Assembly (NCBI GenBank): GCA_903844645.1
Contig: CAIMUP010000013.1
Coordinates: forward strand, 1,428 to 65,427
Source: an uncultured Bacteroidota bacterium
Lineage (GTDB): Bacteria; Bacteroidota; Bacteroidia; AKYH767-A; JABDAW01
Length of the DNA: 64,000 nt
Direction: 5' to 3'
Shown: in pieces, positions 1-64,000 of the stretch
Numbering within the stretch: the stretch's first letter is position 1
Layout of the letters: the number at the start of each line of letters is the position of its first letter
Notes under the pieces: generated by a model
The model's input: the letters and a program-made list of their open reading frames with translations, nothing else
Told to the model about the DNA's origin: nothing
Databases searched by the model: none
Program-made: the position numbers and the translations under genes

Positions 1-1791
1 CACTTGTTCGGTTTCTTCTCGATATTTAATTCCGATGCTATCAATTCCGTGGAATTAATCAAAGGCGGAATGCCTGCACAATATGGTGGTCGGCTTGCCT
101 CGGTCTTGGATATTTCGATGAAGGAAGGCAACAATCAATCCTTCCATGTGGATGGAGGCATCGGGGTGATTGCATCGCGCCTCACCATCCAGGGACCTAT
201 CGAAAAGAACAAATGTTCGTTCATTATTTCTGCAAGACGGACTTATATTGATGTGCTTGCCGCACCGTTCATCAGCAATTCCTCGCCGTTCAAGGGGAGC
301 GGGTATTTCTTCTATGATTTGAATGCCAAACTGAATTATCAATTCTCGGATAAGGATAAACTTTTCGTCAGTGGGTACTTTGGTCGCGATGTATTTTCTT
401 ATAAGAATTCCGACAATGGTTTCTCTGTAGATATTCCATGGGGCAACACCACCGTTTCGGCTCGTTGGAATCATTTATTCAGCAATAAAGTCTTTATGAA
501 TACCTCGCTGATCTATACCGATTATCAATTCCAATCCAGCTTTACGGAGAGCCAGTTCCAGTTCAGTTTATCTTCCGGCATCCGCGACTTTAATGCCAAG
601 TGGGACTTGAATTATTACCCTAACCTTCGTCATAATATTAAATTCGGAGCGATTTATACCTTCCATATCTTCACCCCGAGTACCATCTCTGGGCAGTCGG
701 GTTCGGTGGTGTTTAATCCTGGCAAACTGCACCTGTATGCCCAAGAGCCTGCCCTGTATGTCAGCGATGATTACGACCTTACTGATAGGATTAAAATTCA
801 TGCAGGCTTGCGGTATTCCGCTTTCCAGCAGATAGGTCCTTATAATTTCTTCCTCCATGATAAAAACGGCTCCATCACGGATACGATTCACTATGCCGAC
901 ATGGCTAACGTAGCTTTTTATCAAGGGTTGGAGCCGCGCGTTTCCATCCGATATTCCATCAATAAAAAGTCATCCCTCAAAGCGGGATATACGATTAACG
1001 ACCAGTACATGCACCTCGTGTCGCTGTCCACGGTTACGCTGCCCACCGATGTTTGGATGCCTACTTCGCAGAAAGTGAAGCCCGAAATCGGTACGCAATA
1101 TTCGATGGGTTACTTCCGAAATTTCAAAAAGGAAACGTACGAAACATCGGTCGAGGTGTATTACAAGGAGATGAAGCACATGATTGATTATGCCGATGGC
1201 TCGACCTACGGCGATAGCTATCAGGACAACTTCGACAAGTCGTTCGTATTTGGCAAAGGATGGTCGTATGGCGTGGAATTATTCATCAAGAAAGACCTCG
1301 GCAAACTGACGGGCTGGATCGGATATACCCTCTCCTATACCAACCGCAACTTCCCTGATAACAACGATTCGATGACCTTCCCCGCGAAGTACGATCGCCG
1401 CCACGATTTATCAGTCGTCGCGAACTATGTTTTCAATGATCATTGGACGTTCTCCAGCCAATTTGTATATGCTACTGGCGATGCGCTGACGGTCGAAACG
1501 GGGCGGTATTTCATCGAAAACCGGATCATGCCGGAATACGGCGCGAGGAATAATTACCGCCTCGACCCATACCATCGCGCCGATGTTTCGGCGACTTATA
1601 TCCGCAAAAAGCATGAGAAATACCAATCGTCCTGGACGTTCTCGATCTACAATGTGTACAACCGCCACAATCCGTATTTCATCTACCCCTCTACGTATGG
1701 CAGCACGGTGTTGAATAACCTGAAATTAACCGAAAAGGAGGTTTCCTTATTCCCGATTCTGCCTTCCGTCACCTGGAATTTTAAGTTTTAA
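1..1791 (+). CDS. TonB-dependent receptor, C-terminal part (5' end lies outside the window)
   Basis: The ORF is open to the window edge. It has a plug/barrel-type motif (SVELIKGGMPAQYGGR), a long alternating beta-strand pattern and a terminal aromatic ...TWNFKF typical of TBDR barrels. Confidence 0.85.
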   Translation, partial: HLFGFFSIFNSDAINSVELIKGGMPAQYGGRLASVLDISMKEGNNQSFHVDGGIGVIASRLTIQGPIEKNKCSFIISARRTYIDVLAAPFISNSSPFKGSGYFFYDLNAKLNYQFSDKDKLFVSGYFGRDVFSYKNSDNGFSVDIPWGNTTVSARWNHLFSNKVFMNTSLIYTDYQFQSSFTESQFQFSLSSGIRDFNAKWDLNYYPNLRHNIKFGAIYTFHIFTPSTISGQSGSVVFNPGKLHLYAQEPALYVSDDYDLTDRIKIHAGLRYSAFQQIGPYNFFLHDKNGSITDTIHYADMANVAFYQGLEPRVSIRYSINKKSSLKAGYTINDQYMHLVSLSTVTLPTDVWMPTSQKVKPEIGTQYSMGYFRNFKKETYETSVEVYYKEMKHMIDYADGSTYGDSYQDNFDKSFVFGKGWSYGVELFIKKDLGKLTGWIGYTLSYTNRNFPDNNDSMTFPAKYDRRHDLSVVANYVFNDHWTFSSQFVYATGDALTVETGRYFIENRIMPEYGARNNYRLDPYHRADVSATYIRKKHEKYQSSWTFSIYNVYNRHNPYFIYPSTYGSTVLNNLKLTEKEVSLFPILPSVTWNFKF

Positions 1792-1850
1792 TGATGGAAA
1801 GGGAGATTTTGAATCATAAAATGGAGTTCAATAAGGGAATTAGTGCCGCG

Positions 1851-2047
1851 CAAATGATTATTAGCGGAGCTCGAATAGGTATTAGAGGAGCTCAAATGGT
1901 TATTAGAGGAGCTCGAATAGGTATTAGAGGAGTTCGAATAGGTATTAGAGGAGTTCGAATAGGTATTAGAGGAGCTCTAATAGGTATTAGAGGAGCTCAA
2001 ATAGGTATTGGAAGAGCTCAAATAGGTATTAGAGGAGCTCAAATTCC
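1851..2047. repeat. Array A: 21-bp tandem repeat, about 9.4 copies
   Basis: The unit is cgaataggtattagaggagct. Unit starts were hand-indexed at 1851, 1872, 1893 ... 2019. It lies between the TBDR stop (1791) and the DUF4249 start (2078). Confidence 0.95.
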
Positions 2048-2077
2048 ATCAATTTGTATTAATAAATTAGCTGTATC

Positions 2078-2974
2078 ATGAAAAAACTACTCTTTCTCCT
2101 TGCCCTGATTCCATTCATCTTTATCGGTTGCGAGAAAGATATTGCCGTGAATTTCCCGCCGCCACCCGATTTATTGGTCATCGAAGGGCACATCGAGCCG
2201 GGCGGATTTGCCTACGTTCACGTTACGCGGAATGCCAATTATTTCGCCTCCACGAATACCGATTCGCTGTTGCAATACCTCGTTACGGATGCCATCGTGG
2301 TAGTTTCTGATGGGATATTAATGGATACTTTGAAACAGACATTCGCCCCGTATTTGGACCCTTATTTCCCTGCTCCGGTGATTTATCTGGGGCAATTAAT
2401 CATCGGGCAACCGAACCATACCTACACACTGAAAGTCATTGCCAACGGGCAAACAGTTACCGCCACGACCTCCATCCCCGGGCTTGTACCGCTCGATAGT
2501 ACCTGGTTTAAGGTGGAGAATAACCTCGACAGTTTGGGATATGTTTACGGACACATGCACGACCCCGATTCCTTGGGCAATGCCTACCGGTTTATGATCA
2601 AACGGATTGGGCATTTCTCCGATGGCAAGCAGAAGGATTTGGGATTTATTGCCGATGTGAATTCGGTATTTGATGATAAAGTAATTAATGGGCAGAGCTT
2701 TGATGGCGACTTCAACCGTCCACATCTGCCGCATGATACCTCGGTCGAGAATCACAATATCGAGAATGGATATTTCAAGAAAGGCGATACCATCGTCCTG
2801 AAATGGATGACCCTCGACCACGATCATTACAAGTTCTGGCAAACCGAAGGTATCGCCGCCAATGGCGCGGATAATCCCTTCGCCTCCCCGACCATTATCA
2901 AGAGTAATATCAAAGGCGGCTTAGGTATTTGGGGAGGCTATGGCACGACCTATGACACGATTATTGCGAAATAA
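2078..2974 (+). CDS. DUF4249-like lipoprotein, the usual partner of a Bacteroidota TonB-dependent receptor
   Basis: It has a lipoprotein signal (MKKLLFLLALIPFIFIGC). Its size and position directly after a TBDR fit the family. The family assignment is from memory, not a search. Confidence 0.6.
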   Translation: MKKLLFLLALIPFIFIGCEKDIAVNFPPPPDLLVIEGHIEPGGFAYVHVTRNANYFASTNTDSLLQYLVTDAIVVVSDGILMDTLKQTFAPYLDPYFPAPVIYLGQLIIGQPNHTYTLKVIANGQTVTATTSIPGLVPLDSTWFKVENNLDSLGYVYGHMHDPDSLGNAYRFMIKRIGHFSDGKQKDLGFIADVNSVFDDKVINGQSFDGDFNRPHLPHDTSVENHNIENGYFKKGDTIVLKWMTLDHDHYKFWQTEGIAANGADNPFASPTIIKSNIKGGLGIWGGYGTTYDTIIAK

Positions 2975-2983
2975 AAGATAACT

Positions 2984-3919
2984 ATGGAAGAAAAAGTAAA
3001 ATGTTTAATCATCGGCTCGGGTCCTGCGGGATATACAGCCGCTATTTATGCCGCCAGAGCCGATATGAAACCCGTGCTTTATCAGGGTTTGCAGCCTGGC
3101 GGTCAATTAACCATCACTACCGAAGTAGAGAACTATCCGGGCTACCCCAAGGGCACTATGGGTCCGGAGATGATGGAGGATTTCAAAGCCCAAGCCGAAC
3201 GATTCGGGACAGATATTCGATGGGGATATGCCACCTCGGTGGATTTCTCTGGTGCAGTTCATAAAGTTATTATTGATGAAACCACGACCATCTTCGCCGA
3301 TACGGTAATCATCGCAACCGGTGCTTCTGCCAAGTGGCTCGGATTGGAATCCGAACAACGACTGAATGGTTTCGGGGTATCGGCATGTGCCGTCTGCGAT
3401 GGTTTCTTTTTCAAGAAGCAAGATGTCGCCATCGTTGGTGCCGGAGATACCGCTGCCGAAGAAGCTACTTACCTCGCCAAGCTATGCAACAAGGTGTATA
3501 TGATTATTCGTCGTGATGAGATGCGAGCTTCCAAAGCCATGCAACATCGCGTGCAGAATACTGCCAACATCGAAATTATTTATAACTCCGAAACCAAAGA
3601 AATCCTTGGCGAGAAGACCGTAGAAGCCGTCTTGGTTTATGATATTAAGAACAAGGTAGAGCGGAAACTCGATGTTACTGGCTTCTTCGTCGCGATAGGT
3701 CATCAGCCCAACACCGATTTATTCAAAGGCATCCTCGACATGGATGAAAACGGCTATTTAATCACCATTCCCGGCACTACCAAAACCAATGTCGGAGGCA
3801 TTTTTGCTGCAGGCGATGTCGCTGACCATGTGTATCGCCAAGCCGTTACCGCAGCCGGAACCGGATGTATGGCAGCCATAGATGCCGAAAGATATTTAGC
3901 CGCCAAAGGCATCCATTAA
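2984..3919 (+). CDS. trxB: thioredoxin-disulfide reductase
   Basis: It has the FAD motif GSGPAGYTAAIYAARA, the redox-active CAVCDG and the NADPH motif GAGDTAAEEA, at a typical 311 aa. Confidence 0.95.
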   Translation: MEEKVKCLIIGSGPAGYTAAIYAARADMKPVLYQGLQPGGQLTITTEVENYPGYPKGTMGPEMMEDFKAQAERFGTDIRWGYATSVDFSGAVHKVIIDETTTIFADTVIIATGASAKWLGLESEQRLNGFGVSACAVCDGFFFKKQDVAIVGAGDTAAEEATYLAKLCNKVYMIIRRDEMRASKAMQHRVQNTANIEIIYNSETKEILGEKTVEAVLVYDIKNKVERKLDVTGFFVAIGHQPNTDLFKGILDMDENGYLITIPGTTKTNVGGIFAAGDVADHVYRQAVTAAGTGCMAAIDAERYLAAKGIH

Positions 3920-4042
3920 AAGGGGTAAAATAAATTTTGATTAGATAGCTCGCCTGCCGATCTCCTGAATGTTTTTTCTCATTACAAATTTCCTTTTCTT
4001 GTATTTTTTCGAGTTCCCCGAGGAATGAAATTTCTTTAATCG

Positions 4043-4345
4043 AGGCATTAGGAAAAAAAGCAGGGCATCAAATTACCCAATTTCATACCTTAAGTTTTTG
4101 CTCAAGGCATCACATTACCCGATGTGTGGGGTTGAGCAAAAACTTAATGCTTCACATCATCCAATTTGGAGGTATGGGAAAAAAAGTAATGCCCCACATT
4201 ACCCGATTTTGGGGTATGGCAAAAAACCTAATGCCCCACATTACCCAATGTGATGGTATGGCAAAAAACCTAATGCCCCACCTTACCCAATGCGGGGGTA
4301 TGAGCAAAAAAGTAGTGCCTCACATTACCTAATGTGGGGGTGTGA
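4043..4345. repeat. Array B: 42-bp tandem repeat, about 7 copies, each with an internal hairpin
   Basis: The unit is gccccacattacccaatgtgatggtatggcaaaaaacctaat. The anchor gc(a/c/t)(t/c)cac falls at 4065, 4107, 4149, 4191, 4233, 4275 and 4317, a spacing of exactly 42. Each unit contains the dyad cacatt-accc-aatgtg. Confidence 0.95.
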
Positions 4346-4551
4346 TTTTCAATACATTCAAATATAAAATAAGAATCTCTAAAAATAGCCTCCAAGGTAG
4401 TGATCAAATAGAGCAATCAAAATAAAATAAAAAAATGATTAAATAAAATAATGAAAATTATGATAGACTTCGCAAAGTATTTTTTAATCCTTTTTATGAT
4501 AAATTCATTTACCGGGATAAATTGAAGCAATTTACCGAGGAAGGAGGTATT

Positions 4552-6018
4552 TTATAAACTCACTTTGGGATGAATTTTGTATTTTGCGATTAATAACAAG
4601 CCGATAAAAGTCAGCAGTCCGTTAATCATCAGCATCTCGAATCCGAATTGATAGGAGGTGAATAATTCTTTTGAATAAGTGTTCAGAAGGTAGCAAATTG
4701 TGGGCGGAAAAAGGGCGATGACAGGCACCAATTTATCCCTTACTTGCAGCTTCGTAAAGAGTCCGAAAACAAACAACCCGAGCAAGGGTCCGTAGGTATA
4801 ATTGGCGATGGTGAAGAGGTTATTCAGCACCGATTCTTTGATGGAGGTCTTGAAATAAACGATGACCAACAGCAAAATTATAGCGAAGCACAAATGCACC
4901 ACGCGGCGTACTTGCACTTGCTTCTTCTCGGTCCAGTTTTTTTCTCTGATACCGATAAAATCTATGCAGAAAGAGGTCGTCAAAGCGGTCAAAGCACCGT
5001 CAGCACTCGGGAAGGCTGCAGATATTAATCCGATAATGAAAAAAATACCGGAAACAGGTCCGAGAAAATGCAAGGCAATGGTCGGGAACAGGTCGTCTGA
5101 ATGCACCGGTATCGCAATGTTTTTCGCAGCAGCGAACAGGTAAAGCAATGCCCCCAAACAAAGGAACATAATGTTCACAAAGAAGAGAATAATACTGAAG
5201 GTGAACATGTTTTTTTGGGATTCTTTGAGGGTCTTGCACGAGATATTCTTTTGCATCATCTCTTGGTCTAAGCCCGTCATAGCGATAGCGATAAAAGCAC
5301 CGCCAAAGAAGTGCTTCAAGAAGAATTTTTTGTCGTTAAAATCAGTAACGAAGATGGCGGAATGCGGACGGTTTTTGATATTTGAAATCATATCGGTAAT
5401 GGAGAAGTTCAGTTCTTTCCCGATAAGATAAATCGTGATTACCACGGCTAATAACATGAAGGTTGTTTGCAAGGTATCTGTCCAAACAATCGTCTTTACG
5501 CCGCCCTGAAAGGTATAAAGTAAAATCAATACGATGAATGCCGCAACCGTTACTGTGAAAGGGATTCCCCACTCATCGAAAACGAATATCTGTAACACAT
5601 TAACCACAATATAAAGCCTGAATGACGCACCAATTACTCGCGAAAGCAGGAAGAAAAAAGCACCTGTTTTGTAACTGTATGCCCCGAAGCGTTGCAGTAG
5701 ATAGGAATAGATGGAAGTGAGGTTTAATCTATAATAAAGTGGCAGTAAGATGGTGGCGATAACAGCATACCCGACCATGTATCCTAAGACCATCTGGAAG
5801 TAAGCGAAGTGTTGCGGACCCACCCCTCCGGGTACCGACATAAAGGTTACACCGGATAGCGAAGCACCGATCATTCCGTAGGCTACCAGATACCATTTCG
5901 AGGACCTGTTGCCGATGAAGTAGGTTTCATTCGTGGCGTTGCGGCTGGTAAGATATGTGATGAGGAAAAGCACCGCAGAATACACCACCACGCAGGTTAA
6001 AAGTAAAGAAGGAGTCAT
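4552..6018 (-). CDS. sodium:solute symporter (SSS) family transporter
   Basis: It is a polytopic membrane protein of about 13 TM segments with an SSS-like N-terminus (ETYFIGNRSSKWYLVAYGMIGASLSGVTF). The start was chosen at the internal Met (MTPSLLL); the ORF extends to 6069. Confidence 0.8.
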   Translation of the reverse strand: MTPSLLLTCVVVYSAVLFLITYLTSRNATNETYFIGNRSSKWYLVAYGMIGASLSGVTFMSVPGGVGPQHFAYFQMVLGYMVGYAVIATILLPLYYRLNLTSIYSYLLQRFGAYSYKTGAFFFLLSRVIGASFRLYIVVNVLQIFVFDEWGIPFTVTVAAFIVLILLYTFQGGVKTIVWTDTLQTTFMLLAVVITIYLIGKELNFSITDMISNIKNRPHSAIFVTDFNDKKFFLKHFFGGAFIAIAMTGLDQEMMQKNISCKTLKESQKNMFTFSIILFFVNIMFLCLGALLYLFAAAKNIAIPVHSDDLFPTIALHFLGPVSGIFFIIGLISAAFPSADGALTALTTSFCIDFIGIREKNWTEKKQVQVRRVVHLCFAIILLLVIVYFKTSIKESVLNNLFTIANYTYGPLLGLFVFGLFTKLQVRDKLVPVIALFPPTICYLLNTYSKELFTSYQFGFEMLMINGLLTFIGLLLIAKYKIHPKVSL

Positions 6019-6058
6019 TGTTTTTTTATAAGATGAGCAAAGAAACATAAAAGTATGG

Positions 6059-6066
6059 TAATTTTG
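6059..6066 (+). promoter_or_regulatory. candidate Bacteroidota-type -7 box (TAnnTTTG) for the decarboxylase gene
   Basis: The sequence taattttg lies 21 nt upstream of the ATG at 6087. Confidence 0.35.
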
Positions 6067-6086
6067 CAACCTGAATCAAAGAAATC

Positions 6087-7532
6087 ATGATAGAAAAGAT
6101 AAAAGCATTTGAAGAAATAGCACGGCAACTGGAGCCGAATGCCCCTATTCGTAAGGGAGTCAGGAAGAAGGTGATAGATTATACAGAAGATTTTCTGGAT
6201 AACATTTATTCTCTGAAAGCCTACGAACAAACTGATGATCAAGGCAAAGGACTCTTCGATTCTCCCATTAATGATGTTACGATAGACATTGAGGAGGCGA
6301 TACAAATCATCTTCGAGAATGTGGATACGCAAGGATTGAATCCGGCTTCTGGCGGACATCTTGGGTATATCCCCGGTGGTGGCATCTATTATTCTGCTTT
6401 GGCAGATTATATGGCAGCTATTACCAATCGGTATGCAGGAATTTTCTTTGCCTCGCAAGGTGCGGTAAGGATGGAGAACCTGTTGATAAAATGGATGGCT
6501 AATATCGTAGGCTATGACGAAGCCGCAAGTGGAAACCTTACCACTGGCGGCAGCCTTGCCAATCTTATCGCGATAGTTACCGCCAGAGATGCCCATAATA
6601 TTAAAGCGAAAGACATCGAGAAAACCGTTATTTATTTGAGTGAGCAAGCACATCACAGCGTGGAGAAAGCCATCCGTATTGCGGGCATGAATGAATGCCA
6701 AAAACGCTTCCTTCCGATGGATGAAAGGTATCGTATCAAACCTGATGCTTTGGAAGAATATATCAAACAAGATCTATCCGATGGCTTGAAGCCCTGGTTG
6801 GTGATCGCTGCTGCCGGAACGACTGATGTTGGGGCGGTGGACCCCTTGGATAAGATAGGAACCATTGCCAATGAATACAACCTTTGGTTTCATGTGGATG
6901 GTGCTTATGGCGGCTTCTTCGCCTTGACCGATGAAGGTAAAACAATCCTCAAAGGCATCGAGAAATCTGACTCCGTAATCATGGATCCGCATAAAAGTTT
7001 GTTCCTGCCTTACGGGCTTGGCGTGGTCTTGATAAAGGACAAGAAACACCTCTACCATGCCCATCATTACTTCGCCAATTACATGCAAGACACCTTGAAA
7101 AATGCCGATGAATTATCCCCCGCAGACCTCTCGCCAGAACTTACCAAACACTACCGCAGCCTGCGATTGTGGCTCCCCCTGAAACTCCACGGCGTAGCCC
7201 CCTTCCGTGCCGCTTTGGAAGAGAAATTACTACTCGCAAAATACTTCTACGACAAGATAAAAACCACCAAAGGCTTCGAGGTATTGATAGCCCCGCAACT
7301 CTCCGTCATCATCTTCCGATACATCCCCAAAAGCGGCGATGCGAACGCCTTCAACGAACGCATCATTCAGGAAATTCACAAAGACGGACGCATCTTCTTT
7401 TCCTCCACCACCATCAACGGAAACTACATGCTGCGCCTCGCCATCCTCTCCTTCCGAACACACCTCGAAACGGTAGATTTAGCCCTCCAAATCATCAATG
7501 AAAAAGTAGCGTTATTAAACCTCAAACCTTAA
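6087..7532 (+). CDS. PLP-dependent group II (aromatic-amino-acid type) decarboxylase
   Basis: It carries HVDGAYGG and the PLP-lysine motif DPHKSLFLPYG, at 481 aa. The substrate cannot be told from the sequence. Confidence 0.85.
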   Translation: MIEKIKAFEEIARQLEPNAPIRKGVRKKVIDYTEDFLDNIYSLKAYEQTDDQGKGLFDSPINDVTIDIEEAIQIIFENVDTQGLNPASGGHLGYIPGGGIYYSALADYMAAITNRYAGIFFASQGAVRMENLLIKWMANIVGYDEAASGNLTTGGSLANLIAIVTARDAHNIKAKDIEKTVIYLSEQAHHSVEKAIRIAGMNECQKRFLPMDERYRIKPDALEEYIKQDLSDGLKPWLVIAAAGTTDVGAVDPLDKIGTIANEYNLWFHVDGAYGGFFALTDEGKTILKGIEKSDSVIMDPHKSLFLPYGLGVVLIKDKKHLYHAHHYFANYMQDTLKNADELSPADLSPELTKHYRSLRLWLPLKLHGVAPFRAALEEKLLLAKYFYDKIKTTKGFEVLIAPQLSVIIFRYIPKSGDANAFNERIIQEIHKDGRIFFSSTTINGNYMLRLAILSFRTHLETVDLALQIINEKVALLNLKP

Positions 7533-7570
7533 AGCCTTTACATCTTCACGACCATTATTAAATAAAAAAA

Positions 7571-7596
7571 AGTGGCATTTTTTTATGCCGCTTTAT
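7571..7596 (+). terminator. possible rho-independent terminator after the decarboxylase gene
   Basis: The stem agtggcat/atgccgct (one G-U pair) has a T-rich loop and a T-rich tail. Confidence 0.4.
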
Positions 7597-7639
7597 AAAT
7601 ATTTCTTTGATAGAAGTTGGTAAAGTGAGAAATTATTAG

Positions 7640-7647
7640 TAGTTTTG
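7640..7647 (+). promoter_or_regulatory. candidate -7 box (TAnnTTTG) for the T9SS cargo gene at 7672
   Basis: The box reads tagttttg, with a TTG at 7617-7619 about 20 nt upstream. Confidence 0.35.
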
Positions 7648-7671
7648 TGCGCTCAAATAAAAAACACATAG

Positions 7672-8652
7672 ATGAAAAACTCCCACCTACTCTTTTTCTT
7701 TTTTCTTTTTATAATCGGAAAGCCAATGATTGCGCAGAATCTTGTTCCGAACCCAAGTTTCGAGTTACATGATAGCTGCCCTGATAATGAAGACCAAATA
7801 CAAAGAGCAATAGGATGGTCTAAATACAGTAATATTGCTTCTACTCCTGATTATTATAATGCCTGTGATACTGGTGGACAGTTATGCGTGCCACCAGTTA
7901 ATGGGGGATTTACTCAATCATCAGCACATAGTGGTCATGCTTATGGAGCAGTTGTAACATTTGCTAAACAAATTCATAATTATCGTGAGTATATCGGTAT
8001 ACAATTATCTCAATCTTTAACTATTGGTCAGGATTATTTTCTCTCCTTTTATACAACCACTGGAGAAGTATGGGGTTTAGGAATGCCTTCAAATAATCTT
8101 GGTATTCGTTTATCAACTGTTGCTTTTAATCCAAATAATCCAACTCCAATTAATAATTATGCTCATTTATATTCTTCGGCAATTATTAGTGATACCATAA
8201 ACTGGGTACATGTTTCCGGAACAATAACAGCAGATTCGACTTATCATTATTTGGTAATTGGTAATTTCTTTACTGATAGCCTCACGGACACGATTTGCTG
8301 GCGACAGACAAATTCATTAGAATGTTATTATGCAGTTGACGATATTTGCATTACACCTGCTGCTGATTCAATGATATGTATGGAGTTCACTTCAGTTGAT
8401 GAAATAAAATTTCCCGAGGATATTAATGTATTTCCAAATCCGGCAACTGATTTTGTAAATATCGTTTTCGATGAAAATCAAGAAACGGAAATTATATTAT
8501 TTGATATGTTAGGGAATACGATTTACAAGAATCTAATTACAAATAAGAGCGCAAGATTATGTATATCTGCTATTCCGCGTGGATGTTATGAATTAAAAAT
8601 TACCAGCAAGAGAGATTATAAAACTTATATAAAAAAAATTGTTAAACTATAA
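7672..8652 (+). CDS. secreted protein with a T9SS type A C-terminal sorting domain
   Basis: It has a signal peptide, an N-terminal LVPNPSFE motif and a C-terminal VFPNPATDFVNIVF...YELKI block typical of Por/T9SS CTDs. Confidence 0.7.
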   Translation: MKNSHLLFFFFLFIIGKPMIAQNLVPNPSFELHDSCPDNEDQIQRAIGWSKYSNIASTPDYYNACDTGGQLCVPPVNGGFTQSSAHSGHAYGAVVTFAKQIHNYREYIGIQLSQSLTIGQDYFLSFYTTTGEVWGLGMPSNNLGIRLSTVAFNPNNPTPINNYAHLYSSAIISDTINWVHVSGTITADSTYHYLVIGNFFTDSLTDTICWRQTNSLECYYAVDDICITPAADSMICMEFTSVDEIKFPEDINVFPNPATDFVNIVFDENQETEIILFDMLGNTIYKNLITNKSARLCISAIPRGCYELKITSKRDYKTYIKKIVKL

Positions 8653-8718
8653 AAAAATAAAATGAAAAACTATTGCTTTCGGTTTAGGAAAAATGCAGGG
8701 CGGTTTAGCTTTTATATT

Positions 8719-8926
8719 GACCTGTTTAAAGTTTATGTCGGTCTGTTTAAAGTTTGTATCGGTCTGTTTAAAGTTTAAACAGGTCTGTTTAAAGTTTGTA
8801 TCGGTCTGTTTAAAGTTTAAACAGGTCTGTTTAAAGTTTAAACAGGTCTGTTTAAAGTTTGTATCGGTCTGTTTAAAGTTTAAACAGACCTGTTTAAAAT
8901 TTGTACAGACCTGTTTAAAAACTATA
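8719..8926. repeat. Array C: 21-bp tandem repeat, about 10 copies, two alternating variants
   Basis: The units are ggtctgtttaaagtttgtatc and ggtctgtttaaagtttaaaca, starting at 8719, 8740 ... 8908. Junctions of the b-type variant create the 9-bp inverted repeat tttaaacag-gt-ctgtttaaa. Confidence 0.95.
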
Positions 8927-9076
8927 TTGACATAGTAAAATGTTATTAATCATAGCATTTATGCTTTTCAGAGGGTAAAATATGCAATAATTACTAAAAA
9001 TAAATCTTCAGAAAATAGTTTAATCGGAATATTATCCCGTTCTTTGCCGCCGTAAAACCAATAAATACATATTAAA

Positions 9077-9712
9077 ATGTCTAACCTACTACCAGGCACA
9101 CCGATAAAAGCAAGTCGCAAATTCATGACTTTCGGAAGAGTAAAGCTTATTGCTGAATATGAATTAGTGAAAACGGGAATGACCAGTCCTGCCGGCATCG
9201 GTCATTATGCAAATCCTACGGTTGCATTCGCCACCATGGACCCTATCAAGCAGGCAATTACTGATGCCTATAACTTAAAAGATAAGGTAACGATGCGGGC
9301 AAGGATCAAGGATTTGAAAGATGACATGCGCAAGAACGCGACTTTTGCTGAAGAACATTGTAACAACGACCTCGCCACGTTGTTATTGAGCGGTTACAAA
9401 GAAGCTCAACAGGGTGGTGGTCCTGAAATAGCCATTGGCGGCACTACTAATTTGAAAGCTGGCGATACAGGAATTGTTGGCGAAATGAAAGGAACTTACA
9501 GAAGACCAGCTGGAACGAAACATGTCGAGGGATGGAGCAAGTTACACAGTGCTCCGGAAACTGCCTGGGCATTGACTGCTGTGACAGATGTCGGAGAAAT
9601 CTTCTGGACAGGCGTAGCGAAAGGTGTGGAAAACGATTACAAAGTTCGTAGTGGTGCCGGTCGCAGAAAAGGTGCATTCAGTTCGGTAGTTACCGAGATT
9701 TGCAGGTATTAA
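9077..9712 (+). CDS. orphan protein P1 (array-fronted, unknown function)
   Basis: This 211-aa ORF has no signal peptide, a helical N-terminal half and a beta-rich C-terminal half. It is preceded by array C and followed by a hairpin terminator. Confidence 0.6.
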   Translation: MSNLLPGTPIKASRKFMTFGRVKLIAEYELVKTGMTSPAGIGHYANPTVAFATMDPIKQAITDAYNLKDKVTMRARIKDLKDDMRKNATFAEEHCNNDLATLLLSGYKEAQQGGGPEIAIGGTTNLKAGDTGIVGEMKGTYRRPAGTKHVEGWSKLHSAPETAWALTAVTDVGEIFWTGVAKGVENDYKVRSGAGRRKGAFSSVVTEICRY

Positions 9713-9735
9713 TTTAAGAATTAAATAAACAGGAA

Positions 9736-9768
9736 AGCCTTCGAATTGCAACATTCGGGGGCTTTTTA
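9736..9768. terminator. hairpin terminator between convergent P1 and acpH
   Basis: The stem agccttcgaa / ttcgggggct is 10 bp (two G-U pairs) and is followed by ttttt. Confidence 0.6.
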
Positions 9769-10356
9769 ATTTCTATTTGATGCCAATTTATCTTTCGCGA
9801 ATTCCATAATCTGCGGGAAGAACTCCTTGAATTCCTCGGCATATAAATCGTAATCTTTTTTTAAATCATGAATCGAAAGTTCCATCTTCGATTGGAATTT
9901 GGCACGGCGAGCCATCCCCGCCAACACCCGTTCCATCCCCTCGAAGTTAGCATAATTATAGAGCCAATTATATTCTATCATATACGGCATCATCCGCCGA
10001 ATACCTGCCGGAAGAATGGCATCCCTCGCAAGGACTATCTCGTAACAAGATTCGGAATAATCGCTTAATGAAATGTCGGAATAATCCCCCCAGTTCGCAG
10101 CCAGGAAATGGTCGTAGAAGATGTCAATAATCACCGGGGAATATTTGTGATACATCGGTCTCAACCGAACTTTTCCACGCTCCACAATAGGGTGCGTATC
10201 GGTGAATTCATCAATGCCGCGATGCAGTTCGATGCCTTTAATAATACCTACCGAATAACCATCGTAATGCTTGCCCACGACCTGGTCGGCAATAAAATTC
10301 CCAATCATTACTTCAGGGTCATCCCCCGAAAGGTAAAGATGAGCGAGAAAATTCAA
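9766..10356 (-). CDS. acpH: acyl carrier protein phosphodiesterase (AcpH family)
   Basis: The N-terminus MNFLAHLYLSGDDPEVMIGNFIADQVVGK is characteristic of AcpH/DUF479, at 196 aa. Confidence 0.8.
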   Translation of the reverse strand: MNFLAHLYLSGDDPEVMIGNFIADQVVGKHYDGYSVGIIKGIELHRGIDEFTDTHPIVERGKVRLRPMYHKYSPVIIDIFYDHFLAANWGDYSDISLSDYSESCYEIVLARDAILPAGIRRMMPYMIEYNWLYNYANFEGMERVLAGMARRAKFQSKMELSIHDLKKDYDLYAEEFKEFFPQIMEFAKDKLASNRN

Positions 10357-10362
10357 TTGGAA

Positions 10363-10923
10363 TTACTTCACCTTTCCGCAGTAGCCGGAAGTGCGGGTAT
10401 CTATCTTAATAATCTCCCCGATATTCACGAAAAGCGGCACCTGAATCTCGGCACCAGTCTCCAGAGTAGCGGCTTTGAGGGTATTGGTAGCGGTGTTTCC
10501 GCGTTCGCCAGGCTCGGTATAGGTAACTTCTAATTCCACAAAAGTCGGCACATCGCCAATGATCGGGGTCTCGCCCTCGAAGGCTACTTTCACAATCATT
10601 TCTTCTTTGAGGAAACGAACATTTTCCCCGAATAATTCCTCGGGAATATGTACCTGTTCGTAAGTTTCATTATCCATACAAACCAAGTGCTCACCTTCTT
10701 TGTAGATGAATTGCAGTTCCTTGTATTCCATCCTGACCAGCTCCACTTCCTCGCCAGATCGGAAGCGATATTCTGCCGATTTGCCGGTCTTTACATTCTT
10801 CATTTTAGCTTGATAGAAAGCACGAAGATTTCCCGGAGTCCGGTGTTGGTATTCGGTTATTACGCACAATTCGCCGTTGAATCTAATGACCGATCCGAGA
10901 TGAATATCTGATGTTGTTGCCAT
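10363..10923 (-). CDS. efp: translation elongation factor P
   Basis: This 186-aa protein has the N-terminal IRFNGELCVITEYQHRTPGNLRAFYQAKMKNVKTG pattern typical of EF-P. Confidence 0.95.
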   Translation of the reverse strand: MATTSDIHLGSVIRFNGELCVITEYQHRTPGNLRAFYQAKMKNVKTGKSAEYRFRSGEEVELVRMEYKELQFIYKEGEHLVCMDNETYEQVHIPEELFGENVRFLKEEMIVKVAFEGETPIIGDVPTFVELEVTYTEPGERGNTATNTLKAATLETGAEIQVPLFVNIGEIIKIDTRTSGYCGKVK

Positions 10924-11009
10924 AGTCTTTATTAAATATAAATTATTATTAAGGGCGGCAAAAATAGGAAAAGGATTTGAGAATGGAATTCGGGCAGTGC
11001 AAATGGTTA

Positions 11010-12275
11010 TTAATTGTTGTTGGATTTTGTTTTAGAATAATGATGCTTCAAGAAAACAAACCAGGCAATGAGTGTACATACCGCCCCCAGCCACATCGTG
11101 AAACTAATCAGTTGAGCCACTACGAAACCCGCTAATATCGGGGGAATGGCTGATGATAGCGAGATGATGCTTTGGTTGATGCCGATGATCTCTCCCTGGA
11201 TTGTTTTATCTGTTGAATTAGAGACGATGGCAAGGGAATTAGGATAGACGAATCCTTGGAATATCGGCAGGAATGGGAACCAGATAAGCGTCATGATGAA
11301 GTCAGTAGGGATGAGCATCAACAGATAACTCAACGCAAAGACGGGCATGAAGATGAGCATGGCGCGTTCCGGCGTGAAATATTTGGTAATCGGGCGGATG
11401 AGGATGCCTTGCGTGATGCCCACCCAGAGGCTGAACCAGGCAATGACATAGCCTAATGTCTTGACATCGAAATCGAACTTTATCTTGGCATATTCCTGAT
11501 AATAAATAATGAAAAAAGCGAAGCCGAGATTCATCAAGAAGATGACAGCGAAGATGTTCTTGAGGTCAGCATTGCGAAAGGCTGTCCTTACATTCCGGAA
11601 GCCTGTAAGAGGAGAAATAATGCTGTCGGGATTGCTGTGAATCATGTCAGGGAATTTAATCAGAAGGAAAATAACATTGGCTAAGGAAAGCAAAGCGATG
11701 AAGAAAAAGGGAGTTGCGAAATTGAACCAACTGACAATGGAAGGGTCAGATAAAAGCCCGCTGCATATAGCTCCTACGATGAATCCCATGCCGAAGCCAA
11801 CGCCGACTAATCCGAAGTTCTTTGCCTTGTTTTCATCCGTACTGTAATCTGCTATGGCAGATTGAACCACCGGCAAACTTGTTCCGCCTAAGCCCGCCAA
11901 AGTCCTTGCGGTGAGCAGTATATAATATTCTTTAAGATAGATTCCAAGCGCGAAAAGCAAGTAGCAAAAGATATTCACAGTGAAGGCAAAAGCGATGACT
12001 TTCTTTCTCCCTATCCTATCCGATATGGCTCCGAGAATAGGTGCTCCGATGAATTGTCCCAGCGACCAGAAGCCCGCCATCAGCCCGAACTTCAAGGTCT
12101 TTTCTGATAATGGAACGGAGGAAGCGAAGATGCTTTGCTTGGCATCGAAATAGATGGAAGCAAAGATCGGGAACGCTACTCCCATCGCGAAATAGTCAAT
12201 GAAGACGGTGAGGAAAATGATGAACAGCGAGAGGTTTGTGTTTTTGTTATTTGGAGAGGATGTTAGCATTGGCAT
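11010..12275 (-). CDS. MFS transporter (drug:H+ antiporter-like)
   Basis: It has a 12-TM layout and MFS motif A (GAISDRIGRKKVI). Confidence 0.85.
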   Translation of the reverse strand: MPMLTSSPNNKNTNLSLFIIFLTVFIDYFAMGVAFPIFASIYFDAKQSIFASSVPLSEKTLKFGLMAGFWSLGQFIGAPILGAISDRIGRKKVIAFAFTVNIFCYLLFALGIYLKEYYILLTARTLAGLGGTSLPVVQSAIADYSTDENKAKNFGLVGVGFGMGFIVGAICSGLLSDPSIVSWFNFATPFFFIALLSLANVIFLLIKFPDMIHSNPDSIISPLTGFRNVRTAFRNADLKNIFAVIFLMNLGFAFFIIYYQEYAKIKFDFDVKTLGYVIAWFSLWVGITQGILIRPITKYFTPERAMLIFMPVFALSYLLMLIPTDFIMTLIWFPFLPIFQGFVYPNSLAIVSNSTDKTIQGEIIGINQSIISLSSAIPPILAGFVVAQLISFTMWLGAVCTLIAWFVFLKHHYSKTKSNNN

Positions 12276-13761
12276 AATGTTTTTTGTTATGGATTAAATA
12301 ATTCAATTGGTACAAAGAGAATTTAGAATTACTCCAAAGCAAAAGAGGCTTATCGGGATAAATCATTAGGAATTTTTTTGTAGAATCATCGGGGAGGTCG
12401 GTGCAGGTCAAGAGGTATTGAACATTGTACTTCAAATTATTATATGCAATGCTTTCTAATGATTGATTGGCACATAAAATTGTTCGGCGATCAGTATAGA
12501 GATTCAATGCCCTTGGCTTGTTGAATGCAATTTTTGCATCCATCGGAGTATTCCTTTTTATATATTCAAATGCTTCGACAGCTTCTGCTTCCTGCGGTCC
12601 TGGCAAGGTTTCGTTTTGATGTCGGATGATGTTGATGGCACTGAATGAATAAGGAATCAGGATGAATAAGCCGAGAGAAAGGATGATGATATTCTTCTTG
12701 AGTGGGGAATTAATCTTCACCATCATTAAACCAATTACAGTATAATAAATAAGGATGGGAAAGACAGGAAATAAGAATCGCATTCCTGAATTCATATCGG
12801 GATAAAGCAGGAGCGCAAAGAGATAGATGATGACGAAGAAGTCAATGAAATCAACCTTCCTGAAACATTTCTTCAGGAAGCCGATGGTGGTAAATAGCAC
12901 CACCAGCCATTGTGTAAGGATGGCGAGTAAAGGGAATACACCTCCGCCAGACATGAAGAAATATCTGAACGAATGGAGGTAATAACTTGCCTTCATTCGC
13001 AAGATAGGAAAGGATATTGAAGCGAAGTATTCACTGCCGATACCTATTTTAAACAATGCCTTAAAGTCTATCAATACAAACACTATCGTGATGGTGATGA
13101 CTAATGCTCGCTTCATTATTTCAAGTTTTATAGCATTGTTTCTTCTGTTTTTCCATAAGGATATGATGTCTTCAAGAATCAAAGCGGCAAGCAGCACAAT
13201 GCCGATGGTTCGGATGGAAATAAGGATGCCGAGAAGCAATCCGGTAAGGAGATATTTCAATGTCTTGTTTCCTTTTGTCTTTGAATAAACAAGGATCACA
13301 AGGATCAGGAATAAGGTGAATGGAATATCAGACATGATCTCCTCTTTGAAGTTCAAAGTGAAGGGATTATAGGCGAAGATCAGGACTAACAAGATGGAGA
13401 CAAGATCGCTGAAATGCTTGCGGTAGAAGGAAAAGAGTGCTATGCAGAGCAGGAATAGGATAAATGTAACAGTGATGACAAATCCTTTTATACTATTCCC
13501 AACATACAGACAAGTCATTGCCAGGATGAGTGGGAAACCCACAGGACGAGCGGAGATATGCACTCCCGGACTTCTTATATCATCAATGAATCCCGTCGCT
13601 GATTGCGGAATTCCTTTGGTGATGTTTATCGCTTGATGAATGTATTGCGCGAAGTCGTCGCCCCAGTCGTGGCTGTTGCGGATATTGATGAAGAACAAGG
13701 GAATACAGAGGGCATACACAAGTGCAGATGCCATGAACTTCCTCTTAAACAACTTATCCAT
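12247..13761 (-). CDS. polytopic membrane glycosyltransferase-like protein (GT-C / family 39-like, tentative)
   Basis: It has many TM segments, an N-terminal [13 protein letters not shown] loop and a soluble C-terminal domain. The start is uncertain (ORF runs to 13794), and it overlaps the upstream gene end and the downstream MFS start. Confidence 0.6.
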
Positions 13762-15334
13762 GATAATCTTGCTCGGCATTGACATTCCAGACATTTTCTT
13801 TCGTCGTGATGTCCGCGATAATATTGTCCACGGCGGTCATGGCGCAGAGCATGGAATGGTCTTGGTTGTTGTATTTGTGCATTCCATTGCGACCGATGAG
13901 GAAAAGATTTTGAAAGGCATCGGTGAAAGTTTTAATCTCCTCAAAACGATCGTAAGTACCAAAGTATGCGGGGTAACTTTTCTTCTCTTTGATGATGATT
14001 GCATCGAGAACATCGGAAGCATCAATGAAACCAAGCTGTTGCAATTCGGCGGTAGCAAAAGCTCTCATATCTTCATCCGATTTATTCCACAACGCATCGC
14101 CTTCATCGCAGAAATAATCCAAGCCCAGCCATACTTTCGAGGTGTCATGCAGCATATAGGGACTGAAATTATTATACACCACTATCCGCCCCAGCATTAC
14201 GTTTGGTTCCTGGACATAGATCCAATTATCAGCGATTAAACTCTTGCCATCGCTGTTCTTATAATTCAACTTATTCAACAATAATCCGACGGATATAAAA
14301 TCGCGATAGATAAGACCGCCGGCTACCTCGCTGACATTAGCAGGTACATCCTGCATTGCCGCAATAAGTTGCTTGACGGGCATAGTGGAGAAGAAGTAAT
14401 CGCCATCATAAATTATTTCTTCGGCATTATCAGAAGTGCCGTCGTCAGTAGCTTTGATGGATGTTATGTTATTCCCCGAAGCAATTATCGAAGTAACATT
14501 TTTATTAAAATGTATCGCTCCGCCTTTCGCCAAAATGATACTGGCTACTTCGTCCCACATCTGCCCGGTGCCGAGTTTCGGATAGAGGAAATGCTCGGTG
14601 ATATGTTCATCGGATGTTGAATTATTAATCCCAATAATTTTCTTTAAAGCATGAATAAAAACTTTGGTAACCGATAAGCCCTTGATGCGTTGCGCGCCCC
14701 ATTCCGGCTTGATTTGGTCGCAGGGCACGCCCCAAACCTTCTCGGTATAGTCTTTAAAGAATGTTACATATAGCTCTTTGCCAAAGCGATTAATCAAGAA
14801 ATCTTGTAGCGAGGACTCTTTGCTGATCGGGAATAATTTCACGAGTAGATAACTCCAGAGAATCTTTGAAATCCGCACCAGTCCCAGGTTTCTGATCATT
14901 TCCATACCGAGCGAGACGGGATAAGAGAAGAAACTATGTAGATAAAATATCCGCGTAAAGCGATCTTTAATCAACAGCACTTTATCTTCCGTCAGCGGAT
15001 CGGGACCGGTGGCGGAGAGCGGTATCTTGCGCTTATTATTTTGATAAGAAATCTCAATATCATTTTGGTTAATGCCCTCAATTCCCTGCAACGGCAGGAT
15101 ATTCAGCCACCAGTTCATCACCCGGTCAGATTTTGAGAAGAAGCGATGCGGACCGATGTCTATGCGGTTGCCTTTATAATTAATGGTCTTCGCAAGTCCG
15201 CCCACAACGCTACTTTTTTCTAATATTATCGGCATGATGTCGGTACGCATGAGGAGTTCGTAGGCGGCGGTCAGTCCGGCAGGACCGGCACCGATGATGA
15301 TAGCAGTTTTTTTCTTTCCCTTAATGTCTTCCAT
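13754..15334 (-). CDS. FAD/NAD(P)-dependent oxidoreductase (amine-oxidase / UDP-galactopyranose-mutase-like fold)
   Basis: It has an N-terminal Rossmann motif [20 protein letters not shown], at 526 aa. Confidence 0.8.
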
Positions 15335-15546
15335 GATGGTGGCAAAGAAAGGAAATTCGTGGGGCAGGGATGGAAAACTTTTTTTTCAGAGAATTGTATT
15401 TCTCCACTATTTTTAGTATCATTGCAACCTCGAACAAAAAATGAAGCCTCAAAACACATATAATAATCTCGCAAATCTCTCCAATAATTTTGGAGGTGGG
15501 GCTTGCATATTAAATAGAGTTTGTGTAAACTCGAAGCCGCCTCAAT

Positions 15547-15577
<31 letters not shown>

Positions 15578-15658
15578 CAAATTTTTTGAAATAACCAAAT
15601 CGGAGAACACTTTTTCTGGTTCGGTTCAAAAAATTTCGTTTTCCTTTTCTAATCTTTC

Positions 15659-15951
15659 ATTAAAGTTTCCAAAAATTTCCGCGATTTTTCAGGAATCTTG
15701 GTCAAGTCGCCAGAGTTTTGACCAAAGTTTCATACGCCCCAGCCAAAGTGTGCCGAACTTCAGCCAAAGTTTTGGAAACTTTGACCAAAGTCCAGCGACT
15801 TTGACCAAAGTAGATGAAGATTCGGTTGAGGTTTCTGAAACTTTGACCAAAGTGGGCTTCACCGTGGTCAAAGTTTCTGCTTTCTCGCCCAAAGTTTCCG
15901 GAAATTCCTCCAAAGTTTCCCAAAAATCCCCCAAAGTTTCTGAAACTTCGG
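15659..15951. repeat. Array D: degenerate 21-bp-phased array with conserved core CCAAAGT(TT)
   Basis: Core starts fall at 15722, 15743, 15764, 15785, 15805, 15847, 15868, 15889, 15910 and 15931, giving spacings of 21,21,21,20,42,21,21,21,21. The sequence between cores is variable. Confidence 0.85.
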
Positions 15952-16076
15952 GACCTGTAGGAAGAATATTGGCTGTAAATCAGTCCATTTCTTTCCTGAC
16001 TTCGATTTTCGAGGTCCTTTTACAAAATCCCGCTAACGGAATCCAAATAGAAATTTAATAACTTAATAAATAAACT

Positions 16077-16778
16077 ATGATCATAAATTACAGAGGTCCT
16101 TACAAAGCGGCTACGCTTGACGGGCAAATTGACCAAATCCGAATCATCGGAGTAAAAATGGGAACGTACAAATTAACGTTGGACCTTCTCCAACCGAACA
16201 TTGACCGGGTGAACAACACCTACCTGATGCTTAAATATGTCGATGGCTGCGAAAACAGCGTGGACGGCTACAAAAAAAATCTGAACGATTACAAGCATGA
16301 ATTGTTGAGCGGCGACAAGGCGCATCAGATGAATGCGTTCCCCGTGATGGAGGCGTTTGCCACCGCCCCTGCCGCTACCAAAGGCGGTATTTGGCATTTT
16401 ATCGAAAGCCAACGGAGCATCATGATGGAGCATGATAATTGGACGGACGGCATCGGCGAAGACATGCACCTTTTAGGTCCGATGCGCCAGTTGGATTCTA
16501 ACCTTTATGTGCCCGAAGTGAGGCTGAAAGTGCGAGCCGGAGTTATCGAAGCGATTACCGATTCGGCGATTATCACGAATCATAAACTCTATGTCGGACC
16601 GCAAGGCATTGACCCGATTCCGTTTATCACCGATTTTAAAGGTGCTAAATACGAATATCACCGCACCATCGCGCCCCCGACGACTTCCGAAAAGCTGAAT
16701 GTAATGATTCGCGGCATGTTCGATAATGAAATTATAGGGCACGATTCGGCAATCGTACAGATAGCTTATAAAGGATAA
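16077..16778 (+). CDS. orphan protein P2 (array-fronted, unknown function)
   Basis: This 233-aa ORF has no signal peptide and is preceded by degenerate array D. The start could instead be the internal Met (MGTYKL). Confidence 0.6.
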   Translation: MIINYRGPYKAATLDGQIDQIRIIGVKMGTYKLTLDLLQPNIDRVNNTYLMLKYVDGCENSVDGYKKNLNDYKHELLSGDKAHQMNAFPVMEAFATAPAATKGGIWHFIESQRSIMMEHDNWTDGIGEDMHLLGPMRQLDSNLYVPEVRLKVRAGVIEAITDSAIITNHKLYVGPQGIDPIPFITDFKGAKYEYHRTIAPPTTSEKLNVMIRGMFDNEIIGHDSAIVQIAYKG

Positions 16779-16782
16779 TCTG

Positions 16783-16953
16783 ATGAGTGAAATCCTCCCC
16801 ATTCCGCAAGCTGAAATACCTCCTATTAATATAGGAGGTGTTTCGGTTTTGATTCGTGAAATGAGGAAAGAAATTATGGAGGATGAAAATTATACGGAGG
16901 AAGTGGGAATGAATTTTAAATTAATAGGGAAAGAAATAGAGGAGGAAAAATGA
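16783..16953 (+). CDS. possible 56-aa acidic small protein downstream of P2
   Basis: My hand translation gives MSEILPIPQAEIPPINIGGVSVLIREMRKEIMEDENYTEEVGMNFKLIGKEIEEEK. The ATG lies 5 nt after the P2 stop, and a strong hairpin terminator follows at 17016-17062. It falls below the 60-aa cutoff of the ORF track. Confidence 0.3.
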   Translation: MSEILPIPQAEIPPINIGGVSVLIREMRKEIMEDENYTEEVGMNFKLIGKEIEEEK

Positions 16954-17015
16954 TGACATAAAAAAAGAGAAACTAAAAACACAAACCATGAATAATGGTA
17001 ATATTATAAGCCTAA

Positions 17016-17062
17016 AAAGGAAACCTCTCACGGAAGTGAGAGCGTTTCCTTTTCTTGTTTTT
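17016..17062 (+). terminator. rho-independent terminator closing the P2 / small-ORF unit
   Basis: The arms aaaggaaacctctcac - ggaa - gtgagagcgtttccttt are followed by tcttgttttt. Confidence 0.65.
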
Positions 17063-17125
17063 ATTCAAGATAAAAGGGATATGCTAATGCCCTAACCAAG
17101 TAGGCGAAACTAAAAAATTAATCTT

Positions 17126-19681
17126 ATGTACAATTTAAACACACAAACAAAAAGTAACCAGACCCAAAAAGGTCAAACCAAAGAAAAAAAGTTTTGCCAT
17201 GCGAAACTTAATCACTATTTTGCAGTCGTTATGATGATTGCAATGAGTACACTTTTAACACCGGGGGCTAAGGCTCAAGGAACAACAGTATCTTTATCAA
17301 CCACCGTTTCGCATTTCGTGGGTGGAGCAAACATTTCGTGTAACAGTAACAGCGATGGTAGTGTTACCTTATCGGTTTCTGGAGGGACTACTCCTTACAC
17401 CTATTTATGGTCGGACGATGAAACCACCAAAGATGTAAGCGGACTGTTAGCAGGTACCTACACCGTTACGGTAACTGATGCCAGTGTAAGCGGAGTAACC
17501 GCCACGGCATCCATTACTTTAACCGAACCAGATTTGATAATTGCCAACATTGATTCCGCTTCTTTAATTAAAGTAGCGTGTAATGGCGGAAACAACGGAC
17601 AAGCGGGGGTTACGGCATTTGGCGGAACGGGAGGATATACCTATATGTGGGGATGGGGTACAGACACCGTTCAAACAACCCCTATCGCCACAGGATTATG
17701 GGCAGGGAAATGGAGCGTAACAGTAACCGATACTAACGGTTGCCAGGCATATAATACGGCAACTGTAAATGAACCACCACCAGATACCCTATTATTATTT
17801 TCTCTATCTTCCTTAACGTATTACGATTTAGATTCTGCACAAAAAGCAAGATACGATACCATTATGTCTTATCAGGATATTAATACACCGATTTATTTTA
17901 TTAATATTGCACAACTCGGAACTAATTGTAATAATGCGGGTACTTATAAAATAGTAATGCCATTTTTTTATTATGACAGCATCACTGTAACTACAAACGC
18001 AATACATTATATCTCTAATGATGATTATGAGTTTGGAGGTAATATTGTTATGTCTTCACCGTATATTAATGATACAACGATCATTGATTCGTTTGCAACT
18101 TCGCATTTTGACATTGGAACTATAAACTTAATTGCAGATAGTGGTGCTAGATATGGGAATTTAATTTACAATAACGATTATTATAATATTACGGACTTAT
18201 CAGGAGGAATACAGATTATTTATAAGAAAATTTTATCTGCTGGAAGATGTGGTGATAATACAAACTCTGATGATAATAGGACCAATCAATGGACTCCAAA
18301 CTCCGATCCTTGTGTTTATAAGAGATTAAAAATTCTTTTTTGTTTTACACAAGCAGGGTGGACAGAAGCTTGGCATAATTATGGCGGTTCTATGCATTCT
18401 GTTGCACAACAATGCTTAACTAGTTTGGCGAATGTTTGGGGTTATAGTCAAAACCTTCCTGACTTTAGCGAAGCATGGGCATCAGCGGGAGAAATTATGA
18501 ATACCAATTTGATTGAAACTAATGATGCATGGGAGGATATTAAAACATTTTCTGATCAGGATATATCCTATTATCATTATAGACAACAGTACAATGCTGA
18601 TTTAGTAATATTTATTACTAATGCAAATTATACTGATGGTACCACAGGGCAATCAAGGAAACTTGGACCATGGCGAGACAGTGCTTTTGCTATTGTTGAA
18701 GCAAATTATCTTTTTGGTAATTATTCTTTTGCTCATGAAATTGGTCATTTATTTGGAGCGAGGCATGAAACATGCAATGATGATCCTGGTTATCCTCTTT
18801 CATGTGATCCAAATACAGATAATTCTATAGCACATGGGGTTGAACATGACTTTGTTTGGTATAATTGGCTTCATTCTGTAGATTATCATTGTTATTATCA
18901 TGACATTATGGCATATAAACAAAGCTATGCAGGAAATCATGTAATTACCACTGTACCTTGTTATTCCAATACTAATGAAAATTTTGATGGTCCCGATGGC
19001 AGTCCGCATAGTTTAGGAGATTATACAACGCATGATGCCGCCGCGGAAATTAGTAACAATTATGCTGAAGTGATAAGTTTTTATACAGATGGCAACATTC
19101 CATTTAGCATCAATGTGTCAACATGGGCTCCGGGGCTTTGCGGTGATCCACATAATTTACGTGCTCACCTTAACGTAGTAAATTGTAATGGACCTGATGC
19201 TTATTATATAGATTGGTATGCAAATACATCGGGGGTAAATCTTAATAATTCTCATTATGCATCAAATGTTGACCATATTGAAATGGCACATGGTCATCAT
19301 TGGGTTGGTTATGTAAAAATTACAGATGCAACTAATTCGAATTTAACATGGACTGCTGGTTTCAATGTAGCTTCACCTGCACCTTGTCATCAAAGATTTA
19401 ATGACCCATCAAATTCTAATAAAAAAAGCACTAATTCAGTAGCTATATTTCCAAACCCTAATAATGGTTCTTTCACACTTAATATAAACAGTATTATTGA
19501 TGATAAGGCAGCTTATGAAATAATAAATGTAATGGGTCAGCAAGTATTTCAAGAGAATATTATTTTGAATAAAGGAGAGAATATTTTTGAAATTACTAAA
19601 AACAATTTTGTAGCAGGGTATTATATAATAAGGGTAAAGGGTTCTTCAATGACAAACAACTTACCGTTAATTATAGAATAA
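17126..19681 (+). CDS. secreted metzincin-type zinc metalloprotease with SprB-like N-terminal repeats and a T9SS type A CTD
   Basis: It has the zinc motif HEIGHLFGARH (HExxHxxGxxH), repeated CNGxxxGxxTxxxxGGTxPYTYxW modules and a C-terminal IFPNPNNGSFTLNI...YIIRVKG sorting domain. The true start may be an internal Met before the signal peptide. Confidence 0.8.
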   Translation: MYNLNTQTKSNQTQKGQTKEKKFCHAKLNHYFAVVMMIAMSTLLTPGAKAQGTTVSLSTTVSHFVGGANISCNSNSDGSVTLSVSGGTTPYTYLWSDDETTKDVSGLLAGTYTVTVTDASVSGVTATASITLTEPDLIIANIDSASLIKVACNGGNNGQAGVTAFGGTGGYTYMWGWGTDTVQTTPIATGLWAGKWSVTVTDTNGCQAYNTATVNEPPPDTLLLFSLSSLTYYDLDSAQKARYDTIMSYQDINTPIYFINIAQLGTNCNNAGTYKIVMPFFYYDSITVTTNAIHYISNDDYEFGGNIVMSSPYINDTTIIDSFATSHFDIGTINLIADSGARYGNLIYNNDYYNITDLSGGIQIIYKKILSAGRCGDNTNSDDNRTNQWTPNSDPCVYKRLKILFCFTQAGWTEAWHNYGGSMHSVAQQCLTSLANVWGYSQNLPDFSEAWASAGEIMNTNLIETNDAWEDIKTFSDQDISYYHYRQQYNADLVIFITNANYTDGTTGQSRKLGPWRDSAFAIVEANYLFGNYSFAHEIGHLFGARHETCNDDPGYPLSCDPNTDNSIAHGVEHDFVWYNWLHSVDYHCYYHDIMAYKQSYAGNHVITTVPCYSNTNENFDGPDGSPHSLGDYTTHDAAAEISNNYAEVISFYTDGNIPFSINVSTWAPGLCGDPHNLRAHLNVVNCNGPDAYYIDWYANTSGVNLNNSHYASNVDHIEMAHGHHWVGYVKITDATNSNLTWTAGFNVASPAPCHQRFNDPSNSNKKSTNSVAIFPNPNNGSFTLNINSIIDDKAAYEIINVMGQQVFQENIILNKGENIFEITKNNFVAGYYIIRVKGSSMTNNLPLIIE

Positions 19682-19684
19682 GTT

Positions 19685-20410
19685 ATGAAATATTATATCT
19701 GTATTTTATTGTTGTTTTTTCTATTAAGCAACAAAGTTTTTAGTCAGAGTTTTTATATAATTGGAGGCATGGGATTAAGTGGAGGTTTAGGATATGGATT
19801 AGATGACCATATTATTTTTAAATATAGTAACGGTGTAACCAAAAAAGTTGATGATTATCTTTCACAAAATCCTATATATGGATTTGGTATTTTCGGTTAT
19901 TGTTTATCCAATAAATTTAACATTGAGGTTGGTATTAATAGTTACGGAAAAAATAATAGCTATAGCCATGATGGTCTTCCTTTTTCATATGATAGTGGTT
20001 CATCTAAAAAGGTTCTTCGGATTATGCCTGCTGTTAAATTCAAGTTCACAAAAACTTCCCATTCTTTTTATTTGAAAGGAGGTGCATCACTTGGCTTTGG
20101 CGGTAATGAGTATCGTGCCTTTAAAATTTATAATGATCTACCTCCTTGGGATTCGGGAGGTTATAAAGTTCGATATTCAGGAGGAATTGCGCCTGGATAC
20201 ATGTATGCTATTGGCAAAGATTTTAGTTTTCATCAAGACAAGTATTTTCATTTTTTCAGTTTCTATGTTGAGTTAGTTTTTATAACTAATTCCTGGACTC
20301 CTGCAAAAGAAACGATACTTGAATCATTTGGAAAGATCAACATTCCTTCACTACAATTCTTTTACTCAACAAAAGCAATTCAGATGGGCTTGAAATACAG
20401 TTTTGATTAA
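19685..20410 (+). CDS. outer-membrane beta-barrel protein (porin-like, tentative)
   Basis: It has a signal peptide (…LLSNKVFSQ), a G/Y/S-rich alternating pattern and a C-terminal aromatic-rich end. Confidence 0.55.
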   Translation: MKYYICILLLFFLLSNKVFSQSFYIIGGMGLSGGLGYGLDDHIIFKYSNGVTKKVDDYLSQNPIYGFGIFGYCLSNKFNIEVGINSYGKNNSYSHDGLPFSYDSGSSKKVLRIMPAVKFKFTKTSHSFYLKGGASLGFGGNEYRAFKIYNDLPPWDSGGYKVRYSGGIAPGYMYAIGKDFSFHQDKYFHFFSFYVELVFITNSWTPAKETILESFGKINIPSLQFFYSTKAIQMGLKYSFD

Positions 20411-20436
20411 GCAGAAAAGAGGTAAAAACCATAAAA

Positions 20437-20463
20437 AGCGGTACACAGTGTACCGCTTTTTTG
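20437..20463. terminator. bidirectional terminator between convergent OMP and TolC genes
   Basis: The stem agcggtaca - cag - tgtaccgct is flanked by an A-run and a T-run. Confidence 0.75.
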
Positions 20464-20565
20464 TTTATATTGTAACCCTTTTTTCCTGCTATTGCTACAA
20501 TATTTTATTGAAGGAGGTATTTTAATTTTATTTTTTTGTCCAAAGAATATTTGTAAAATTCCCAA

Positions 20566-21870
20566 TTACTTACCCTTTATCAATTGACCATTGAGGCGCA
20601 TTAATTCTGTCTCTGCAACTTTGGTGTCATAGCGAGCAAGGATTACTGTGTTTTGGGCTCCCTCATAGCTTTGTTGTGCAACGCTCAAATCTAATGCGCT
20701 GCTGGCTCCAAGGCGATAACGTTCCAAGGCAACATCAAGGGTTTCTTTGGCGAGGGTAGAATTTTCTTCGATTAATTTCAGTGCTTCTAAATCGGTTTGG
20801 AAGGTTCTAAAAGCTTTCAAAAGATTTGATGAAACTTGTAATTTAATATCCTCATACATGAAATTATAGTTCTCGATATTGAGCTTCGCATTGCGGATAT
20901 TATGATTGAGAACCGAGCCGTTGAAAAGATTATAATTAATAGTAAACGATGGTCCGATAGCGACGTTTTGACTTTGAATAATAAAGCCCGCAGCATTTTC
21001 CGATCTGGTGCTCGAATATGCAAAACCAACGCCAAGAGTGGGGTAACGCTGCGCCTGCAATTGCCTTAAACCAAGCCTCGCAATCTTGATGTTTCTTTCA
21101 GATAATTGAAGAACCGTATTCTGTTGAATGGTCGAGGTTTTAAGCTCATCGAGAGAAGGTTTATACGTCAGCGAAATGCTATCCAAAACATTAAAATCAA
21201 GCTCTTCATTTCTGGCAATAACCTGGTTAAGATTTGTCTTGGCATTTGCAAGATTGGTATTCTGTTTAATAAGGGTTGATTTCTGAACATTCAAATCAAC
21301 TCGCGCCTGCAAGAAATCAAGCCGTGAACCAGAACCAAGATTGTATTTCTTTTCGGCAAGAGTTACTTTTTCTTCATAGACTTTGATAGCATCTTTTATA
21401 TTTTTTGCAAGTTCCTTTTGACGAACAACATCGTAATAAGAAAGTATGATGGAACTCACCGTGGTCTCAATAGCAATCTTGGAATTCACTTCGCCGATGT
21501 CTTCCAAAACCTTCAGTTTATCGTAAGAAACAAACATGTTGAAGCCATCAAATAATGTCCAAGAAAGAGCCGCACCGTAATTCAAAGCATCTGTCTTGAC
21601 ACCGGATTTATCAACGACATTGCCTGTGGAATAATCTTGATGTGTTTTGTTCATTGCGGTATTTCCATTCGCATAAAGATTCACTTGTGGCAACATCCCT
21701 GCATTGCCCGGAATGTTATTGTTTTTTGCCATTGCAGCGTTATTTTCCGCAACCAGAATGGAATAATTATTCTTCAACCCCAACGCTATTGCTTGGTCAA
21801 GCGTCAAGAGGTCTTGTGAATAGATTGAAACGGAAATAGAGATAAAAATTAATAGGAATAGATTTTTCAT
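20566..21870 (-). CDS. TolC-family outer membrane efflux protein
   Basis: It has a signal peptide, two internal OEP-type repeats and the N-terminal LTLDQAIALGLKNN motif. Confidence 0.85.
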   Translation of the reverse strand: MKNLFLLIFISISVSIYSQDLLTLDQAIALGLKNNYSILVAENNAAMAKNNNIPGNAGMLPQVNLYANGNTAMNKTHQDYSTGNVVDKSGVKTDALNYGAALSWTLFDGFNMFVSYDKLKVLEDIGEVNSKIAIETTVSSIILSYYDVVRQKELAKNIKDAIKVYEEKVTLAEKKYNLGSGSRLDFLQARVDLNVQKSTLIKQNTNLANAKTNLNQVIARNEELDFNVLDSISLTYKPSLDELKTSTIQQNTVLQLSERNIKIARLGLRQLQAQRYPTLGVGFAYSSTRSENAAGFIIQSQNVAIGPSFTINYNLFNGSVLNHNIRNAKLNIENYNFMYEDIKLQVSSNLLKAFRTFQTDLEALKLIEENSTLAKETLDVALERYRLGASSALDLSVAQQSYEGAQNTVILARYDTKVAETELMRLNGQLIKGK

Positions 21871-21876
21871 TGCTAT

Positions 21877-22938
21877 TTAGTGTTTGATAAAATGCTTTTT
21901 CTTTTCAGGAATCAAGAGGGATAAAACGATACTTAAAGTAAGGATGGTACCGATAATTATTAATGAATCTTCGATGGTGAAACCATGTTCTTTGAGCCAA
22001 TCGTTGAAGATCATTTTTATACCGATGAAGACTAATAACACCGATAGTCCATGTTTGAAGAAATGAAATTTATGGATGATATTAATCAATAAAAAGAACA
22101 ATGACCTTAATCCAAGGATGGCAAAAATATTCGAGAAGAAAACGATGTAAGGGTCTTTGGTTACCGCGAAAATAGCGGGAATTGAATCTACTGCGAATAA
22201 AATATCGGTGAATTCTATTATTAATAATACAAGAAAAAGCGGGGTGATCAAATTCTTATGATTTATCTTTACGAAGAATTTATTGCCAACAAAATGTTCA
22301 TGAATGCTAAAATATTTAGAAGCAAATTTCACGACCGGATGGCTCTCTGTTTCTATTTTTTCTTCTTGGTTTCTATTAACGAACATTCTGATGCCGGTGA
22401 AGATTAAAAAGGCGGCGAAGAGATACAATATCCATTCAAATTTTGTTATTAAAAATGAACCGGTAAAGATGAATAGAAACCTAAATAATACCGCCCCTAT
22501 TATTCCCCAAAATAATACGCGATGATACAAACGTTTTTCGACATTAAATGCTGTAAAAATAAGGATGATAACAAAGAGATTATCCATAGACAGTGCCTCT
22601 TCTATGACATAGCCTGTGAGGAATTCCAAAGATAATTCATGACGATAATTGATTACGCTTTGGGTGTAATTATTCTCGATTAAAGCGATCGTTTGTCCGT
22701 ATTTATTAATGTGGAATTTGAGACTCTCCATCGAAGAAATGCCGTGAATATTTTCTCCATAAAAATGAAGAATTAAATAGAAGGCAAAAGCCAAAGAAAT
22801 CCAAACAATGGTTTTCAGTAAAGCTTGTTTAGATCTGACGATATGGTCATGTTTATTGAATACTCCTAAATCAATTATCAGCGCAATGACGATAAAGATC
22901 AGGAAGAAAGAAAAATAGTATAATTCGCCGGAATTCAT
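21877..22938 (-). CDS. TerC-family integral membrane protein
   Basis: It is polytopic, with TerC-like motifs (EEALSMDNLFVIILIF; FAVDSIPAIFAVT). Confidence 0.85.
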   Translation of the reverse strand: MNSGELYYFSFFLIFIVIALIIDLGVFNKHDHIVRSKQALLKTIVWISLAFAFYLILHFYGENIHGISSMESLKFHINKYGQTIALIENNYTQSVINYRHELSLEFLTGYVIEEALSMDNLFVIILIFTAFNVEKRLYHRVLFWGIIGAVLFRFLFIFTGSFLITKFEWILYLFAAFLIFTGIRMFVNRNQEEKIETESHPVVKFASKYFSIHEHFVGNKFFVKINHKNLITPLFLVLLIIEFTDILFAVDSIPAIFAVTKDPYIVFFSNIFAILGLRSLFFLLINIIHKFHFFKHGLSVLLVFIGIKMIFNDWLKEHGFTIEDSLIIIGTILTLSIVLSLLIPEKKKHFIKH

Positions 22939-22964
22939 GGCGGCAAAGTTATATTAATGGGAGG

Positions 22965-23366
22965 TTATATTCTTTTTGCAAAAAGGTATCCGATAAAGGC
23001 ACAGGGGATGTACAAAAGTTGGCTTGTAATATTGAACCACATTGGCTGATCGGGCAATGAAATGAGATTCATTAATCCTCCAAAAAATATCACTGCTCCT
23101 ACGATTATTGCGGAACGTGCACTCTCTTTTCCGGCTATTAAAGTTGCGACAAATCCTCCCGCAAAACTTCCGATAATATACCCAAAAAGAATAAAAAGAT
23201 ATGCACCAACGGGCATTCCTTTCATCATTTCTTTGACCGATTCGGGGTTCAAAAAATCCATTCTGGCAGGGGCGGGATAAATTTTCCCGCTGATTTTTTC
23301 CATCAAGGCAATTAATCCGATTGCTATTGCCAAACCTATTATTACAGCTAAAATTCTTTTTGCCAT
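22965..23366 (-). CDS. small membrane protein, unknown function
   Basis: This 133-aa ORF has about 4 TM segments and is co-directional and tightly spaced with the TerC gene. Confidence 0.5.
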   Translation of the reverse strand: MAKRILAVIIGLAIAIGLIALMEKISGKIYPAPARMDFLNPESVKEMMKGMPVGAYLFILFGYIIGSFAGGFVATLIAGKESARSAIIVGAVIFFGGLMNLISLPDQPMWFNITSQLLYIPCAFIGYLFAKRI

Positions 23367-23373
23367 GATTGTT

Positions 23374-23571
23374 TTATTTTATTCGATTAAAATTTGTTTT
23401 AGGAGGGGCAAAGGTATAAAAAGGGAGGTTTAGGTTTAAATCAGGGTTAATTTCCTTGTTAATTTTCCATTCCCCAAGGTTATCAATAGATGAAAATGGC
23501 TCCAAAACTTGCCCAAAAGCAATAGCAATAGTGCTAATTAGCAAAGTCACAAAACAAGACCGTTTTGCCAT
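23374..23571 (-). CDS. possible small secreted protein
   Basis: This 65-aa ORF has a signal-like N-terminus and ends 8 nt upstream of the next gene. Support is weak. Confidence 0.25.
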   Translation of the reverse strand: MAKRSCFVTLLISTIAIAFGQVLEPFSSIDNLGEWKINKEINPDLNLNLPFYTFAPPKTNFNRIK

Positions 23572-23846
23572 TTAGCATTAATACTCTTGTTTTCGGCAGG
23601 ATTTTTAACCTGAATTACATTAAAACAATGCTTGAAAAGGGTGTCGAAAGCAGACGTAAAACTTTCATTAATGAATCAAACAAGCACTCGACAGACAATT
23701 TTATGGTTTTAATTACAGTGAAACCACTCCTTATATTCAGGGCGCATTTTAGGATGGCGAAAATTTGCAGGCAACAGTTTTATAATTTTCAGAAATTAGG
23801 GTTTAATAGAATTCCTTGGAATATTTTTAGTTACGATAAATTTGTG

Positions 23847-23854
23847 TAGATTTG
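23847..23854 (+). promoter_or_regulatory. candidate -7 box (TAnnTTTG) for gyrA
   Basis: The sequence tagatttg lies 47 nt upstream of the ATG at 23901. Confidence 0.4.
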
Positions 23855-23900
23855 CAGCCTTAATAAAAGCAAACGATTTAAAAGATAAATAACAGATATA

Positions 23901-26477
23901 ATGGCAGAAAGAGATAGAATAATTCCGATAAATATTGAGGAAGAAATGAAATCGGCGTACATTGATTATTCAATGTCGGTGATCGTATCGAGGGCTTTAC
24001 CGGATGTAAGGGACGGGCTGAAACCGGTGCACAGACGGGTGTTGTATGGGATGCTCGAGTTGGGAGTGTTGTCTAATCGTCCTTATAAAAAATCCGCGAG
24101 AATCGTGGGTGAGGTGCTTGGAAAATACCATCCGCATGGCGATACTTCGGTGTATGATGCGATGGTGAGGATGGCGCAGCATTGGTCGTTGCGGTATCCC
24201 TTGGTTGATGGGCAGGGAAACTTTGGGTCGGTGGATGGCGATAGTCCGGCGGCGATGCGATATACCGAGGCGAGGCTGAAAAAGATTGCGGAGGAATTGT
24301 TGTTGGATATTGATAAGGATACGGTTGATTTCCGGTTGAACTTCGATGATTCTTTGAAAGAGCCGACGGTTTTGCCTGCGAAGATTCCGAATTTGTTGAT
24401 TAATGGAGCCTCGGGAATTGCTGTGGGAATGGCGACGAATATGCCGCCGCATAATATTACGGAGGTGATTAATGCGTGTATTATTTATATTGATAAACGC
24501 GATGTGACGGCAGAGGAACTGGCGATGTTTGTGAAGGCTCCAGACTTCCCGACGGGCGGAATTATTCATGGCGTGGAAGGTGTGAAGGAGGCGTTTACTA
24601 CTGGTCGTGGGCGGATTGTGATGCGTGGAAAGGTGAATGTTGAAGTGATGGATAATGGTCGCGATAGAATTGTGGCGACGGAGATTCCTTATCAATTGAA
24701 TAAGGCTTCGATGATTAAACAAACTGCCGATCTGGTGAACGATAAAAAGATTGATGGGATCTCTGATCTTCGCGATGAATCGGATAGGGACGGGATGCGA
24801 GTGGTTTATGAATTGCGCAAGGACGCGGTGACGAACGTGGTGCTGAATAGTCTGTATAAATATACGGGCTTGCAGACTTCGTACAGTGTGAATAATATTG
24901 CGCTGGTGCATGGTCGCCCGATGATGCTGAACTTGCGGGATATGATTAAGCATTACATTGATCATCGTCATGAAGTGGTGATTCGGAGGACTAAATTTGA
25001 ATTGGCGGAGGCAGAAAAGCGGGCACATATTCTTGAAGGTTTGTTGATTGCTTTAGATCATTTGGATGAGGTAATTAAATTGATTCGTGCATCGCAAACT
25101 GTTGAAGAAGCGAGGACGGGATTGATGACGAACTTTGAATTATCAGAGATTCAGGCACGTGCTATTCTTGATTTGAGATTACAGAAACTGACCGGGCTGG
25201 AGCGTGAAAAGATTAAGGCTGAATATGATGAGTTGATGACCTTTATTGCTTATTGCAAGAGTGTTTTGGCAGATGAAGGATTGCGTTATGATATCATCAA
25301 AAAGGAGTTGAATGAAATGAAGGATAAGTATGGCGATGCCCGCCGTACTGCTATTGAATTTTCGAGTGGCGATATGTCTATGGAAGATTTGATTCCTGAT
25401 GAGGCGGTTGTTGTTACGATTTCTCACATGGGATATATCAAACGGACTTCTCTTTCTGAATATAAAGTTCAGGGACGTGGCGGAAAAGGTGCTAAAGGAA
25501 CCACTACTCGTGATGAGGATTTCGTAGAATATATTATCCCGGCTACTGCGCATAATTATATGCTCTTCTTCACCGAGCAAGGAAAGTGTTTCTCGATGCG
25601 TGTATTTGAAATACCAGAAGGTAGTAGAACGATGAAAGGACGTGCCATTCAGAATATGATTAATATTCCTCCTGATGATAAGATTAAAGCATTTATCACC
25701 GTAAAGAACATGAAGGATGAGGAGTATATCAAGAACAATTATATCATCATGTGTACCAAGAAAGGTGTTATCAAAAAGACAAGGTTGGATCAATATGCCA
25801 AGCCACGTAAGACTGGGCTATTAGCTATAAAGATTAAGGAAGGAGATCAATTGTTAGAGGCTCATTTAACAGATGGTAATTGCGAGATTATGATGGCTGT
25901 GAAGTCGGGTCGTGCAAATCATTTCCATGAGTCTAAGATTAAACCCCAGGGAAGGAATACCGGTGGCGTAATAGGCATCAGAACGAAGAGAGATAAAGAT
26001 GAAGTTATCGGAATGATAGTCCTTAATAAGAGCGAAGGTGAAACCGTGTTGGTAGTATCAGAGAAAGGCTGCGGTAAGCGTTCTAATCCTGAATTTTATC
26101 CATTGAAAAACCGCGGGGGACAGGGTGTTATCACTTTAAAGATTACCGACAAGACTGGCAAGCTCATCGCTATCAAGAAAGTATCTGATAACGACGACTT
26201 GATGATCATCAATAAGTCCGGTTTGGTCATTCGTTTGGATGTGAAGGATGTGAAGTTGCTATCAAGAAATTCATCTGGCGTTATTCTTATTCGTTTTAAG
26301 GACAAGGATAAAGATAAGATTGCTTCCGTTACCAGTGTGCCGCATTTGGATGATGAAGAAGAGGTAGTTGATGGCATCGAAAACAGCATTACCGATGATG
26401 CCGCGAACGATTCCAATGCCCATGACATTCAGGAGAATAGTGCTACGGACGATGTGTTACCTCCCGACTTTGAATAA
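23901..26477 (+). CDS. gyrA: DNA gyrase subunit A
   Basis: It has the canonical N-terminus ([27 protein letters not shown]), the active-site AAMRYTE and C-terminal beta-pinwheel repeats. Confidence 0.97.
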
Positions 26478-26507
26478 GTTTATTCGCTAACTAATAATAG
26501 TATAAGT

Positions 26508-27665
26508 ATGAAAAGAATTGTGTTTATTATTCTCATGGCATGCGGTTATTTTGCCGCCTATGCACAACCTTCCAATGTTCAGAGTGCTTGGAGGTATCTT
26601 GGTTACAAAGAATTCGACAAAGCAAAGGAGATGATTGATCCTGCCATTACTAATGACAAGACAAAGAACTCTTCCAAGACCTGGTATTACCGTGGTTTGA
26701 TTTATGAGGGTTTCTATGACACCATTAAGTATGATGTTGCCTCCTTGACTACTGCTGTGGAGAGTTATAAGAGGTCCTTGGAGCTTGATAAGAGTGATTA
26801 TGCCGATGAAATAAAGACCCGCTTTCTTATTATCAACATCGAATTCTTTCAGGCAGGTATGAAAATGTACGGAACTAAACGCTTCGATGTTGCGCTGAAG
26901 GCTTTTCAGGGCGTTATCTTGATCAATCCTACCGATTCAGGTGCGATGAAGAACGCGGCAATATGTGCCTGGAAGGGAAACAACAACGCACTCGCCAAAG
27001 AGTATTATGCGAAGCTTATTCAGATGAACTTCAACGATATTTCCATCTATTCTTCCCTCGGTTCCTTGTATTTGGAGGACAAAGACAGCACCAAATATTA
27101 CGAAACCATCAAGGCGGGGAGGACAAGATACCCTGCCAACACCGATTTCATGAACCTCGAGGTCGCGTATCTTATCGCGGCGAACAAATCTAATGATGCC
27201 ATCGAGGGTTTGAAAGCAATATTGAACAAAAACCCTAACGATACGACCATGTTATTCGCCTTGGCGAGCATTTACGACAAGCTCTCGGTGGATTACAGCA
27301 AGAAGGGCGACATGAACGAGTTCCAAAAGAACTTTTCATTAGCCGAAGAGACTTATAAAAAGGCTATCGAGGTGAAGCCGGATTACTTCAAAGCGAACTT
27401 CAACCTCGGCGCACTCTATATCAATATCGCGGTGGATATGATTAACAAAGCGAACGACATTCCTACTGATAAAAACAAGGAATATGAAGCCGCGAAAGCT
27501 AAATACGAAGTCATTTTGCGCCAGGCAAAGCCTTATTTCGAGAAGGCATTAGACTTGCAGCCTAAAGATGAAGGTACATTGACCGCACTACGTCAACTTT
27601 ATGCTCATTTGAACATGACGGACAAGGCGCAGGAGATGAAAAAGCGCCTCGAAGGTAACAAATAA
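26508..27665 (+). CDS. tetratricopeptide-repeat protein
   Basis: It has a signal peptide and repeated TPR-like helices (WYYRGLIYE..., ALASIYDK..., NLGALYIN...). Confidence 0.75.
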   Translation: MKRIVFIILMACGYFAAYAQPSNVQSAWRYLGYKEFDKAKEMIDPAITNDKTKNSSKTWYYRGLIYEGFYDTIKYDVASLTTAVESYKRSLELDKSDYADEIKTRFLIINIEFFQAGMKMYGTKRFDVALKAFQGVILINPTDSGAMKNAAICAWKGNNNALAKEYYAKLIQMNFNDISIYSSLGSLYLEDKDSTKYYETIKAGRTRYPANTDFMNLEVAYLIAANKSNDAIEGLKAILNKNPNDTTMLFALASIYDKLSVDYSKKGDMNEFQKNFSLAEETYKKAIEVKPDYFKANFNLGALYINIAVDMINKANDIPTDKNKEYEAAKAKYEVILRQAKPYFEKALDLQPKDEGTLTALRQLYAHLNMTDKAQEMKKRLEGNK

Positions 27666-27710
27666 AGCTTAAACATTCGTGCATTCAGAACAAACAACCT
27701 GGATGTTTGT

Positions 27711-27935
27711 TTAATGAGCAGTATTGTCATTAGCAGGTGCTGACCCGCCGGCAGATTGAATACCCCAGCCGTTTTGTTCGGTACCAATCATGATATAATT
27801 ATCCCCGCTGGCATTGTCGGTAAAGGTAACGGTTTCCGTGCCATCAGGGGCGATGGTAGCAGATTGGATAATGATGTTTTTTCCACTCGTGTGCACTCCT
27901 ATTGATAGGAGAATTGCAAGGATAATTTCTAACAT
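27711..27935 (-). CDS. possible small secreted protein
   Basis: The internal Met gives 74 aa with a signal-like MLEIILAILLSIGVHT. The longer ORF (to 28058) has an implausible N-terminus. Confidence 0.35.
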   Translation of the reverse strand: MLEIILAILLSIGVHTSGKNIIIQSATIAPDGTETVTFTDNASGDNYIMIGTEQNGWGIQSAGGSAPANDNTAH

Positions 27936-28142
27936 AGCTTGTAGTTTATAGTAATTTTTTACAAAAATAGGGATTGTTTTTACACTATCCAAATTTATTT
28001 CAAAAAATGTTTCACTAATCCGCTTCGTCGTATTGTTGCGCCGCGAAAGCGGATGCATTCATACGACGATGATGGTATTAAATACGACCATCCATACCAT
28101 TCTCTGAAAGAGTATCTTTGCATCCTTAATAATAATAAAGGT

Positions 28143-28646
28143 ATGAAGATAAATTTTATATTGGATGGGTTCGATTTTGATGATACCCACCAGGCTCATC
28201 AGGTGTTTGAGAATATTGGGCAAGAGATGGGGAGGGTAATTACCGATAAATTGCGCCATTTGGTGGGCTTTCAGGATGAGCATGGTCAGTTTGGCGGCAC
28301 GATAGAGATTCATGCGAGCATTCATGGTCCTGATTTGAACAAAGCAGATACCGCCCAATATAATAAGGAGTACGATTACTATTTTGATGTTCAGGATGCA
28401 GACCATATTGTGGTCGTTCCGAAGAAAAAAGGTGGTACCAATCCTGATAATATTACCAAAACGGAGAAGACTTATCTGCAAGAAATGATTGATGGTACTT
28501 CCAATAAAATTATTGCTGATGATCATGACAAAAATATAGAAACGGTGAAGTCAAACAAGAAAAGTATTCGATTTAAGACTAAATGCAAGACTCCGGGGGA
28601 CTTGAAAAAATACGTTGATAAACATAAACTCTTATTAAAAGAATAA
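28143..28646 (+). CDS. small protein with a C-terminal LuxR/GerE-type HTH and an unrecognised N-terminal domain
   Basis: The C-terminus ITKTEKTYLQEMIDGTSNKIIADDHDKNIETVKSNKKSIRFK fits the GerE pattern (T-x-x-E...L...G-x-SNK-x-IA......TVK......I..K). The start was set at the MKINF Met. Confidence 0.55.
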   Translation: MKINFILDGFDFDDTHQAHQVFENIGQEMGRVITDKLRHLVGFQDEHGQFGGTIEIHASIHGPDLNKADTAQYNKEYDYYFDVQDADHIVVVPKKKGGTNPDNITKTEKTYLQEMIDGTSNKIIADDHDKNIETVKSNKKSIRFKTKCKTPGDLKKYVDKHKLLLKE

Positions 28647-28850
28647 TTCACCCTTTTGAGGGATTGTTTTAGGAACTAATACCTTGTAATTTTGCATCCT
28701 TAATTACAAACAATGGATCATTACAATCACATAGCGAATACAACGGATAGCAATCACGACAGAGGCAATGCTTCTGGAAGGTTTTTCAATGGTGGCGGTA
28801 GTGATATGGATACAAATTGTAGTTTAAACATATGCCAAAAAAACTCAAAC

Positions 28851-29102
28851 ATATCTTTTAGTAACAATAAGATACCTTTTAGTAACAATAAGATACCTTT
28901 TAGTAACAATAAGATACCTTTTAGTAACAATAAGATACCTTTTAGTAACATAAAGATATGTTTTAGTAACAAAAAGATACCTTTTAGTAACAAAAAGATA
29001 CCTTTTAGTAACAAAAAGATACCTTTTAGTAACAAAAAGATATGTTTTAGTAACAAAAAGATACCTTTTAGTAACAATAAGATATGTTTTAGTTTTTCTC
29101 AC
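28851..29102. repeat. Array E: 21-bp tandem repeat, about 12 copies
   Basis: The unit is ataccttttagtaacaataag, with variants atatg... and ...aaaaag. Starts fall at 28851, 28872 ... 29082. Confidence 0.95.
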
Positions 29103-29205
29103 CATAGTAAAAGCAATAGTTGCTATGGTGATGGGTCTTTTCAGAATGCCCACCCCTCTCCCTTGTATTCAAAACCAAGTAGTAACATAATAAAATAACA
29201 ATAAA

Positions 29206-29973
29206 ATGAGTCTATTAAAATTAGTATTAGTAAAAATTTCTATCTTCATGATCATCACGAAGGCTTCCATCATGAGGCAGTACCTTTTAGATTGTGTCAG
29301 TGCGGGTTCTGCCTCCACTTTGTATGCCAATCCGGCTATTACCACTGCCTTTTATACCTCGATGACGAATGCTGCGGCTGCCATTCAGACAGCGGTAACA
29401 GTTTGTGCGGCGAACAACACGAAGGCAAACAGGGATGCCATTAAAGATGCTATCGCAGCAGGAAAAGTGGTCGCGGCAAGCTATGCTTCGCAAGTTCAGG
29501 TGATTGCCAATCTCCCTATTAATGCCGCTACCCGCGAGGCAGCAAAGACAAATATTGAACAATCGCATCTGACGGCACAAAAATTAAATCAAACAACCAT
29601 AGGAATACCCGAAACCCCTGTATTAACGGGCGAAAATAACGGCATCGGCAAGATAAAAGTAAAGGTTACCAATCCTGGCGTATCGTATGACCCTAAAACT
29701 ATTATTTTTGTTGCTGTTTCCCTGCCCATAGTGCCTGTAACGGTGCCGCCAACACCTCCTCCGGCTGACCCCGTAGTTACGCTCATAGCAGGACAAGTGA
29801 TGGTAAAGACTTCCGTGGCATGCGAAGTGATAACCATCACCCAGGATGGCAAAGGAAGAGAGGTAGATTTGGTTGGATTGACTGCCGGCACTCGCTTTTC
29901 CATCTCTGCCTACACAAAAAATGGCAATAAATTGGTGAGCGTATTGTCGAACGCTATTATCGTACAGGCATAA
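29206..29973 (+). CDS. orphan protein P3 (array-fronted, unknown function)
   Basis: This 255-aa ORF has an Ala-rich helical N-terminal half, a Pro-rich linker (PVTVPPTPPPADP) and a beta-rich Ig/Fn3-like C-terminus. It shares a weak N-terminal motif with P1 (KAS..., YANP...AF). Confidence 0.6.
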   Translation: MSLLKLVLVKISIFMIITKASIMRQYLLDCVSAGSASTLYANPAITTAFYTSMTNAAAAIQTAVTVCAANNTKANRDAIKDAIAAGKVVAASYASQVQVIANLPINAATREAAKTNIEQSHLTAQKLNQTTIGIPETPVLTGENNGIGKIKVKVTNPGVSYDPKTIIFVAVSLPIVPVTVPPTPPPADPVVTLIAGQVMVKTSVACEVITITQDGKGREVDLVGLTAGTRFSISAYTKNGNKLVSVLSNAIIVQA

Positions 29974-30044
29974 AAGGCGGAAAAGGATACTTTCAGGAAA
30001 TTTTGTATCTTTGCCACGAATAAATTGATACTAAAGCTGCCGCA

Positions 30045-30272
30045 ATGAGAAAAATAACCTTAGAGTTACCTGATTCTGTTGAATTAAATGACCAAGAAGT
30101 GGCATTATTAGTAGCCGCAAGTTTCTATGAACATGGAAAACTTTCATTAGGACAAGCCGCCGAACTGGTAGGTCTATCCAAACGGGCTTTTATGGAAGTA
30201 TTGGGCAAGTATGGAGTATCTATATTTAATTATCCTGCCTCCGACCTGTCGAGAGATGTAAAGAATGCATAA
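30045..30272 (+). CDS. UPF0175-family antitoxin-like protein
   Basis: This 75-aa protein has the motif GKLSLGQAAELVGLSKRAFMEVLGKYGV, and its stop overlaps the start of the next gene by 8 nt. Confidence 0.75.
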   Translation: MRKITLELPDSVELNDQEVALLVAASFYEHGKLSLGQAAELVGLSKRAFMEVLGKYGVSIFNYPASDLSRDVKNA

Positions 30273-30720
30273 AACAATAGTCTCGGACACGAGTTGTTTT
30301 ATCATCTTTACTAATATTGGGGAATTAGATTTGCTATTTCAGACTTATGGGCAGATAATTACTACCAAAGAAGTCGCTTTAGAATACGGCGAAGAGCTTC
30401 CTGATTGGGTAATTATCAAAGAAGCTAATGATAAAGACTTTCAACATAACCTGGAGAAGAAAATTGATAAAGGAGAAGCCAGTGCCATTGCCTTAGCAAT
30501 AGAAATTATGGATTGTACCATCATTCTTGATGATTATAAAGCCCGGCAAGTGGCAGAACAATTGGGTCTTGATATCACAGGAACGATAGGTGTTATCATT
30601 AAAGCAAAATTAAATGGAATAATACCTTCTATTATACCCTATCTGGATAAAATTAGTAAGACAGATTTCAGAATAACGGATGAACTTAAAGAACAAGCCC
30701 TCACAGAAGCTGGAGAATGA
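30265..30720 (+). CDS. DUF3368 / PIN-like nucleic-acid-binding toxin-like protein
   Basis: This 151-aa protein has an N-terminal IVSDTSCFI acidic/PIN-like start and a GEASAIALA motif. Pairing with UPF0175 is a classic arrangement. Confidence 0.75.
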   Translation: MHKTIVSDTSCFIIFTNIGELDLLFQTYGQIITTKEVALEYGEELPDWVIIKEANDKDFQHNLEKKIDKGEASAIALAIEIMDCTIILDDYKARQVAEQLGLDITGTIGVIIKAKLNGIIPSIIPYLDKISKTDFRITDELKEQALTEAGE

Positions 30721-30768
30721 TAGTACAAAAGAATAAGTATCTTTGCGCCCTCATAAAATGAACTAACT

Positions 30769-32100
30769 ATGTTTGATAATCTAAGTGATAAGCTCGAAAG
30801 AGCATTCAAAGTCCTGAAAGGGCATGGTAAAATCAGCGAATTAAATGTCGCCGAAACCACCAAAGAGATACGGAAAGCATTGCTCGATGCCGATGTTAAT
30901 TATAAAGTAGCCAAAACCTTCACCGACACGGTTAAAGAGAAGGCATTAGGACAGAATGTGCTCACTTCCCTGACTCCCGGGCAGCTGTTAATCAAGATAA
31001 CTCACGATGAACTTGCCAATCTAATGGGCGGCGAGATGCAAGAGATCAATATGAAGGGTAGCCCTACGGTTATCCTGATGTCGGGCTTGCAAGGAAGTGG
31101 TAAAACGACGCTCTCCGGTAAGCTCGCGTACTATTTAAAGAACAAAAAAGGCAAAAGCCCTATGATGGTCGCCTGCGATGTCTATCGTCCTGCCGCTATC
31201 ACCCAATTAACCGTGCTGGGAGAACAAATAGGCGTCCCTGTTTACTCTGAATTAGAGAATAAAAACCCTGTAGACATCGCCAGGAATGGTATCAAAGCCG
31301 CGAAAGATAAAGGCTGCAACGTAGTCATCATTGATACCGCCGGTCGCCTCGCTGTTGATGAACAAATGATGGCAGAAATCGTCGCCATTAAGTATGCTAT
31401 CAACCCCAGCGAAATACTTTTTGTCGTAGATGCGATGACCGGGCAAGATGCAGTGAATACGGCTAAAACATTCAATGATAGATTAGACTTCGACGGTGTC
31501 ATCTTAACCAAATTAGATGGTGATACTCGCGGCGGAGCAGCCTTATCTATCAAAACCGTAGTGAATAAACCCATCAAGTTCGTCGGAACTGGCGAAAAGA
31601 TGGATGCACTCGAGCCGTTCTATCCCGCGCGGATGGCAGACAGGATACTCGGCATGGGAGATATTGTATCGTTGGTCGAACGTGTGCAAGATCAGATCAG
31701 CGAAGAGGAAGCCGATGCCATGACGAAGAAGATGATGAAGGGAGAACTAACCTTTGCCGACATGCTTTCGCAGATAAATCAGGTAATGAAGATGGGGAAT
31801 ATCAAAGAACTGGCATCCATGCTGCCCGGCGTAGGCAAACAGTTGAAGAATGTGGATATTAGTAATGAAAAGTTTAAGCCTGTTATCGCCATCATACAAT
31901 CCATGACTCCCGATGAACGCAATTGCAAGGTGAAGTTAGACACACGCCGCAAAAGCAGGATAGCAAAGGGCAGCGGCACCACTCCCACCCAAATGAATGA
32001 TTTGATAGCATCCCTCGACAATGCTAAAAAGCAAGCCAAGATGATGACCTCCCCTCAAAACATGAGGAACATGGAGAACATGATGAATAGGAAAAGGTAA
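30769..32100 (+). CDS. ffh: signal recognition particle protein
   Basis: It has the NG domain with GLQGSGKTT, DTAGR and TKLDGD, plus a Met-rich M domain. Confidence 0.95.
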   Translation: MFDNLSDKLERAFKVLKGHGKISELNVAETTKEIRKALLDADVNYKVAKTFTDTVKEKALGQNVLTSLTPGQLLIKITHDELANLMGGEMQEINMKGSPTVILMSGLQGSGKTTLSGKLAYYLKNKKGKSPMMVACDVYRPAAITQLTVLGEQIGVPVYSELENKNPVDIARNGIKAAKDKGCNVVIIDTAGRLAVDEQMMAEIVAIKYAINPSEILFVVDAMTGQDAVNTAKTFNDRLDFDGVILTKLDGDTRGGAALSIKTVVNKPIKFVGTGEKMDALEPFYPARMADRILGMGDIVSLVERVQDQISEEEADAMTKKMMKGELTFADMLSQINQVMKMGNIKELASMLPGVGKQLKNVDISNEKFKPVIAIIQSMTPDERNCKVKLDTRRKSRIAKGSGTTPTQMNDLIASLDNAKKQAKMMTSPQNMRNMENMMNRKR

Positions 32101-32103
32101 TTC

Positions 32104-34497
32104 TTATGCCTTATTCAAGGCAACGATAGCATCGTAGATGTCCTCGGTATTAGGCTTCGAGAAATAATCTCCATCAGAGCCGTAAGCAGGACGATGCGGG
32201 TGCGAAGTCATAGTTATTGGCGCAGCATCGAGGTAGCGATAACCATTCTGGAGTTCCAAAACTTGTTGCATCATATAAGCAGTGGCGCCACCAGGTACAT
32301 CTTCATCGAGAAAGAGAATCTTGTTCGTCTTTTTAAGGGAGTTCACAATGCTGCCGTGTATATCAAAAGGCAAAAGAGATTGTACATCTATCAGTTCGCA
32401 GGAGATATTGGCTTGTTGCAGTTGCTTCACGGCATCTTGTGCAATGCGACACATCGAACCATAAGTAACTATGGTAATATCACTACCCTCGCAAAGGATT
32501 TCAGGAACACCTATCGGGACTTTATAATCACCAAGATTGCTTGGAAGTTTCTCCTTCAAACGATAGCCATTTAATGGCTCGATAATAAGGCACGCATCGT
32601 CAGAAGCAAGCATGGTATTGTAGAAACCAGCAGCTTGCGTCATGTTGCGAGGCACTAAAATATAGATGCCACGCAGTGCATTAATAATCATACCCATTGG
32701 GGAGCCGGAATGCCATATCCCTTCCAGCCGATGACCTCTTGTTCTGATGATAACAGGTGCTTTCTGACCACCTTTGGTACGGTATTGCAGCGTGGCGAGA
32801 TCATCGCTAAGGATTTGTATTGCGTAAAGCAAATAATCAAGATACTGTATCTCGGCAATAGGTCTCAAACCCCGCATGGCAAGCCCTATTCCCTGCCCTG
32901 CAATAGTCGCTTCACGAATGCCGGTATCGGTAACTCGTATCTCGCCATATTTTTCTTGCATACCAGCAAATCCTTGGTTCACATCGCCTATCTTTCCGAG
33001 GTCTTCACCAAATGCAAGGACGAGCGGATTGTTCTTAAAGATAACATCGAAGTTGGCTTGCAGAATTTCACGACCATCCATCATTGGGGCATCATCGTTA
33101 TAGGTAGCCTTCACTTCTTTAATGTTTAATGCAGCATCTTTTGATTGGCTATGAAGATAGGAATTGTATCTATCGGAGTTCTGTTCTTTGGCTTTGTTAT
33201 TCCATTTTGTTAAAGCATCTTTTGCAACACTGTTTTCATTCTCTATTAATCTCAAAACCTTCTTTACAGAGGACATTACTTCTCTCCGAGATGGATCAAT
33301 GAAGGTGGTGAGTTCATTCTTTATCTTATTAATGAAAGCCGCATTGATACTGGCTTTCGCAATGTCATCAAAGAGAGAACTTATCTCTGCTATCTCTGCT
33401 TTTATGGGATTATTAAAGTCTTCCCAAGCCTTCTTTTTGCATTCTAAGACATACCTCTTTGCATCATATTCTATAGTATGTAATTCTTCTTCTGTAGCGA
33501 TGGTATTTGCGAGTATCCATTCCTTAAACTTCTTGATGCAATCGAAATCTTCTTCCCATGTAAGCCTGTCTTTTCCTTTATATCTTTCATGAGAGCCTGA
33601 TGTCGAATGCCCCTGTGGCTGTGTCATCTCTTGCACATGGAAGATGGCAGGGATATGTTGCTCCCGACAGATGGCAATACCCTTCTCATACATCTCGCAG
33701 AGTGCTGCATAGTCCCAACCTTTGCAGGTGTAGATGTAATATCCATCCTTATCATCGGTCTTTTCAAAGCCTTTGAGGACTTCTGATATACTGTCTTTCG
33801 TGGTTTGATATTTACGCGAAACAGAGATACCATAACCGTCATCCCAAATAGAAATAGCCATCGGAACTTGCAACACTCCGGCTGCATTAATGGTTTCATA
33901 AAAGATTCCTTCACTCGTGCTGGCATCTCCTATGGTGCCAAAAGCAACTTCATTTCCATCAATAGAAAAGTCGGTATAAGGTTTTAATTCAGGATTGTTT
34001 CGATAGATCTTTGAGGCATACGCAAGCCCTAATAATCGTGGCATCTGGGAGCCTGTGGGAGATATATCGGCAGAGGAATTCTTCATCGCAGTCAATTGTT
34101 TCCAGCTTCCATCAGAGTTTAATGACCTCGTTCCGAAGTGTCCATTCATGCTTCTGCCTGCTGATGCCGGCTCCAATTCTACTGAAGGATTGGCATATAA
34201 TTGTGCAAAGAATTCGGTGATGGAATACTGCTTGATGGCGAACATAAAGGTCTGGTCGCGGTAATATCCCGAACGAAAGTCGCCATCCTTGAAAGCCTTT
34301 GCCATCGCGACTTGTGCCAACTCTTTTCCATCGCCAAAGATGCCGAACTTAGCCTTGCCGGTAAGCACTTCTTTTCTTCCCAAGAGGCTTGCTTGCCGGC
34401 TTTCATTCACTAATTTATAATCCTCTAAAACGGTCTTCTTAAATTCGTCGAACGACAGATCTTTGGTCGCCTCTTTTACTTTATTTTCCTTAGCCAT
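32104..34497 (-). CDS. 2-oxoacid dehydrogenase E1 component, fused alpha and beta subunits
   Basis: This 797-aa protein has a ThDP-binding alpha-like N-terminal half and a transketolase-like beta C-terminal half. Confidence 0.85.
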   Translation of the reverse strand: MAKENKVKEATKDLSFDEFKKTVLEDYKLVNESRQASLLGRKEVLTGKAKFGIFGDGKELAQVAMAKAFKDGDFRSGYYRDQTFMFAIKQYSITEFFAQLYANPSVELEPASAGRSMNGHFGTRSLNSDGSWKQLTAMKNSSADISPTGSQMPRLLGLAYASKIYRNNPELKPYTDFSIDGNEVAFGTIGDASTSEGIFYETINAAGVLQVPMAISIWDDGYGISVSRKYQTTKDSISEVLKGFEKTDDKDGYYIYTCKGWDYAALCEMYEKGIAICREQHIPAIFHVQEMTQPQGHSTSGSHERYKGKDRLTWEEDFDCIKKFKEWILANTIATEEELHTIEYDAKRYVLECKKKAWEDFNNPIKAEIAEISSLFDDIAKASINAAFINKIKNELTTFIDPSRREVMSSVKKVLRLIENENSVAKDALTKWNNKAKEQNSDRYNSYLHSQSKDAALNIKEVKATYNDDAPMMDGREILQANFDVIFKNNPLVLAFGEDLGKIGDVNQGFAGMQEKYGEIRVTDTGIREATIAGQGIGLAMRGLRPIAEIQYLDYLLYAIQILSDDLATLQYRTKGGQKAPVIIRTRGHRLEGIWHSGSPMGMIINALRGIYILVPRNMTQAAGFYNTMLASDDACLIIEPLNGYRLKEKLPSNLGDYKVPIGVPEILCEGSDITIVTYGSMCRIAQDAVKQLQQANISCELIDVQSLLPFDIHGSIVNSLKKTNKILFLDEDVPGGATAYMMQQVLELQNGYRYLDAAPITMTSHPHRPAYGSDGDYFSKPNTEDIYDAIVALNKA

Positions 34498-34682
34498 TGC
34501 CTTTTAATTATGAAATGCAAAAATAGAAAAATTATGTTTCATTAAACAAATGCTACCAAGAATTGTATTCCTTTTATTGTTGCTCCCCAAAGGTCGCAAT
34601 CATAAAAGGAACGTAATGAAACATTTATTTTCCGCCAATTAGGATTCCCTCAAAGCGCATTAATACCCCTATTTTTCCCAAT

Positions 34683-34864
34683 GTACACGTGTACAATTCG
34701 TCCTGCAACTGTGTCGGAGGCAATGTTCGGTGTACTTTGCCCCAACACAGTTGTGTTTGCCAATTCTACATGTGTACTATTGGCAAACACAGTTACTTTT
34801 GCAGAAGTACACGTGTAGAATTGGCAAACACAACTGTGTTTGCCAAATGTACACGTGTACATTC
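34683..34864. repeat. Array F: roughly 42-bp tandem repeat, about 4.3 copies, built from two alternating palindromes
   Basis: It alternates GTACACGTGTAC (12-bp palindrome at 34683, 34807, 34849; degenerate at 34725, 34766) with AATTGGCAAACACA-ACTGTGTTTGCCAAAT (30-bp palindrome). The dyad centres are 21 bp apart. Confidence 0.9.
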
Positions 34865-35028
34865 AAAATCGCCTTATAAAATCACCCTTTTCTGTTTAAT
34901 CAAATGAAACAAAGGATGCCAATCGGGTAGAATCACTCCTTATATATAGGTGTATTATTCGTTTTCTCTTTTCGGGGAATGCCGCCTTTCATCCTTTTAT
35001 CCCTATTTTTAGTATTTTCGCCCCTCGT

Positions 35029-35292
35029 ATGGCAAGATTTATCCTTATATTATTGATTATTTACGTCCTCTTCCGATTGTTTCGGCGGAGTATCTTTGTA
35101 TATACCGTCAATTCGTTTCAGAATAAGATGGAAGAACAAATGCGGAAACAACAACAACAACAAAAGAAAGAATATCAACAACAACAACGCCAAACAAATG
35201 GTAAAACCAAAGTCGAATTCATCCCTCCCGAGAAAAATAAACGCCCCCACGATACCGATGGTGAATATGTGGATTACGAAGAAATAAAATAA
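35029..35292 (+). CDS. small membrane-anchored protein (DUF4834-like, tentative)
   Basis: It has an N-terminal TM (FILILLIIYVLFRLF), a poly-Q/K middle and a C-terminal GEYVDYEEI. Confidence 0.5.
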   Translation: MARFILILLIIYVLFRLFRRSIFVYTVNSFQNKMEEQMRKQQQQQKKEYQQQQRQTNGKTKVEFIPPEKNKRPHDTDGEYVDYEEIK

Positions 35293-35323
35293 CCGACTTC
35301 CCTTTTATAAAACAAGATATAGT

Positions 35324-37846
35324 ATGAATAAAAACCTCAAAAACCAACTGATAAAACACGCATTAGTAGTTATGGGATTCATCGCCATAACGATGATTTA
35401 CTTCTCCCCATTGATGGAGAACAAAGAACTGAAACAAGGCGATATAGACCACTGGTATGGCGGCGCAAAAGAGATTCTCGATTTCCGCAAAACACACAAT
35501 GCAGAAGCCCTCTGGACGAACTCCATGTTCGGCGGAATGCCAGCCTATCAAATCTCGGTGCTGTATCCCTCAAACCTGATACAGTATGTGAATAAAGCAC
35601 TGACTTTCGGCATCCCGAACCCCGCAAATTATATGTTTTTATACTTCCTCGGCTTCTATCTTTTGCTCTTGGTCATGAAGATAGATTGGCGGCTTGCGGC
35701 ATTAGGAGCTATTGCGTTTGGGCTGTCGTCTTATCTAATAATCATCATCGAAGCAGGGCATAATACCAAGGCAGAGGCAGTAGGATATATGGCTCCCGTA
35801 CTGGCAGGCATCATCCTGACCTATCGCGGAAGATTCCTGATAGGCGGGGCATTAACAGCATTGGCGATGGCGTTGGAAATTAATTCAAACCATCCGCAAG
35901 TAACGTATTATTTGTTCATGATTATCGGATTGATGCTCGCCGTACAACTTTATACCACCTGGAAAGAGAAGGCATGGAAAACTTTTATCACTGCATCAGG
36001 AATTGTAGGCGTGGTAACGGTATTGGCAGTGCTGACCAGCATCACAAGCCTCTGGGCAACGGCAGATTATGGCAAATATTCCACCCGTGGACAGAGCGAG
36101 TTGGCAGCTAAGAAATCATCTACTGGATTGGATAGGGATTATGTCTTCGGATGGAGCTACGGTAATGCCGAAGCATGGACGTTGTTGGTATCTAATTTCA
36201 AGGGTGGAAGCAGTTCCTGGCCCCTCGGTAAAGATGAAAGTACGTTAGAGAAAGTAAGTCCTAATTACCGTCAAAACATTGCGCAATTCCCTTCTTACTG
36301 GGGCGATCAGCAGTTCACCTCCGGTCCGGTGTATGTCGGGGCGATCATTTGTTTTCTGTTCTTCTTAGGATTATTAATAGTGGATGGGAATGACAGGTGG
36401 TGGTTGCTCGGAGCGACTATCCTTTCTATCGTATTGGCATGGGGAAAGAATTTTCCGGCATTTAATTATTGGATGTTCGATCACTTTCCGGCATACAACA
36501 AGTTCCGTTCGGTAACCATAGCATTAATCATTGCCGAGTTTGCGATGCCGATATTGGCTATCCTCGCATTAAATAAAATACTTAATACCCCGAAATTATT
36601 AGAGACAAAACGTAAGCAATTATTCATCGGGATGGGCGTGGCATTGGGGATAACCATTCTCATCGCCGTATCGCCAACCATGTTTGGGGATGTATATAAA
36701 GCCAACGAATACGAACAACTGAAAGGCGAGATTAAAAAACAAGGAGCGAACGATACCCAAGCCGTCGAGTTCTTGGATAATATCGAGATTGCGCGTAAGG
36801 CGGTGCTGTCTGCCGATGCGTGGAGGAGTTTTATATTTATTGCCCTGGCATGCGGGATGATATATGCCTTTACCCGATTCAAATTCAAGAAAGAATACCT
36901 GATAGTGGGCGTAGGATTATTGATAGTTGTAGATTTATGGGCGGTAGATAAACGGTATTTGAATGATAAGGATTTCGTGGAGGTGAAACATGCCGGAGTG
37001 CCGTACGAACCGCATAAGGTGGATCAGGAAATCCTGAAAGATCCTTCGCCGAATTATAGGGTGATGAACTTGCAAGACCCCTTCAACGATGCCCGAACGA
37101 GCTACTTCCATAAATCTATCGGGGGGTATCACGGAGCTAAATTGAAGCGCATCAAAGAACTCATTGATTACCGCCTCGACCCGGAAGTACAGATGATAAT
37201 AGCCTCCTTCAAATCGAAAGATCCGGCAACGATTGACAGAGCTATCGCGAGTGCCACGTGCATCAATATGCTGAATGGAAAATATATTATCTATAGCCAG
37301 GATGCCCCGCCGTTGCCGAATCAACATGCGTTGGGGAATTGCTGGTTTGTGAAGAACTTCAAGATGGTTGCCAATGCCGATTCAGAGATTAATGCTATGG
37401 GGACTTTCGACCCTGCTACATCTGCCGTGGTTGATCATCGGTTCATGCCTTTGGTGGAGGCAATTCATCCTATGTTTGATTCCACGGCGACCATTAAATT
37501 AACCAGCTATCAACCCAATGATTTGAATTATGAATCTAAAGCATCCACAGAGCAACTCGCCGTCTTCTCCGAGATATACTTCGATGGGGGCTGGAATGCT
37601 TATATTGACGGGAAGCTGACCCCTTACTTCCGCACCGATTATTTATTGCGGGGCATGAGTGTTCCGGCAGGGTCGCATAAGATAGAATTCAAGTTTGAGC
37701 CGACACTTTATTCCACTGGGGAACATATTTCCTTGGTCAGTTCCTTGCTATTATTAATCCTGGTGGGCGGGGTTTCCTTCAAATTCATCAAAGAAAAATT
37801 GGCAGAACCAGAGCCGCAATCACAGCCCAAGGCGATGAAGAAATAG
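35324..37846 (+). CDS. large polytopic membrane protein (YfhO-like, tentative)
   Basis: This 840-aa protein has many TM segments in the N-terminal two thirds and a soluble C-terminal domain with a final TM. Confidence 0.65.
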   Translation: MNKNLKNQLIKHALVVMGFIAITMIYFSPLMENKELKQGDIDHWYGGAKEILDFRKTHNAEALWTNSMFGGMPAYQISVLYPSNLIQYVNKALTFGIPNPANYMFLYFLGFYLLLLVMKIDWRLAALGAIAFGLSSYLIIIIEAGHNTKAEAVGYMAPVLAGIILTYRGRFLIGGALTALAMALEINSNHPQVTYYLFMIIGLMLAVQLYTTWKEKAWKTFITASGIVGVVTVLAVLTSITSLWATADYGKYSTRGQSELAAKKSSTGLDRDYVFGWSYGNAEAWTLLVSNFKGGSSSWPLGKDESTLEKVSPNYRQNIAQFPSYWGDQQFTSGPVYVGAIICFLFFLGLLIVDGNDRWWLLGATILSIVLAWGKNFPAFNYWMFDHFPAYNKFRSVTIALIIAEFAMPILAILALNKILNTPKLLETKRKQLFIGMGVALGITILIAVSPTMFGDVYKANEYEQLKGEIKKQGANDTQAVEFLDNIEIARKAVLSADAWRSFIFIALACGMIYAFTRFKFKKEYLIVGVGLLIVVDLWAVDKRYLNDKDFVEVKHAGVPYEPHKVDQEILKDPSPNYRVMNLQDPFNDARTSYFHKSIGGYHGAKLKRIKELIDYRLDPEVQMIIASFKSKDPATIDRAIASATCINMLNGKYIIYSQDAPPLPNQHALGNCWFVKNFKMVANADSEINAMGTFDPATSAVVDHRFMPLVEAIHPMFDSTATIKLTSYQPNDLNYESKASTEQLAVFSEIYFDGGWNAYIDGKLTPYFRTDYLLRGMSVPAGSHKIEFKFEPTLYSTGEHISLVSSLLLLILVGGVSFKFIKEKLAEPEPQSQPKAMKK

Positions 37847-37869
37847 GTTGAATATTTCATTCCAAAAGA

Positions 37870-37908
37870 AAGCCCTCCCGACATAAAATTGGGAGGGCTT
37901 CTTTTTTT
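37870..37908 (+). terminator. rho-independent terminator after the YfhO-like gene
   Basis: The 10-bp GC-rich stem aagccctccc / gggagggctt is followed by cttttttt. Confidence 0.8.
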
Positions 37909-37950
37909 AGCTAAAAGGACGATTTGGGAAGCCCGAAAAATTTTTCCGCT

Positions 37951-38202
37951 ATGAATATCTTTTGCTTCGGGATGAATATCCTTTGCTTCGGGATGAATAT
38001 CCTTTGCTTCGGGATGAATATCCTTTGCTTCGGGGTGAATATCTTTTGCTTCGGGGTGAATATCTTTTGCTTCGGGATGAATATCCTTTGCTTCGGGATG
38101 AATATCCTTTGCTTCGGGATGAATATCTTTTGCTTCGGGATGAATATCTTTTGCATCGGGATGAATATCTTTTCATCCGGCTTCAATACATTTTCATCCC
38201 GG
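37951..38202. repeat. Array G: 21-bp tandem repeat, 12 copies
   Basis: The unit is atgaatatcctttgcttcggg. Starts fall at 37951, 37972 ... 38182. It lies between the terminator at 37870-37908 and the ppiC-type gene at 38399. Confidence 0.95.
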
Positions 38203-38358
38203 GTTAATGTCTTACATGAACTTTTCCCCGTTATAAAACCCGATTTGGAGGGGTAAAAAGGGAGGTTTTTGGAAATTCTCCACCCTCCATTTCCCACTTT
38301 TAAGTCTCCATTCCCCATTTTCCATTCCCCATTCTTTTTCCATTGTCAGGAAATTTTA

Positions 38359-38366
38359 TAGTTTTG
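38359..38366 (+). promoter_or_regulatory. candidate -7 box (TAnnTTTG) for the ppiC-surA-moxR gene block
   Basis: The sequence tagttttg lies 33 nt upstream of the ATG at 38399 and downstream of array G. Confidence 0.4.
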
Positions 38367-38398
38367 CCCGCCTAACACTAAAATTATATCATAAAATA

Positions 38399-40354
38399 AT
38401 GAAAAAAATAGCAGTAAATTTTTTAATCTTAACCATCGCGATAGTAGCTACCATCGCCCTCAAAGCCCAAGGCAATGACCCGTTATTAATTACCATCGGG
38501 AATGAAAAAATCACCAAGTCGGAGTTTGAAAAGGTCTTCCGCAAAAACAACAGCAAAGGCAACCCGTCAGATCAAAAAGCCGCTGCCGATTACCTTGAAC
38601 TGTTCGTCAATTATAAATTGAAGGTCAAGGAAGCCTGCGAAATCGGGATGGATACCGCCAGCACCTTCGTAGCCGAATTGCAGGGATATAAAAAACAATT
38701 GTCCACCCCCTACCTCGTGGATAAAGAAGTTACCGACAAGCTCATGCACGAGGTTTATGACCGCATGAAAAAAGATGTTCATGCCGCCCATATCCTTTTC
38801 AAATGCCCCTCCGATGCGTTGCCCAAAGATACCCTTGAGGCTTATAACAAGGCGATGACGGTACGTATCCATTTAATAAAAGGAGAAGATTTTGCAAAGG
38901 CAGCACGCGAGAACTCTGACGATCCTTCTGCCAAAGAAAATGGCGGAGATTTAGGATATTTCTCTGCCATGCAAATGGTTTATCCGTTTGAATCAGCCGC
39001 CTTCAATGCCAAGGTAGGCGAGGTTTCGATGCCTACCCGCACTAAATTTGGTTATCATTTAATAAAAAAATTAGACGAACGGAAAGACCCGGGAGAAGTA
39101 ACCACGGCACACATCATGGTCAAGATAGCCAAAGATGCGAAGCCTGAAGATTCGACCAAAGCAGCGCAGAAGGTTGCGGAATTAGTTCAGAAATTAAAAG
39201 ATGGCGGCAACTTCGAGGAACTCGCCAAACAATATTCTGATGATGGCGGATCGAGCAAAAATGGCGGCGTTTTGCCAGCCTTCAAAACAGGTCGCATGGT
39301 TCCGGAGTTCGAGGCAGCAGCATTTAATTTGAAGAACAAAGGCGACATATCGGATCCCGTTCGGACTTCTTATGGCTGGCATATAATAAAATTAATCAGC
39401 CGTAAAGACATCGGCAGCTACGACGAAATGCAAACCGAATTGAAAGCCAGTATTGGCAAAGATTCGCGGTCAGAGGTCAGCAAGTCGTCCATGATTGCGA
39501 AGATTAAAAAAGAATATAATTTTAAACAAGACACCAAGACCCGCGATGAGTTTTTTGCTGTTTCCGATTCATCATTGATTAATGGCAAGTGGACTTCTGA
39601 TAAAGCCGAAAAACTGACAAAAACCATGTTCACCTTAGGCGATAAACAATTTACCCAAAAGGATTTCGCGACCTACATCGTTGCCCACCAAACGGCACGG
39701 AAGAATACCACGCCCCAAGCTATCGTGAACGGCATGTATGAATCTTATGTCAGCGAATCCGCGATGACTTACGAGGAGAATCGGTTAGATGTCAAATACC
39801 CTGAATTTAAAGACCTGATGCAAGAGTACAAGGACGGCATCCTCCTTTTTGATTTGACCGATAAAAAAGTATGGTCCAAGGCTGTCAAGGATACTGTCGG
39901 CATGAAAGAATATTATGAAAAGAACAAAATAAAATACCAGTGGGGCGAACGCGTACAGGCTACCATCTACAATTGTTCTTCCGAAGAAATGACCGGAAAA
40001 GTACGGGAGTTAATCAAGAAGAAAACATTGAGCAACGACTCTATCTTGGCTATCATAAACACCACCTCCCAGTTGAATCTTTCTATCAAGGAAGGGAAAT
40101 ATTCCAAGGGCGATAATCAGTTTGTTGATTCCATCAAATGGCAGAAAGGATTGTCGCCGAATGTTGTTTCCGGCAAGTCCTTTGTCTTTGTGGATGTGAA
40201 AGAAAAGCTCGCCGCCACCGGTAAAACATTGGAGGAAGCAAAAGGACTTGTTACCGCCGATTATCAGGCAGCTTTGGAGAAAGAATGGATCGCTACATTG
40301 CGAGCCAAATTTCCATTTACGGTCGATCGGAACGTGTTGGCAACGATTAAATAG
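38399..40354 (+). CDS. peptidyl-prolyl cis-trans isomerase, parvulin (PpiC/SurA-like), two PPIase domains
   Basis: It has a signal peptide and the parvulin motifs FGYHLIK and YGWHIIKL. Confidence 0.85.
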   Translation: MKKIAVNFLILTIAIVATIALKAQGNDPLLITIGNEKITKSEFEKVFRKNNSKGNPSDQKAAADYLELFVNYKLKVKEACEIGMDTASTFVAELQGYKKQLSTPYLVDKEVTDKLMHEVYDRMKKDVHAAHILFKCPSDALPKDTLEAYNKAMTVRIHLIKGEDFAKAARENSDDPSAKENGGDLGYFSAMQMVYPFESAAFNAKVGEVSMPTRTKFGYHLIKKLDERKDPGEVTTAHIMVKIAKDAKPEDSTKAAQKVAELVQKLKDGGNFEELAKQYSDDGGSSKNGGVLPAFKTGRMVPEFEAAAFNLKNKGDISDPVRTSYGWHIIKLISRKDIGSYDEMQTELKASIGKDSRSEVSKSSMIAKIKKEYNFKQDTKTRDEFFAVSDSSLINGKWTSDKAEKLTKTMFTLGDKQFTQKDFATYIVAHQTARKNTTPQAIVNGMYESYVSESAMTYEENRLDVKYPEFKDLMQEYKDGILLFDLTDKKVWSKAVKDTVGMKEYYEKNKIKYQWGERVQATIYNCSSEEMTGKVRELIKKKTLSNDSILAIINTTSQLNLSIKEGKYSKGDNQFVDSIKWQKGLSPNVVSGKSFVFVDVKEKLAATGKTLEEAKGLVTADYQAALEKEWIATLRAKFPFTVDRNVLATIK

Positions 40355-40405
40355 CAATAAATCGCTGGGCTTGTCGTTAGCTTTTCTTAATCCAATAGAA
40401 CTACA

Positions 40406-41251
40406 TTGTTCAGAATCATTTTTTGCTGCTTAATCATTTCTCTGATGACCTCCTGTTCCTATTTCAAACATAACGACGGCAATGCCGCTGTGGCAAAGGC
40501 TTTCGATGCTACTTTGAATCGGGCTGATGTCGCGGGATTGGTGCCGAAGGGCAGCTCCAAACAGGATAGTGTGATGATAGTGAAGAGCTATATTGACTCT
40601 TGGATTCGGAAGGAATTGGTATTAAGAAAAGCCGAGAAAAACCTCTCCGATGAGGCGAAGGATGTAGAGAAACAATTGGCAGATTATAAGAATTCTTTGA
40701 TAATTTATGCTTATGAAAAGGAACTGGTTCGCCAGCAATTAGATACCACGGTGAAGGATGCGGAGATCGAAAAATATTACAACGAGCACCAGGGAAATTT
40801 TGAATTAAAGGATAATATTATCAAGGTTTTGTACCTTAAATTACCGAAGACTGCGCCGAGACTTTATACCGTGAGGCAATGGTATAAATCCTCCAAGGCG
40901 AATGACCGGAAGTCGCTTGAGGACTATGCGCATCAGTATGCCGTGAATTATTATTTCGATGATAATTCGTGGTTGCAATTCGATGATTTATTAAAAGAAA
41001 TTCCGATTAAAACCTACGATAAAGAGCAGTTCTTGAAGAACAACCGGTATGTCGAAATCGAGGATTCGATGAATCTGTATTTCGTCAATATCAACGGCTT
41101 CAAAACTAAGGAAAGTACCTCGCCGCTCTCGTTTGAAAAGGATAATATCAAGAGCATTATTATCAATAAAAGGAAGCTGAAATTGATTGAGGATATGGAG
41201 AAAAAGGTGTACGACGAGGCGGTGAAGGGCAGCGATTTCAAGATTTATTAA
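40406..41251 (+). CDS. lipoprotein, chaperone-like (SurA N-domain-like, tentative)
   Basis: It has a putative TTG start and a lipobox (LMTSCS), and it sits between two parvulin genes. Confidence 0.5.
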   Translation: MFRIIFCCLIISLMTSCSYFKHNDGNAAVAKAFDATLNRADVAGLVPKGSSKQDSVMIVKSYIDSWIRKELVLRKAEKNLSDEAKDVEKQLADYKNSLIIYAYEKELVRQQLDTTVKDAEIEKYYNEHQGNFELKDNIIKVLYLKLPKTAPRLYTVRQWYKSSKANDRKSLEDYAHQYAVNYYFDDNSWLQFDDLLKEIPIKTYDKEQFLKNNRYVEIEDSMNLYFVNINGFKTKESTSPLSFEKDNIKSIIINKRKLKLIEDMEKKVYDEAVKGSDFKIY

Positions 41252-41277
41252 TAAAATGGACAAAAAGATGCTTTTTC

Positions 41278-41445
41278 TATTAAATACGACTACAATGATG
41301 CCGTCATCTCCTACAATGATAGCGTCATCTACTACAATTATGCCGTCATCTACTACAATTATGCCGTCATCTACTACAATGATGGCGTCATCTACTACAA
41401 TTATGCCGTCATCTACTACAATGATGGCAACTTCGACTACACATT
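41278..41445. repeat. Array H: 21-bp tandem repeat, 8 copies
   Basis: The unit is tgccgtcatctactacaatta. Starts fall at 41278, 41299 ... 41425. The array ends 15 bp before the surA-like ATG (41460). Confidence 0.95.
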
Positions 41446-41459
41446 TATTACATTAATTC

Positions 41460-42830
41460 ATGAAAATAATCAAAAATATAACGGGAATTTTTTTCTGCAT
41501 CGCGCTGCTGAATTCCATTGATACCGTGGCGCAGGTGAAAATTCTGGATCAAGTAGCAGGGGTGGTCGGGGATAAGGTGATTCTGCAATCCGACATCGAA
41601 TCGCAATATCAGCAATATATGCTCCAAGGCGGGGTGGATAATCCAGCCATTCGCTGCGAAATTATGTATCAGATGTTGATTAATAAACTGCTCCTGAATC
41701 AAGCAATATTAGATAGCGTAGAAGTTTCGGGCACGGCTGTAGAGGAGGAATTGGATAAACGGATGCGGTATTATATCTCCCAAATCGGCTCGCAAAAGTT
41801 GCTGGAGGAACGTATGGGAAAATCGGTATTGGAGCTGAAAGCCGACTTCAGAACGCTGATTAAAGACCAGATGCTGACGCAACAAATGCAACAAAAAATT
41901 ACGAAAGATGTGAATGCCTCGCCATCGGATGTGAAAAGTTATTACGAACACATCCCGAAGGATAGTTTGCCGAGGGTAGAATCGGAATTTGAGATACAAC
42001 AAATCGTTCGGCATATAGAAGTTACCGATGAGCAAAAAAAGGAAGTGAAGGATAAATTGGAAGGTTATAAACAAGAGATTTTGAAGGGTACTCGGGACTT
42101 TGTCGCCACTGCCGTTTTATACTCTCAAGACCCCGGTACTACTAAAAAAGGCGGTGAATTAGGCTTCTTCGGGAGGGGCGATATGCAACCTGCTTTTGAG
42201 GCTGCCGCATTCCGCCTTCGTCCGGGTGAAATATCGGATATTATTGAAACGCCGTTCGGGTATCACATCCTGCAATTGATTGAAAGAAGGGGCGAACAGA
42301 TTAATGTCAGGCATATCTTATTACATCCAAAAGTAAGCGATGATAATATTGACAAAGCGAGTAAATTTTTGGATAGTTTGAAGACGGAAATTAATAATAA
42401 AACCATCACCTTTGCCGATGCGGCGATGAAATTCTCTGATGATGCAGATACCAAGAACAATGCCGGACTGATGCAAAATGTGCAGGATGGAACAACCAAA
42501 TTTGAGGCTACCACGATGGATAAAACCCTGTTCTTCCAGATAGATAAATTGAGCATCGGGGAGCTATCGAAGCCTGTATCTTATTCTGACAGAGAGGGCA
42601 AGGCTTCGTTGCGGGTATTGATGGTGAAATCGAAAACAGCTCCGCATACCGCGAACTTGAAAGACGATTATCAGAAGATTCGCGGGGCGGCTTTGCAGGA
42701 GAAACAGAACCTCGCCTTGCTGGATTGGGTGAAGAAGAAGCGTGCTAATACGTTTGTGAATATCACGAAAGATTATCGCAAGTGCGATGCCATAAAGGAC
42801 TGGTTGAAGAATACCGCAACAACGAATTAA
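41460..42830 (+). CDS. surA: SurA-like periplasmic chaperone / peptidyl-prolyl isomerase
   Basis: It has a signal peptide, a SurA N-domain-like region and the parvulin motif FGYHILQL. Confidence 0.85.
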   Translation: MKIIKNITGIFFCIALLNSIDTVAQVKILDQVAGVVGDKVILQSDIESQYQQYMLQGGVDNPAIRCEIMYQMLINKLLLNQAILDSVEVSGTAVEEELDKRMRYYISQIGSQKLLEERMGKSVLELKADFRTLIKDQMLTQQMQQKITKDVNASPSDVKSYYEHIPKDSLPRVESEFEIQQIVRHIEVTDEQKKEVKDKLEGYKQEILKGTRDFVATAVLYSQDPGTTKKGGELGFFGRGDMQPAFEAAAFRLRPGEISDIIETPFGYHILQLIERRGEQINVRHILLHPKVSDDNIDKASKFLDSLKTEINNKTITFADAAMKFSDDADTKNNAGLMQNVQDGTTKFEATTMDKTLFFQIDKLSIGELSKPVSYSDREGKASLRVLMVKSKTAPHTANLKDDYQKIRGAALQEKQNLALLDWVKKKRANTFVNITKDYRKCDAIKDWLKNTATTN

Positions 42831-42848
42831 ATAAGAAAAATTAAGACT

Positions 42849-43817
42849 ATGGATATAAAATTTAACTCCGATGTAGAAGCAGTGGATTCCCTGGTGGGGA
42901 CTTACAAGGACCTTCGCAAAGAAATTGGGAAAGTGATTATCGGGCAAGACGATATTGTGAAGGATGTGCTGATCTCTATCTTCGGGCAGGGACATTGCTT
43001 GCTGGTGGGTGTGCCGGGCTTGGCGAAGACGCTGTTGGTGAATACGATTGCGCAGACGTTAGGCTTGACGTATAACCGGATTCAGTTTACGCCTGACTTG
43101 ATGCCGAGTGATATTATCGGGACGGAAATATTGGATGAAACTCGTAAGTTTCGGTTTATTAAAGGACCGTTGTTTGCGAATATTATCCTTGCCGATGAGA
43201 TTAACAGAACTCCACCAAAGACTCAGTCGGCGTTGTTGGAGGCGATGCAGGAACGGACTGTTACTGCTGCCGGAACGCGGTATGATTTGGGGAAGCCGTT
43301 CTTTGTGTTGGCGACGCAAAACCCGATTGAGCAGGAGGGGACTTACCCGTTGCCGGAGGCGCAATTGGATAGGTTTATGTTTAATGTGTGGTTGGATTAT
43401 CCAAAATTTGAGGAGGAGATACAGGTGGTGAAGAATACGACCTCGAATTATAAACCGGAGTTAAAAGTTATTATTCATGGGGAAGAGATTGTGTATTTTC
43501 AGGACTTGGTGAGGAGGATTCCTATTGCGGATAATGTGTTGAATTATGCGGTAACCTTGGCGCAGAAGAGCAGACCGAATACGGCATTGGCTACGGAGAT
43601 GGTGAATACTTATCTGTCGTGGGGTGCTGGTCCGAGGGCTTCGCAGTATTTGGTGATTGGGGCGAAGGTGAACGCGATATTCAATGGGAAATATTCTCCT
43701 GATATTGAGGATGTGCAGGCGGTGGCGGCGGGTATTCTGCGGCATCGTATTGTATTAAATTATAAGGCGGAAGCTGAACGGGTTTCGGTGGAGAGCATTG
43801 TTAAAAGCCTTATTTAA
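42849..43817 (+). CDS. MoxR-family AAA+ ATPase
   Basis: It has Walker A GVPGLAKT and Walker B ILADEINR, at 322 aa. Confidence 0.9.
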   Translation: MDIKFNSDVEAVDSLVGTYKDLRKEIGKVIIGQDDIVKDVLISIFGQGHCLLVGVPGLAKTLLVNTIAQTLGLTYNRIQFTPDLMPSDIIGTEILDETRKFRFIKGPLFANIILADEINRTPPKTQSALLEAMQERTVTAAGTRYDLGKPFFVLATQNPIEQEGTYPLPEAQLDRFMFNVWLDYPKFEEEIQVVKNTTSNYKPELKVIIHGEEIVYFQDLVRRIPIADNVLNYAVTLAQKSRPNTALATEMVNTYLSWGAGPRASQYLVIGAKVNAIFNGKYSPDIEDVQAVAAGILRHRIVLNYKAEAERVSVESIVKSLI

Positions 43818-43868
43818 GAGAAGAATCCGGGGGATTCAAATCAGTTTTTGGTGTCTGGAGCAGTTTAA

Positions 43869-44162
43869 CGGCTGTTGATTGGAGAAAGTCGGCTGTTGAT
43901 TGGGGAAAGTTGACTGTTGATTGGGGAAAGTCGGCTGTTGATTGGGGAAAGTCGGCTGTTGATTGGGGAAAGTTGACTGTTGATTGGGGAAAGTCGGCTG
44001 TTGATTGGGGAAAGTCGGCTGTTGATTGGGGAAACATGGACGTAGATTGGGGAAACATGGACGTAGATTGCGGAAACATGGACGTAGATTGGGGAAACAT
44101 GGAGGTAGATTGTAGAAACATGGAGGTAGATTGCAGAAACATGGAGGTAGATGGGTTTTACA
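43869..44162. repeat. Array I: 21-bp tandem repeat, 14 copies in two subfamilies
   Basis: It has 8 units of (c/t)g(g/a)ctgttgattggggaaagt, arranged cgg,cgg,tga in a 63-bp higher order. Six units of tgga(c/g)gtagattgnngaaaca follow. Starts fall at 43869 ... 44142. Confidence 0.95.
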
Positions 44163-44323
44163 CTTAAAATGCCAATAATTTTAATACAAAATGCTTTGTT
44201 TTTTCTACTTTTCATTTAATTATATCAAAAAAAGCAAAACAATTTCTCCGAAAATTTGGCAGTTACAAGAAATTTTAGTTAATTTGCATCCATAATCTAA
44301 AAGATAGACTTAAAATAACAAAA

Positions 44324-45259
44324 ATGAATCACAGAGAACTCGCACAAATGGAAAGAAACGGAGGACTGTTTACGTTCCTCGCCTTGGCTTCGAGCCATAC
44401 AATTTATGACTCCAATGGCAACTTCGTCATTGAAAGGGATGGACAAGCCGCGAAACATGTTATTACGCTTGACAAAGCCTCGAAAGCGGGGATTGACAAT
44501 AAAGGTTTTAGCGCAGATAAATTGGAAAAGAAAAACCTTTTGGCGGATGAAGCAGCGTTGCTTTCGGGCTACGCATTCGTGAAATGGGGTCCTACTAAAT
44601 TGAACAAACCAGCCTTTGCTTTACAATGCCACACGTTTGCTACGGATTATTTAGGAATTGCCGATGTTGAATGTACCGCTCTTGCACAAGCTGCTCACGA
44701 TTTGATGTTCAATAATAGCGGCGACCTGACGGGTTATGTAGCCGCGGGGGATTTGACACATTTGCAAACAACGATCAACAACTTTACGGCTGCTGACGGC
44801 TCTTCGCAATCGGTGAATGCGGCATCGCCAGCGGATACGGCAGCATTTAAAACGGCATTGAGAAACGAAAATAAGTGTATTCCTGACCTCTTATTTATGG
44901 TGCGACCTTTTAAAACGATTAATAAAACTTTCTACGATAAAGTGGTTCTGTTGTGTGAATTGCCTGCCGTTTCAGTCTTACATACCGATGTGATCGTTAC
45001 GGTTTTGAAGACGGAAAATAATGAGGTGATAACGGATGCGCATGGGACACTTTCGAACACTAAAAAGACGGACGATACGGATATTCATGGGGAATTGGAA
45101 ATAGATGAAGTACATTCTGGCAAAGCCATCTTGACGATTACGCAACCGGATCGGGTAACGATTGTGGAAGAGATAACGATTCAAATAAAGCATGTGAATC
45201 ATTATACGGTACACATGACGCTGAAACCGGTGCCTCCGCCGATACCTCCGGTGGTTTAA
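44324..45259 (+). CDS. orphan protein P4 (array-fronted, unknown function)
   Basis: This 311-aa ORF has no signal peptide, a beta-rich C-terminal third and a Pro-rich tail (KPVPPPIPPVV). It is preceded by array I and followed by two hairpins. Confidence 0.6.
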   Translation: MNHRELAQMERNGGLFTFLALASSHTIYDSNGNFVIERDGQAAKHVITLDKASKAGIDNKGFSADKLEKKNLLADEAALLSGYAFVKWGPTKLNKPAFALQCHTFATDYLGIADVECTALAQAAHDLMFNNSGDLTGYVAAGDLTHLQTTINNFTAADGSSQSVNAASPADTAAFKTALRNENKCIPDLLFMVRPFKTINKTFYDKVVLLCELPAVSVLHTDVIVTVLKTENNEVITDAHGTLSNTKKTDDTDIHGELEIDEVHSGKAILTITQPDRVTIVEEITIQIKHVNHYTVHMTLKPVPPPIPPVV

Positions 45260-45265
45260 GAAGCC

Positions 45266-45299
45266 TCACCCCTGCCCCTCTCCAAGGGGAGAGGGGTGA
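45266..45299 (+). other. GC-rich hairpin (CCCCTCTCC-AAGG-GGAGAGGGG) immediately after the P4 stop
   Basis: It is a perfect 9-bp G/C-rich stem. It resembles dispersed palindromic hairpins seen in many genomes, and there is only one copy in this window. Confidence 0.6.
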
Positions 45300-45311
45300 A
45301 TAATGAATAAG

Positions 45312-45344
45312 TCCTCTCGGTGAAAGTCGGGAGGATTTTTTTTG
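45312..45344 (+). terminator. rho-independent terminator after P4
   Basis: The stem tcctctcg / cgggagga (one G-U pair) is followed by a T9 run. Confidence 0.8.
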
Positions 45345-45388
45345 TTTGATTGTATTCTAATTCCCTGAAAAATTTCTACTTTTGCACG

Positions 45389-46390
45389 ATGGAAATAACT
45401 AATAATAACTACGATGAATTGATAGACGGCATCGGCAAATTGCTTCGTCAAGGGAGGCAAAAAGCTGCCCGAGAAGTGAATTCCATTTTGGTAAATACCT
45501 ATTGGGAGATAGGTAAATATATTGTAGAGTTTGAGCAGCATGGAAATGAAAAAGCCGAGTATGGAACGCAATTATTCGACCGCCTTTCAAAAGACCTGAC
45601 GAAGGCTTATGGCAAGGGATTCAGCCGTTCTAATTTTTTTCAAATCCGGTCTTTTTATCTTAAATTCCCAATTGTCCAGACATTGTCTGGACAATTGACA
45701 TGGAGTCATTACATAGAAATTATAAAGGCTGATCACCCATTAGAAATTGGCTTCTATTCCAAGCAATGCGTCAAAGATAAATGGACTGTCAGAGAGTTGA
45801 AACGCCAAATGAAAAGCATGCTCTTTCATCGCCTTGCTTTGAGTACCGACAAGGCTGGCTTTTTGAAATTAGCCAATGTAGGGCATGAGGTAATGGAAGC
45901 TGAAGATTTATTGAAGGAACCCTTCGTACTGGAATTCCTGAATATCCCTGAACATTATCAATATCTGGAAGGAGAATTAGAAGAGAAAATCATCAATAAC
46001 CTGCAACAGTTTTTACTCGAATTAGGCAAAGGATTTGCGTTTATCGGTCGACAATACCGGATGACATTAGGCGGCAAACACTACCGCTTAGACCTCCTGT
46101 TTTATCATCGAATATTAAAATGCTTTGTCCTCATAGACCTTAAACGCGGCGAGATAGACCACCAAGATATTGGACAAATGAATCTCTATCTGAATTACTT
46201 TAAAAAAGAAGAAAATACCGAAGACGACAACGAACCGGTAGGCATTATTTTAGGAGCGACAAAAAACGAAATTTTAGTGGAATATGCCACCGCCAGCATC
46301 ACCAACAAAGTCCTCCTGGCGAAATATCAAATGTACCTGCCCAGGGAAGAACAACTCCGCAATGCTCTCATCAAATTATTAGATGAATAA
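45389..46390 (+). CDS. YhcG-family PDDEXK nuclease (DUF1016)
   Basis: The N-terminal LVNTYWEIGKYIVEFEQHGNEKAEYG and the C-terminal ...DLLFYHRILKCFVLIDLKRGE (D...(D/E)xK core) fit the family. The start was set at MEITNN. Confidence 0.8.
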   Translation: MEITNNNYDELIDGIGKLLRQGRQKAAREVNSILVNTYWEIGKYIVEFEQHGNEKAEYGTQLFDRLSKDLTKAYGKGFSRSNFFQIRSFYLKFPIVQTLSGQLTWSHYIEIIKADHPLEIGFYSKQCVKDKWTVRELKRQMKSMLFHRLALSTDKAGFLKLANVGHEVMEAEDLLKEPFVLEFLNIPEHYQYLEGELEEKIINNLQQFLLELGKGFAFIGRQYRMTLGGKHYRLDLLFYHRILKCFVLIDLKRGEIDHQDIGQMNLYLNYFKKEENTEDDNEPVGIILGATKNEILVEYATASITNKVLLAKYQMYLPREEQLRNALIKLLDE

Positions 46391-46423
46391 TTTCCTACTT
46401 TTGCTCCTCAAATCAAACAATAA

Positions 46424-48589
46424 ATGCGCTTGAAAAAGATACTGGTTATACTCATTCTTCACTTTTCAGTGTTCGTTCTTCACTGTTCCGCCCAGCAGGT
46501 TCCAGAATTGTGGGGAATGACTCCTACTGGTGGAAGTGCCTTTAAAGTATATGGTGACGGAACAAACTTCTTAGACTTTCATGATTTCAATAATAACACC
46601 GGAGGTTATCCTGAAGGATATTTTACAATATATAATAACAATGGTATTCTATATGGAGTAGCAAAAATGGGAGGTGCTTATGATAGCGGAGTAATTTTTA
46701 GTATTGATACAAGCACTTTCACTTACACGGTTTTGTATAATTTTAGTGGTCCTTTGGGTACGTTTCCAAATGGAAGTCTTTTGCTTGGCAGCAATAATAA
46801 GTTTTATGGAACTACTAATAGCGGGGGGAATAATAGGAAAGGGGTGATATTTAGTTTTGATCCTTCAACAAACATTTATTCTGTTGAACATTATTTTACT
46901 GACACTACATATTGTAGTGTGGCAACTTTGATGCAGGCGAATAATGGATTAATTTATGGATCATTATGGGCTGGTGGAACTCATCATCACGGTTTAATTT
47001 ACAGCTATGATCCTGTAACCTCTGTTTATAATGATATATATAATTTGGATACTACAATATTTGTAACTAATTCTTCTTCACCAAGATTTATTCAAGCTAC
47101 TAATGGTTTAATTTATGGCTTGGGAGCTGTTGTTGGAAATATTGGAGGGGGTGAAATATTCAGCCTTAATCCAAATACTAATATACTTCAGATTTTATAT
47201 AGGTTTGATACTTCAAATGCAATTGGAGTTGTTCCACACGGTAGCTTAATTCAGGCAAACAATGGCTTACTTTATGGTATGACTTGGTATGGAGGTTCAA
47301 CAGGTTGTGGTGGAATTTTTAGTTTTGATATTTCAACTAATACTTGCATTAATGTATATAATTTCAGTTATCCAACAGGAAAAAATCCAACTGGAAGTCT
47401 TATGCAAGCAAGTGATGGCAAGTTATATGGAATGGCGAGATTGGGAGGATTAAACAATAAAGGCACACTATTTCAATATGATCTTATAACAAATACTTAT
47501 ACCGATATTCATGATTTTAATGGTTCAGATGGTTCTTTGCCAACCTCTGATTTAATAGAGTTTCCTTGTACTTTAAAATCACTAACAACAAGTAGCAATT
47601 CAAGTATGTGCCTAGGAGATAGTATCGTTCTTCATGTTAATGGTGCTATTAATTATCACTGGTATCCTGGGAATTTTACTGATAGTATAATTACAGTTCA
47701 TCCTACTGCAACTACAACCTACCTTGTTACTGGTTCTGTTAATTTATGTAGTAAAACGGATACTATTATTATTACAATTATCCCTCCAATAACCGTCACC
47801 TCTTCCTTCACCGCCGATACCCTCAAAGGCTGTGCTCCGCTTACTATTCAATTCACGAATACGAGCAGTAATGGTGTGCATTATCTTTGGAACTTTGGCG
47901 ATGGTGGTACGAGTACTGCTGTGAATCCTGTGCATACCTATAGCGATTCGGGGAAGTACACGGTTACTCTCACTGCTACCAATGATACTTCGCAATGCGG
48001 AAGGTATGTGAATACGAAGGTGAAAACGAATTATATAGAAGTGGGAAGCCCCATACAGGTAACGAGTAGATTTACCGCCAGTACGGTCTTTGGCTGCGTG
48101 CCGCTGGAGGTTGATTTCACGAATACAAGCATCAACGGAACTACCTTTCACTGGCTGCTCGGCAATGGGGAAACGGATACCGCGAAGAACCCGCATCATA
48201 TCATCTATCCCGATTCGGGCACCTTCCACGTAACGCTGATTGCTTATAACGAAAGTCCGCTCTGCGCCAACTCTCCCGATGTGTGGACTGTGGATATAAA
48301 CACGGGTATCTGCGACCTCGAATTCCCGAATGTCTTCTCTCCGAATGGCGATGATGTGAATGATTATTTTCAGTTCCTCGCGAAGGGATACACGCATTGC
48401 AACCTCATCATCTTCAACCGCTGGGGACAGTTGATTTATGAATCGCCGCTCACCGATACCTTCTGGAATGGCAAAATCAACAACACCGAAGCAGAGGTGC
48501 ATGACGGGACTTATTATTATCTTTTCACGGCTACGGATTTCTATGGAAAGGCTTTTGCGCAGAAGGGGTTTATTACCGTGATTCGGTAA
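46424..48589 (+). CDS. secreted repeat protein: GloVer-like repeats, PKD-like domains and a T9SS type B (gliding-motility CHU_C) sorting domain
   Basis: It has repeated ...LYG.T..GG....G.IFS.D... modules and two PKD-like blocks (F.NTS.....Y.W.FGDG). The C-terminus FPNVFSPNGDDVNDYF...WNG...GTYYY is typical of type B CTDs. Confidence 0.8.
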   Translation: MRLKKILVILILHFSVFVLHCSAQQVPELWGMTPTGGSAFKVYGDGTNFLDFHDFNNNTGGYPEGYFTIYNNNGILYGVAKMGGAYDSGVIFSIDTSTFTYTVLYNFSGPLGTFPNGSLLLGSNNKFYGTTNSGGNNRKGVIFSFDPSTNIYSVEHYFTDTTYCSVATLMQANNGLIYGSLWAGGTHHHGLIYSYDPVTSVYNDIYNLDTTIFVTNSSSPRFIQATNGLIYGLGAVVGNIGGGEIFSLNPNTNILQILYRFDTSNAIGVVPHGSLIQANNGLLYGMTWYGGSTGCGGIFSFDISTNTCINVYNFSYPTGKNPTGSLMQASDGKLYGMARLGGLNNKGTLFQYDLITNTYTDIHDFNGSDGSLPTSDLIEFPCTLKSLTTSSNSSMCLGDSIVLHVNGAINYHWYPGNFTDSIITVHPTATTTYLVTGSVNLCSKTDTIIITIIPPITVTSSFTADTLKGCAPLTIQFTNTSSNGVHYLWNFGDGGTSTAVNPVHTYSDSGKYTVTLTATNDTSQCGRYVNTKVKTNYIEVGSPIQVTSRFTASTVFGCVPLEVDFTNTSINGTTFHWLLGNGETDTAKNPHHIIYPDSGTFHVTLIAYNESPLCANSPDVWTVDINTGICDLEFPNVFSPNGDDVNDYFQFLAKGYTHCNLIIFNRWGQLIYESPLTDTFWNGKINNTEAEVHDGTYYYLFTATDFYGKAFAQKGFITVIR

Positions 48590-48635
48590 GACAATTGTTT
48601 TGCTAATTTTGCGGTTCATAAAATAAATTATCGTC

Positions 48636-49475
48636 ATGAAAAATGTAATCAAAATAATGTTGTTTGTTGCGGTTGCAACTTGCCTTTTCTCTTGTGGAGG
48701 AAACACAAATACGAATGTTGCGAAGACTAAGGATACCATCCCTGTGCCGCCGCCACCTAAACCTTATGCCGAGGAGGTGAATGGCATTAAAGTTTCGGAG
48801 GCTCCGAACTCTCCGGAATTCCCTGATGCGAAGCTGCAATTGCTATCGCCGAAAAAGGATACGGTGTTGAAAATCGGGAATAATAAATTCCATTATCATG
48901 TCGAGAATTACACGCTCGGCATGCTTACCGAAGGTTATTATAAAATGAAATGCGCCAACTCGATGAAGGGTCAGCATATTCATTATATCTTGGATAATAC
49001 GCCGTATTATGCCTCCTACGATTCGGTCTTTGAACGCCCTGTGCCGAGTGGCAAACATTTATTGTTGAGTTTCTTGTCGCGGTCGTACCACGAAAGTATC
49101 AAGAATCAGGACGCGTACACTCTCACTCAACTCGTTGCCGGCAAAGGCACGGATACGCTGAAAGATTATGATATGAATGCGCCGTATCTCTTCTATTCTC
49201 GCCCGAAAGGGGAGTATAAGGGCGAGGCAGAAACGAAGAAATTATTGTTGGATTTCTACCTCGTGAATACCACCCTTTCTCCGACAGGAAACAGGGTGAA
49301 GGCGACCGTCAATGGCAACGATTTTATCCTTACGAAATGGGTGCCTTACATGATTGAAGGCTTGCCGATGGGAGATAATAAAATCACGCTGCAATTGCTG
49401 GATAAAAACAACAAACCGGTGCCAGGCATCTTCAATGATTCAGGCGAAAGGAAGTTTGTTTTGAAAGAGAAATAA
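48636..49475 (+). CDS. lipoprotein, unknown function
   Basis: It has a lipobox (ATCLFSCGG), at 279 aa, with no recognisable motif. Confidence 0.55.
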   Translation: MKNVIKIMLFVAVATCLFSCGGNTNTNVAKTKDTIPVPPPPKPYAEEVNGIKVSEAPNSPEFPDAKLQLLSPKKDTVLKIGNNKFHYHVENYTLGMLTEGYYKMKCANSMKGQHIHYILDNTPYYASYDSVFERPVPSGKHLLLSFLSRSYHESIKNQDAYTLTQLVAGKGTDTLKDYDMNAPYLFYSRPKGEYKGEAETKKLLLDFYLVNTTLSPTGNRVKATVNGNDFILTKWVPYMIEGLPMGDNKITLQLLDKNNKPVPGIFNDSGERKFVLKEK

Positions 49476-49508
49476 GAGGTTTTTTTCATTCCGATTATCA
49501 TTGATTTG

Positions 49509-49913
49509 ATGCATAAAAACCAGGAATCATTCTCTATTAAAAAGCGATTCAACAGCTTCGGATATGCCTTCAACGGCATTAAAATATTATTCAGAACCGA
49601 ACACAATACTTGGCTACATTTATTCGCTACGGTGGCGGTACTTGCGGCAGGATTTTTCTTCCATATTTCGGTTTTGAGTTGGTTTATGCTCGTTGTCGCC
49701 ATTGCTTTGGTTTGGATTACGGAGGCATTAAATACTGCCATCGAATACCTCGTTGATTTGGTTTCTCCCGAGTACCATCCCTTAGCTAAAAAAACGAAGG
49801 ATATTGCGGCAGCGGCGGTGTTCATCGCCTCCTTTTTTGCATTCATATTAGGAATAATAATAGTGTATCACGAGTGGATTTTACACTATCAAACCATTTG
49901 TTTAGGGCTTTGA
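49509..49913 (+). CDS. dgkA: diacylglycerol kinase family (DgkA-like) small membrane kinase
   Basis: It has three TM segments and the conserved EALNTAIEYLVD motif. The start was taken at the ATG one codon after the TTG of the ORF track. Confidence 0.8.
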   Translation: MHKNQESFSIKKRFNSFGYAFNGIKILFRTEHNTWLHLFATVAVLAAGFFFHISVLSWFMLVVAIALVWITEALNTAIEYLVDLVSPEYHPLAKKTKDIAAAAVFIASFFAFILGIIIVYHEWILHYQTICLGL

Positions 49914-49926
49914 AAAGGGAAAAAAG

Positions 49927-50162
49927 CCGACCGGATTTGGGAAAGATGCGGTCGGATATTTCCTTTCTCCGGTCGGATATTTCTTTTTTCCGGTCGGATA
50001 TTTCTTTTTTCCGGTCGGATATTTCTTTTTTCCGGTCGGATATTTCTTTTTTCCGGTCGGATATTTCCTTTTTCCGGTCGGAGATTTCTTTTTTCCGGTC
50101 GGAGATTTCCTGTTTCCGGTCGGAGATTTCCTTTTTCCGGTCGGATATTTCCCGTTACCGAC
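49927..50162. repeat. Array J: 21-bp tandem repeat, about 11 copies
   Basis: The unit is ccggtcggatatttctttttt. The anchor ggtcgga falls at 49950, 49971, 49992 ... 50139. It lies between dgkA and the alpha-oxoamine synthase gene. Confidence 0.95.
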
Positions 50163-50299
50163 CATTAATTTTTGGCTGATTAACGGAAGAAAATATATCT
50201 TTGACCCCTTACCAAAAAAATGAAGCCGCAAAAAGCGATTCCGAAGGACATAAAATGAATGAAACAAAACATAATAGTAAACTTAAAACAGACAGATAA

Positions 50300-51691
<1,392 letters not shown>

Positions 51692-51721
51692 ATCCCAAAT
51701 AACCTTAATAATGATATAATT

Positions 51722-52849
51722 ATGGAAATAACAATCAAAAAAGTCGAAAACGGAGCCGATAAGAAGAAGTTTATTGACTTCGTTCATGATTTATATGCCG
51801 ATGATCCGAACTATGTGCCTGAACTTTACATGGCGCAAAGCGATTTGATGAATCCTAAGAAGAATCCTTTCTTTTGGCATTCCAAGGCGGATCTTTTTCT
51901 TGCTGAACGCGATGGAAAAGTGGTAGGAAGAATCGCCGCCATAAGGAATAATAATTATAATGAATACGCGAAAACCAAAGTCGGCTTCTTCGGGTTCTTC
52001 GATGTTATAAATGATTATGAAGTGGCTAAGAAATTACTCGATACCGCTAACGATTGGATTAAAAAGGAAGGCTTGACGGACATTATAGGACCTACAAATT
52101 TCTCTACCAATGAAACTTGCGGCTTATTAGTAGAAGGTTTGGATTCTGCGCCTGTAATTATGATGACTTATAACAAGGCTTATTACAAAACCTTCTTAGA
52201 TAAATATGGTTTTACTAAGCAAATGGACCTGATTGCATACGTCCTGGACCCGATGGATATGCCGGAAAAGCTATTGCGATTAGCAAAAGGGATTGAGGAG
52301 CGTTTGAAGAGAAGAAACATTACCGTCCGCAAGATAAATATGAAGGATTTTAACAACGAAGTAGCCAAAGTAAAGGAAATTTATAATGCTGCCTGGGATA
52401 AAAATTGGGGTTTTGTGCCGATGACGGATGACGAATTCAAATTCCAGGCTAAGGATATGAAAATGATATTAGATAAAGACTTCGCGTATGTAGCCGAAGA
52501 CAACGGAAAGGTCATCGCGTTCTCATTAACTATTCCGAATGTGAACGAGGTGTTCAAAACCATCAAGCGGGGCAGGTTATTCCCGACGGGGCTGTTAAAA
52601 TTAGTATTAAATAAGAGCAAAATATCCAGCGTACGTGTGATTACATTGGGGGTGTTGGAGGAATATCGGAAGCTGGGTATAGACGTCGTGTTTTATGCTA
52701 AGAACATGGAAACCGCCCAACAGAAAAAACTTAAATATGCAGAGGCTTCCTGGATTTTAGAGAACAATAAGGAGATGAATTCTCCCTTAATTTCCATCAA
52801 TGCGAAGCCTTATAAAACATATCGTATCTTTGAGAAGAAGATAGTATGA
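51722..52849 (+). CDS. GNAT-like acyl-CoA N-acyltransferase superfamily protein (tentative)
   Basis: This 375-aa protein has an N-terminal region (…LAERDGKVVGRIAA…GFFGFFD) that resembles acyltransferase folds. Its stop overlaps the next start (ATGA). Confidence 0.55.
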   Translation: MEITIKKVENGADKKKFIDFVHDLYADDPNYVPELYMAQSDLMNPKKNPFFWHSKADLFLAERDGKVVGRIAAIRNNNYNEYAKTKVGFFGFFDVINDYEVAKKLLDTANDWIKKEGLTDIIGPTNFSTNETCGLLVEGLDSAPVIMMTYNKAYYKTFLDKYGFTKQMDLIAYVLDPMDMPEKLLRLAKGIEERLKRRNITVRKINMKDFNNEVAKVKEIYNAAWDKNWGFVPMTDDEFKFQAKDMKMILDKDFAYVAEDNGKVIAFSLTIPNVNEVFKTIKRGRLFPTGLLKLVLNKSKISSVRVITLGVLEEYRKLGIDVVFYAKNMETAQQKKLKYAEASWILENNKEMNSPLISINAKPYKTYRIFEKKIV

Positions 52850-53853
52850 AGAAAGTTCTGATTACTGGTGCTAGCGGCTTTGTTGGTAGCTTCTTGGTGG
52901 AAGATGCCTTAAAAAAAGGCTACGAAGTATATGCCGGAATCCGCGGAAGTAGCAGCCGCAAGTATCTTCCTGATGAACGGATTAAATTTTTATCTCTCGA
53001 CTTCGGGAATACCAATCATCTTACCAAAAGTCTTGACGATTTTGCCCAAGAAAATAACGGCGGTTTCGATTTTATTATTCACGGAGCGGGGATTACGAAG
53101 GCAAATAATATTCAGCATTATTACGATGTCAATTATCTTAATACAAAACATTTTGTCGAAGCATTAATTACCACAAAAACGATCCCGAAAAAGTTTATTC
53201 AGGTAAGTTCGCTCGCCGCTTTTGGTCCGGGCAATCCAAAAACATTAGAGCCGATCAATCATACTCATAAGCCGATGCCGGTAAGTAGTTACGGAAAGAG
53301 TAAATTAGTTGCCGAAGAATATTTTGCTACTCTGAATGACTTTCCTTTTATTATTTTTCGCCCCACGACGGTATATGGTCCGAGGGAGCGGGATCTTTTC
53401 ACGGTTTTCCAGATGGTAAATAATGGTTTTGAATTCTATATCGGGAGGAAACCACAGCATCTTACCTTTATTTATGTCAAGGATTTGGTAACGCTGATGC
53501 TGGATTCGTTGGAGAGGGATATTATTAACAAATCGTACTTTGTTTCGGACGGAAAAAGCTATGAATCGAGCCTGTTGAATACTTATATTAAGCAGGGGCT
53601 GAATAAAAAAACCATCAAACTTACGATGCCGGTCGCGGTGGTGAAGGCTTTGGCGTTTACTTTAGAGAAAAGTTTCGGGTTATTTAATCAAATTCCGACC
53701 TTAAATAGTGAGCGGGTGAAAGAATTTGAGAGTACGAATTGGAAAGTATTCACGGATGACCTTTTCTTAGACTTCAATTTCAAACCGGAGTATGATTTGG
53801 AGCGGGGCGTGATGGAAACCATCGCCTGGTATAAGCAAGAAAAGTGGTTGTAA
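52846..53853 (+). CDS. NAD-dependent epimerase/dehydratase family (extended SDR) reductase
   Basis: It has ITGASGFVGSFL and the catalytic YGKSK (YxxxK). Confidence 0.85.
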   Translation: MKKVLITGASGFVGSFLVEDALKKGYEVYAGIRGSSSRKYLPDERIKFLSLDFGNTNHLTKSLDDFAQENNGGFDFIIHGAGITKANNIQHYYDVNYLNTKHFVEALITTKTIPKKFIQVSSLAAFGPGNPKTLEPINHTHKPMPVSSYGKSKLVAEEYFATLNDFPFIIFRPTTVYGPRERDLFTVFQMVNNGFEFYIGRKPQHLTFIYVKDLVTLMLDSLERDIINKSYFVSDGKSYESSLLNTYIKQGLNKKTIKLTMPVAVVKALAFTLEKSFGLFNQIPTLNSERVKEFESTNWKVFTDDLFLDFNFKPEYDLERGVMETIAWYKQEKWL

Positions 53854-54368
53854 GTCATTTTGAGCCAAAACGGTACCTATTTACTGAAATTCGGTAAGGT
53901 TTTCCCGATATTCTCTGCATAATCCTACGATATTACCTTGATATTTGATTATATATCGAAGGAAATCTCTCATAAATAATCCCAAAAAAGACTTATTTAC
54001 TAAGAATGGTCTATACTTTTATCCAGCGAAACGATGGTTTCATCGGGCTAAACCATAGTTTAAACAGATATTAGACCTCTTTCATTGTTGTCTTTTCAAT
54101 GATCGTATAACAATCTCGGAGGGACGGCATCTTTTTTTATTCGGTAGTAAACGATGATTTATAATAGAGGTCTATTCTTGGGAATAACTATCTAAATCGT
54201 GTGAAATGTGATCTTATACAGGCAGTTTCGGTAGTAAATAGGGGTAGTAATGATCTCGTCCAGAGGGTATTTAATAGTGTTTGGAAGGGTTCTTTAGGTA
54301 ATAATAATGAATGTGTACATACATTTTGTTCGGTGTATATGCCGCCGAGTTATTACAATATAAATTAT

Positions 54369-54558
54369 CCGTCATCATATATGAAAACGGACAATCGTAA
54401 TAGTTATTATTGTATTAACTATTGTAATTATTGCTTTAGCAATAGTAAATATGACCATAACGATACCTTGGGCGATATTTTCTATCGTTACTGCAATAAT
54501 AACATATGTAAAAGGTATCCTTAGGATACCAATTATACGTTTTCATATATGATGACGG
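54369..54558. repeat. perfect 21-nt inverted repeat pair flanking 148 bp
   Basis: The sequence ccgtcatcatatatgaaaacg (54369-54389) has its exact reverse complement cgttttcatatatgatgacgg at 54538-54558. Confidence 0.9.
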
Positions 54559-54579
54559 ACGAAAAGGATAGTAAAAGCT

Positions 54580-54748
54580 GTTATCACGATAGTTATTGTT
54601 GTTATCACAATGGTAAAAGCGGTTATCACAATAGTTATTGCTGTTATCACAATAGTTATTGTAGTTATCACAATAGTTATTGCAGCTATTACAATTGTAA
54701 AAGCAGTTATTATAATAGCTATAACAGTATTCACGATAGCGATGACAA
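54580..54748. repeat. Array L: 21-bp tandem repeat, 8 copies
   Basis: The unit is gttatcacaatagttattgct. Starts fall at 54580, 54601 ... 54727. Related, degenerate reverse-orientation copies lie at about 54390-54450. Confidence 0.85.
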
Positions 54749-54978
54749 AAACTGTAAGTACATTCATTAGTAATACCATATAAATAGCACAATAGATGAA
54801 GAAATTAAAGGTAAAACGGATGGTTTATATCAGGATTAATGATGTCCCTGACACCCGAATGGTGATTCTTTCCATGTTCCTGACAGGTTTTTTCACCTGA
54901 TAGGTTTTGAGAATTGGAATTCCTATCGTTTCATCAGGTTTTGGGATTACAATTTGGAGGGAAAGGCTTCCTTTTTTA

Positions 54979-55500
54979 TCAAAGCCGATAGTAAAAGGCA
55001 AATTCGGCAGTTACCGTAATGGTTTGGAAGCTGTCGTATCCGCCAAAACCTCCCATTAAATCGACAACGATAGGAGAAGTGCCGGTATATAATTGCAAAT
55101 CCAAGCCGAGACCTGTATTATAGGTCGAATTTGTTTTAACATATCGTTGCCCGGGATAAGTTCCGTAGCCAGAGGCTGGAGTATATTCTTTTTTGTAGAA
55201 GACAGAGTTGGCAAAATAGAAGTAAAGCCCGGCATCTTTAGACTCGCGAAGCCTTTGCAATAACGTAATGCCGAAACTTACTGTAGAATTGTCGTCTTTT
55301 TGATAGTACGGAGCGAAATTGACCATCGCCCCGAAATTTTCGGGAATATATCGGTACGAAAACCCATAGCCCGTCGTGAATCCGGCACCTACGCCGACAT
55401 AATTGTTATAATGTTTTTGCCCGGTAGCATAGTCCTGCGCATGTATTTTATTAATAAAAACGATGGCGATAAGGGCGATTATCAGAAGTTTGTTTTTCAT
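54979..55500 (-). CDS. small outer-membrane beta-barrel protein (tentative)
   Basis: It has a signal peptide (…INKIHAQ), a G/Y-rich alternating pattern and a C-terminal ...FAFYYRL. Confidence 0.55.
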   Translation of the reverse strand: MKNKLLIIALIAIVFINKIHAQDYATGQKHYNNYVGVGAGFTTGYGFSYRYIPENFGAMVNFAPYYQKDDNSTVSFGITLLQRLRESKDAGLYFYFANSVFYKKEYTPASGYGTYPGQRYVKTNSTYNTGLGLDLQLYTGTSPIVVDLMGGFGGYDSFQTITVTAEFAFYYRL

Positions 55501-55609
55501 GAATAATTTGGTTAGCTTGGTTCGTATTTTGAATGGTAAAACGGGGCTTGGCTATGGATTAGTATTTAATTTTATTAAATAAATACCGCCCCCTGATAAG
55601 AATATTTTA

Positions 55610-57781
55610 TTATAAGTTCTTCTGTAAATAATCTAACCACATCTGATACAAATGTTGCCTACTATTTCCTCCCGAAATGCCATGATTTTTGTTCGGATAG
55701 AAGAACGTGTCGAACTGTTTGTTAGCCTTTATCAAAGCATTGACAAACTCCATCGAGTTTTGGAAATGAACATTATCATCCGCCGTACCATGAATCAATA
55801 ATAGCTTTCCTTTTAATTTATCAGCGTAATAGATAGGGGAGTTTTCGTCATATCCTTTCGGGTTTTCTTGTGGCGTTTGCATGTATCGCTCTGTATAAAT
55901 GTTGTCATAGTATCGCCAATTCGTAACGGGGGCAACGCAGATGCCGGTTTTGAATACATCGGCACCCTTTGTCATACAAAGCGCGGTCATAAACCCACCA
56001 TAACTCCACCCTTGGATACCTATTCTGGAGGCATCTACAAAAGGAAGCATCTGGAGGAATTTAGCAGCCTCTATTTGGTCATCACTTTCCAGCTTTCCCA
56101 TGTTAAGATAAGTACATTTCTTAAACTCTTCGCCCCGATTCCCTGTTCCGCGGTTATCAACCGATACAATTATGTACCCATTGTTTGATAAAAGCTGATG
56201 CCAGAAGTAATCCCGACCGCCCCAGGAATCATTGACTGTGTTTGCACCAGGTCCGCCGTAAACAGTCATAAGAACAGGGTACTTTTTGGTAGCATCAAAG
56301 CCCTTAGGCTTAATAATCCAGGCGTTAAGGTCTACATTAATGGGAGTTTTTATAGTGATAAATTCTTTTTTCTGGATATTATAATCCTGGAGCTTTATAT
56401 TTAATTTGGCATTGTCCTCTAATGTCCGAACCGGCTTACCATCATTGGTATTTAAGGATATATATTCCGGCGAATTGGCATCGGTATGGAAGTTTATAAA
56501 GTATTTAAAATTAGAAGAGAAGTCCGCCCGATCGGTTCCCTTATAATTTGTCAGTTGTTTCTTATTCGTTCCATCGGTTTTGATAGAGAAAATATGGCGT
56601 TCCATAGGAGTCGGCTCCGCACTCTGATAATAAACCGTTTTAGTTGCTTCATCTACGCCATAAAAGTTAGTAATATCCGCCTTAGCCGTAGTAATTTTAT
56701 TCTCTAACTTACCATCCATTTTATAAAGGTATAGCTGATGGTAACCTTCCCCCTCACTCGACCAGATAAAGTGTTGCTTATCCTTCAGGAAAACCATGTT
56801 GTCGGTAATCTCTATATAGGTCTTATTCTCTTCTGTAAGTAAGATAGTCGTTCTCCCTGTATAAGCATCGGCAAGCAATAATTCCAGCTTGTTTTGATGA
56901 CGATTCATCTTATAAATACATAGCGTATTCGGGTCTTGCGTCCATTTTATTCTTGGAATATAGATGTCCGAATCCGGTCCTGTATTGAATTGGTTCGTCT
57001 TCCCAGATCTTATATCATAAACATAAATATTTACCAACGAATTTGCCTCTCCCGCCTTCGGATATTTATAGATATATTCTTCCGGGTAAAGCGAACCGTA
57101 TTTTGCTATCTGATACTGCCGAACTTTGCGTTCATCAAACCGATAAAAGGCTATAAAATTCCCATCATTATTCCAAAAAAAAGCGGGAGCAAATTCAAAT
57201 TCTTCTTCATACACCCAATCGCAAGAACCATTGATTACTTCATTCAGCTTTCCATCATACGTTACTTGCTTTTCCGAACCATTGACGAGGTCTTTTACAT
57301 AAAGATTATTATCTCTTGCAAACGCCACTTTATTTCCATCAGGAGAAAGCGAGGCATACTGCTGCTTTCCCTTGTCAGACACAGGAGTCAGGCTCTTTGC
57401 CTTACGATCATAAATATAATAAATAGCTTTATAAGAACGGCGATAAATAGCCACGACATCAGTCTTAATAATGATGCGGCTTTCGTCAGCATTAAATTGA
57501 TAATCGCCAATATTTATCTTCTCTTTTAATGATTTTTCGGAGAGAATGGTATCAACCAATTTGCCTGTTTTATATTCATACCGAAGTATCGCGCCATCGG
57601 CATAAGTAGTGTAATGCAAGCCATCTTTCATGGATGTAATTCCGTTCACAGTCTCGGCTTTGAAGGTGTTATTTTTCCATATATCATCCAGCGTGATGTC
57701 TTTTTTATTCTGCTGCGCAACGATGGTAGTACCTATAAAAAGGAACGCCATCAGTAATTTATTTTTCATATTTCTTTTCAT
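55610..57781 (-). CDS. dipeptidyl peptidase IV (S9B prolyl oligopeptidase family)
   Basis: It has a beta-propeller N-terminal region and the catalytic GWSYGG, GTADDNVH and ...NHGI motifs. Confidence 0.9.
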   Translation of the reverse strand: MKRNMKNKLLMAFLFIGTTIVAQQNKKDITLDDIWKNNTFKAETVNGITSMKDGLHYTTYADGAILRYEYKTGKLVDTILSEKSLKEKINIGDYQFNADESRIIIKTDVVAIYRRSYKAIYYIYDRKAKSLTPVSDKGKQQYASLSPDGNKVAFARDNNLYVKDLVNGSEKQVTYDGKLNEVINGSCDWVYEEEFEFAPAFFWNNDGNFIAFYRFDERKVRQYQIAKYGSLYPEEYIYKYPKAGEANSLVNIYVYDIRSGKTNQFNTGPDSDIYIPRIKWTQDPNTLCIYKMNRHQNKLELLLADAYTGRTTILLTEENKTYIEITDNMVFLKDKQHFIWSSEGEGYHQLYLYKMDGKLENKITTAKADITNFYGVDEATKTVYYQSAEPTPMERHIFSIKTDGTNKKQLTNYKGTDRADFSSNFKYFINFHTDANSPEYISLNTNDGKPVRTLEDNAKLNIKLQDYNIQKKEFITIKTPINVDLNAWIIKPKGFDATKKYPVLMTVYGGPGANTVNDSWGGRDYFWHQLLSNNGYIIVSVDNRGTGNRGEEFKKCTYLNMGKLESDDQIEAAKFLQMLPFVDASRIGIQGWSYGGFMTALCMTKGADVFKTGICVAPVTNWRYYDNIYTERYMQTPQENPKGYDENSPIYYADKLKGKLLLIHGTADDNVHFQNSMEFVNALIKANKQFDTFFYPNKNHGISGGNSRQHLYQMWLDYLQKNL

Positions 57782-58026
57782 ATAATTTGGGGCGAAATTA
57801 GTATAATTAAGGATAATAATATGATGAAGTATTTGATAAAAATAAGGATGACAAAAGGAATGCTACACGACAAATTATTTTTTCATAAACTTCAGATTCA
57901 TCTACTAAATGACTACAATTTTTATCTAATAATTTGGAGAATTAATGCCTGCAAAACGGAACAAATTAAGAGCATAAAAATGTGGCTTCTTTGGAATAAA
58001 ATTCTGAATAAGAGGGATTCCGACTC

Positions 58027-58152
58027 GGCTGCGAATGATTTCGTCGTGACTGCGACTATTTTCATCATGACTGCGACCATTTCCGACTAGATTGCGACTA
58101 TTTTCATCGTGACTGCGACCATTTCCGACTAGATTGCGACCATTTTCATCGG
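58027..58152. repeat. Array M: 21-bp tandem repeat, 6 copies with a 42-bp higher order
   Basis: The units gactgcgaccatttccgacta and gattgcgactattttcatcgt alternate. Starts fall at 58027 (degenerate), 58048, 58069, 58090, 58111 and 58132. Confidence 0.9.
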
Positions 58153-58436
58153 AAATCCTCCTATGCATGTTTTGCTTATACCAATCAACACTTTAGCTAC
58201 TTCTCAGGGCATCAAAACAGGGTTAAAACGACCAAAAACAGACTAAAAGAGGATTAAAAAGACTATTCGCGGCATGATAAAAAAAGTCCTTCTCCAACAA
58301 AGTATTTGAGACCGAAACGACGAAGAAAAGGACATCCCTCGAAACTTAACGATCCCGAATTATATCCCCATCAAGCACCCTCGGACAGGGCAAAAGTTGC
58401 CTAAATTATGGGGTGCTAAAATTACTTTTAAGAAGA

Positions 58437-60386
58437 TTATTTGCCTCCTGCCGCGGCTTGTGCTTGCTTTTCTTTGGCAAAGCAATCGTTTGCATCAACT
58501 TCATCTTTCATAAAATTATAAGTGATGCCCATCATGTGATAAGTGCTGGCGCGACTGACATTATCCTTCTCATATTTCAACGATTCGTTGAAGTTATCAA
58601 TGGCTTTTTGGTACTGCCCGAAAGTGCCGAAACAACTACCCAGATTTTTCCATGCATCAGAGTAGCGAGGGTTCCACCGAACAGCATTTTGGAAGTCATC
58701 CAAAGCCCGTTGGTACTGCCCTCCTTCAAAGAAAATCACGCCACGATTATTAAATGTTTTATCATCCGCGCGGTTGTATTTTAATGCCGAATCATAGTTC
58801 GCATAAGCGGCAACAGTGTCCCGCATTTTATGATAAATAACCGCCATATCGCGGTAAGCATCGAAGTTTTGTGGGTATAGTTGCGTAGCTATTTTTAATT
58901 CCGCAATGGCATGTTTGTAAATGGCATCTTTCTTCACGGAATCCTTCTCGTTTTTTGCATCTCTGTTCTTTAATTCAATGCCATATAGATAATGATTACG
59001 GGTACTGTTCGGACCATCCACAATGCCTGATAGATAAAGGGACATGTTATCGTACCATACCGGATTTCGCGTAACAGTTTTGAAGGAATATAAAGCCAAT
59101 ATAATGCAAGCTACTCCTATTACTTTTGAATTGGTTTTAAAGAACTCGCCAATCGAAGTATTTGCGGTAGTGATGTTCTCTGTTTTGAAAAGTTTGGTTA
59201 ATAAAAGTGCTACCACCAACGCGAATCCTAAAGAAGGCATAAAGGTTAAACGATCTGCCATTACCGTACCGATGATGACCACAATATTTGACACGATGGA
59301 GATGGTGATTAAGTAGAATAAAATGGCAAATGCGATGGTATCTTTTTCTCTTATTTTATAAACAGCATAACCAGCAATGCAGATATATACCACAACAGAT
59401 AAAAGTATACGCCAATCGGAGAGCGGCAGGAGGTTAATTTCAGAGAAAGAATAATCGTCTGAAAGGTGTATCGGGAATACAATTAAAATAAGATAACGAC
59501 CTAAGACATACATTGCATTTGGCCCGCGAATAAAGAAGTTTGGCGCACTGGCAAGTACATTATCAATGGGTAAAACAGACTTTGTATTGACAATGCCTCC
59601 TAATGCATTTCCACGTAAAGCCATATACACGAAGACGGCGAGAAAAAGAGGTAAGACGGCGGTGATATTCTTGTTTCTCGGGAGGTTTTTAAAGGTAAAT
59701 AACAAGATAGGTATGACTGCAATCATGGTTATCGCGCTTTCCTTTGCCATCATCGCTAAGAAGAATGCGAAGATAGAGAGAAAGAGTTTGGGAGTAGTGT
59801 TCTTTTCAAGATAATCCAACAACCATTGAACTGTTAATATGGAAAAGATAAGACAAAGAATTTCATCGCCGCTCTTTATATTCGCAACTACTTCGGTATG
59901 CACAGGATGCGCCATGAATAAGAGTGTTCCGATGAATGAAATGACTAAATTATTTTTGAATAATCGGGATAGGAAATTAAATAATAAGAAACCGCACAAG
60001 GCATACAAACATATATTAATAAAATGCCCGAATGCCGGAATATCAGGTGCTAATTGCCACTCTATTGCGAACATAACAAGAGATAAGGGTCTGTATAGTT
60101 CATCATTACTTGCCCAATATCCGTAGCGATAGGAGGTATGCAACAATGTTCCGATACCACTAAAGCCTTGTTGCACGACATGGTTCTCTTTTATCGTGGA
60201 ATAATCGTCTAAAGTGTAGGTATAAGGAATAGTTTGCGCATAAAGCAAGAAGCTAAACACGGCAACAATTACTCCTAATGCAAGCTTCAATTGGTTCTTG
60301 CTGGTTTTCTTTTCGGTAGTGATAGGATTAGATGTTTGTGCTAATGCTATCTTCTCTTTTTTCGTTAATTTCTTTTGTTGTGCCAT
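58437..60386 (-). CDS. polytopic membrane protein with C-terminal TPR repeats (TMTC / GT-C-like, tentative)
   Basis: It has about 10 TM segments followed by TPR-like helices (YRDMAVIYHK, FNNRGVIFFE, WKNLGSCF). Confidence 0.7.
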   Translation of the reverse strand: MAQQKKLTKKEKIALAQTSNPITTEKKTSKNQLKLALGVIVAVFSFLLYAQTIPYTYTLDDYSTIKENHVVQQGFSGIGTLLHTSYRYGYWASNDELYRPLSLVMFAIEWQLAPDIPAFGHFINICLYALCGFLLFNFLSRLFKNNLVISFIGTLLFMAHPVHTEVVANIKSGDEILCLIFSILTVQWLLDYLEKNTTPKLFLSIFAFFLAMMAKESAITMIAVIPILLFTFKNLPRNKNITAVLPLFLAVFVYMALRGNALGGIVNTKSVLPIDNVLASAPNFFIRGPNAMYVLGRYLILIVFPIHLSDDYSFSEINLLPLSDWRILLSVVVYICIAGYAVYKIREKDTIAFAILFYLITISIVSNIVVIIGTVMADRLTFMPSLGFALVVALLLTKLFKTENITTANTSIGEFFKTNSKVIGVACIILALYSFKTVTRNPVWYDNMSLYLSGIVDGPNSTRNHYLYGIELKNRDAKNEKDSVKKDAIYKHAIAELKIATQLYPQNFDAYRDMAVIYHKMRDTVAAYANYDSALKYNRADDKTFNNRGVIFFEGGQYQRALDDFQNAVRWNPRYSDAWKNLGSCFGTFGQYQKAIDNFNESLKYEKDNVSRASTYHMMGITYNFMKDEVDANDCFAKEKQAQAAAGGK

Positions 60387-60431
60387 AAGTTATTTGTTAT
60401 TGAAGGGGACAAAATTAAAGATTATCGGTGA

Positions 60432-61655
60432 TTACTTCTCACCTTCTAAATCATGCCCCATTTTATCCCGTTTCGTGTTGAGATAATCCTTGTTATGGAT
60501 GTTCGATTTTATTGCAATCGGTACGTTTTCCACGATCTCCAGACCATATCCTATCAAGCCCGCTCGCTTCGTCGGGTTATTCGACATTAATTTCATTTTC
60601 GTTACGCCCAAATTCCTTAATATTTGAGCACCCACCCCGTAATCCCTTTCATCCATCTTGAACCCGAGAGCAATATTTGCCTCCACCGTATCCATTCCTT
60701 CTTCTTGCAGTTTGTATGCCCTTAATTTATTCAACAATCCGATGCCCCTTCCCTCTTGATTGATGTAAACTAAAACCCCTTTCCCGGCTTCTTCAATCAT
60801 CTTCAAGGCTCTATGAAGTTGAGGTCCGCAATCGCAGCGGCAACTCCCGAAAATATCACCGGTAAGGCATGACGAATGTACCCTTACCAACACCGCTTCG
60901 TCCTTCTCCCATGTGCCTTTGATGATAGCAAGGTGCTCTTGATCGGTGTTGATTTGTTTGTAAGCGATTAACTTAAAATCGCCCCAGGCTGTCGGCAAAT
61001 TCACCGTTACTTCCTTCTCAATAAGGCTCTCTTTCGAGAGGCGGTATTTGATTAAATCCTCTATCGAAATTATCTTCAAATCGAATCGTTCGGCTATCTT
61101 GAAAAGGTTCGGCAGACGCGCCATCGTACCGTCTTCATTCATTATTTCTACCAGCACTCCCGCCGCTTCGAAGCCGGCTAAGGATGAAATATCAACCGTT
61201 GCTTCCGTATGTCCGGCTCTTCTTAAAACACCGCCATGCTTTGCTTTCAAAGGGAAAATATGTCCCGGTCTGCCCAGATCTTTTGGCATGGTTTCAGGAT
61301 TAATTAAAGCCTGAATCGTCTTGCTTCTATCGCTTGCCGAGATGCCTGTCGTGCAGCCATGTCCCAACAAATCCACCGAGATGGTGAATGGTGTTTCATG
61401 CGACGAGGTGTTCTTCGTAACCATCATATCTAATGCCAATTCCGCGCACCGTTCTTCGGTAATCGAGGCACAAATCAAGCCTCTGCCGTGGGTCGCCATA
61501 AAGTTCACAATATCAGGCGTCGCGTTGCGGGCAGCAGTTACGAAGTCGCCCTCGTTTTCGCGGTCCTCATCATCCACTACGATGATTACTTTACCTTGCC
61601 TGATGTCTTCCAGAGCCTCTTCGATGGTATTTAATTTATGTTGTACGATGTTCAT
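60432..61655 (-). CDS. ribBA: bifunctional 3,4-dihydroxy-2-butanone-4-phosphate synthase / GTP cyclohydrolase II
   Basis: The RibB half has [10 protein letters not shown] and HTEA. The RibA half has [15 protein letters not shown] and NQEGRGIGL. Confidence 0.95.
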
Positions 61656-61929
61656 GGCGTGTTTTTTAATTCTATGGCGGCGAAATTAAGAAAATTGTTG
61701 GCGTTCGATTATCCGTTCTCGATCATTCGCAATCTTTATCCAAAGATACGTTTTCTCTCATCAAAAAATACTCGGATTGGTACCAAGAAAAGCATCATGC
61801 AGATACCTTCTCTCGGTATTCATTCAGGGAATCGCGATCTGTTGGTTCAAAGACTCGTTTCTTATACACAATACTGCCTCTGTTGTATTCCATTCAGCCT
61901 CCTTTTAGCTGCTAATCGCGATTCTGAAG

Positions 61930-62242
61930 CCAAAAGTCGAGATATTGAAACAATGAATCGTACCCATTAACCACTTAATTGAAGTGAAAGACTATTTTAG
62001 TATAATGAATGACTCATTAAGTATAATGAAAGACTATTTTAGTATAATGAATGACTAAAACACTAATATGAAAGACTAATTACCAGACATGAAAGACCAC
62101 TTCATGTCTGGCAATTAGTCTTTCATATTAGTGAATTAGTCTTTTACCTTAATAAAGTAGTTAATCATTATACTAAAATAGTCTTTCACTTCAATTAAGT
62201 GGTTAATGGGTACGATTCATTGTTTCAAGGTCTCGACTTGGA
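61930..62242. repeat. Element N: roughly 313-bp nested imperfect palindrome built from the GAAAGAC motif on a 21/42-bp lattice
   Basis: The outer arms match over about 65 bp perfectly (61945-62009 vs 62165-62229), with imperfect extension to 61930 and 62242. The inner 33-bp stem (62061-62094 / 62101-62133) has one mismatch. GAAAGAC starts at 61986, 62028, 62070 and 62091, and GTCTTT(C/T) starts at 62118, 62139 and 62181. Confidence 0.9.
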
Positions 62243-62499
62243 ATGATAAAATGGAGGAATGGCATCCGATTATCGAGGTATTTAATAAGATAGAGGCGAT
62301 GAATAATACGATAATGACGATACCGAATCATCTGATCAAGATTCCCCAATAAATACCACCGAATACCGACCGATAGGAGGCGAAATGTGAAAACAGAACC
62401 GCTATTTTCGGTACCTTTCTCGGGAATAAAAGATAATAAGTCGCGATGAACATTCTTAGATATTCATCATCTTTATCAAGCCCGAAAAAAGGGAGTATC

Positions 62500-64000
62500 T
62501 TATTTTAAATTCTTCTTAGCCTGCTCGATAGTAATTTTTTTATCGCCACTAAAAGCGACCACAAAAGCATCTTTGATACCCGCATTCACGACCATATTTC
62601 GTAGCTGAACCGCAGTATCGTAATCCCTTACCGAACCAGCAAAATAATAGGTCAAACCATCAGCATCCTTGGTGTGGGAAATACCTTTGTTGCTTAATTT
62701 TAAGAACAGATCCACCACCTCAAACGGCACCTGCTCGCGGTATGCCCCGAGTTGCACTTTGAAGCTGATCGTAGCCGCATCAATCGTTTCTTCGGTAGCT
62801 TTAAATTCGGGTTGCTTCGGGGGTTGAACAGGCGTAGTGTCTTTAATAATAACAATCGGGTTTGCCTTTACCGGTGCGGGTTCTGGAGTTTTTGTCGGAG
62901 GAATCGGCGTAGTGAATTTCATTGGGATAACGGTCTTTTCCAACTCTCGGGCTTGGTTCAAATTGATTCTGGAACCCTTGTAATATGCAACCACAAAAGC
63001 ATCCGGAACAAGCGTCCTCGCGATGTTGTTTTTAGCTGCATCGGCAGGAGGAAAGTAATTATAAAGCCCCGATAAAAAACGATAATAACCCTTGGCAGTA
63101 ACTTCGGTATTTAATGGTTTTAATGATTCAAGAATACCAGGCGGAGTCGCATTTCCATACACACCAACCTGAACCGTGTAGAACAATCCTTCATTATTTT
63201 TAATGTTAAAAGAAGAGGTGTTGGTAGGCGTGTTGTTGTTTTGAACAGCGGTGTTAGATGCGTTATTCGGGACATCAATAGGGGTTTTGATAGCCGCCAC
63301 CGGGGAGGTTTTTACCGCATTCCTGAAGGTATAAAGATTAATGTCGTTAGCTTCTGGGGCATACTTTTCAGGATAGATATTGTTGGCTTTAAGCACCTTC
63401 GTTTCCTCGACATAAACAAACTGATAGGTTTGCTGTTGAGGCGAAGTGAGGGCATGAATTAGTAAGCCCGCATCGTATATAGAAATCCTTTTTCCATCTC
63501 TGTATGCCACCACAAAAGCATCCCGATAACCCATTGCTCTAATCTCTTTCTTAGCCAAATTAGCACTCTCGAAAGTCTGGAATAAACCCGCAGTATAGCG
63601 CAACCACCCATTAGGTCCGTCCTCATAGGTAACAGGTTGTAAGCCTCTGAAAGCATCTCCCGAAACAGGTGCTCGGAATGCCCCAATCTGTACTTTAAAA
63701 TACAAGCCATCCGGTAATTTTTCGTTATGAGGAATTGGTTTTATTTCATTGTTGACAGTCTTCTCTTTGCTAATGTTAAAGACATATTTATTGGAAGAGG
63801 TATTTGCTTTTTCTTCCTTTAGTTTGTCGTTAATAATTTTTAAAGTATCTTTATTCGGTAAGTCAGATTTGTTGGCAACAACGGTCGTTGTGAGCTTTTC
63901 TTTTAGCATTATTGCCTCCGCTTTTTGATTATCCGATACTCTTGCCAAATCCTTTGCAACAACATAAATACTATCGGCATCATGTTGCTTGATTTCGGCA
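62500..64000 (-). CDS. SPOR-like repeat protein (5' end probably outside the window)
   Basis: It has four repeats of the pattern F.VQ(I/V/L)GA(F/Y)...........Y(R/Y).......A......(V/I)..G..DAFVVA(Y/F). My hand translation shows the frame stays open to position 64000. Confidence 0.65.
   Translation of the reverse strand, partial: AEIKQHDADSIYVVAKDLARVSDNQKAEAIMLKEKLTTTVVANKSDLPNKDTLKIINDKLKEEKANTSSNKYVFNISKEKTVNNEIKPIPHNEKLPDGLYFKVQIGAFRAPVSGDAFRGLQPVTYEDGPNGWLRYTAGLFQTFESANLAKKEIRAMGYRDAFVVAYRDGKRISIYDAGLLIHALTSPQQQTYQFVYVEETKVLKANNIYPEKYAPEANDINLYTFRNAVKTSPVAAIKTPIDVPNNASNTAVQNNNTPTNTSSFNIKNNEGLFYTVQVGVYGNATPPGILESLKPLNTEVTAKGYYRFLSGLYNYFPPADAAKNNIARTLVPDAFVVAYYKGSRINLNQARELEKTVIPMKFTTPIPPTKTPEPAPVKANPIVIIKDTTPVQPPKQPEFKATEETIDAATISFKVQLGAYREQVPFEVVDLFLKLSNKGISHTKDADGLTYYFAGSVRDYDTAVQLRNMVVNAGIKDAFVVAFSGDKKITIEQAKKNLK

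Follow-up and report, generated by a model that had tools for sequence, protein, structure and literature searches.

The closest described counterparts of the gene analysed here are the T9SS type A, M12B-like metalloproteases of Bacteroidota, for example a Saprospiraceae 'zinc-dependent metalloprotease' with Por_Secre_tail (P0123). These share with it the order of prodomain-like region, HExxHxxGxxH motif, Ig-like domain and type A sorting domain, and the switch-candidate cysteine and zinc ligands vary little or not at all. The protein in our window (the whole 64,000-nt stretch of DNA that was analysed, from an uncultured Bacteroidota bacterium) differs from them in having a pair of SprB repeats, with 224 rather than about 28 residues preceding the prodomain, and in that its nearest relative is just 35% identical. 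Its downstream partner is also different: an unrelated 241-aa protein, whereas P0123 and P0124 are followed by a protein of 176-189 aa with a lipoprotein-like N-terminus.

Two further groups of proteins, and one genomic pattern, bear on this locus. First, zymogens of the ADAM family (ADAM17, 8snl and 9o54; ADAM8, 4dd8; ADAM33, 1r55) have the same predicted catalytic fold with a preceding prodomain (Foldseek E 5e-9 to 5e-5) and the metzincin motif, the methionine of the window protein lying ~48 residues beyond the third histidine. However, sequence identity is 10-18% with low global TM-scores (0.2-0.37), no sequence-level match was found in the PDB, and the window protein is bacterial, bears a T9SS sorting signal and lacks disintegrin and Cys-rich domains. 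Second, the SprB adhesins of gliding Bacteroidota combine long PF13573 arrays with T9SS sorting domains. The repeats studied here are bona fide PF13573 repeats that match pairs in such proteins at ~50% identity and have the same very high GC2, but there are only two of them, placed N-terminal to an enzyme prodomain rather than in a long array, and we found nothing indicating a role for them in motility. Finally, the contrast between AT-rich accessory and GC-richer core genes in bacterial genomes (Bohlin et al. 2017, PMC5303225) resembles what we observe here: secreted genes of low conservation have a markedly higher AT content at synonymous sites than conserved genes nearby. However, the contrast in the window is unusually large (GC3 about 0.20 versus about 0.50) and switches within genes at domain boundaries.

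The gene (17126-19681, + strand) encodes 851 aa and is predicted, from its reading frame, Pfam and TIGR04183, to specify a T9SS-secreted reprolysin/adamalysin-like zinc metalloprotease with an N-terminal SprB pair. An earlier note had counted 27/60 G+C in 17401-17460 and 16/60 in 18121-18180 and placed an abrupt switch near 17790. Both counts are correct and the drop is real: the breakpoint that a sliding-window-type analysis should reveal is present at 17790|17791 by optimal partitioning of G+C (30-nt bins, penalty 14), a procedure that returned one segment every time on shuffled bins. The best GC3 changepoint within the gene falls at codon 207 (nt 17747), where GC3 steps down from 0.39 on the left side to 0.20 on the right; its LLR of 14.4 was matched in 0/2000 permutations and ranks second among intragenic GC3 breaks in the 42 window genes (the next-ranked gene has LLR 9.7). 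The seam lies within 15 codons of the domain and homology boundary at aa 221/222, which supports the view that two modules of unlike composition are joined in frame. Repeats or microhomology at the junction did not exceed chance level.

What lies to the left of the seam is not the GC-normal N-terminus that had been described. A leader and putative signal peptide (aa 1-51, 17126-17278, +), read from the translation, shows basic KEKK, hydrophobic YFAVVMMIAMSTLL and AKA-Q, ends in ...LLTPGAKAQ and has an unusually long leader of ~20 aa ahead. Its GC3 is 0.298 against 0.465 expected (z = -2.3), where expected GC3 is derived from the amino acids of the segment and the codon usage of the window, and the spacer upstream of the gene is likewise low (GC 0.337). 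The GC-richer module is the pair of Ig-like SprB repeats (aa 52-221, 17279-17788, +), probably a derived insertion, recognized by PF13573 in two stretches at 64.4 bits (cut-off 28). Its total GC is 0.471, yet its GC3 is 0.356 against 0.488 expected (z = -3.45). The two repeats can be aligned with each other (E = 1e-12, 37% identical), but the pair as a whole is ~50% identical to consecutive repeat pairs within long SprB-repeat proteins, more than its own two repeats are to each other. No donor gene was found; as the best match has just 52% amino-acid identity, the event is old or the donor unsampled. SprB codon usage is not clearly core-like, correlating at r = 0.74 with the protease body and r = 0.69 with core genes; among 163 informative codons in all, those for Thr, Ser and Asn look core-like and those for Gly, Val and Pro body-like. 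With so few codons, a gene of one origin whose domains differ in codon preference keeps some probability.

To the right of the seam, the body has the features of a complete secreted zymogen. Across the 851-aa protein Pfam finds Reprolysin_5 (36.6 bits, cut-off 27), Reprolysin_3 (29.5, cut-off 22.4) and Reprolysin_4 (27.4, cut-off 22), and the AlphaFold model of the body has pLDDT 80 and pTM 0.87. A prodomain-like N-domain (aa 222-400, 17789-18325, +), delimited by homology to the closest homologue (P0121), alignment, AlphaFold and Foldseek, finds its best PDB matches (E 5e-9 to 2e-6) in structures of the ADAM17 zymogen and of prodomain plus metalloproteinase. Its Cys375, in GRCGD (alignment C155), is invariant across 38 sequences and is a candidate cysteine switch; latency and proteolytic activity are predicted from sequence and model. 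The adamalysin-fold catalytic domain (18326-19075, +), assigned from the Reprolysin_5/_3/_4 matches, motif and Foldseek, carries the zinc motif HExxHxxGxxH as HEIGHLFGARH (18734-18766, aa 537-547), of which H317 and H327 are invariant, while no less than 90% of the family members (38 sequences) retain E318 and H321. The candidate Met-turn M595 (18908-18910) aligns to the family consensus 'TIM' and is identified by that alignment. Foldseek matches for this domain include ADAM8, ADAM17, ADAM33 and ADAMTS; motif, HMMs and predicted fold thus identify the body as a putative metzincin/reprolysin-like (M12B-like) zinc metalloprotease. An Ig/PKD-like beta-sandwich (19103-19366, +; strands at model residues 440-527), predicted from model strands and Foldseek, links it to the sorting domain; it matches the PKD1 domains of Vibrio Epp and PrtV (TMt 0.78-0.80) and is weakly similar to a SprB repeat, as a second alignment with P0121 indicates. 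The T9SS type A C-terminal sorting domain (19445-19681, +) scores 30.3 bits with PF18962 (aa 774-841 of 851; cut-off 27) and 36.1 with TIGR04183 (cut-off 23), and compared with that of P0121 is clearly better conserved than the 35% overall identity. GC3 is 0.20 over aa 221-470, 0.148 over aa 471-650 and 0.19 in the sorting domain.

The family to which the body belongs suggests a direction for the fusion. The alignment with P0121 runs from aa 222, at P0121 residue 28 just past its signal peptide, to the last residue. An exhaustive HMMER search with aa 221-770 found 812 relatives, mostly ~600-650 aa long, with matches beginning near residue 25-50, and homology of the body (aa 222-851) to proteins of some 600-690 aa, very few of which are close, extends from end to end. 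A typical member of the family has about 600-660 aa. In 37/37 aligned homologues no more than 42 residues (median 28) lie ahead of the aa-222 boundary; these are signal peptides where complete, and there are none in four apparently truncated sequences. The SprB pair is absent from all 37, and none of 10 scanned relatives has SprB above the Pfam cut-off; in a single distant homologue, the 1198-aa P0131, a match below threshold lies upstream of the protease. Because homologues start at the body's N-terminus, the AT-rich part appears to be the complete ancestral secreted protein and the SprB pair the newcomer. The earlier note, which had a low-GC cassette put into a resident gene that kept its SprB N-terminus, therefore probably had the polarity reversed. 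A formal, though unparsimonious, alternative is that every relative has lost SprB.

We therefore regard the GC step at ~17790 as, with reasonable probability, the seam of a domain accretion in which the SprB pair was added onto a complete AT-rich protease gene; this would be ordinary domain shuffling, not the placing of a foreign cassette in a resident gene. The product of the ancestral gene would already have been a full T9SS cargo zymogen, with signal peptide, cysteine-switch prodomain, adamalysin-like protease, Ig-like domain and type A sorting domain, and the gene would have had the AT-rich codon usage (GC3 about 0.2) that the payload of every T9SS cargo gene in the window displays. A long adhesin gene with SprB repeats is the probable source of the two consecutive repeats, which would then have been inserted in frame right behind the signal-peptide cleavage site, lifting total GC through their richness in Gly, Thr, Ser and Ala (GC2 about 0.52) and a distinct, intermediate synonymous usage (GC3 about 0.36). 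The data show the breakpoint, its agreement with the homology boundary, the lack of SprB in aligned relatives and the common AT-rich codon class; we infer both the direction of the event and its mechanism, presumably illegitimate or microhomology recombination with a SprB gene. The product would be exported via Sec and T9SS and kept latent by the prodomain cysteine, with the SprB pair leaving together with the prodomain upon activation.

A gene with a single history and no seam, its step reflecting amino-acid composition (GC2) and synonymous preferences peculiar to the SprB domain, is doubtful, even though part of the signal is of that kind. Split by codon position, the drop in total GC is 52% GC3, about 41% GC2 and 7% GC1, and the N-terminal excess over the body is partly GC2 because SprB repeats are intrinsically rich in Gly, Thr, Ser and Ala (GC2 is 0.516 for aa 1-225). 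High GC2 is a generic property of the SprB domain: in three unrelated genomes SprB-repeat genes have GC2 of 0.51-0.61, against mostly 0.26-0.45 in their neighbours. The SprB pair's GC3 below the genomic level and its codon usage, slightly nearer to the body than to core genes, also fit a single history, and CTD-bearing genes in 80 other Bacteroidota loci show no general GC3 depletion (n = 14, median difference -0.007), so that local oddities may be idiosyncratic. However, the GC3 component persists when codons are stratified by amino acid (Cochran-Mantel-Haenszel, SprB versus the rest, p = 2.5e-5). The Ig-like domain of the body (aa 651-770) serves as an internal control: it has a SprB-type fold yet a GC3 of 0.148, so the shift calls for an explanation beyond the type of fold and the amino-acid composition. 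Moreover, the GC3 of SprB-repeat genes in those three genomes is near that of their neighbours, not above it, and the absence of the pair from every aligned homologue also speaks against a single history.

On the reading of the earlier note, a foreign or fast-evolving cassette of ~2.6 kb, spanning protease, sorting domain and the gene downstream, entered a resident gene by in-frame recombination and left only the SprB N-terminus of that gene. In our view this is very unlikely, although the composition of the block is atypical. The downstream gene (19685-20410, +) starts 4 nt past the protease stop codon; its 241-aa product has a signal peptide, is strand-rich and may be an outer-membrane beta-barrel. 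It found only itself among 5.8 billion proteins and has no Pfam match, its sole family match being a sub-threshold one to the AcfA OMP (13.9 bits, cut-off 100), and its single-sequence AlphaFold model is unusable (pLDDT 33). With a GC3 of 0.205 it is as AT-rich in codon usage as the protease body, and no other genes in the window are as depleted in GC3 as these two (z = -13.9 over the entire protease gene, -7.8 over the 241-aa one), the atypical composition expected of an island. By GC-normalised dinucleotide signature the three most atypical 2.65-kb windows all overlap the protease gene, and the block 17791-20440 scores 0.129 where the mean is 0.068, a value that would place it fourth among 123 windows. 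The body's few close relatives and the arrangement on the contig of P0121, where a small gene (224 aa) likewise begins 4 nt after the protease, amid different neighbours, point the same way.

Several observations stand against such a cassette. First, the body starts at the mature N-terminus of a complete family, which leaves no resident gene for SprB to be a remnant of. Second, the leader, signal peptide and upstream spacer are also GC-low, and SprB GC3 is below the core value. Third, the amino-acid composition of the body equals that of the host core (Phe/Tyr/Met/Ile/Asn/Lys fraction 0.353 versus 0.352). Fourth, traces of mobility are missing: there is no tRNA in the 64-kb window, no integrase or transposase domain in neighbouring genes, no flanking repeat around the block above chance, no match among phages and only a weak one among plasmids (27% identity to a plasmid-borne metalloprotease). 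Finally, the codon usage is common to other cargo genes. The earlier note had held that sameness of composition with other T9SS cargo genes would count against it, and this is so in part: the AT-rich usage is shared, with codon-usage correlations to the body of r = 0.92 for a type A cargo gene at 7672-8652 (+; GC3 0.196; found by domain search) and 0.86 for the other cargo gene. Taken together, these results are compatible with either a foreign or a native origin of the AT-rich part itself.

The right-hand limit of the low-GC region bears on a further alternative. A bidirectional intrinsic terminator (13-bp stem with 5 G-C pairs, T-runs on both strands) separates convergent gene pairs; claimed at 20437-20463, it is confirmed and placed at 20433-20461, and other samples carry a loop SNP at 20447. 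The block was said to end there, which holds for the extreme GC3 depletion (~0.20) but not for total GC, which stays low until 23970. It is highly improbable that this whole 6.2-kb segment (17791-23970, GC 0.342, up to the gyrA start), comprising the protease body, the 241-aa gene, OEP, TerC and small membrane proteins, was acquired as a single island that inserted upstream of gyrA and whose left end falls inside a gene. Segmentation does return it as a single block, and in the nearest sampled relative, a metagenomic one (GyrA 93.6% identical), DNA similarity begins only at 23823, just before gyrA, with synteny limited to gyrA-TPR and an ABC transporter upstream of gyrA. However, GC3 is uneven, at about 0.20 in the two-gene unit and an intermediate 0.31-0.38 in the OEP/TolC-like (20566-21870, -; Pfam), TerC (21877-22938, -; Pfam) and 133-aa membrane protein (22965-23366, -) genes, whose low GC is largely membrane-protein composition (TerC GC2 0.237). 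Mobility genes were not found in the neighbouring genes, and the relative is too distant for missing synteny to mean much: the TPR protein adjacent to gyrA is only about 56% identical, and no GTDB species representative exceeds 70% GyrA identity. As for an assembly chimera joining two organisms at about 17790, conceivable for a metagenome-assembled contig, its probability is negligible and the seam is no such artefact: among near-clonal population contigs, five assembled independently from different samples and with different assemblers (L001, L002, L091, L095 and L096) have the identical junction and intact reading frame, with no SNP across the protease gene.

The protease gene is not the only mosaic here. 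A second T9SS cargo gene (46424-48589, +), defined by its domains and a GC3 changepoint, combines a GloVer-repeat payload with PKD domains and a type B sorting domain; GC3 is 0.21 in the payload versus 0.57 in the PKD and sorting domains, the seam at codon 456 is a domain boundary, and its LLR of 47.0 is the strongest in the window. Segmentation independently calls a low-GC segment at 46561-47790. The payload codon usages of the three cargo genes intercorrelate (r = 0.78-0.92), and two cargo genes open with 30 codons of core-like GC3 (about 0.47-0.53) before payloads at 0.2. None of the T9SS machinery genes PorK/L/M/N, Sov and PorU/V lies within the 64-kb window, and the two further sorting-domain genes, one type A and one type B, suggest that the host has a T9SS. 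The AT-rich cargo class could have come by transfer from relatives of lower GC, or could reflect weaker selection, or biased gene conversion, acting on genes specific to the lineage. It is a distinctly speculative and rather unlikely extension that cargo genes of this lineage are built and renewed when very AT-rich 'payload' cassettes are exchanged in frame for modules of host-like composition, such as signal-peptide codons, SprB, PKD and the type B sorting domain. It fits in that GC3 shifts sharply, and precisely where domains meet, in two of the three cargo genes within 64 kb, that the payloads have one codon usage and that two cargo genes start with core-like codons; if real, it would be akin to the way in which polymorphic toxins swap C-terminal cassettes.

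For composition scans, the locus illustrates that an intragenic GC step may mark a true module junction and yet point in the wrong direction. As SprB-type repeats raise GC via amino acids alone, synonymous sites and family architecture should be checked before a sequence is called foreign. For the protease family, which has 812 detected relatives, the locus adds a previously unseen architecture, an adhesin-type repeat pair ahead of a protease prodomain. The window also displays an unusually sharp two-class split in codon usage that follows domain boundaries inside T9SS cargo genes. If true genome-wide, this split would be a natural marker for tracing the assembly of secreted multidomain proteins, and it could help decide whether AT-rich accessory genes owe their composition to lateral transfer or to relaxed selection or biased gene conversion.

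The G+C content of the protease gene (17126-19681, + strand; 851 aa) drops abruptly, and the breakpoint is real, statistically strong and marks a genuine module junction. The hand counts behind the earlier note were exact on recounting (27/60 G+C at 17401-17460 and 16/60 at 18121-18180), and a 300-nt sliding profile shows the same break, from 0.45-0.48 across 17200-17800 to 0.29-0.30 across 17800-18200. Optimal partitioning of G+C in 30-nt bins (penalty 14), used instead of greedy binary segmentation, which missed nested blocks, divides the 64-kb window into eight segments and places the break between 17790 and 17791; shuffled bins gave one segment every time. Within the gene, the best GC3 changepoint falls at codon 207 (nt 17747), with 0.39 before it and 0.20 after it; its LLR of 14.4 was matched by none of 2000 permutations and ranks second among the 42 window genes given the same test, the gene ranked next scoring 9.7. 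The fall at the step, from 0.439 to 0.332, is made up of GC1 (7%), GC2 (41%) and GC3 (52%). An assembly artefact is ruled out, as the identical junction occurs in five contigs from several samples and several assemblers, with no SNP across the protease gene.

The low-GC block had been thought to reach a terminator downstream. Total GC in fact stays low well past that point, across 17791-23970 (0.342), as far as gyrA; what does stop at the terminator (20433-20461) is the extreme depletion at synonymous sites. The protease body (aa 222-851) has a GC3 of 0.15-0.20 and the 241-aa gene behind it (19685-20410, +) one of 0.205; GC3 is then 0.31-0.38 in OEP (20566-21870, -), TerC (21877-22938, -) and a 133-aa gene (22965-23366, -), and 0.44 in gyrA. 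Nor is the N-terminus GC-normal, as the earlier note had it: GC3 in the SprB pair (17279-17788; aa 52-221) is 0.356, against 0.488 expected from its own amino acids and the codon usage of the window (z = -3.45). GC3 is 0.298 in the leader and signal peptide (z = -2.3), and GC is 0.337 in the spacer upstream of the gene.

In the product, Pfam and NCBIfam recognise a pair of SprB repeats, M12 domains of the reprolysin-like kind and a T9SS sorting domain of type A. AlphaFold was given 38 family sequences to model aa 221-770 (pLDDT 80, pTM 0.87), and the model matches ADAM17 structures, both of the zymogen and of prodomain plus metalloproteinase (E = 5e-9 to 2e-6), the catalytic domains of ADAM8, ADAM33 and ADAMTS and, over model residues 440-527, PKD domains of Vibrio proteases. 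In the family alignment C155 (Cys375 of the protein, in GRCGD), H317 and H327 are invariant, E318 and H321 are present in 90% or more of the sequences, the motif in the window protein being HEIGHLFGARH (aa 537-547), and the family consensus 'TIM' falls at M595. Together, domain matches, model and conserved motifs indicate a putative signal peptide, two SprB repeats, a prodomain in which Cys375 is a candidate cysteine switch, an adamalysin-like catalytic domain, an Ig-like domain and the type A sorting domain.

Homologues of this protein bear directly on which part is the newcomer. A low-GC cassette entering a resident gene would make the body the later arrival; the homologues point to the opposite polarity. 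When the whole protein was the query, a word-indexed search gave SprB-repeat proteins only, each covering 15-30% of it; with aa 221-851 as the query, the one real homologue was P0121 (689 aa, 35% identity), aligned from window aa 222 and its own residue 28, right after its signal peptide, to the last residue. HMMER, run exhaustively with aa 221-770, gave 812 relatives, 66 of them at E <= 1e-10, nearly all of about 600-650 aa and with the match beginning near residue 25-50; none of ten relatives scanned with Pfam had SprB above the cut-off. Across 37 aligned homologues, 1-42 residues (median 28) stand ahead of the equivalent of window aa 225, compared with 224 in the window protein; in complete homologues these residues are signal peptides, and four homologues look N-terminally truncated. 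Identity between the two SprB repeats is only 37%, and as a pair they share about 50% identity with successive repeat pairs of long SprB arrays. From these alignments, the parsimonious reading is that the AT-rich part would be a complete ancestral gene, and that a block of two repeats, taken from an SprB array, would have been inserted exactly between its signal peptide and prodomain. The repeats found at the junction (17100-17950 searched) are all short, and the 8-mer GATACCCT, seen by eye near both seams, would be within chance expectation.

P0121 is encoded on a 7,019-bp contig of IMG metagenome 3300050821, together with a neighbouring gene for a 224-aa protein and an adjacent SMC gene. The sorting domains of P0121 and the window protein are clearly better conserved than the overall 35% identity, and a metagenome scan for P0121 DNA gave two matches only, both to the sorting domain alone. 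The active site of P0121 reads HQVGH, not HEXXH; it thus lacks the catalytic Glu that the window protein retains and, judging by this motif, may be a pseudo-protease.

To explain the GC step, we lean towards ordinary accretion of domains together with an AT-rich codon class of cargo payloads that is specific to this genome; recombination of a foreign cassette into a resident gene is not supported by the evidence. The GC2 share of the step is common to SprB repeats in general: SprB-repeat genes of three unrelated genomes have a GC2 of 0.51-0.61 against mostly 0.26-0.45 in their neighbours, and a GC3 near that of their neighbours. Amino-acid usage is host-typical in the body and atypical in the SprB pair (Phe/Tyr/Met/Ile/Asn/Lys fraction 0.353 in the body, 0.352 for the core mean, 0.172 in the pair), and because the body shares the usage of the host core, amino-acid usage lends no support to a donor of much lower GC. 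The synonymous difference exceeds what amino-acid composition explains, since it persists when stratified by amino acid (Cochran-Mantel-Haenszel p = 2.5e-5) and since the Ig-like domain within the body, a comparable beta-sandwich, has a GC3 of 0.148. The shift is driven by Thr (GC-ending in 19/31 versus 10/45), Ser, Asn and Ala, with no difference in Gly, Val or Pro. Codon usage of the SprB block lies between that of the core (r = 0.69) and of the body (r = 0.74), which is compatible with a separate history, although some 163 informative codons fall short of proof.

All three T9SS cargo genes, the others being 7672-8652 and 46424-48589, are among the four most GC3-depleted genes of the window (z = -13.9, -9.5 and -7.6; the fourth is the 241-aa gene, -7.8), and their codon usage correlates at 0.78-0.92 with one another versus 0.63-0.69 with core genes. 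Among the window's genes, 46424-48589 has the sharpest internal break in GC3 (LLR 47): its first 455 codons, the GloVer repeats, have a GC3 of 0.21, its PKD domains and type B (CHU_C) sorting domain 0.57, and the switch at codon 456 is a domain boundary. The adjoining 279-aa gene downstream (48636-49475) has no family match, and the PorP/SprF match looked for was not found. The first 30 codons (signal peptide) of the two other cargo genes, 7672-7761 and 46424-46513, have a core-like GC3 of about 0.47-0.53, with payloads near 0.2, on small counts; across 42 genes the first 30 codons minus the rest average -0.016 (sd 0.105). A general rule that T9SS cargo is AT-rich everywhere is rejected, since 80 loci from other Bacteroidota genomes show no difference between sorting-domain genes and their neighbours (n = 14, median -0.007, p = 0.95). 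The distant homologues P0123 (Saprospiraceae) and P0124 lie about 0.1 below their neighbours.

The body may have been acquired, or may have become AT-rich as lineage-specific genes drifted toward an AT-biased mutational equilibrium. The block 17791-20440 has a dinucleotide signature of 0.129 versus a mean of 0.068 and would rank fourth of 123 windows, and the three more atypical windows all overlap the protease gene. Potential donors of lower GC exist among relatives, as one from a metagenome, at 93.6% GyrA identity, has a locus GC of 0.375 and a gyrA GC3 of 0.35. Around the block there is no tRNA, integrase, transposase or flanking repeat, and searches for phage and plasmid relatives gave none and none meaningful, respectively. 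The equilibrium alternative would match the general finding (PMC5303225) that AT content is higher in accessory than in core genes.

The lineage is poorly sampled, the best GyrA identity among 185,579 species representatives being 70%. Synteny was compared as the earlier note had envisaged, but genomes at or below 70% share gyrA-TPR only and offered no usable close relative; an OEP query against genome contigs gave no match. In the 93.6% relative, the only nearer one, the genes upstream of gyrA differ, and it also holds a 253-aa ORF (GC3 0.17) without a Pfam match. Its gyrA (4026-6608 of contig L087) and that of the window (23901-26477) show 303 synonymous codon differences, the GC-ending codon lying in the window in 166 and in the relative in 76; core GC3 is thus markedly unlike between close lineages (0.47 versus 0.35).

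The 241-aa gene starts 4 nt downstream of the protease gene and encodes a signal peptide and strand-rich sequence. Its product has no homologue among 5.8 billion proteins and no family match above threshold, and its single-sequence structure model (pLDDT 33) is unusable; that it is an OMP is plausible. Directly after P0123 and P0124 lie genes for small proteins with a lipoprotein-like N-terminus (176 aa, L085 11726-12256; 189 aa, L086 3973-4542), homologous to each other (E = 1e-13) and unrelated to the 241-aa protein, which could be a conserved partner of the protease family, for example an inhibitor or chaperone. Contig L086 also carries near-identical 158-aa genes (1572-2048 and 7624-8100), each directly upstream of a T9SS cargo gene. 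Local GC peaks just upstream of the window's protease gene, in ORF 16077-16778 (233 aa; GC 0.47-0.52, GC3 0.55), which matches nothing in Pfam or NCBIfam; public gene calls place two small ORFs (56 and 35 aa) after it. Rfam gave no match in 15000-24000.

The window also contains at least 13 tandem arrays, mostly intergenic, with a period of 21 nt (or 42/63), 2.5-12 copies and a unit sequence that differs per array (1859-2044, 4111-4341, 8711-8919, 15888-15940, 28847-29093, 37951-38213, 41289-41426, 43869-44152, 49949-50152, 51563-51690, 54568-54722, 58018-58151 and 61985-62078). Twenty-one nucleotides correspond to two helical turns. Same-population contigs end at some of these arrays. Period-21 arrays also occur in the nearest relative (L087/L088); the other fetched loci, about 1.65 Mb, hold only 11, at least three of them in L087/L088. 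Segment 28441-29250 (GC 0.294) is largely the array 28847-29093, and the overlapping ORF 28713-29198 (161 aa, no family match) is probably spurious. An (AC)14 microsatellite (15547-15574) encodes an in-frame Thr-His repeat within ORF 15441-16058, which has no family match and may not be a real gene; its length varies between samples (+6 nt in contigs L001, L091 and L096), and the 21-nt repeat at 15888-15940 follows it.

Motifs and homology suggest that the protease would be exported via Sec and recognized by the T9SS through its type A sorting domain, and they show a metzincin active site in its catalytic domain. Prodomain Cys375 may hold the enzyme latent, and activation would then free the prodomain, taking the SprB pair away too. 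Because the pair would be lost with the prodomain, any effect of the added repeats would be on the zymogen rather than the mature enzyme, possibly in folding, spacing or transient adhesion.

We found no paper in the literature on SprB-metalloprotease fusions and none connecting T9SS cargo with GC content. The architecture is new within a known family, and the novelty is modest. The more interesting question is what causes such a sharply separate codon class of T9SS payloads in this genome, with seams at domain boundaries.

Follow-up and report, generated by a model that had tools for sequence, protein, structure and literature searches.

An in-frame 21-bp tandem array as the predicted core of a first cistron in a rare mobile Bacteroidota cassette

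The window analysed here is a 64,000-nucleotide stretch of DNA from an uncultured Bacteroidota bacterium (GCA_903844645.1, CAIMUP010000013.1:1428-65427), and the segment considered below, 27711-30720, lies between a TPR gene and ffh (Table 1). All the features that an earlier sequence-only reading had listed in this segment were recovered in place. Its description as a single islet does not hold, since the segment consists of three independent units placed side by side, namely an orphan gene, a module formed by an HTH regulator gene, ORF161 and P3, and a toxin-antitoxin pair.

Table 1. Features of the segment and its flanks (positions in the window)
Feature	Position	Strand	Description
TPR gene	26508-27665		Left flank
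Orphan small gene	27711-27935	-	74 aa from internal ATG; mechanical ORF in the ORF list extends to 28058
HTH gene promoter, -7 box	28113-28120	+	TATCTTTG; fits TAnnTTTG; 23 nt before ATG 28143
HTH regulator gene	28143-28646	+	167 aa; unrecognised N-terminal domain; predicted C-terminal LuxR/GerE (NarL-type) HTH at about residues 100-160
Terminator-like hairpin	28651-28670	+	CCCTTTTGAGGG plus T-rich tail, right after the HTH stop codon; from sequence and fold
Promoter of the predicted ORF161-P3 operon	28684-28709	+	-7 box TAATTTTG (28687-28694) inside a perfect 8-bp inverted repeat
ORF161, first cistron	28713-29198	+	161 aa; 45 unique codons, about 12 heptads, 35 unique codons
Array E	28847-29093	+	11.8 copies of the 21-bp unit AAAGATACCTTTTAGTAACAA; 7 codons per unit in the ORF161 frame
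P3	29206-29973	+	255 aa; helical N-terminal domain (about residues 11-130), Pro-rich linker, C-terminal FN3
Toxin-antitoxin promoter, -7 box	30006-30013	+	TATCTTTG; 32 nt before ATG 30045
UPF0175 (COG2886) antitoxin	30045-30272	+	75 aa; PF03683 69 bits (cut-off 27.9); PDC-S70 E 2.6e-6
DUF3368/COG2405 PIN-like toxin	30265-30720	+	151 aa; PF11848 48.2 bits (cut-off 27.3); PDC-S70 E 4e-38
ffh	30769-32100		Right flank; SRP54 domains, E 1e-75

The two outer units can be dealt with briefly. A Bacteroidota -7 box (TATTTTTG, 27969-27962) stands 27 nt 5' of the internal ATG of the orphan gene at 27935, suggesting that the 74-residue form is the likely product. The N-terminus of this product is hydrophobic (MLEIILAILLSIGV), and its secretion is plausible. 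No homolog or family was found for it, with no match in Pfam, NCBIfam or PADLOC and a single chance-level match to a PHROG (E 0.013); the gene is missing from the cassettes of relatives and lies outside the cassette described below. At the other end, the call of a toxin-antitoxin pair proved right, with both domains scoring above their Pfam cut-offs. The antitoxin gene precedes the toxin gene on the same strand with an 8-nt overlap, and UPF0175 has been described exclusively with COG2405 (PMC5499597). As judged from its domains, the pair is an ordinary predicted member of its class, unrelated to the array cassette. The UPF0175 antitoxin, like the HTH protein, is a predicted DNA binder.

The profile matches of the HTH protein are weak overall and mutually consistent: residues 133-179 of the 197-aa ORF match PF00196 with 21.0 bits, below the curated cut-off of 23.5 (E 2.5e-4), NCBIfam response-regulator C-termini are matched with E-values from 4.9e-6 to 0.04, and the homolog P0003 carries a precomputed PF00196 match. 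The AF2 model of the 167-aa protein has a pLDDT of 65. The family is tiny, with five clusters among 5.8 billion proteins, and with 32 of 68 columns invariant in its HTH half and 24 of 99 in the N-terminal half, conservation is roughly double in the former; the putative reading helix, ETVKSxKKSIR (E133-R143), is nearly invariant in the five homologs. The layout at the -7 box of the gene recurs before ffh, the antitoxin gene and gyrA. With the terminator-like hairpin at its end the HTH gene would be a transcription unit of its own; the hairpin is missing from the output of the terminator scan, and a G+C-rich hairpin with another stem sequence occupies the same spot in the relatives L086 (CCCCC/GGGGG) and L091 (CACCC/GGGTG).

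What lies downstream of the HTH gene could be examined in four of the five clusters, and in three of them, namely the window strain, L086-L090 and L091, it is a 21-bp array. The fourth, P0005, is known from gene order without DNA, and its next ORF has at least 146 aa. This co-occurrence of HTH homologs with 21-bp arrays, which the sequence-only reading had suggested looking for, upholds its grouping of the HTH gene, array E and P3. The array units of the three clusters are unrelated, their sole common element being the 5-mer AAAAG, which is in reverse orientation in the window. Since a putative reading helix that hardly varies is paired with differing arrays, the HTH protein more likely acts at the promoter than at the array, as far as sequence can tell. 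The inverted repeat there, TTGTAATT-N10-AATTACAA, occurs once in the window and is a candidate operator. All of its 26 bases are identical in L086-L090, despite an HTH protein that is only 60% identical, and the core TGTAATTTTGC is kept in L100 and L091 as well. The inner TTTGCAnCCnnAAT is a generic promoter feature, being present also 5' of gyrA and two further genes.

The -7 box within this repeat lies 19 nt before the ATG of ORF161, and a start codon closely 3' of the promoter is seen across promoter types: with TGTAATTTTGC in the window strain, L086 and L100, and with an ECF-like GGCAC-N16/17-(C)GTCTAA just 5' of the repeat ORF in L092 and L103. Array E begins 134 nt 3' of that ATG and about 150 nt 3' of the -7 box. 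TRF reports it with a score of 396, 92% matches and no indels, and it is read as the heptads NNKIPFS, NKKIPFS and NKKICFS. The non-repeat codons without a stop, to which the sequence-only reading had drawn attention, were counted as 45 + 35; the left and right stretches have lag-21 z-scores of 1.0 and 2.6 with few matches to the array consensus, and they do not clearly look like decayed repeats. The N-terminus, M.(H/Y)(Y/N)NHIA.T, occurs in L100 as well. The exact 161-aa sequence is missing from the protein collection, implying that no gene caller reported ORF161. Gene callers are inconsistent over the repeat region, a minus-strand ORF being called in L089, and short-read contigs of the window strain break within array E.

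ORF161 ends 7 nt 5' of the ATG of P3, which has no paralog within the window and lacks its own -7 box. Directly before this ATG lies an A-rich tract; because A-rich tracts are rich in stop codons, an ORF stop so near the P3 start may follow automatically. In itself, such a tract is an ordinary Bacteroidota start region.

The P3 family is rare, with about 65 members in a set of 1.84 billion proteins. A 21- or 42-bp array is found 5' of P3 in all 14 lineages with readable upstream DNA, and no array of period 21, 42 or 63 was found in 1.4 Mb from 80 other Bacteroidota. The array ends 55-121 bp before the P3 ATG in every lineage except L113, where it has decayed (lag-21 z = 6) to 3.2 clear copies about 510 bp 5' of P3; these lie inside a 203-codon ORF with lag-21 periodicity that is still open and ends 11 nt before P3. 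Of 13 lineages, 11 have an ATG-ORF across the array on the P3 strand and none has one on the opposite strand; the two without a clean spanning ORF are L097 and L111. Shuffling gives such an ORF with a probability of 0.02-0.18 per locus (4.5% of shuffles at the window locus), for a joint P of 1.1e-11. The coding interpretation of array E, which the sequence-only reading had left formally open, thus receives strong support from comparison, and its picture of an intergenic array beside a regulator gives way to one inside a conserved ORF, 3' of the promoter. The repeat ORFs encode 86-203 aa, and their stop codons lie 1-34 nt from the next start.

The content of the arrays, in contrast to their position, is not conserved. 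Repeat units differ from lineage to lineage, bar the recognisably related sister pair L092 and L103 (ISHKSLL versus ISEKFLR), whose kinship indicates that arrays evolve by descent. Variants within arrays are spread evenly over codon positions 1, 2 and 3 (56/56/59) and synonymous ones amount to 20% versus 23% expected; the array peptide drifts as if neutral, and purifying selection is not seen. Subgroups share N-terminal motifs, L086 and the L094 group differing by a one-codon indel, and third codon positions of the conserved N-terminal block are conserved as much as the others; this block could act as a signal in the nucleotides and not in the peptide. A conserved RNA structure was looked for and not found. 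In five samples of one species related to the window strain (L087, L086, L088, L089 and L090), the HTH stop and the P3 start are 379, 400, 400, 421 and 400 bp apart, in keeping with copy-number changes by single units. A 1145-bp cassette comprising promoter, ORF and P3 is 99.8% identical in two genomic contexts, and the cassette is mobile.

Most P3 homologs have a regulator gene directly 5' of the cassette. The partner varies between the present HTH protein, a 70-aa GerE protein, ECF sigma factors and no regulator at all; an ECF-type or sigma-like factor gene stands before the cassette in L092, L094, L103, L108 and L116, with TIGR02937 (cut-off 42.9) scoring 49.2 bits in L092, above the cut-off, and 42.1 bits in L094, just below it.

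Taken together, the likeliest reading of array E is that it forms the in-frame repeat core of a predicted translated first cistron in an ORF161-P3 operon. The explanation that we favor, with somewhat better than even confidence, is that the locus belongs to a rare mobile Bacteroidota cassette with the order regulator gene, promoter, small ORF with an in-frame 21-bp array, and P3, in which ORF161 serves as a translated leader or spacer cistron and the HTH protein acts on the promoter palindrome. ORF161 and P3 would be read as a two-gene operon from the housekeeping-type Bacteroidota promoter. Selection would keep the array position, the 21-bp (7-codon) period and a frame that stays open from the ATG almost up to P3, leaving the peptide sequence free and the copy number to step by one unit, so that ORF161 would be a leader or spacer of variable length. 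Initiation without Shine-Dalgarno pairing is described for Bacteroidia ribosomes in two reports (PMC7797042, PMC9976891), and in such a phylum translation of ORF161 may be needed for proper expression of P3, whether because it averts polarity or because it brings ribosomes to the A-rich start of P3. The HTH protein would act on the conserved promoter palindrome and not on the array. As for the period, 21 bp may have been settled on as the smallest length at which complete codons coincide with two helical turns. At 86-203 aa the repeat ORFs are longer than a regulatory leader would be expected to be, which counts against the leader reading.

That the ORF161 product is functional itself, either as a fast-evolving heptad-repeat protein working with P3, its repeats perhaps being short beta-strands that dock on the FN3 or helical domain, or as a multi-copy heptapeptide precursor in which variable cores follow a conserved leader and to which the upstream regulator responds, appears not very likely. 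The conserved frame would suit such a product, as would the succession of a conserved N-terminal motif and hypervariable repeats, the constant pairing and joint movement of the repeat ORF with P3, and a length normal for small proteins; many heptads show hydrophobic alternation (IPF, YSL, FNY, FSF), most contain a basic residue, and a Leu is retained via different codons between the L092 and L103 units. Against this weigh the absence of codon-position bias or synonymous excess within arrays and the unrelated heptads of lineages whose P3 proteins are about 50% identical. Further, no signal peptide is evident by eye, scans of the cassette proteins with Pfam, NCBIfam, PHROGs and PADLOC gave no protease, transporter or modifying enzyme, and the several unrelated types of regulator are a poor fit to a cognate receptor. 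If array E instead acted as iteron-like tandem sites bound by the HTH protein to control P3, with the open frame incidental, one could account for the adjacency of HTH gene and array at all HTH-homolog loci with readable DNA, for the AAAAG shared by the three HTH-linked units, and for the palindromes in the units of L086 (TTCTCTAGAGAA), L105 (GACAATTGTC) and L097 (ATGTACAT), which would suit a dimeric HTH. This possibility, close to the sequence-only proposal of the HTH protein as array binder, is nonetheless very unlikely: a nearly invariant reading helix faces unrelated arrays, array E lies 3' of the promoter in an ORF that stays open much more than chance would allow, this cassette is also found with ECF sigma factors, the 70-aa GerE protein or no regulator, no such neighbour accompanies the remaining 11 arrays of the window, and the conserved 26-bp promoter palindrome is the better operator candidate.

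Two further alternatives concern the DNA of the arrays in general. They could be functionless products of a lineage-specific 21-bp amplification, of which only in-frame, stop-free versions, causing no polarity, survive in an unconstrained P3 leader ORF; we deem this unlikely. Consistent with such a process, 21-bp arrays are frequent in the window (12 in 64 kb) and in L094, at all kinds of intergenic sites, while the 1.4 Mb of other Bacteroidota has none; the peptide drifts as if neutral, and array J arose from the 3' end of an adjacent gene. Nevertheless, an array precedes P3 in 14 of 14 lineages, and in L092 it is the sole 21-bp array in 20 kb, which argues for retention by selection at this site; the array has also been kept through divergence (L092/L103) and decay (L113), and we know of no mechanism with a 21-bp step. 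An extremely improbable reading is that the array acts as DNA, its units recurring every two helical turns as in-phase bends whose curvature affects supercoiling, nucleoid proteins or the promoter. Wedge-model compaction does peak at period 21 (0.20, versus 0.02-0.03 at 18 or 24), the array E unit falls at the 96th percentile of its own shuffles, and arrays F and I lie directly 5' of promoters. However, the pooled units are no more curved than shuffles (KS p 0.13), the wedge-model parameters were assumed values, array E is 3' of its promoter, and the maintained ORF would be left unexplained.

The leader-cistron explanation does not cover all arrays of the window. Array M and the 42-bp array at 4111 keep a strict 21-bp period yet lie in no ORF, and arrays F and I keep it upstream of promoters, indicating that translation is not the whole explanation of the period. 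Elsewhere, ORF 1791-2081 overlaps the stop codon of one neighbour and the start codon of the other, and array J, which is in frame, separates an aminotransferase gene from a GNAT gene. A broader view, speculative and rather improbable, is that 21-bp arrays are a new class of bacterial repeat element, with the P3 cassette as their conserved home and possibly their source, other spacers having been colonised as translated "bridge" mini-ORFs and the promoter-upstream arrays functioning as curved DNA. If true, an array-forming process would have colonised many intergenic spacers in some lineages, the window genome included.

Comparison with known systems sets these elements in context. The toxin-antitoxin pair agrees with UPF0175/DUF3368 type II pairs (VapC group; PADLOC candidate PDC-S70) in domains, order, overlap and possession of its own promoter. 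The HTH protein shares with LuxR/GerE (NarL-type) regulators (PF00196) a predicted C-terminal helix-turn-helix of about 60 aa, aligning to the DNA-binding domains of NarL, EvgA, VraR and GerE, as well as a candidate inverted-repeat operator close by. It differs in its score under the Pfam cut-off, its family of five clusters, and an N-terminal domain that is neither receiver nor autoinducer-binding and matches nothing. Lineages such as L092 and L103 resemble ECF sigma operons, with a sigma gene followed by an ECF-type promoter before the repeat ORF, whereas a sigma gene is absent from the window; neither the repeat ORF nor P3 has a recognised anti-sigma domain, and the cassette also occurs without a regulator.

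Iterons and regulator-binding direct repeats are 17-22 bp long and bound by Rep or regulator proteins. Array E is similar in consisting of direct repeats of about 21 bp beside a gene for a DNA-binding protein, but it lies inside an ORF and 3' of the promoter, not in a non-coding position at or upstream of it, its sequence is not co-conserved with the HTH protein, and there is no replication gene. An iteron-like array is accordingly not supported. A RiPP or multi-core precursor appears not very likely: N-terminal motifs within subgroups and hypervariable heptads may recall such precursors, with third positions of the motif conserved as much as the others, but no adjacent modifying enzyme, protease or exporter was found, and neither P3, the HTH protein nor the 357-aa downstream gene of relatives matched such an enzyme in Pfam (for the 357-aa gene, no precomputed match), NCBIfam, PHROGs or PADLOC.

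ORF161 resembles translationally coupled upstream ORFs and leader peptides, among them attenuation leaders and those of erm genes, in being a first short cistron whose predicted start is a few nt after the transcription start, with the frame kept and the sequence poorly conserved. It differs in being several times longer, in holding a tandem array, and in having no evident regulatory codons, alternative hairpins or other sensing logic. In-frame coding tandem repeats (VNTRs, contingency loci) are known, for example, from streptococcal and mycoplasma surface proteins. The cassette differs from these in that its ORF of 86-203 aa has no signal peptide, stands directly before P3 and encodes no large surface protein, and in that every lineage keeps a period of exactly 21 bp despite unrelated units and an unconstrained peptide. 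Like them, array E has a period that is a multiple of three, nearly identical units, which point to concerted evolution, and copy changes by whole units that keep the frame: the period is 21 or 42 bp in 14 lineages, the spanning ORF is conserved in 11 of 13, and whole-unit copy polymorphism is seen in relatives only, namely L086-L090.

Array E, a 21-bp tandem array, is best read as coding repeats within ORF161, a small gene upstream of the gene for the protein P3. It lies inside an undescribed gene cassette, in which an optional regulator gene and a promoter are followed by a repeat ORF with an in-frame array and by the P3 gene. Searches of the literature yielded no description of this cassette or of lineage-wide 21-bp arrays. 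ORF listing, repeat finding and Pfam searches bear out the contents that the sequence-only reading had observed for the islet (27711-30720), and its call of a toxin-antitoxin pair is upheld by Pfam and by the PADLOC matches given below. Most of the islet is ordinary, its orphan small gene, toxin-antitoxin pair and LuxR-type regulator included; it is the middle that is unusual.

Features of the islet, its flanking genes and the other arrays of the window
Feature	Position	Strand	Basis or remark
TPR gene	26508-27665		Pfam TPR above cut-off
Minus-strand ORF	27711-28058	-	ORF listing
-7 box, HTH gene	28113		19-32 nt ahead of start codon
HTH (LuxR/GerE-type), 167 aa	28143-28646		ORF listing
Promoter palindrome	28684-28709		TTGTAATTTTGCATCCTTAATTACAA
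-7 box, ORF161	28687		19-32 nt ahead of start codon
ORF161, 161 aa	28713-29198		ORF listing; contains array E
Array E	28847-29093		period 21 bp, 11.8 copies, 92% matches
P3, 255 aa	29206-29973		ORF listing
-7 box, antitoxin gene	30006		19-32 nt ahead of start codon
UPF0175 gene	30045-30272		Pfam, above cut-off
DUF3368 gene	30265-30720		Pfam, above cut-off
-7 box, ffh	30738		19-32 nt ahead of start codon
ffh	30769-32100		Pfam SRP54 above cut-off
Further array (A)	1859-2044		period 21
Further array	4111-4341		period 42
Further array	8711-8919		period 21
Further array (F)	37951-38213		period 21
Further array (G)	41289-41426		period 21
Further array	43869-44152		period 21
Further array (I)	49949-50152		period 21
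Further array (J)	51563-51690		period 21
Further array	54568-54722		period 21
Further array	58018-58151		period 21
Further array	61985-62200		period 21

The host is a member of the Bacteroidota, as indicated by the species that its ffh matches best among 185,579 searched (all Bacteroidota, at just 63-70% identity), by type IX secretion (T9SS) Por_Secre_tail and SprB domains in neighbouring genes, and by the presence ahead of genes of TAnnTTTG, the -7 promoter box consensus of this phylum. Among those species, the closest genomes by ffh (63-70% identical) contain neither gyrA nor a convincing homolog of the TPR gene in the DNA covered around ffh, up to 10 kb on each side, the sole weak TPR match (37% identity over 102 residues in L005) not being counted as a homolog. 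The base composition of the islet is not distinctive against its surroundings, and an Rfam search of 27600-30800 returned only a chance-level microRNA match. The small minus-strand ORF most likely starts at an internal ATG at 27935, which has a minus-strand -7 box within 19-32 nt ahead of it, and would then encode 74 aa, the N-terminus being hydrophobic; no homolog or family was found in Pfam or NCBIfam, and it is absent beside relatives of the other islet genes. The toxin-antitoxin pair is a typical representative of the UPF0175 / COG2405 (DUF3368, PIN-like) family, with both proteins matching the PADLOC candidate defence system PDC-S70 (E 4e-38 and 2.6e-6); UPF0175 has been reported solely in the COG2405 context (PMC5499597).

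The linkage between the HTH gene, array and P3 is real, since HTH homologs co-occur with 21-bp arrays in other genomes. The soil-metagenome relatives L086-L090 (60% HTH identity) share the layout of the window lineage, with the order HTH gene, G+C-rich hairpin, the promoter element, an ATG-started ORF with a 21-bp array and a 256-aa P3 homolog. Their array unit, ATTATTCTCTAGAGAAAAGTC, is unrelated to the window unit, AAAGATACCTTTTAGTAACAA, and a third lineage, L091, has yet another. Collection of P3 homologs and then of their contigs yielded 14 independent lineages with readable upstream DNA, and a period-21 or period-42 array precedes P3 in all 14. Its end lies 55-121 bp ahead of the P3 start in every lineage except L113, where a longer ORF contains a short array remnant about 510 bp ahead of P3. 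The units differ among lineages, the exception being the sister pair L092/L103 with recognisably related units (ISHKSLL vs ISEKFLR); arrays are therefore inherited and diverging rather than reinvented. The identical repeat finder, run at identical thresholds on 80 other Bacteroidota (1.4 Mb in all), recovered just ten arrays in total and none of period 21, 42 or 63, against twelve in the 64-kb window, all of period 21 or 42. On the whole, the cassette comprises two genes with a tandem array as an obligatory part, conserved over at least 14 lineages, across which the array sequence is free to vary and the 21-bp period and open frame are fixed.

Which gene precedes the cassette core varies from lineage to lineage. 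It encodes a 165-167 aa HTH protein in the window lineage, L086 and L091, an ECF-type or sigma-like factor in L092, L094, L103, L108 and L116 (TIGR02937 scores of 49 bits for L092 and 42 bits for L094), a 70-aa GerE protein in L112, and short putative HTH-like proteins, recognised by eye only and with no family match, in L097 and L110; it is missing in L100 and L106. The cassette is thus usually accompanied by a transcription factor of its own, but an exchangeable one. In L094 (10806-11879), L100 (3414-4475) and L103 (3314-4348) the gene after P3 encodes a protein of some 350 aa whose N-terminus is conserved (MELL(I/V)...); it is absent from the window, has no match in NCBIfam, PHROG or PADLOC, and has no precomputed Pfam hit.

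The C-terminal 60 residues of the window HTH protein align with NarL-type (LuxR/GerE) DNA-binding domains with weak but consistent support: 21.0 bits against Pfam GerE, under the cut-off of 23.5, E 4.9e-6 against NCBIfam MctR, and E 0.025 against NarL and EvgA in the PDB. Its N-terminal half matches nothing, the AF2 model is of low confidence, and a collection of 5.8 billion proteins yields just five clusters, making this a new small regulator family to annotate. P3, with a helical domain and FN3, constitutes a new protein family. Neither protein has a paralog inside the 64-kb window. A second P3 paralog, P0103 (41% identical; L115 270-1028), with its own 21-bp array, GATTTAAGACTAAATCTTTCG, at L115 55-186, comes from metagenome samples that also contain the window strain, a provenance that does not imply membership of the same genome.

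Evidence that the array is coding comes from the ORFs that span it. An open frame across a 21-bp array is uninformative alone, as roughly one frame in three is open; we accordingly scored ATG-started ORFs that begin at least 10 codons ahead of the array and run through it. Such an ORF is present on the P3 strand in 11 of 13 lineages and on the opposite strand in none of the 13. Shuffles preserving the repeat structure give per-locus probabilities of 0.02-0.18 and a joint tail probability of 1.1e-11. This null model is fair, because the 80 non-repeat codons of ORF161 are not clearly decayed repeats, with lag-21 z of 1.0 to the left and 2.6 to the right and a poor match of the flanking 21-mers to the array consensus. 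Decay has brought the array of L113, the most divergent lineage, down to 47% lag-21 identity, and a 203-codon ORF is still open there, ending 11 nt ahead of P3. The coding reading of array E, earlier left "formally open", is the better one. The repeat-ORF ATG also lies close behind the promoter across lineages with differing promoter types, namely TGTAATTTTGC in the window lineage, L086 and L100, and an ECF-like GGCAC-N16/17-(C)GTCTAA directly ahead of the repeat ORF in L092 (9700-9734) and L103 (1385-1426), in both of which the upstream gene encodes an ECF sigma factor. The latter arrangement suggests that these transcripts would have a very short 5' leader or none. N-terminal motifs are shared by L086, L094, L105 and L116 (..EKIDNKKAGMQ..) and by the window and L100 (M.(H/Y)(Y/N)NHIA.T), and a one-codon indel separates L086 from its subgroup.

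The repeat peptide itself is without visible constraint. Within-array variants are spread evenly over codon positions 1, 2 and 3 (56/56/59), 20% of changed codons are synonymous versus 23% expected, and in the conserved N-terminal block position 3 is conserved equally to the others. As the ORF is kept open yet its peptide variants show no constraint, selection maintains the frame, period and array position and not the repeat peptide. An apparent avoidance of stop codons in the arrays (0 observed vs 6 expected) was set aside as circular, the frames having been picked for openness.

Several other readings of the array have to be weighed against this one. The HTH protein had been put forward as a natural candidate for array binding, which is unlikely: its reading helix, ETVKSxKKSIR, is nearly invariant across the five homologs, whereas their arrays are unrelated, and it is the palindrome at the promoter that is conserved, identical at 26/26 positions between the window lineage and L086-L090 at 60% HTH identity. 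These observations point to the palindrome as the candidate operator at which the HTH protein would act. Its inner part, TTTGCAnCCnnAAT, is a generic promoter feature seen also ahead of gyrA and two other genes, leaving the arms as the sole specific part, and these are degenerate in L091. No conserved RNA structure was detected in the repeat-ORF leader, an nhmmer profile of its conserved block matches its own subgroup only, and a hairpin after array E (29099-29131; z = -2) is unseen in the relatives' sequences. No PADLOC match marks the HTH protein, ORF161 or P3 as a defence system, and a phage or plasmid origin of P3 was rejected, with no match in IMG/VR, INPHARED phages or PLSDB plasmids and generic FN3 matches only in BFVD.

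As to the period, 21 is the smallest length equal to both seven codons and two helical turns. Under a wedge model of curvature, random units repeated at 21 bp are predicted to be strongly curved and those at 18 or 24 bp are not, and the array E unit ranks at the 96th percentile among shuffles of itself; taken together, the units show no significant excess of curvature over shuffles, and selection for curvature was not upheld. A mutational process with a 21-bp step is a further possibility, suggested by the arrays elsewhere in the window that lie outside any ORF or upstream of promoters. The strict 21-bp rule reaches beyond the cassette to the whole genome, and spanning ATG-ORFs occur in 7 of the 22 array-strand combinations of the eleven further arrays, versus 2.1 expected (P 0.002).

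Each of these eleven arrays has a different unit and occupies an intergenic spacer adjoining unrelated housekeeping genes; the "P genes" formerly assigned to them encode, among others, PPIases, an aminotransferase, a GNAT, DPP-IV and RibBA, and no flanks or motifs are common to the arrays beyond chance. Array A is spanned by a 96-aa ORF (1791-2081, 97 codons including the stop; heptads IRGAQIG), the ATG of which overlaps the TAA of the upstream gene (TAATG) and the TGA of which overlaps the ATG of a DUF4249 gene at 2078 (ATGA), so that it looks like a putative translationally coupled "bridge" ORF. Array J (in the stretch 51498-51760; heptads AGKDDNY) is in frame with the preceding aminotransferase gene, from the C-terminus of which (..HAGDDDNL*) its unit is derived, and with the following GNAT gene, the sole stop between the two being a TAA at 51542-51544. 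Array G lies in an ATG-started ORF (41256-41456, heptads TTIMPSS) that stops 3 nt ahead of the ATG of a SurA-like gene at 41460. Arrays F and I are upstream of the -7 boxes that serve the genes after them (TAGTTTTG at 38359 and TATCTTTG at 50196), and 21-bp arrays are therefore found both upstream of promoters and in positions expected to be transcribed. The period-42 arrays (the window one, between convergent genes; L094 4245-4519; L113 2638-2867) have units with inverted repeats, such as CACATT..AATGTG and TTTTACAG..CTGTAAAA, and may represent a hairpin-forming variant of the class. Short 7-bp and 14-bp tandem repeats also occur (L107 2507-2569, L086 2436-2474, window 38305-38335); thus all repeat periods seen are multiples of 7.

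In relatives, array length changes by whole units: in five samples of one species the distance from HTH stop to P3 start is 379, 400, 400, 421 and 400 bp, the differences being exactly one unit. The ORF-P3 pair is also mobile, as two genomic contexts share, at 99.8% identity, a 1145-bp segment with promoter, repeat ORF and P3 (L106 4765-5909 vs L108 5635-6778 and L107 3388-4531), which stands behind a sigma-factor gene in one and not in the other. The homology ends sharply, from the sigma gene stop codon to the P3 stop, and no transposase or terminal repeats were seen. Same-strain short-read scaffolds (99.9-100% identical to the window) break or hold an N gap exactly at 21-bp arrays (L001 9068-9167, the end of L084, the start of L001), so that metagenome assemblies systematically lose or collapse loci of this kind.

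Given that a box search within the islet found none for P3 itself, ORF161 and P3 probably form a single transcript from the promoter at 28687, and the maintained frame argues that ORF161 is probably translated. The free drift of the repeat peptide leads us to favour ORF161 as a leader or spacer cistron that is translated and varies in length. Its translation would keep polarity from arising in the long 5' region, or alternatively would supply the A-rich P3 start with ribosomes, in a phylum that lacks Shine-Dalgarno pairing (PMC7797042, PMC9976891). The A-rich tract ahead of P3 is what a start region normally looks like and by nature contains many stop codons, so the short distance between ORF stop and P3 start is in itself no evidence of coupling. 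If the repeat ORF is translated and sets P3 expression, it would represent a new length-variable control element in bacteria without Shine-Dalgarno initiation, and a concrete handle on the abundance of 21-bp arrays in this genome.

Among known systems, array E resembles in-frame coding VNTRs in its period being a multiple of three, its conserved ORF and its copy-number changes by whole units, and its placement with ORF161 is that of a leader cistron. It differs from iteron-like binding arrays in that it is not co-conserved with a binding protein and does not occupy a non-coding position at the promoter, and the cassette has none of the enzymes that a RiPP or peptide-precursor locus would be expected to carry. 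An array with free sequence and fixed period and frame is thus unlike the usual descriptions of coding repeats, leader peptides and binding-site arrays.

Follow-up and report, generated by a model that had tools for sequence, protein, structure and literature searches.

The REP/BIME elements of enterobacteria are intergenic and often intercistronic, are transcribed with the operon that contains them, and form hairpins able to stabilise mRNA lying upstream of them; across the genome, REPs have one palindromic consensus in common, and they require a RAYT transposase. The MIRUs (mycobacterial interspersed repetitive units) of Mycobacterium tuberculosis, VNTR loci located within operons, are a dispersed, apparently mobile family, with units of 40–100 bp that are homologous between loci. 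They are thought to affect downstream gene expression minimally (PMC12548453). Heptanucleotide repeats (STRR, TAACTGA) are known in cyanobacteria, Beggiatoaceae and a few Bacteroidetes, with a patchy phylogenetic distribution (PMC4679880), and the AGAT repeats before uspA2 in Moraxella (cited in PMC4679880) exemplify the contingency-locus VNTRs of promoters or 5' UTRs. Surveys of prokaryote tandem repeats end at 9-bp units (PMC12699852) and would therefore miss arrays built from 21-bp units, of which we found no published description for bacteria in the literature searched.

We describe here such an array (array H), located between a lipoprotein gene and a SurA-like chaperone gene of an uncultured Bacteroidota bacterium, in a window (the whole stretch of DNA analysed) of 64 kb. 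The spacer measures 208 bp between the double stop (TAA TAA) of the upstream ORF, ending at 41251, and the surA-like ATG at 41460, exactly as the first-pass annotation had read it. Tandem Repeats Finder (TRF) reported an array at 41289–41426 (period 21, 6.6 copies, 89% matches), and the unit ACTACAATGATGCCGTCATCT was found six times (≤3 mismatches) against 0.00 expected (100 shuffles), with no further occurrence in the rest of the window or among 89 loci. Units placed in register match the consensus at 21, 18, 20, 20, 20, 20 and 16 of 21 positions, and the next 21 nt at only 8 of 21; the 21-bp period claimed earlier stands, but seven units were found instead of eight. Nor does the array fill the spacer almost entirely and end 15 bp before the surA ATG, as had been stated: 37 unique nt precede it, it covers 138–147 of the 208 bp (66–71%), and it ends 24–33 nt before the start codon. 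With head-to-tail units in the 10–100 bp range, far above chance, array H has the tandem structure of bacterial minisatellites or VNTRs in the generic sense. Both flanking genes had been taken for chaperones, which holds for the surA-like gene by its domains; the upstream lipoprotein (starting at the ATG at 40445 in public gene calls) matched no Pfam family and gave only a sub-threshold NCBIfam match (E = 1e-5), against the N-terminal portion of an EpsD-type isomerase. Coordinates of all features are collected in Table 1.

Table 1. Array H, the surrounding operon and the other arrays, in window coordinates.
Feature	Position	Strand	Remarks
Array A, 21 bp x 8.9, TATTAGAGGAGCTCAAATAGG	1859..2044		unit unrelated to H
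Array B, 42 bp x 5.5	4111..4341		in convergent spacer
Array C, 21 bp x 10	8711..8919		palindromic unit
Array D, 21 bp x 11.8	28847..29093		TRF
Array E, 21 bp x 12.5	37951..38213		upstream of operon promoter
Bacteroidota -7 promoter box TAGTTTTG	38359..38366	+	canonical; 32 nt 5' of ppiC-like ATG; probable ppiC-lipoprotein-surA-moxR promoter
PpiC/PrsA-like parvulin gene, 651 aa	38399..40354	+	first of block; Pfam Rotamase domains, E = 2.5e-56
Lipoprotein gene	40406..41251	+	TTG start at 40406 gives signal peptide with lipobox LMTSC
5' flank of array H, unique, 37 nt	41252..41288	+	AAAAAG-AUG-CUUUUU, a weak A/U-rich hairpin; relatives have no counterpart
66-aa ORF across array H (MPSSTTI-type heptads)	41256..41456	+	in surA frame; judged incidental
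Array H, 7 units x 21 bp, consensus ACTACAATGATGCCGTCATCT	41289..41435	+	63-bp higher-order pattern
3' flank of array H, up to surA ATG	41436..41459	+	A/U-rich; predicted unpaired, start region accessible
SurA-like parvulin chaperone gene, 456 aa	41460..42830	+	PPIC and SurA_N domains
MoxR-type AAA+ ATPase gene	42849..43817	+	last of conserved block
Array I, 21 bp x 13.5	43869..44152		two unit subfamilies; downstream of moxR
Array J, 21 bp x 9.7	49949..50152		TRF
Array K, 21 bp x about 10	51497..51706		starts within 3' end of aminotransferase ORF
Array L, 21 bp, partly decayed	54399..54722		in convergent spacer
Array M, period 21/42 bp	58018..58151		between minus-strand genes
Arrays N and O, 21 bp each, inverted relative to each other	61985..62200		within larger inverted repeat

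Compared with the described systems, array H resembles the MIRUs in its layout: tandem units in an intercistronic operon spacer, with a short ORF running through them up to the neighbouring genes. MIRU copy number varies between strains, as may that of some arrays here. However, the units here are 21 bp long and unrelated between loci (mean best match 10.0 of 21 vs. 9.9 in the null, i.e. no shared motif), they have no shared flanks, and the typical −4 overlap is absent at array H (gaps of +4 and +3 nt); the ORF of array A has TAATG and ATGA overlaps, one at each end. With REP/BIME elements array H shares its intergenic, intercistronic position and, most likely, its transcription with the operon; in contrast to them, the arrays lack a consensus, and of 14 units only three, those of A, C and D, are significantly palindromic, H not among them (palindromy p=0.92, stem p=0.39). 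Heptamer repeats likewise occur as many intergenic arrays of one fixed short period, often just 5' of start codons (PMC4679880), but there one or a few 7-bp heptamers recur, whereas here each array has its own 21-bp unit without heptamer substructure (lag-7 similarity 70 vs. null 77). Contingency-locus VNTRs also lie just upstream of a gene; they have units of 1–9 bp and a changeable copy number that sets the expression of surface or virulence genes, whereas array H adjoins housekeeping genes, has 21-bp units and shows no variation in the three assemblies that span it.

Some de Bruijn graph assemblers use 21, the period found here, as their smallest k-mer, and contig breaks are frequent inside these arrays, which break short-read assemblies: four contigs (L006–L009) terminate within one, and the L006 scaffold contains a 100-N gap within array E. 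We nevertheless give practically no credence to an assembly artefact, as three assemblies that differ in sample and pipeline (L005, L006 and L007) agree on the 208-bp spacer at 100% identity and all span array H with the same copy number, and two Logan contigs (k=31) start within the array and partly cover the spacer. Arguing in the same direction, its units carry ordered variants and a 63-bp higher-order structure, the arrays avoid coding sequence, and they differ from species to species. Array lengths do differ between 99.9%-identical strains by exact multiples of 21 (in L005, array E is 168 bp and array J 63 bp shorter), with collapse possible in these short-read assemblies.

The ppiC-lipoprotein-surA-moxR genes form a conserved, tightly packed four-gene block in relatives (79–95% amino-acid identity with L001; ppiC-like gene syntenic in L001, L090, L094, L095 and L100). 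Five related species (L001/L091, L100, L093, L094 and L095) have a lipoprotein-surA junction of 4–21 nt without an array, in L090 the two gene calls overlap, and homology between the relatives and the window ends at the TAA and restarts at the ATG. Because these five species keep the short array-free junction, array H is, judging from sequence comparison, a species-specific insertion of ~196 bp into a conserved operon block. The first-pass annotation had proposed this comparison of spacer lengths and had named absence of the array from close relatives as part of what would count against its reading; absence is what we found. The species encoding the SurA homologue P0003 has, at this junction too, a 21-bp array, decayed and unrelated to array H, which we located through that species' lipoprotein (unit identities 20, 18, 15 and 14 of 21; variants of 189 bp and 231 bp in short-read assemblies, where collapse is possible). 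This array points to an independent gain, and two such gains at one 12-nt junction could be a hint that gene boundaries are preferred. A metagenome scan with MoxR recovered only distant relatives, all without arrays, and served as a background sample.

The host organism clearly uses the Bacteroidota −7 box TAnnTTTG, which lies 15–45 nt before the ATG of 10 window genes, including the ppiC-like gene (vs. 0.76 expected). No such box, exact or with one mismatch, occurs on the forward strand of the spacer (41252–41459), which also has no sigma-70-like site and no intrinsic terminator-like site on that strand; the box is likewise absent, even with one mismatch, upstream of the lipoprotein gene, and Rfam 15 gave 0 matches at gathering score across the whole window. 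Since the spacer lacks the box that other window genes have, array H is most likely transcribed as intercistronic operon RNA, and we infer co-transcription also from the tight conserved synteny together with the missing promoter and terminator. The first-pass annotation had left two alternatives, an array within the ppiC-lipoprotein-surA-moxR transcript or one carrying promoter elements; the synteny and the box before ppiC (38359) favour the former. That array H itself carries the surA-moxR promoter is very unlikely, although the spacer is long enough, there is, as argued earlier, no other room, and an A/T-rich stretch lies 3' of the array: beyond the missing box and sigma-70-like sites, 12 of the 13 arrays are without a box, and the junction in relatives leaves no space for a promoter.

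The ORF across array H does have the position and the surA frame that had been reported for it, with its ATG 4 nt past the upstream stop and its end 3 nt before the surA ATG, without overlap. An open frame with an ATG that fits tightly between two genes, together with a raised lag-3 similarity within the H unit (12 of 21), could be read as a genuine gene whose product is a small repeat protein rich in Ser, Thr and Met. We consider this extremely improbable: the peptide has no homologue at E ≤ 10 among 5.8 billion proteins and no Pfam family, the ORF is not called by public gene callers in L005–L007 and is absent in relatives, the differences between units are nearly all non-synonymous in its frame, and the codon log-likelihood of that frame is −0.7 vs. 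+2.0 and +2.2 for the other two open frames. The H unit leaves 3 of 6 frames open (~3.8 expected by chance), and two of the three forward frames stop ≤4 nt from the surA ATG regardless of the array sequence, ORFs ending beside the downstream ATG because the A/T flanks are stop-rich. The fit of the ORF to both neighbouring genes is therefore expected by chance, and the hint of coding drawn from it earlier is not supported. Candidate coding signals across the class were likewise rejected: the raised lag-3 similarity of units (101 vs. 77 ± 7) is only ~1 SE above that of ordinary intergenic 21-mers, a mean of 3.8 of 6 open frames is the chance value and gives no sign of selection for open reading frames, and codon-usage scoring had no discriminating power (genes 1.74, intergenic DNA 1.44, arrays 1.29). 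ORFs on sister arrays have already been mis-called by gene callers.

We also weighed a role at the RNA level, in which array H would tune expression either as a hairpin 3' stabiliser or processing site that uncouples ppiC-lipoprotein levels from those of surA-moxR, much as REPs act in E. coli operons, or through translation of the ORF followed by reinitiation at surA. The spacer RNA is predicted to form inter-unit hairpins (−41.8 kcal/mol, z=−3.96 vs. shuffles), the 4-nt and 3-nt gaps at the two ends of the ORF would suit reinitiation, as would the overlaps at the array A ORF, a 21-bp period keeps the ORF in frame at any copy number, and the MIRUs provide a precedent (PMC12548453). On the other side, relatives make do with a 12-nt junction in this operon and lack the array, the fit of the ORF to the ATG is at chance and its frame is the poorest in codon fit of the three open ones, and arrays of the same class lie in convergent spacers, where coupling is impossible. 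The array of the P0003 species at the same junction is decaying, which argues against selection on its sequence. On balance we regard RNA-level tuning as rather unlikely.

We hold it to be probable, if by no means settled, that array H is a non-coding 21-bp minisatellite, intercistronic in the operon and tolerated as a passenger without dedicated function. The array-free relatives, the missing promoter box, the lack of ORF conservation and the properties of the class speak for this; the folding of the spacer RNA speaks against it and may reflect a role as RNA stabiliser or processing site. Under the passenger account, a local tandem duplication would have arisen and expanded in this species within the former ~12-nt lipoprotein-surA junction, presumably by slippage or unequal exchange and probably neutrally, and transcription from the probable promoter at 38359 would carry the array along as intercistronic RNA, the array itself providing neither a promoter nor a conserved peptide. 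Its passive effect would be to move the surA start away from the upstream stop codon, so that the tight spacing allowing coupled translation would be lost. Initiation in Bacteroidota is Shine-Dalgarno-independent and is suited by an A/U-rich unpaired start region. What may make the loss tolerable is that the final ~25 nt, like the start region, remain A/U-rich and unpaired (mean unpaired probability of the surA start region 0.70, rank 7 of 42 gene starts). In practical terms, annotations should treat this repeat, conspicuous as it is immediately 5' of an essential-type chaperone gene, as neither a promoter nor a small protein.

On this view array H would be one outcome of a process acting across the lineage, by which arrays of exactly 21 bp are seeded and expanded regardless of sequence, where non-coding DNA tolerates them. 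The window contains ~13 arrays with unrelated units, making up 30% of its non-coding DNA, and its self-identity reaches ≥75% only at lags of 21, 42, 63 and so on; no array period other than 21 or 42 occurs in it. The arrays sit in co-directional, convergent and divergent spacers. Apart from the inverted pair N/O, they have neither flanks in common nor target-site duplications, which would be signs of a mobile element. They are present in five related species and absent in more distant ones, with rapid turnover between species, and in C, E, I, L, N and the array of the P0003 species the decay looks polar, with the 5' edge sharp and the 3' edge degraded, a suggestive pattern though partly a by-product of how the register was set. 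Because the period is the sole property common to the arrays, and 21 bp is 2 x 10.5 bp, array H or the whole class might be architectural DNA, with in-phase bends, curved DNA or a nucleoid-protein lattice that affects supercoiling or transcription. In a wedge model each unit twists by 700–720 degrees and arrays of 10 units are strongly curved, and real units are slightly more curved than shuffled ones (mean rank 0.34). We find this unlikely: the excess curvature is weak and depends on the wedge-model parameters, periods of 10–11 or 31–32 bp, which never occur here, would do just as well, the units have no common motif able to act as a binding site, and the arrays turn over quickly between species.

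The mechanism remains incomplete, since generic slippage leaves the constant period of 21 unexplained, and the cyanobacterial heptamer repeats, themselves unexplained, are perhaps the only loosely comparable case of one exact period. That unrelated sequences have all been amplified with one and the same period suggests that repeat formation includes a step that measures length. We therefore put forward, tentatively and as something that may well prove wrong, that the Bacteroidota lineage studied here (five species or more, SurA ≥69% identical) possesses a sequence-independent molecular ruler that makes and extends tandem duplications of exactly 21 bp, array H being a fresh footprint of it and not of ordinary slippage. 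Such a length corresponds to two helical turns or seven codons, and the ruler could be an enzyme, or a protein associated with replication or repair whose footprint is 21 bp. If this is true, new arrays would be continually seeded at gene boundaries, ~30% of the non-coding DNA would have been built in this way, the ends of genes would now and then be invaded (array K), and the same 12-nt junction would have been hit independently in two species. As the lineage offers young and old arrays and array-free orthologous sites, alongside strain-level differences in length, the birth, growth and decay of bacterial minisatellites would be testable here.

The spacer between the lipoprotein and surA-like genes measures 208 bp, from the end of the upstream ORF at 41251 (TAA TAA) to the surA-like ATG at 41460, and array H makes up 66-71% of it. 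TRF placed the array at 41289-41426 (period 21 bp, 6.6 copies, 89% matches, plus a 63-bp higher-order pattern), and we could follow seven in-register units across 41289-41435 (21, 18, 20, 20, 20, 20 and 16 of 21 positions identical to the consensus ACTACAATGATGCCGTCATCT), after which consensus identity of the next 21 nt drops to just 8/21. With at most three mismatches the unit occurs six times (0.00 expected). Before the array lie 37 unique nt, and 24-33 nt separate its end from the ATG; the first-pass annotation, which gave 8 units of 21 bp and a distance of 15 bp to the ATG, was therefore right about the 21-bp array but slightly generous about its extent. The period of 21 coincides with a common k-mer size, yet the array is no assembler artefact: three assemblies built from different samples (L005, L006 and L007) share the 208-bp spacer at 100% identity, and two Logan contigs begin within array H. 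The array is real.

The same four genes (PpiC-like, lipoprotein, SurA and MoxR; 79, 86, 82 and 95% identical to those of the window) are found in the closest genome that we identified, a Bacteroidetes MAG (L001), where 12 nt separate the stop codon of the lipoprotein gene from the start codon of surA (TAA-AACAAATTTGTA-ATG). When relatives are aligned to the window, homology ends at the TAA and picks up again at the ATG. Because of this break, and because the relatives' junctions are tight, array H with its flanks is, judging from these comparisons, a net 196-bp insertion, specific to the window's species, in an ancestrally tight junction. The lipoprotein matched no family except, below threshold, the N-terminal part of an EpsD-type isomerase in NCBIfam.

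Genes of the block in the window, and the lipoprotein-surA junction in related loci
Feature or locus	Position in window	Identity to window	Junction or remark
PpiC/PrsA-like parvulin gene	38399-40354		
Lipoprotein gene, family unknown	40406-41251		lipobox if TTG start used
SurA-like parvulin gene	41460-42830		
MoxR AAA+ ATPase gene	42849-43817		
L091		SurA 82%	12 nt
L100		lipoprotein 84%	12 nt
L090		SurA 69%	lipoprotein and surA gene calls overlap
L093		SurA 66%	12 nt
L094		SurA 54%	21 nt
L095		SurA 54%	4 nt

The species encoding P0003, a SurA homologue with 71% identity, carries a second array at this junction. Its spacer (189 bp in L096, L097 and L099; 231 bp, i.e. +42 bp, in two further assemblies) contains a decayed 21-bp array, CGACCGCATTCYTCATAACAA, with units matching at 20, 18, 15 and 14 of 21 positions. 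This unit matches that of array H at 9/21 positions (null 9.9), and aligning the two spacers locally gave a best score of 16 (shuffled mean 17.4). As units and spacers are unrelated, and species closer to the window have no array at the site, two independent gains at the lipoprotein-surA junction are the parsimonious reading.

An ORF of 66 aa (41256..41456, MPSSTTI heptads) had been noted to run through array H. Its geometry was described correctly, but a coding role is not supported: no homologue was found at E <= 10 among 5.8 billion proteins, no Pfam family matched, and the public gene calls for L005-L007 do not include it. The array H unit is open in 3/6 frames and the mean over all arrays (3.8/6) is the chance value, while the codon log-likelihood, a weak measure on 21-mers, was poorer in the proposed frame (-0.7) than in other open frames (+2.0, +2.2). 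That the ORF stops 3 nt before the surA ATG is uninformative, because in 2/3 frames the first post-array stop falls at most 4 nt from the ATG. We judged the ORF incidental.

The Bacteroidota -7 box is in use in the window's organism: ten genes, among them the ppiC-like gene (TAGTTTTG at 38359), have TAnnTTTG, usually with a C after it, 15-45 nt ahead of their ATG (0.76 expected at random positions). Even when one mismatch was allowed, the forward strand of the lipoprotein-surA spacer had no copy of the box, nor had the region upstream of the lipoprotein gene; scans of the spacer for sigma-70-type sites and terminators returned nothing, and Rfam had no match in the whole window. It had been proposed that array H either belongs to a transcript or itself carries promoter elements, and the former is best supported, whereas the promoter reading is not supported: because the block is tight and conserved and the spacer holds no box or terminator, the best reading would be co-transcription from 38359, with array H as intercistronic RNA. 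On the minus strand, a TAnnTTTG box (TATTTTTG, 41471-41478) in the first surA codons points into array H; it is probably there by chance, since it is not conserved in L001.

As RNA, the spacer is predicted to form hairpins between units (-41.8 kcal/mol, z = -3.96), but with its final ~25 nt and the start of surA left open (mean unpaired probability at -20..+10 of 0.70, rank 7/42 gene starts), which is compatible with independent initiation. A tuning role of array H at the RNA level, the main rival explanation, seems unlikely to us; the array is probably a tolerated passenger. The probable operon promoter at 38359 is directly preceded by array E (37951-38213) and a (TCTCCAT)x4 heptamer (region 37951-38335); L005 has 8 fewer units of array E, and the L006 scaffold has a 100-N gap in it. 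If any array affects expression of the ppiC-surA operon, the effect would come from the array E region and not from array H.

The 64 kb of the window hold ~13 arrays including H (labelled A-E and H-O), which account for 30% of its non-coding DNA (2.9/9.8 kb) and occupy co-directional, convergent and divergent spacers. In a self-identity scan over lags 4-129, segments at least 75% identical appeared at no lag other than 21 and its multiples (42, 63 and higher). Units of different arrays are no more alike than chance (mean best match 10.0/21 vs. a null of 9.9), only three are significantly palindromic, and neither common flanking sequence among arrays nor 7-bp substructure within units was found. 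The remaining intergenic DNA retains a lag-21 signal (0.319 vs. about 0.28), consistent with decayed arrays. Between 99.9%-identical strains the only structural differences were -168 bp (array E) and -63 bp (array J), both multiples of 21, for which short-read collapse is possible. Coding sequence outside arrays has a faint self-identity excess at lag 21 (0.286 vs. ~0.277 at other multiples of 3) and also at lag 42, which suggests 21-bp duplications (7-aa repeats) inside genes too.

L001, L090, L100 and the P0003 species likewise carry arrays of this period, built from units of their own; there are none in relatives at 54% SurA identity, and they are almost absent from ~850 kb of 80 more distant loci. 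Because of this distribution, we regard the phenomenon as confined to one lineage.

A site-specific enzyme or mobile family as array source is ruled out by the sequence-unrelated units. Growth by slippage or unequal exchange would fit, because 42-bp and 63-bp higher-order patterns and whole-unit length changes are seen; neither explains the exclusive 21-bp period. Selection on reading frame would permit other periods too, such as 18 or 24 bp, and selection on helical phase would be equally served by 10-11 or 31-32 bp. The period is no different in convergent spacers. Since all of these leave the exclusive period unexplained, a length-measuring step would likely act when arrays are born. Arrays C, E, I, L and N and the P0003-species array (L096 1554-1637) have a sharp 5' (low-coordinate) edge, with units decaying towards the 3' edge, and K has the opposite polarity; the window's plus strand has positive GC skew and is the probable leading strand. 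The edge polarity may point to polar growth and is partly a by-product of register setting.

Array K (51497-51706) starts within the 3' end of an aminotransferase ORF (50300..51544), whose stop codon lies inside a repeat unit; its AGKDDNY frame is in phase with both neighbouring genes, several unit differences are synonymous (GCT/GCC, GAT/GAC), and it may have extended or rewritten the aminotransferase C-terminus. A 96-aa ORF (1791-2081) runs across array A; its ATG overlaps the upstream stop (TAATG) and its stop the downstream start (ATGA), a coupling geometry like that of mycobacterial interspersed repetitive units (MIRUs); the downstream gene has no promoter box before it. Array D (KIPFSNK heptads) falls within a 161-aa ORF (28713..29198) that has a canonical promoter box (TAATTTTG at 28687) 18 nt ahead of its ATG and stops 7 nt short of the next gene (region 28687-29206), so the array may lie in a long 5' leader or leader ORF. 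Arrays N and O (region 61950-62240) share one 21-bp unit in opposite orientations within a longer inverted repeat (39-bp flanking arms, 95% identical), a potential large cruciform or hairpin. Two arrays, at 4111-4341 (42-bp units) and 34744-34861 (41-bp units), have clear hairpins or palindromes in their units (e.g. TGCCAAATGTACACGTGTACAATTGGCA) and may represent a separate, REP-like type. A doubtful 205-aa ORF (15441..16058) holds a perfect (AC)14 run (15547-15574) and a 2.5-copy 21-bp repeat (15888-15940).

In the literature we found no description of 21-bp-period arrays of this type; a tree-of-life survey of tandem repeats covers 1-9-bp units only (PMC12699852). MIRUs, intercistronic repeats with a coupling ORF (PMC12548453), and heptamer repeat families (PMC4679880) come closest, but array H lacks the defining features of both. 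Heptamer arrays (TCTTAAT x13, TTTAAGG x8.7, AATGAGG x10.9, AATTCAT x5) occur in other Bacteroidota loci (L037 27-289 and 11926-11986; L016 8454-8529; L100 2691-2725), and in L037 a 21-bp array containing the heptamer adjoins a heptamer array; a link between the 7-bp and 21-bp systems is possible. The interest of the finding lies in the lineage-wide 21-bp rule.

Follow-up and report, generated by a model that had tools for sequence, protein, structure and literature searches.

A 313-bp palindrome composed of two head-to-head 21-nt repeat arrays in an uncultured Bacteroidota bacterium

Bacterial tandem repeats of constant length and variable sequence have been described by Subirana and Messeguer (Int J Mol Sci 2021, PMC8161180, which cites J Bacteriol 2020, 202:e00229-20). 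The sizes of these repeats are restricted to 20-21 nt or 52 nt; forms of 40-41 nt are related to the 20-21 nt class, and 20-21 nt is as long as two helical turns. The 20-23 nt class is found in individual species of many bacterial groups, and constant-length repeats are mostly non-coding and species-specific. A short signature motif has been reported for the arrays of Bacillus species (PMC8161180), and constant-length arrays are reported to be transcribed in Bacillus coagulans (PMC8625621). The role of the repeats is still hypothetical; polymerisation of nucleoid proteins and small RNAs have both been suggested (PMC8161180).

The locus described here lies in a 64,000-nt stretch of DNA from an uncultured Bacteroidota bacterium, which was analysed at its full length and is called the window below. 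The 21-nt repeats of the window match the published 20-21 nt class and are not a new discovery. They share with it the 21-nt size with 42-nt forms and a sequence that differs by locus; they are also largely non-coding, specific to the species and abundant in certain lineages only. The class comprises generally non-coding arrays of at least four tandem copies; the two arms of the palindrome contain six and five units, and 13 arrays are located in spacers.

The host here is an uncultured Bacteroidota lineage, and the window differs from the published class in having no species-wide short motif among its arrays (14 arrays, so that power is limited). Arrangement also differs. Published arrays are head-to-tail; each arm of the palindrome is likewise head-to-tail, but together the arms are head-to-head. 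The string "palindrom" has no match in the text of PMC8161180. As a palindrome, the element is apparently a variant of the 20-21 nt repeat class that has not been described before.

Correia/NEMIS, ERIC/IRU and Rickettsia RPE elements are multi-copy families of conserved sequence, and Correia elements have a TA target duplication. The palindrome resembles them in being an AT-rich, non-coding, imperfect palindrome (100-350 bp) that is located between genes and is capable of forming an RNA hairpin. Unlike them, it is single-copy in the data searched, has no target-site duplication and is made from a local tandem array. Long palindromes in E. coli, which are known as SbcCD cruciform substrates and from quasipalindrome template switching, are mostly engineered or transient, and are unstable. 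The palindrome is similar to these in being a near-perfect inverted repeat with more than 150 bp per arm and a very short spacer, and the fold-back origin proposed below would fit the template-switch model. In contrast to the E. coli cases, it is a natural chromosomal locus that is identical in several environmental samples.

Plasmid iterons are repeats of 17-22 bp spaced about 22 bp apart. The palindrome shares with iterons the presence of direct repeats phased at two helical turns, sometimes in both orientations. However, it is not accompanied by a rep gene, an origin context, an AT-rich unwinding element or a DnaA-box arrangement, and the window has a dozen other arrays, each of different sequence.

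The tandem repeats of Borgs, which are archaeal extrachromosomal elements, are a looser analogue (PMC9879509). Both systems have locus-specific arrays in many spacers and into gene ends; in the window, one array (51521-51690) extends into an aminotransferase gene at its 3' end. Both also vary in copy number within populations, for which slippage has been proposed as the mechanism in Borgs. Borg repeats are perfect and A-rich, and their unit lengths vary widely; in contrast, the period here is fixed at 21, units within an array match at 62-96%, and the arrays lie on a bacterial chromosome. No palindromic form is described for Borgs (PMC9879509).

The 21-nt arrays in the window and in relatives

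Arrays are extremely dense in this uncultured Bacteroidota lineage. Fifteen of the 17 tandem arrays of at least 50 bp found by TRF in the window have a period of 21 or 42. Arrays are present in 13 of the 21 intergenic spacers of at least 100 bp and make up 28% of intergenic DNA. Three more arrays are found in the 16 kb that flank the window.

The first-pass annotation of this DNA placed the palindrome in the same lattice family as the other arrays. This holds for the period of 21, which is common to them; it does not hold for sequence, as units of different arrays share no sequence or motif beyond chance. The best cyclic matches between units of different arrays are not above those of shuffled units, and no 4- to 7-mer is common to more arrays than in shuffled units (only 14 arrays, which limits power). 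GAAAGAC, the motif of the palindrome, is not common to the other arrays; the period alone is.

Copy number varies between samples in whole units. Contig L002 has 21 additional nt at about 54642 relative to the window, and three other assemblies have gene coordinates that differ at two arrays, by 21, 42 and 63 nt. The intrinsic hairpin potential of the repeat units is mixed; some arrays have z = -2 to -14 while others are at about 0. Hairpin potential was rejected as the driver of slippage since it is mixed across arrays and the arms of the palindrome have z = +1.2 to +1.4.

A second, more degenerate head-to-head array is located at 54368-54559. It has a perfect 22-bp outer stem, adjoins a direct array of related units and is considered to be older than the palindrome.

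The presence of arrays varies between relatives. Those with RibBA identities of 92%, 84% and 83% carry 21/42-nt arrays of different sequence; those at 81% and at 76% or below are essentially without such arrays. The relatives closer than 76% were found by protein search, while the contig scan gave 76% or less among the matches listed. About 1.3 Mb of sequence from relatives contains about 50 arrays, 11 of which have a period of 21-22. The palindrome was not found in 1.5 Mb of loci fetched from relatives. L087, the 92% relative, has a 21-nt array with nested palindromes on its flanks, and one of its spacers holds two copies of a palindromic element of 140-200 nt. The array at 54368-54559 and the nested palindromes of L087 show that palindromisation of arrays recurs.

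The genes next to ribBA differ in every relative (RibBA identity 92%, 84%, 83%, 81% and 76% or below); this explains why no pre-duplication or orthologous allele with a simple array was found among the relatives compared. The closest homologue of the PD40/SPOR protein encoded on the other side of the palindrome (71% identity) is followed by a permease gene.

Anatomy and setting of the palindrome

The sequence confirms an imperfect palindrome of about 310 bp (313 bp) at 61930-62242, as observed in the first-pass annotation, and the interpretation given there is supported with minor corrections. The arms extend from 61930 to 62097 and from 62101 to 62242 (Table 1). The G+C content of the element is 29%, compared to 41% for the window. 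All six frames have stop codons across both arrays, and the element is non-coding; coding for a heptad-repeat peptide is ruled out by the same stops.

Table 1. Coordinates of the palindrome, its parts and the neighbouring features in the window
Feature	Position	Strand	Remarks
Whole imperfect palindrome	61930..62242	.	313 bp, non-coding
Left outer flank	61930..61974	+	Outside the 21-nt array; inverted repeat at 62206-62242
Left copy of 64-bp perfect outer arm	61945..62008	+	Contigs L002 and L003 end at 61944, L004 at 61974
Left array, six 21-nt units each with TGAAWGAC	61975..62100	+	Last unit enters the loop
Left half of inner 33-bp stem	62061..62093	+	One mismatch, 62082
7-nt central loop AGACCAC	62094..62100	+	Continues the left-arm motif only
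Right array, five inverted 21-nt units	62101..62205	-	Head-to-head with the left array
Right copy of 64-bp perfect outer arm	62165..62228	-	Confirmed in L095
Right outer flank	62206..62242	-	Inverted copy of 61930-61974
ribBA (DHBP synthase / GTP cyclohydrolase II)	60432..61655	-	Start codon 275 nt from the palindrome
TATCTTTG, candidate ribBA promoter	61741..61748	-	Match to TAnnTTTG consensus only
Weak terminator-like hairpin	61771..61787	-	Consensus scan
Weak terminator-like hairpin between PD40/SPOR stop and palindrome	62356..62376	-	Consensus scan only
PD40+SPOR protein gene, 3' end	62500..64000	-	1932 aa; stop codon 258 nt from the palindrome

Complementarity between the outer arms is perfect over 64 bp (61945-62008 and 62165-62228), close to the 65 bp first estimated. 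Beyond the perfect arm, pairing reaches 61930 and 62242, as had been described, with two mismatches and a 2-nt indel; the mismatches are confined to 61943-61944 and the indel is at 61934-61935. The inner stem (62061-62093 and 62101-62133) has 33 bp with one mismatch (62082), also in agreement with the earlier description. The central loop had been given as 6 nt; it has 7 nt (AGACCAC, 62094-62100), and the centre of the palindrome reads CATGAA-AGACCAC-TTCATG. The loop extends the GAAAGAC motif of the left arm only.

GAAAGAC starts at 61986, 62028, 62070 and 62091, and its complement starts at 62118 and 62181, all as previously listed. A further complement had been placed at 62139; this position reads GTCTTTT, which is one mismatch away. 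The period is strictly 21 in the left and right arms, in agreement with the description of the element as two head-to-head arrays.

The left arm consists of six 21-nt units (A, B, A', B', C and D) that follow the non-repeat flank at 61930-61974; A is TTAATTGAAGTGAAAGACTAT, B is TTTAGTATAATGAATGACTCA, C is AACACTAATATGAAAGACTAA and D is TTACCAGACATGAAAGACCAC. The right arm, read on the other strand, consists of five 21-nt units (A, B, X, C and D) and the same flank as the left. The extra 42-bp direct duplication that had been noted in the left arm exists (61975-62016 and 62017-62058, 88% identical); it makes units 3-4 (A' B') a copy of units 1-2 (A B). On balance, the left arm exceeds the right by only one 21-nt unit, not by 42 bp. 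About 45 bp of non-repeat flank is inverted together with the array. If the two or three middle units are set aside, only 5 of the 108 aligned positions differ between the arms. Divergence between the arms clusters in the slippage-prone middle units, and the two units of the right array that are next to the 64-bp perfect arm (62143-62184; B and X) diverge most from the left arm.

The predicted RNA fold of the element on the minus strand has an energy of -184.1 kcal/mol, compared to -55.2 +/- 4.9 in dinucleotide shuffles (z = -26), which agrees with the earlier suggestion of a very stable RNA hairpin. The DNA fold has z = -30, and the inner stem-loop folds at -55.6 kcal/mol. For the 30-nt core of the arm, zero matches are expected in shuffles. 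Neither arm alone has self-structure (z = +1.2 to +1.4 against column-permuted arrays); the whole structure therefore stems only from the inverted duplication. As duplex DNA, this AT-rich inverted repeat of 310 bp with its 7-nt spacer is likely to be prone to forming a cruciform or hairpin.

The palindrome lies between ribBA and a gene that was initially described as SPOR-like. The latter is the 3' end of a gene for a PD40+SPOR protein of 1932 aa, which runs off the window. Read-through from this gene, if any, would produce an RNA hairpin of about 150 bp. Ahead of the candidate ribBA promoter, such a hairpin would form a barrier to transcripts or a site where they are processed.

The -7 promoter consensus of Bacteroidota is TAnnTTTG, and TATCTTTG is its sole match between the palindrome and ribBA. 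Hits to a sigma-70-like promoter (TTGAAG-16-TATAAT) are present in both arms; their number is not above that in shuffles, and the housekeeping promoters of Bacteroidota use a different consensus.

Rfam at gathering thresholds gives no matches in the window. A known RNA family was rejected for the element, since only generic miRNA-precursor hairpin models are found at E of 10 or below, with 57 bits against a threshold of 211. No FMN riboswitch is detected by Rfam before ribBA, and no riboswitch is found before ribBA in seven related loci, including L087 (92%) and L089 (84%); since the relatives likewise have none, the missing FMN riboswitch is uninformative.

The 40 main proteins of the window that were scanned, which include EF-P, GyrA, Ffh and T9SS cargo, are products of ordinary chromosomal genes, with no transposase among them. 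A replication origin or terminus was rejected because GC skew tracks gene orientation only. A CRISPR array is ruled out because the units abut without spacers.

Origin and function of the palindrome

The best explanation, which we hold with moderate confidence, is that the palindrome arose by a fold-back inverted duplication of one 21-nt array, followed by slippage in steps of 21 nt. It would then be a by-product of array instability and not a dedicated device. This history is deduced from one sequence. An ordinary direct 21-nt array would have been present downstream of the PD40/SPOR gene. During replication, the nascent strand ending in TTCATG may have folded back onto CATGAA 7 nt upstream. 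Using itself as template, the folded strand would have grown into an inverted copy of the array and of about 45 bp of unique flank, and would have returned to the original template near 62242. The arms would subsequently have drifted mainly by gain, loss and conversion of 21-nt units, resulting in six units on one side and five on the other; during this drift, parts of the arms that do not slip would have stayed about 95-100% alike.

Since the unique flank is duplicated in inverted form together with the array, a duplication is indicated and not an inversion; the element is single-locus and species-specific in the data searched. The left arm is likely to be the template copy because the loop continues the motif of this arm only; it is from the loop that we infer the direction of copying. 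The presence of a 64-bp perfect arm beside diverged middle units could reflect selection or gene conversion that keeps the pairing, which would hint at a function.

A functional RNA is unlikely. According to this explanation, the long hairpin would belong to the 3' UTR of the PD40/SPOR gene, or else lie upstream of ribBA, and would work as a terminator or insulator, as a stability element or as a substrate of RNase III. The fold is very stable on the minus strand, which is the transcribed one, and the location between a gene end and a candidate promoter is suitable; the transcription of constant-length arrays reported in Bacillus coagulans (PMC8625621) is also in agreement. The terminator scan flags the inner stem-loop (-55.6 kcal/mol), which has 20 pairs, 7 of them G-C, and after which TTTCATATT follows. 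However, the tail of this stem-loop, TTTCATATTA, is a poor U-tract (T-tract in the DNA), a stem of 150 bp far exceeds the needs of a terminator, and a separate weak terminator-like site is found nearer the gene end. The hairpin has no Rfam family beyond the generic long-hairpin miRNA models, which score far below their thresholds. It is not conserved in relatives, and there are no sequence variants on which covariation could show.

It is quite unlikely that the palindrome is a DNA-level platform on which 21-bp-phased TGAAAGAC sites, on one helical face per arm, bind a nucleoid-associated or regulatory protein near the ribBA promoter. Six of the 12 GAAAGAC sites of the window are inside the element, at distances of 21 or 42 bp, and the period of two helical turns is strict across all arrays. 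Polymerisation of nucleoid proteins on such repeats has been hypothesised (PMC8161180), and the palindrome would be a symmetric version of such a platform. As ribBA has no FMN riboswitch, another form of control is conceivable; however, the relatives also have no riboswitch, and they have no palindrome. The unit differs in each array and there is no common motif, so sequence-specific binding would require a separate protein for each array. In addition, the motifs of one arm stand at an offset of 27 + 21n bp from those of the other, which is about half a turn and misfits simple dimeric symmetry.

The palindrome is very unlikely to be a MITE, or a non-autonomous palindromic mobile element of another kind with 21-nt repeats inside by chance. 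Its length of 313 bp, AT-richness, non-coding sequence, inverted termini and intergenic position would fit such an element; so would the palindromic element that is present twice in one spacer of L087, and the search for copies in the same genome covered 80 kb. Terminal inverted repeats are present only trivially, as the whole element is an inverted repeat. The first-pass annotation reported no target-site duplication and no transposase, and considered a MITE to be unsupported but possible; all of this stands. No direct repeat of 2 nt or more is present at any boundary between 61930-61945 and 62228-62242, where the element is preceded by ...TTCTGAAG and followed by AATGATAA..., and no transposase is found in the 64 kb of the window. 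Neither the arm nor the inner stem occurs a second time in the 80 kb of this genome that were searched (the window and 16 kb adjacent to it), and the element has no copy in 1.5 Mb from relatives, the JGI metagenomes or IMG/VR. Inside, the element has a 21-nt array that is specific to the locus, as are the neighbouring arrays, which are not mobile. The element shows no sign of mobility in the data searched (80 kb of genome).

Other assemblies and biological meaning

The palindrome is genuine, since an independent assembly spans its centre and the break points of other assemblies fit a true 64-bp inverted repeat. The spanning assembly comes from another sample (L095; ENA ERZ18667900, scaffold_1502) and was reached via a 48-aa ORF called on the right flank of the palindrome. 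Its first 2038 bases are equivalent to 61963-64000 of the window with 100% identity and no gaps, and they cross all six left-arm units, the loop and the entire right arm. Absence from independent assemblies had been named at the outset as grounds for abandoning the array interpretation; L095 carries the palindrome at full identity.

Contig L001 covers 61656-62086 and reproduces the left arm up to 62086. A further contig, present in ENA and NCBI, starts at about 62090 (judged by gene coordinates) and mirrors the end of L001. L002 and L003 end at 61944; the 64-bp perfect arm starts with the very next base. L004 is a k = 31 unitig and ends at 61974; it thus includes the first 30 nt of the perfect arm, which is what k = 31 predicts. 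The exact RibBA protein is encoded on several metagenome contigs of the same strain, and those that were fetched end at window equivalents of 62086, 61944, 61944, 61974 and 61894. Over the upstream region that was compared, these contigs match the window without a mismatch; over their full lengths, they have 0-2 substitutions. Short-read assemblies break reproducibly at the element. The sequence of the palindrome is identical in every sample where it is readable, and no instability is seen at the locus.

An assembly artefact, whether a fold-back chimera or two inverted repeat copies that were joined in error, is extremely improbable and has been largely refuted: the majority of short-read assemblies break within the element, but L095 spans 61963-64000 and L001 covers 61656-62086, the arms are unequal (six and five units) and contain mismatches, the flanks run on into different real genes, and the break points are those of a genuine 64-bp inverted repeat.

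Model bacteria normally cleave or delete long palindromes. It is unusual to find a natural and near-perfect one, with about 310 bp and a 7-nt spacer, that is stable across several environmental samples. The window shows 20-21 nt repeats at very high density, with unit-wise change in copy number between natural populations. It also shows that 21-nt arrays can convert into long palindromes.

There is a slim chance that the head-to-head array is the footprint of the mechanism that generates and spreads 21-nt repeats, by strand-switching or fold-back with a ruler of two helical turns, or that it is a selected cruciform or dsRNA element which controls ribBA or the local structure of the nucleoid. 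If either were true, this lineage would be a tractable system for understanding why bacterial tandem repeats are locked to 21 nt, since arrays are present in 13 of 21 spacers, palindromised arrays are found twice in 64 kb and the copy number of 21-nt units is polymorphic between samples.

Arrays of period 21 and other repeat kinds

Thirteen tandem arrays of period 21 are found in this genome: ten in the window, one on L095 and two on L096 (metagenome contigs of the same strain which extend past the window). No two have the same unit, and almost all of them sit in spacers between genes. Arrays make up 28% of intergenic DNA and are present in 13 of the 21 spacers of at least 100 bp. The thirteen arrays match the published class of constant-length, variable-sequence bacterial tandem repeats (Subirana & Messeguer, PMC8161180), here present at unusually high density in an uncultured Bacteroidota lineage.

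Locations of repeats and of the PD40+SPOR gene
Feature	Location
Period-21 arrays, window	1859-2044, 8711-8919, 28847-29093, 37951-38213, 41289-41426, 43869-44152, 49949-50152, 51563-51690, 54567-54735, 58029-58151
Period-21 arrays beyond the window	L095 6561-6744; L096 2821-2979, 6455-6664
Period-21 arrays variable in copy number	window ~54642 (array 54567-54735); window 1859-2044; L096 6455-6664
Period 41-42 arrays	window 4111-4341, 34744-34861
Contig ends in repeats	L089 (related locus) 1-154, 4688-4942; L096 16634-16778; L001-L005 (same strain)
PD40+SPOR gene	window 62500-64000 (3' end only); L095 538-6336

Repeats also occur in coding sequence. A 21-nt array (51521-51690) begins within the 3' end of an aminotransferase gene (50300-51544), encodes its C-terminal residues (…AGDDDNL*) and keeps frame (AGKDDNY…) beyond the stop codon. 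A short period-21 repeat of 2.5 copies (15888-15940), which would specify a 7-residue peptide repeat, is contained in ORF 15441-16058; this ORF matches no Pfam family.

Two arrays of period 41-42 contain small hairpins within their units, and self-structure is strong in both (z = -4 and -14). These may be a REP/BIME-like kind of repeat, distinct from the plain 21-nt arrays. The unrelated Bacteroidia MAG JAUHWY010000039.1 has many (GAATGAT)n heptanucleotide arrays (L011 2547-13052), interleaved at several loci with a conserved hairpin (GTAAAGACGGAATGCTTTCCGTCTCTC); this is a dispersed, REP/STRR-like family.

Palindromes and the genes beside them

A second head-to-head structure (54368-54559) is more degenerate than element N, the palindrome near ribBA. 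Its outer stem is perfect over 22 bp (CCGTCATCATATATGAAAACGG), and its arms are 72% complementary; it sits between convergent genes, and immediately beside it is a direct array with related 21-nt units. In a relative (L087 6990-7780, JGI 3300021004, RibBA identity 92%), a single spacer contains a 140-200-nt palindromic element twice, once on either side of a 21-nt array, and a perfect 100-nt palindrome (7030-7129) is central in one copy. Nested palindromes are therefore recurrent in the clade.

The neighbouring ORF, called SPOR-like in the first-pass annotation, belongs to a PD40+SPOR protein of 1932 aa and covers its C-terminal quarter. The 482-aa ORF is truncated because the gene runs past the window end. 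No FMN riboswitch is detected upstream of ribBA, either in this genome (61656-61930) or in seven related loci (L006, L007, L010, L013, L014, L087 and L089).

Assembly breaks and copy number

In this clade, metagenome contigs built from short reads frequently stop within 21/42-nt arrays or at the palindrome; assembly breaks systematically at these repeats. Among metagenome samples of the same strain, array copy number shifts by exactly 21, 42 or 63 nt, while the samples are 99.9-100% identical elsewhere. The arrays consequently behave as VNTRs in natural populations.
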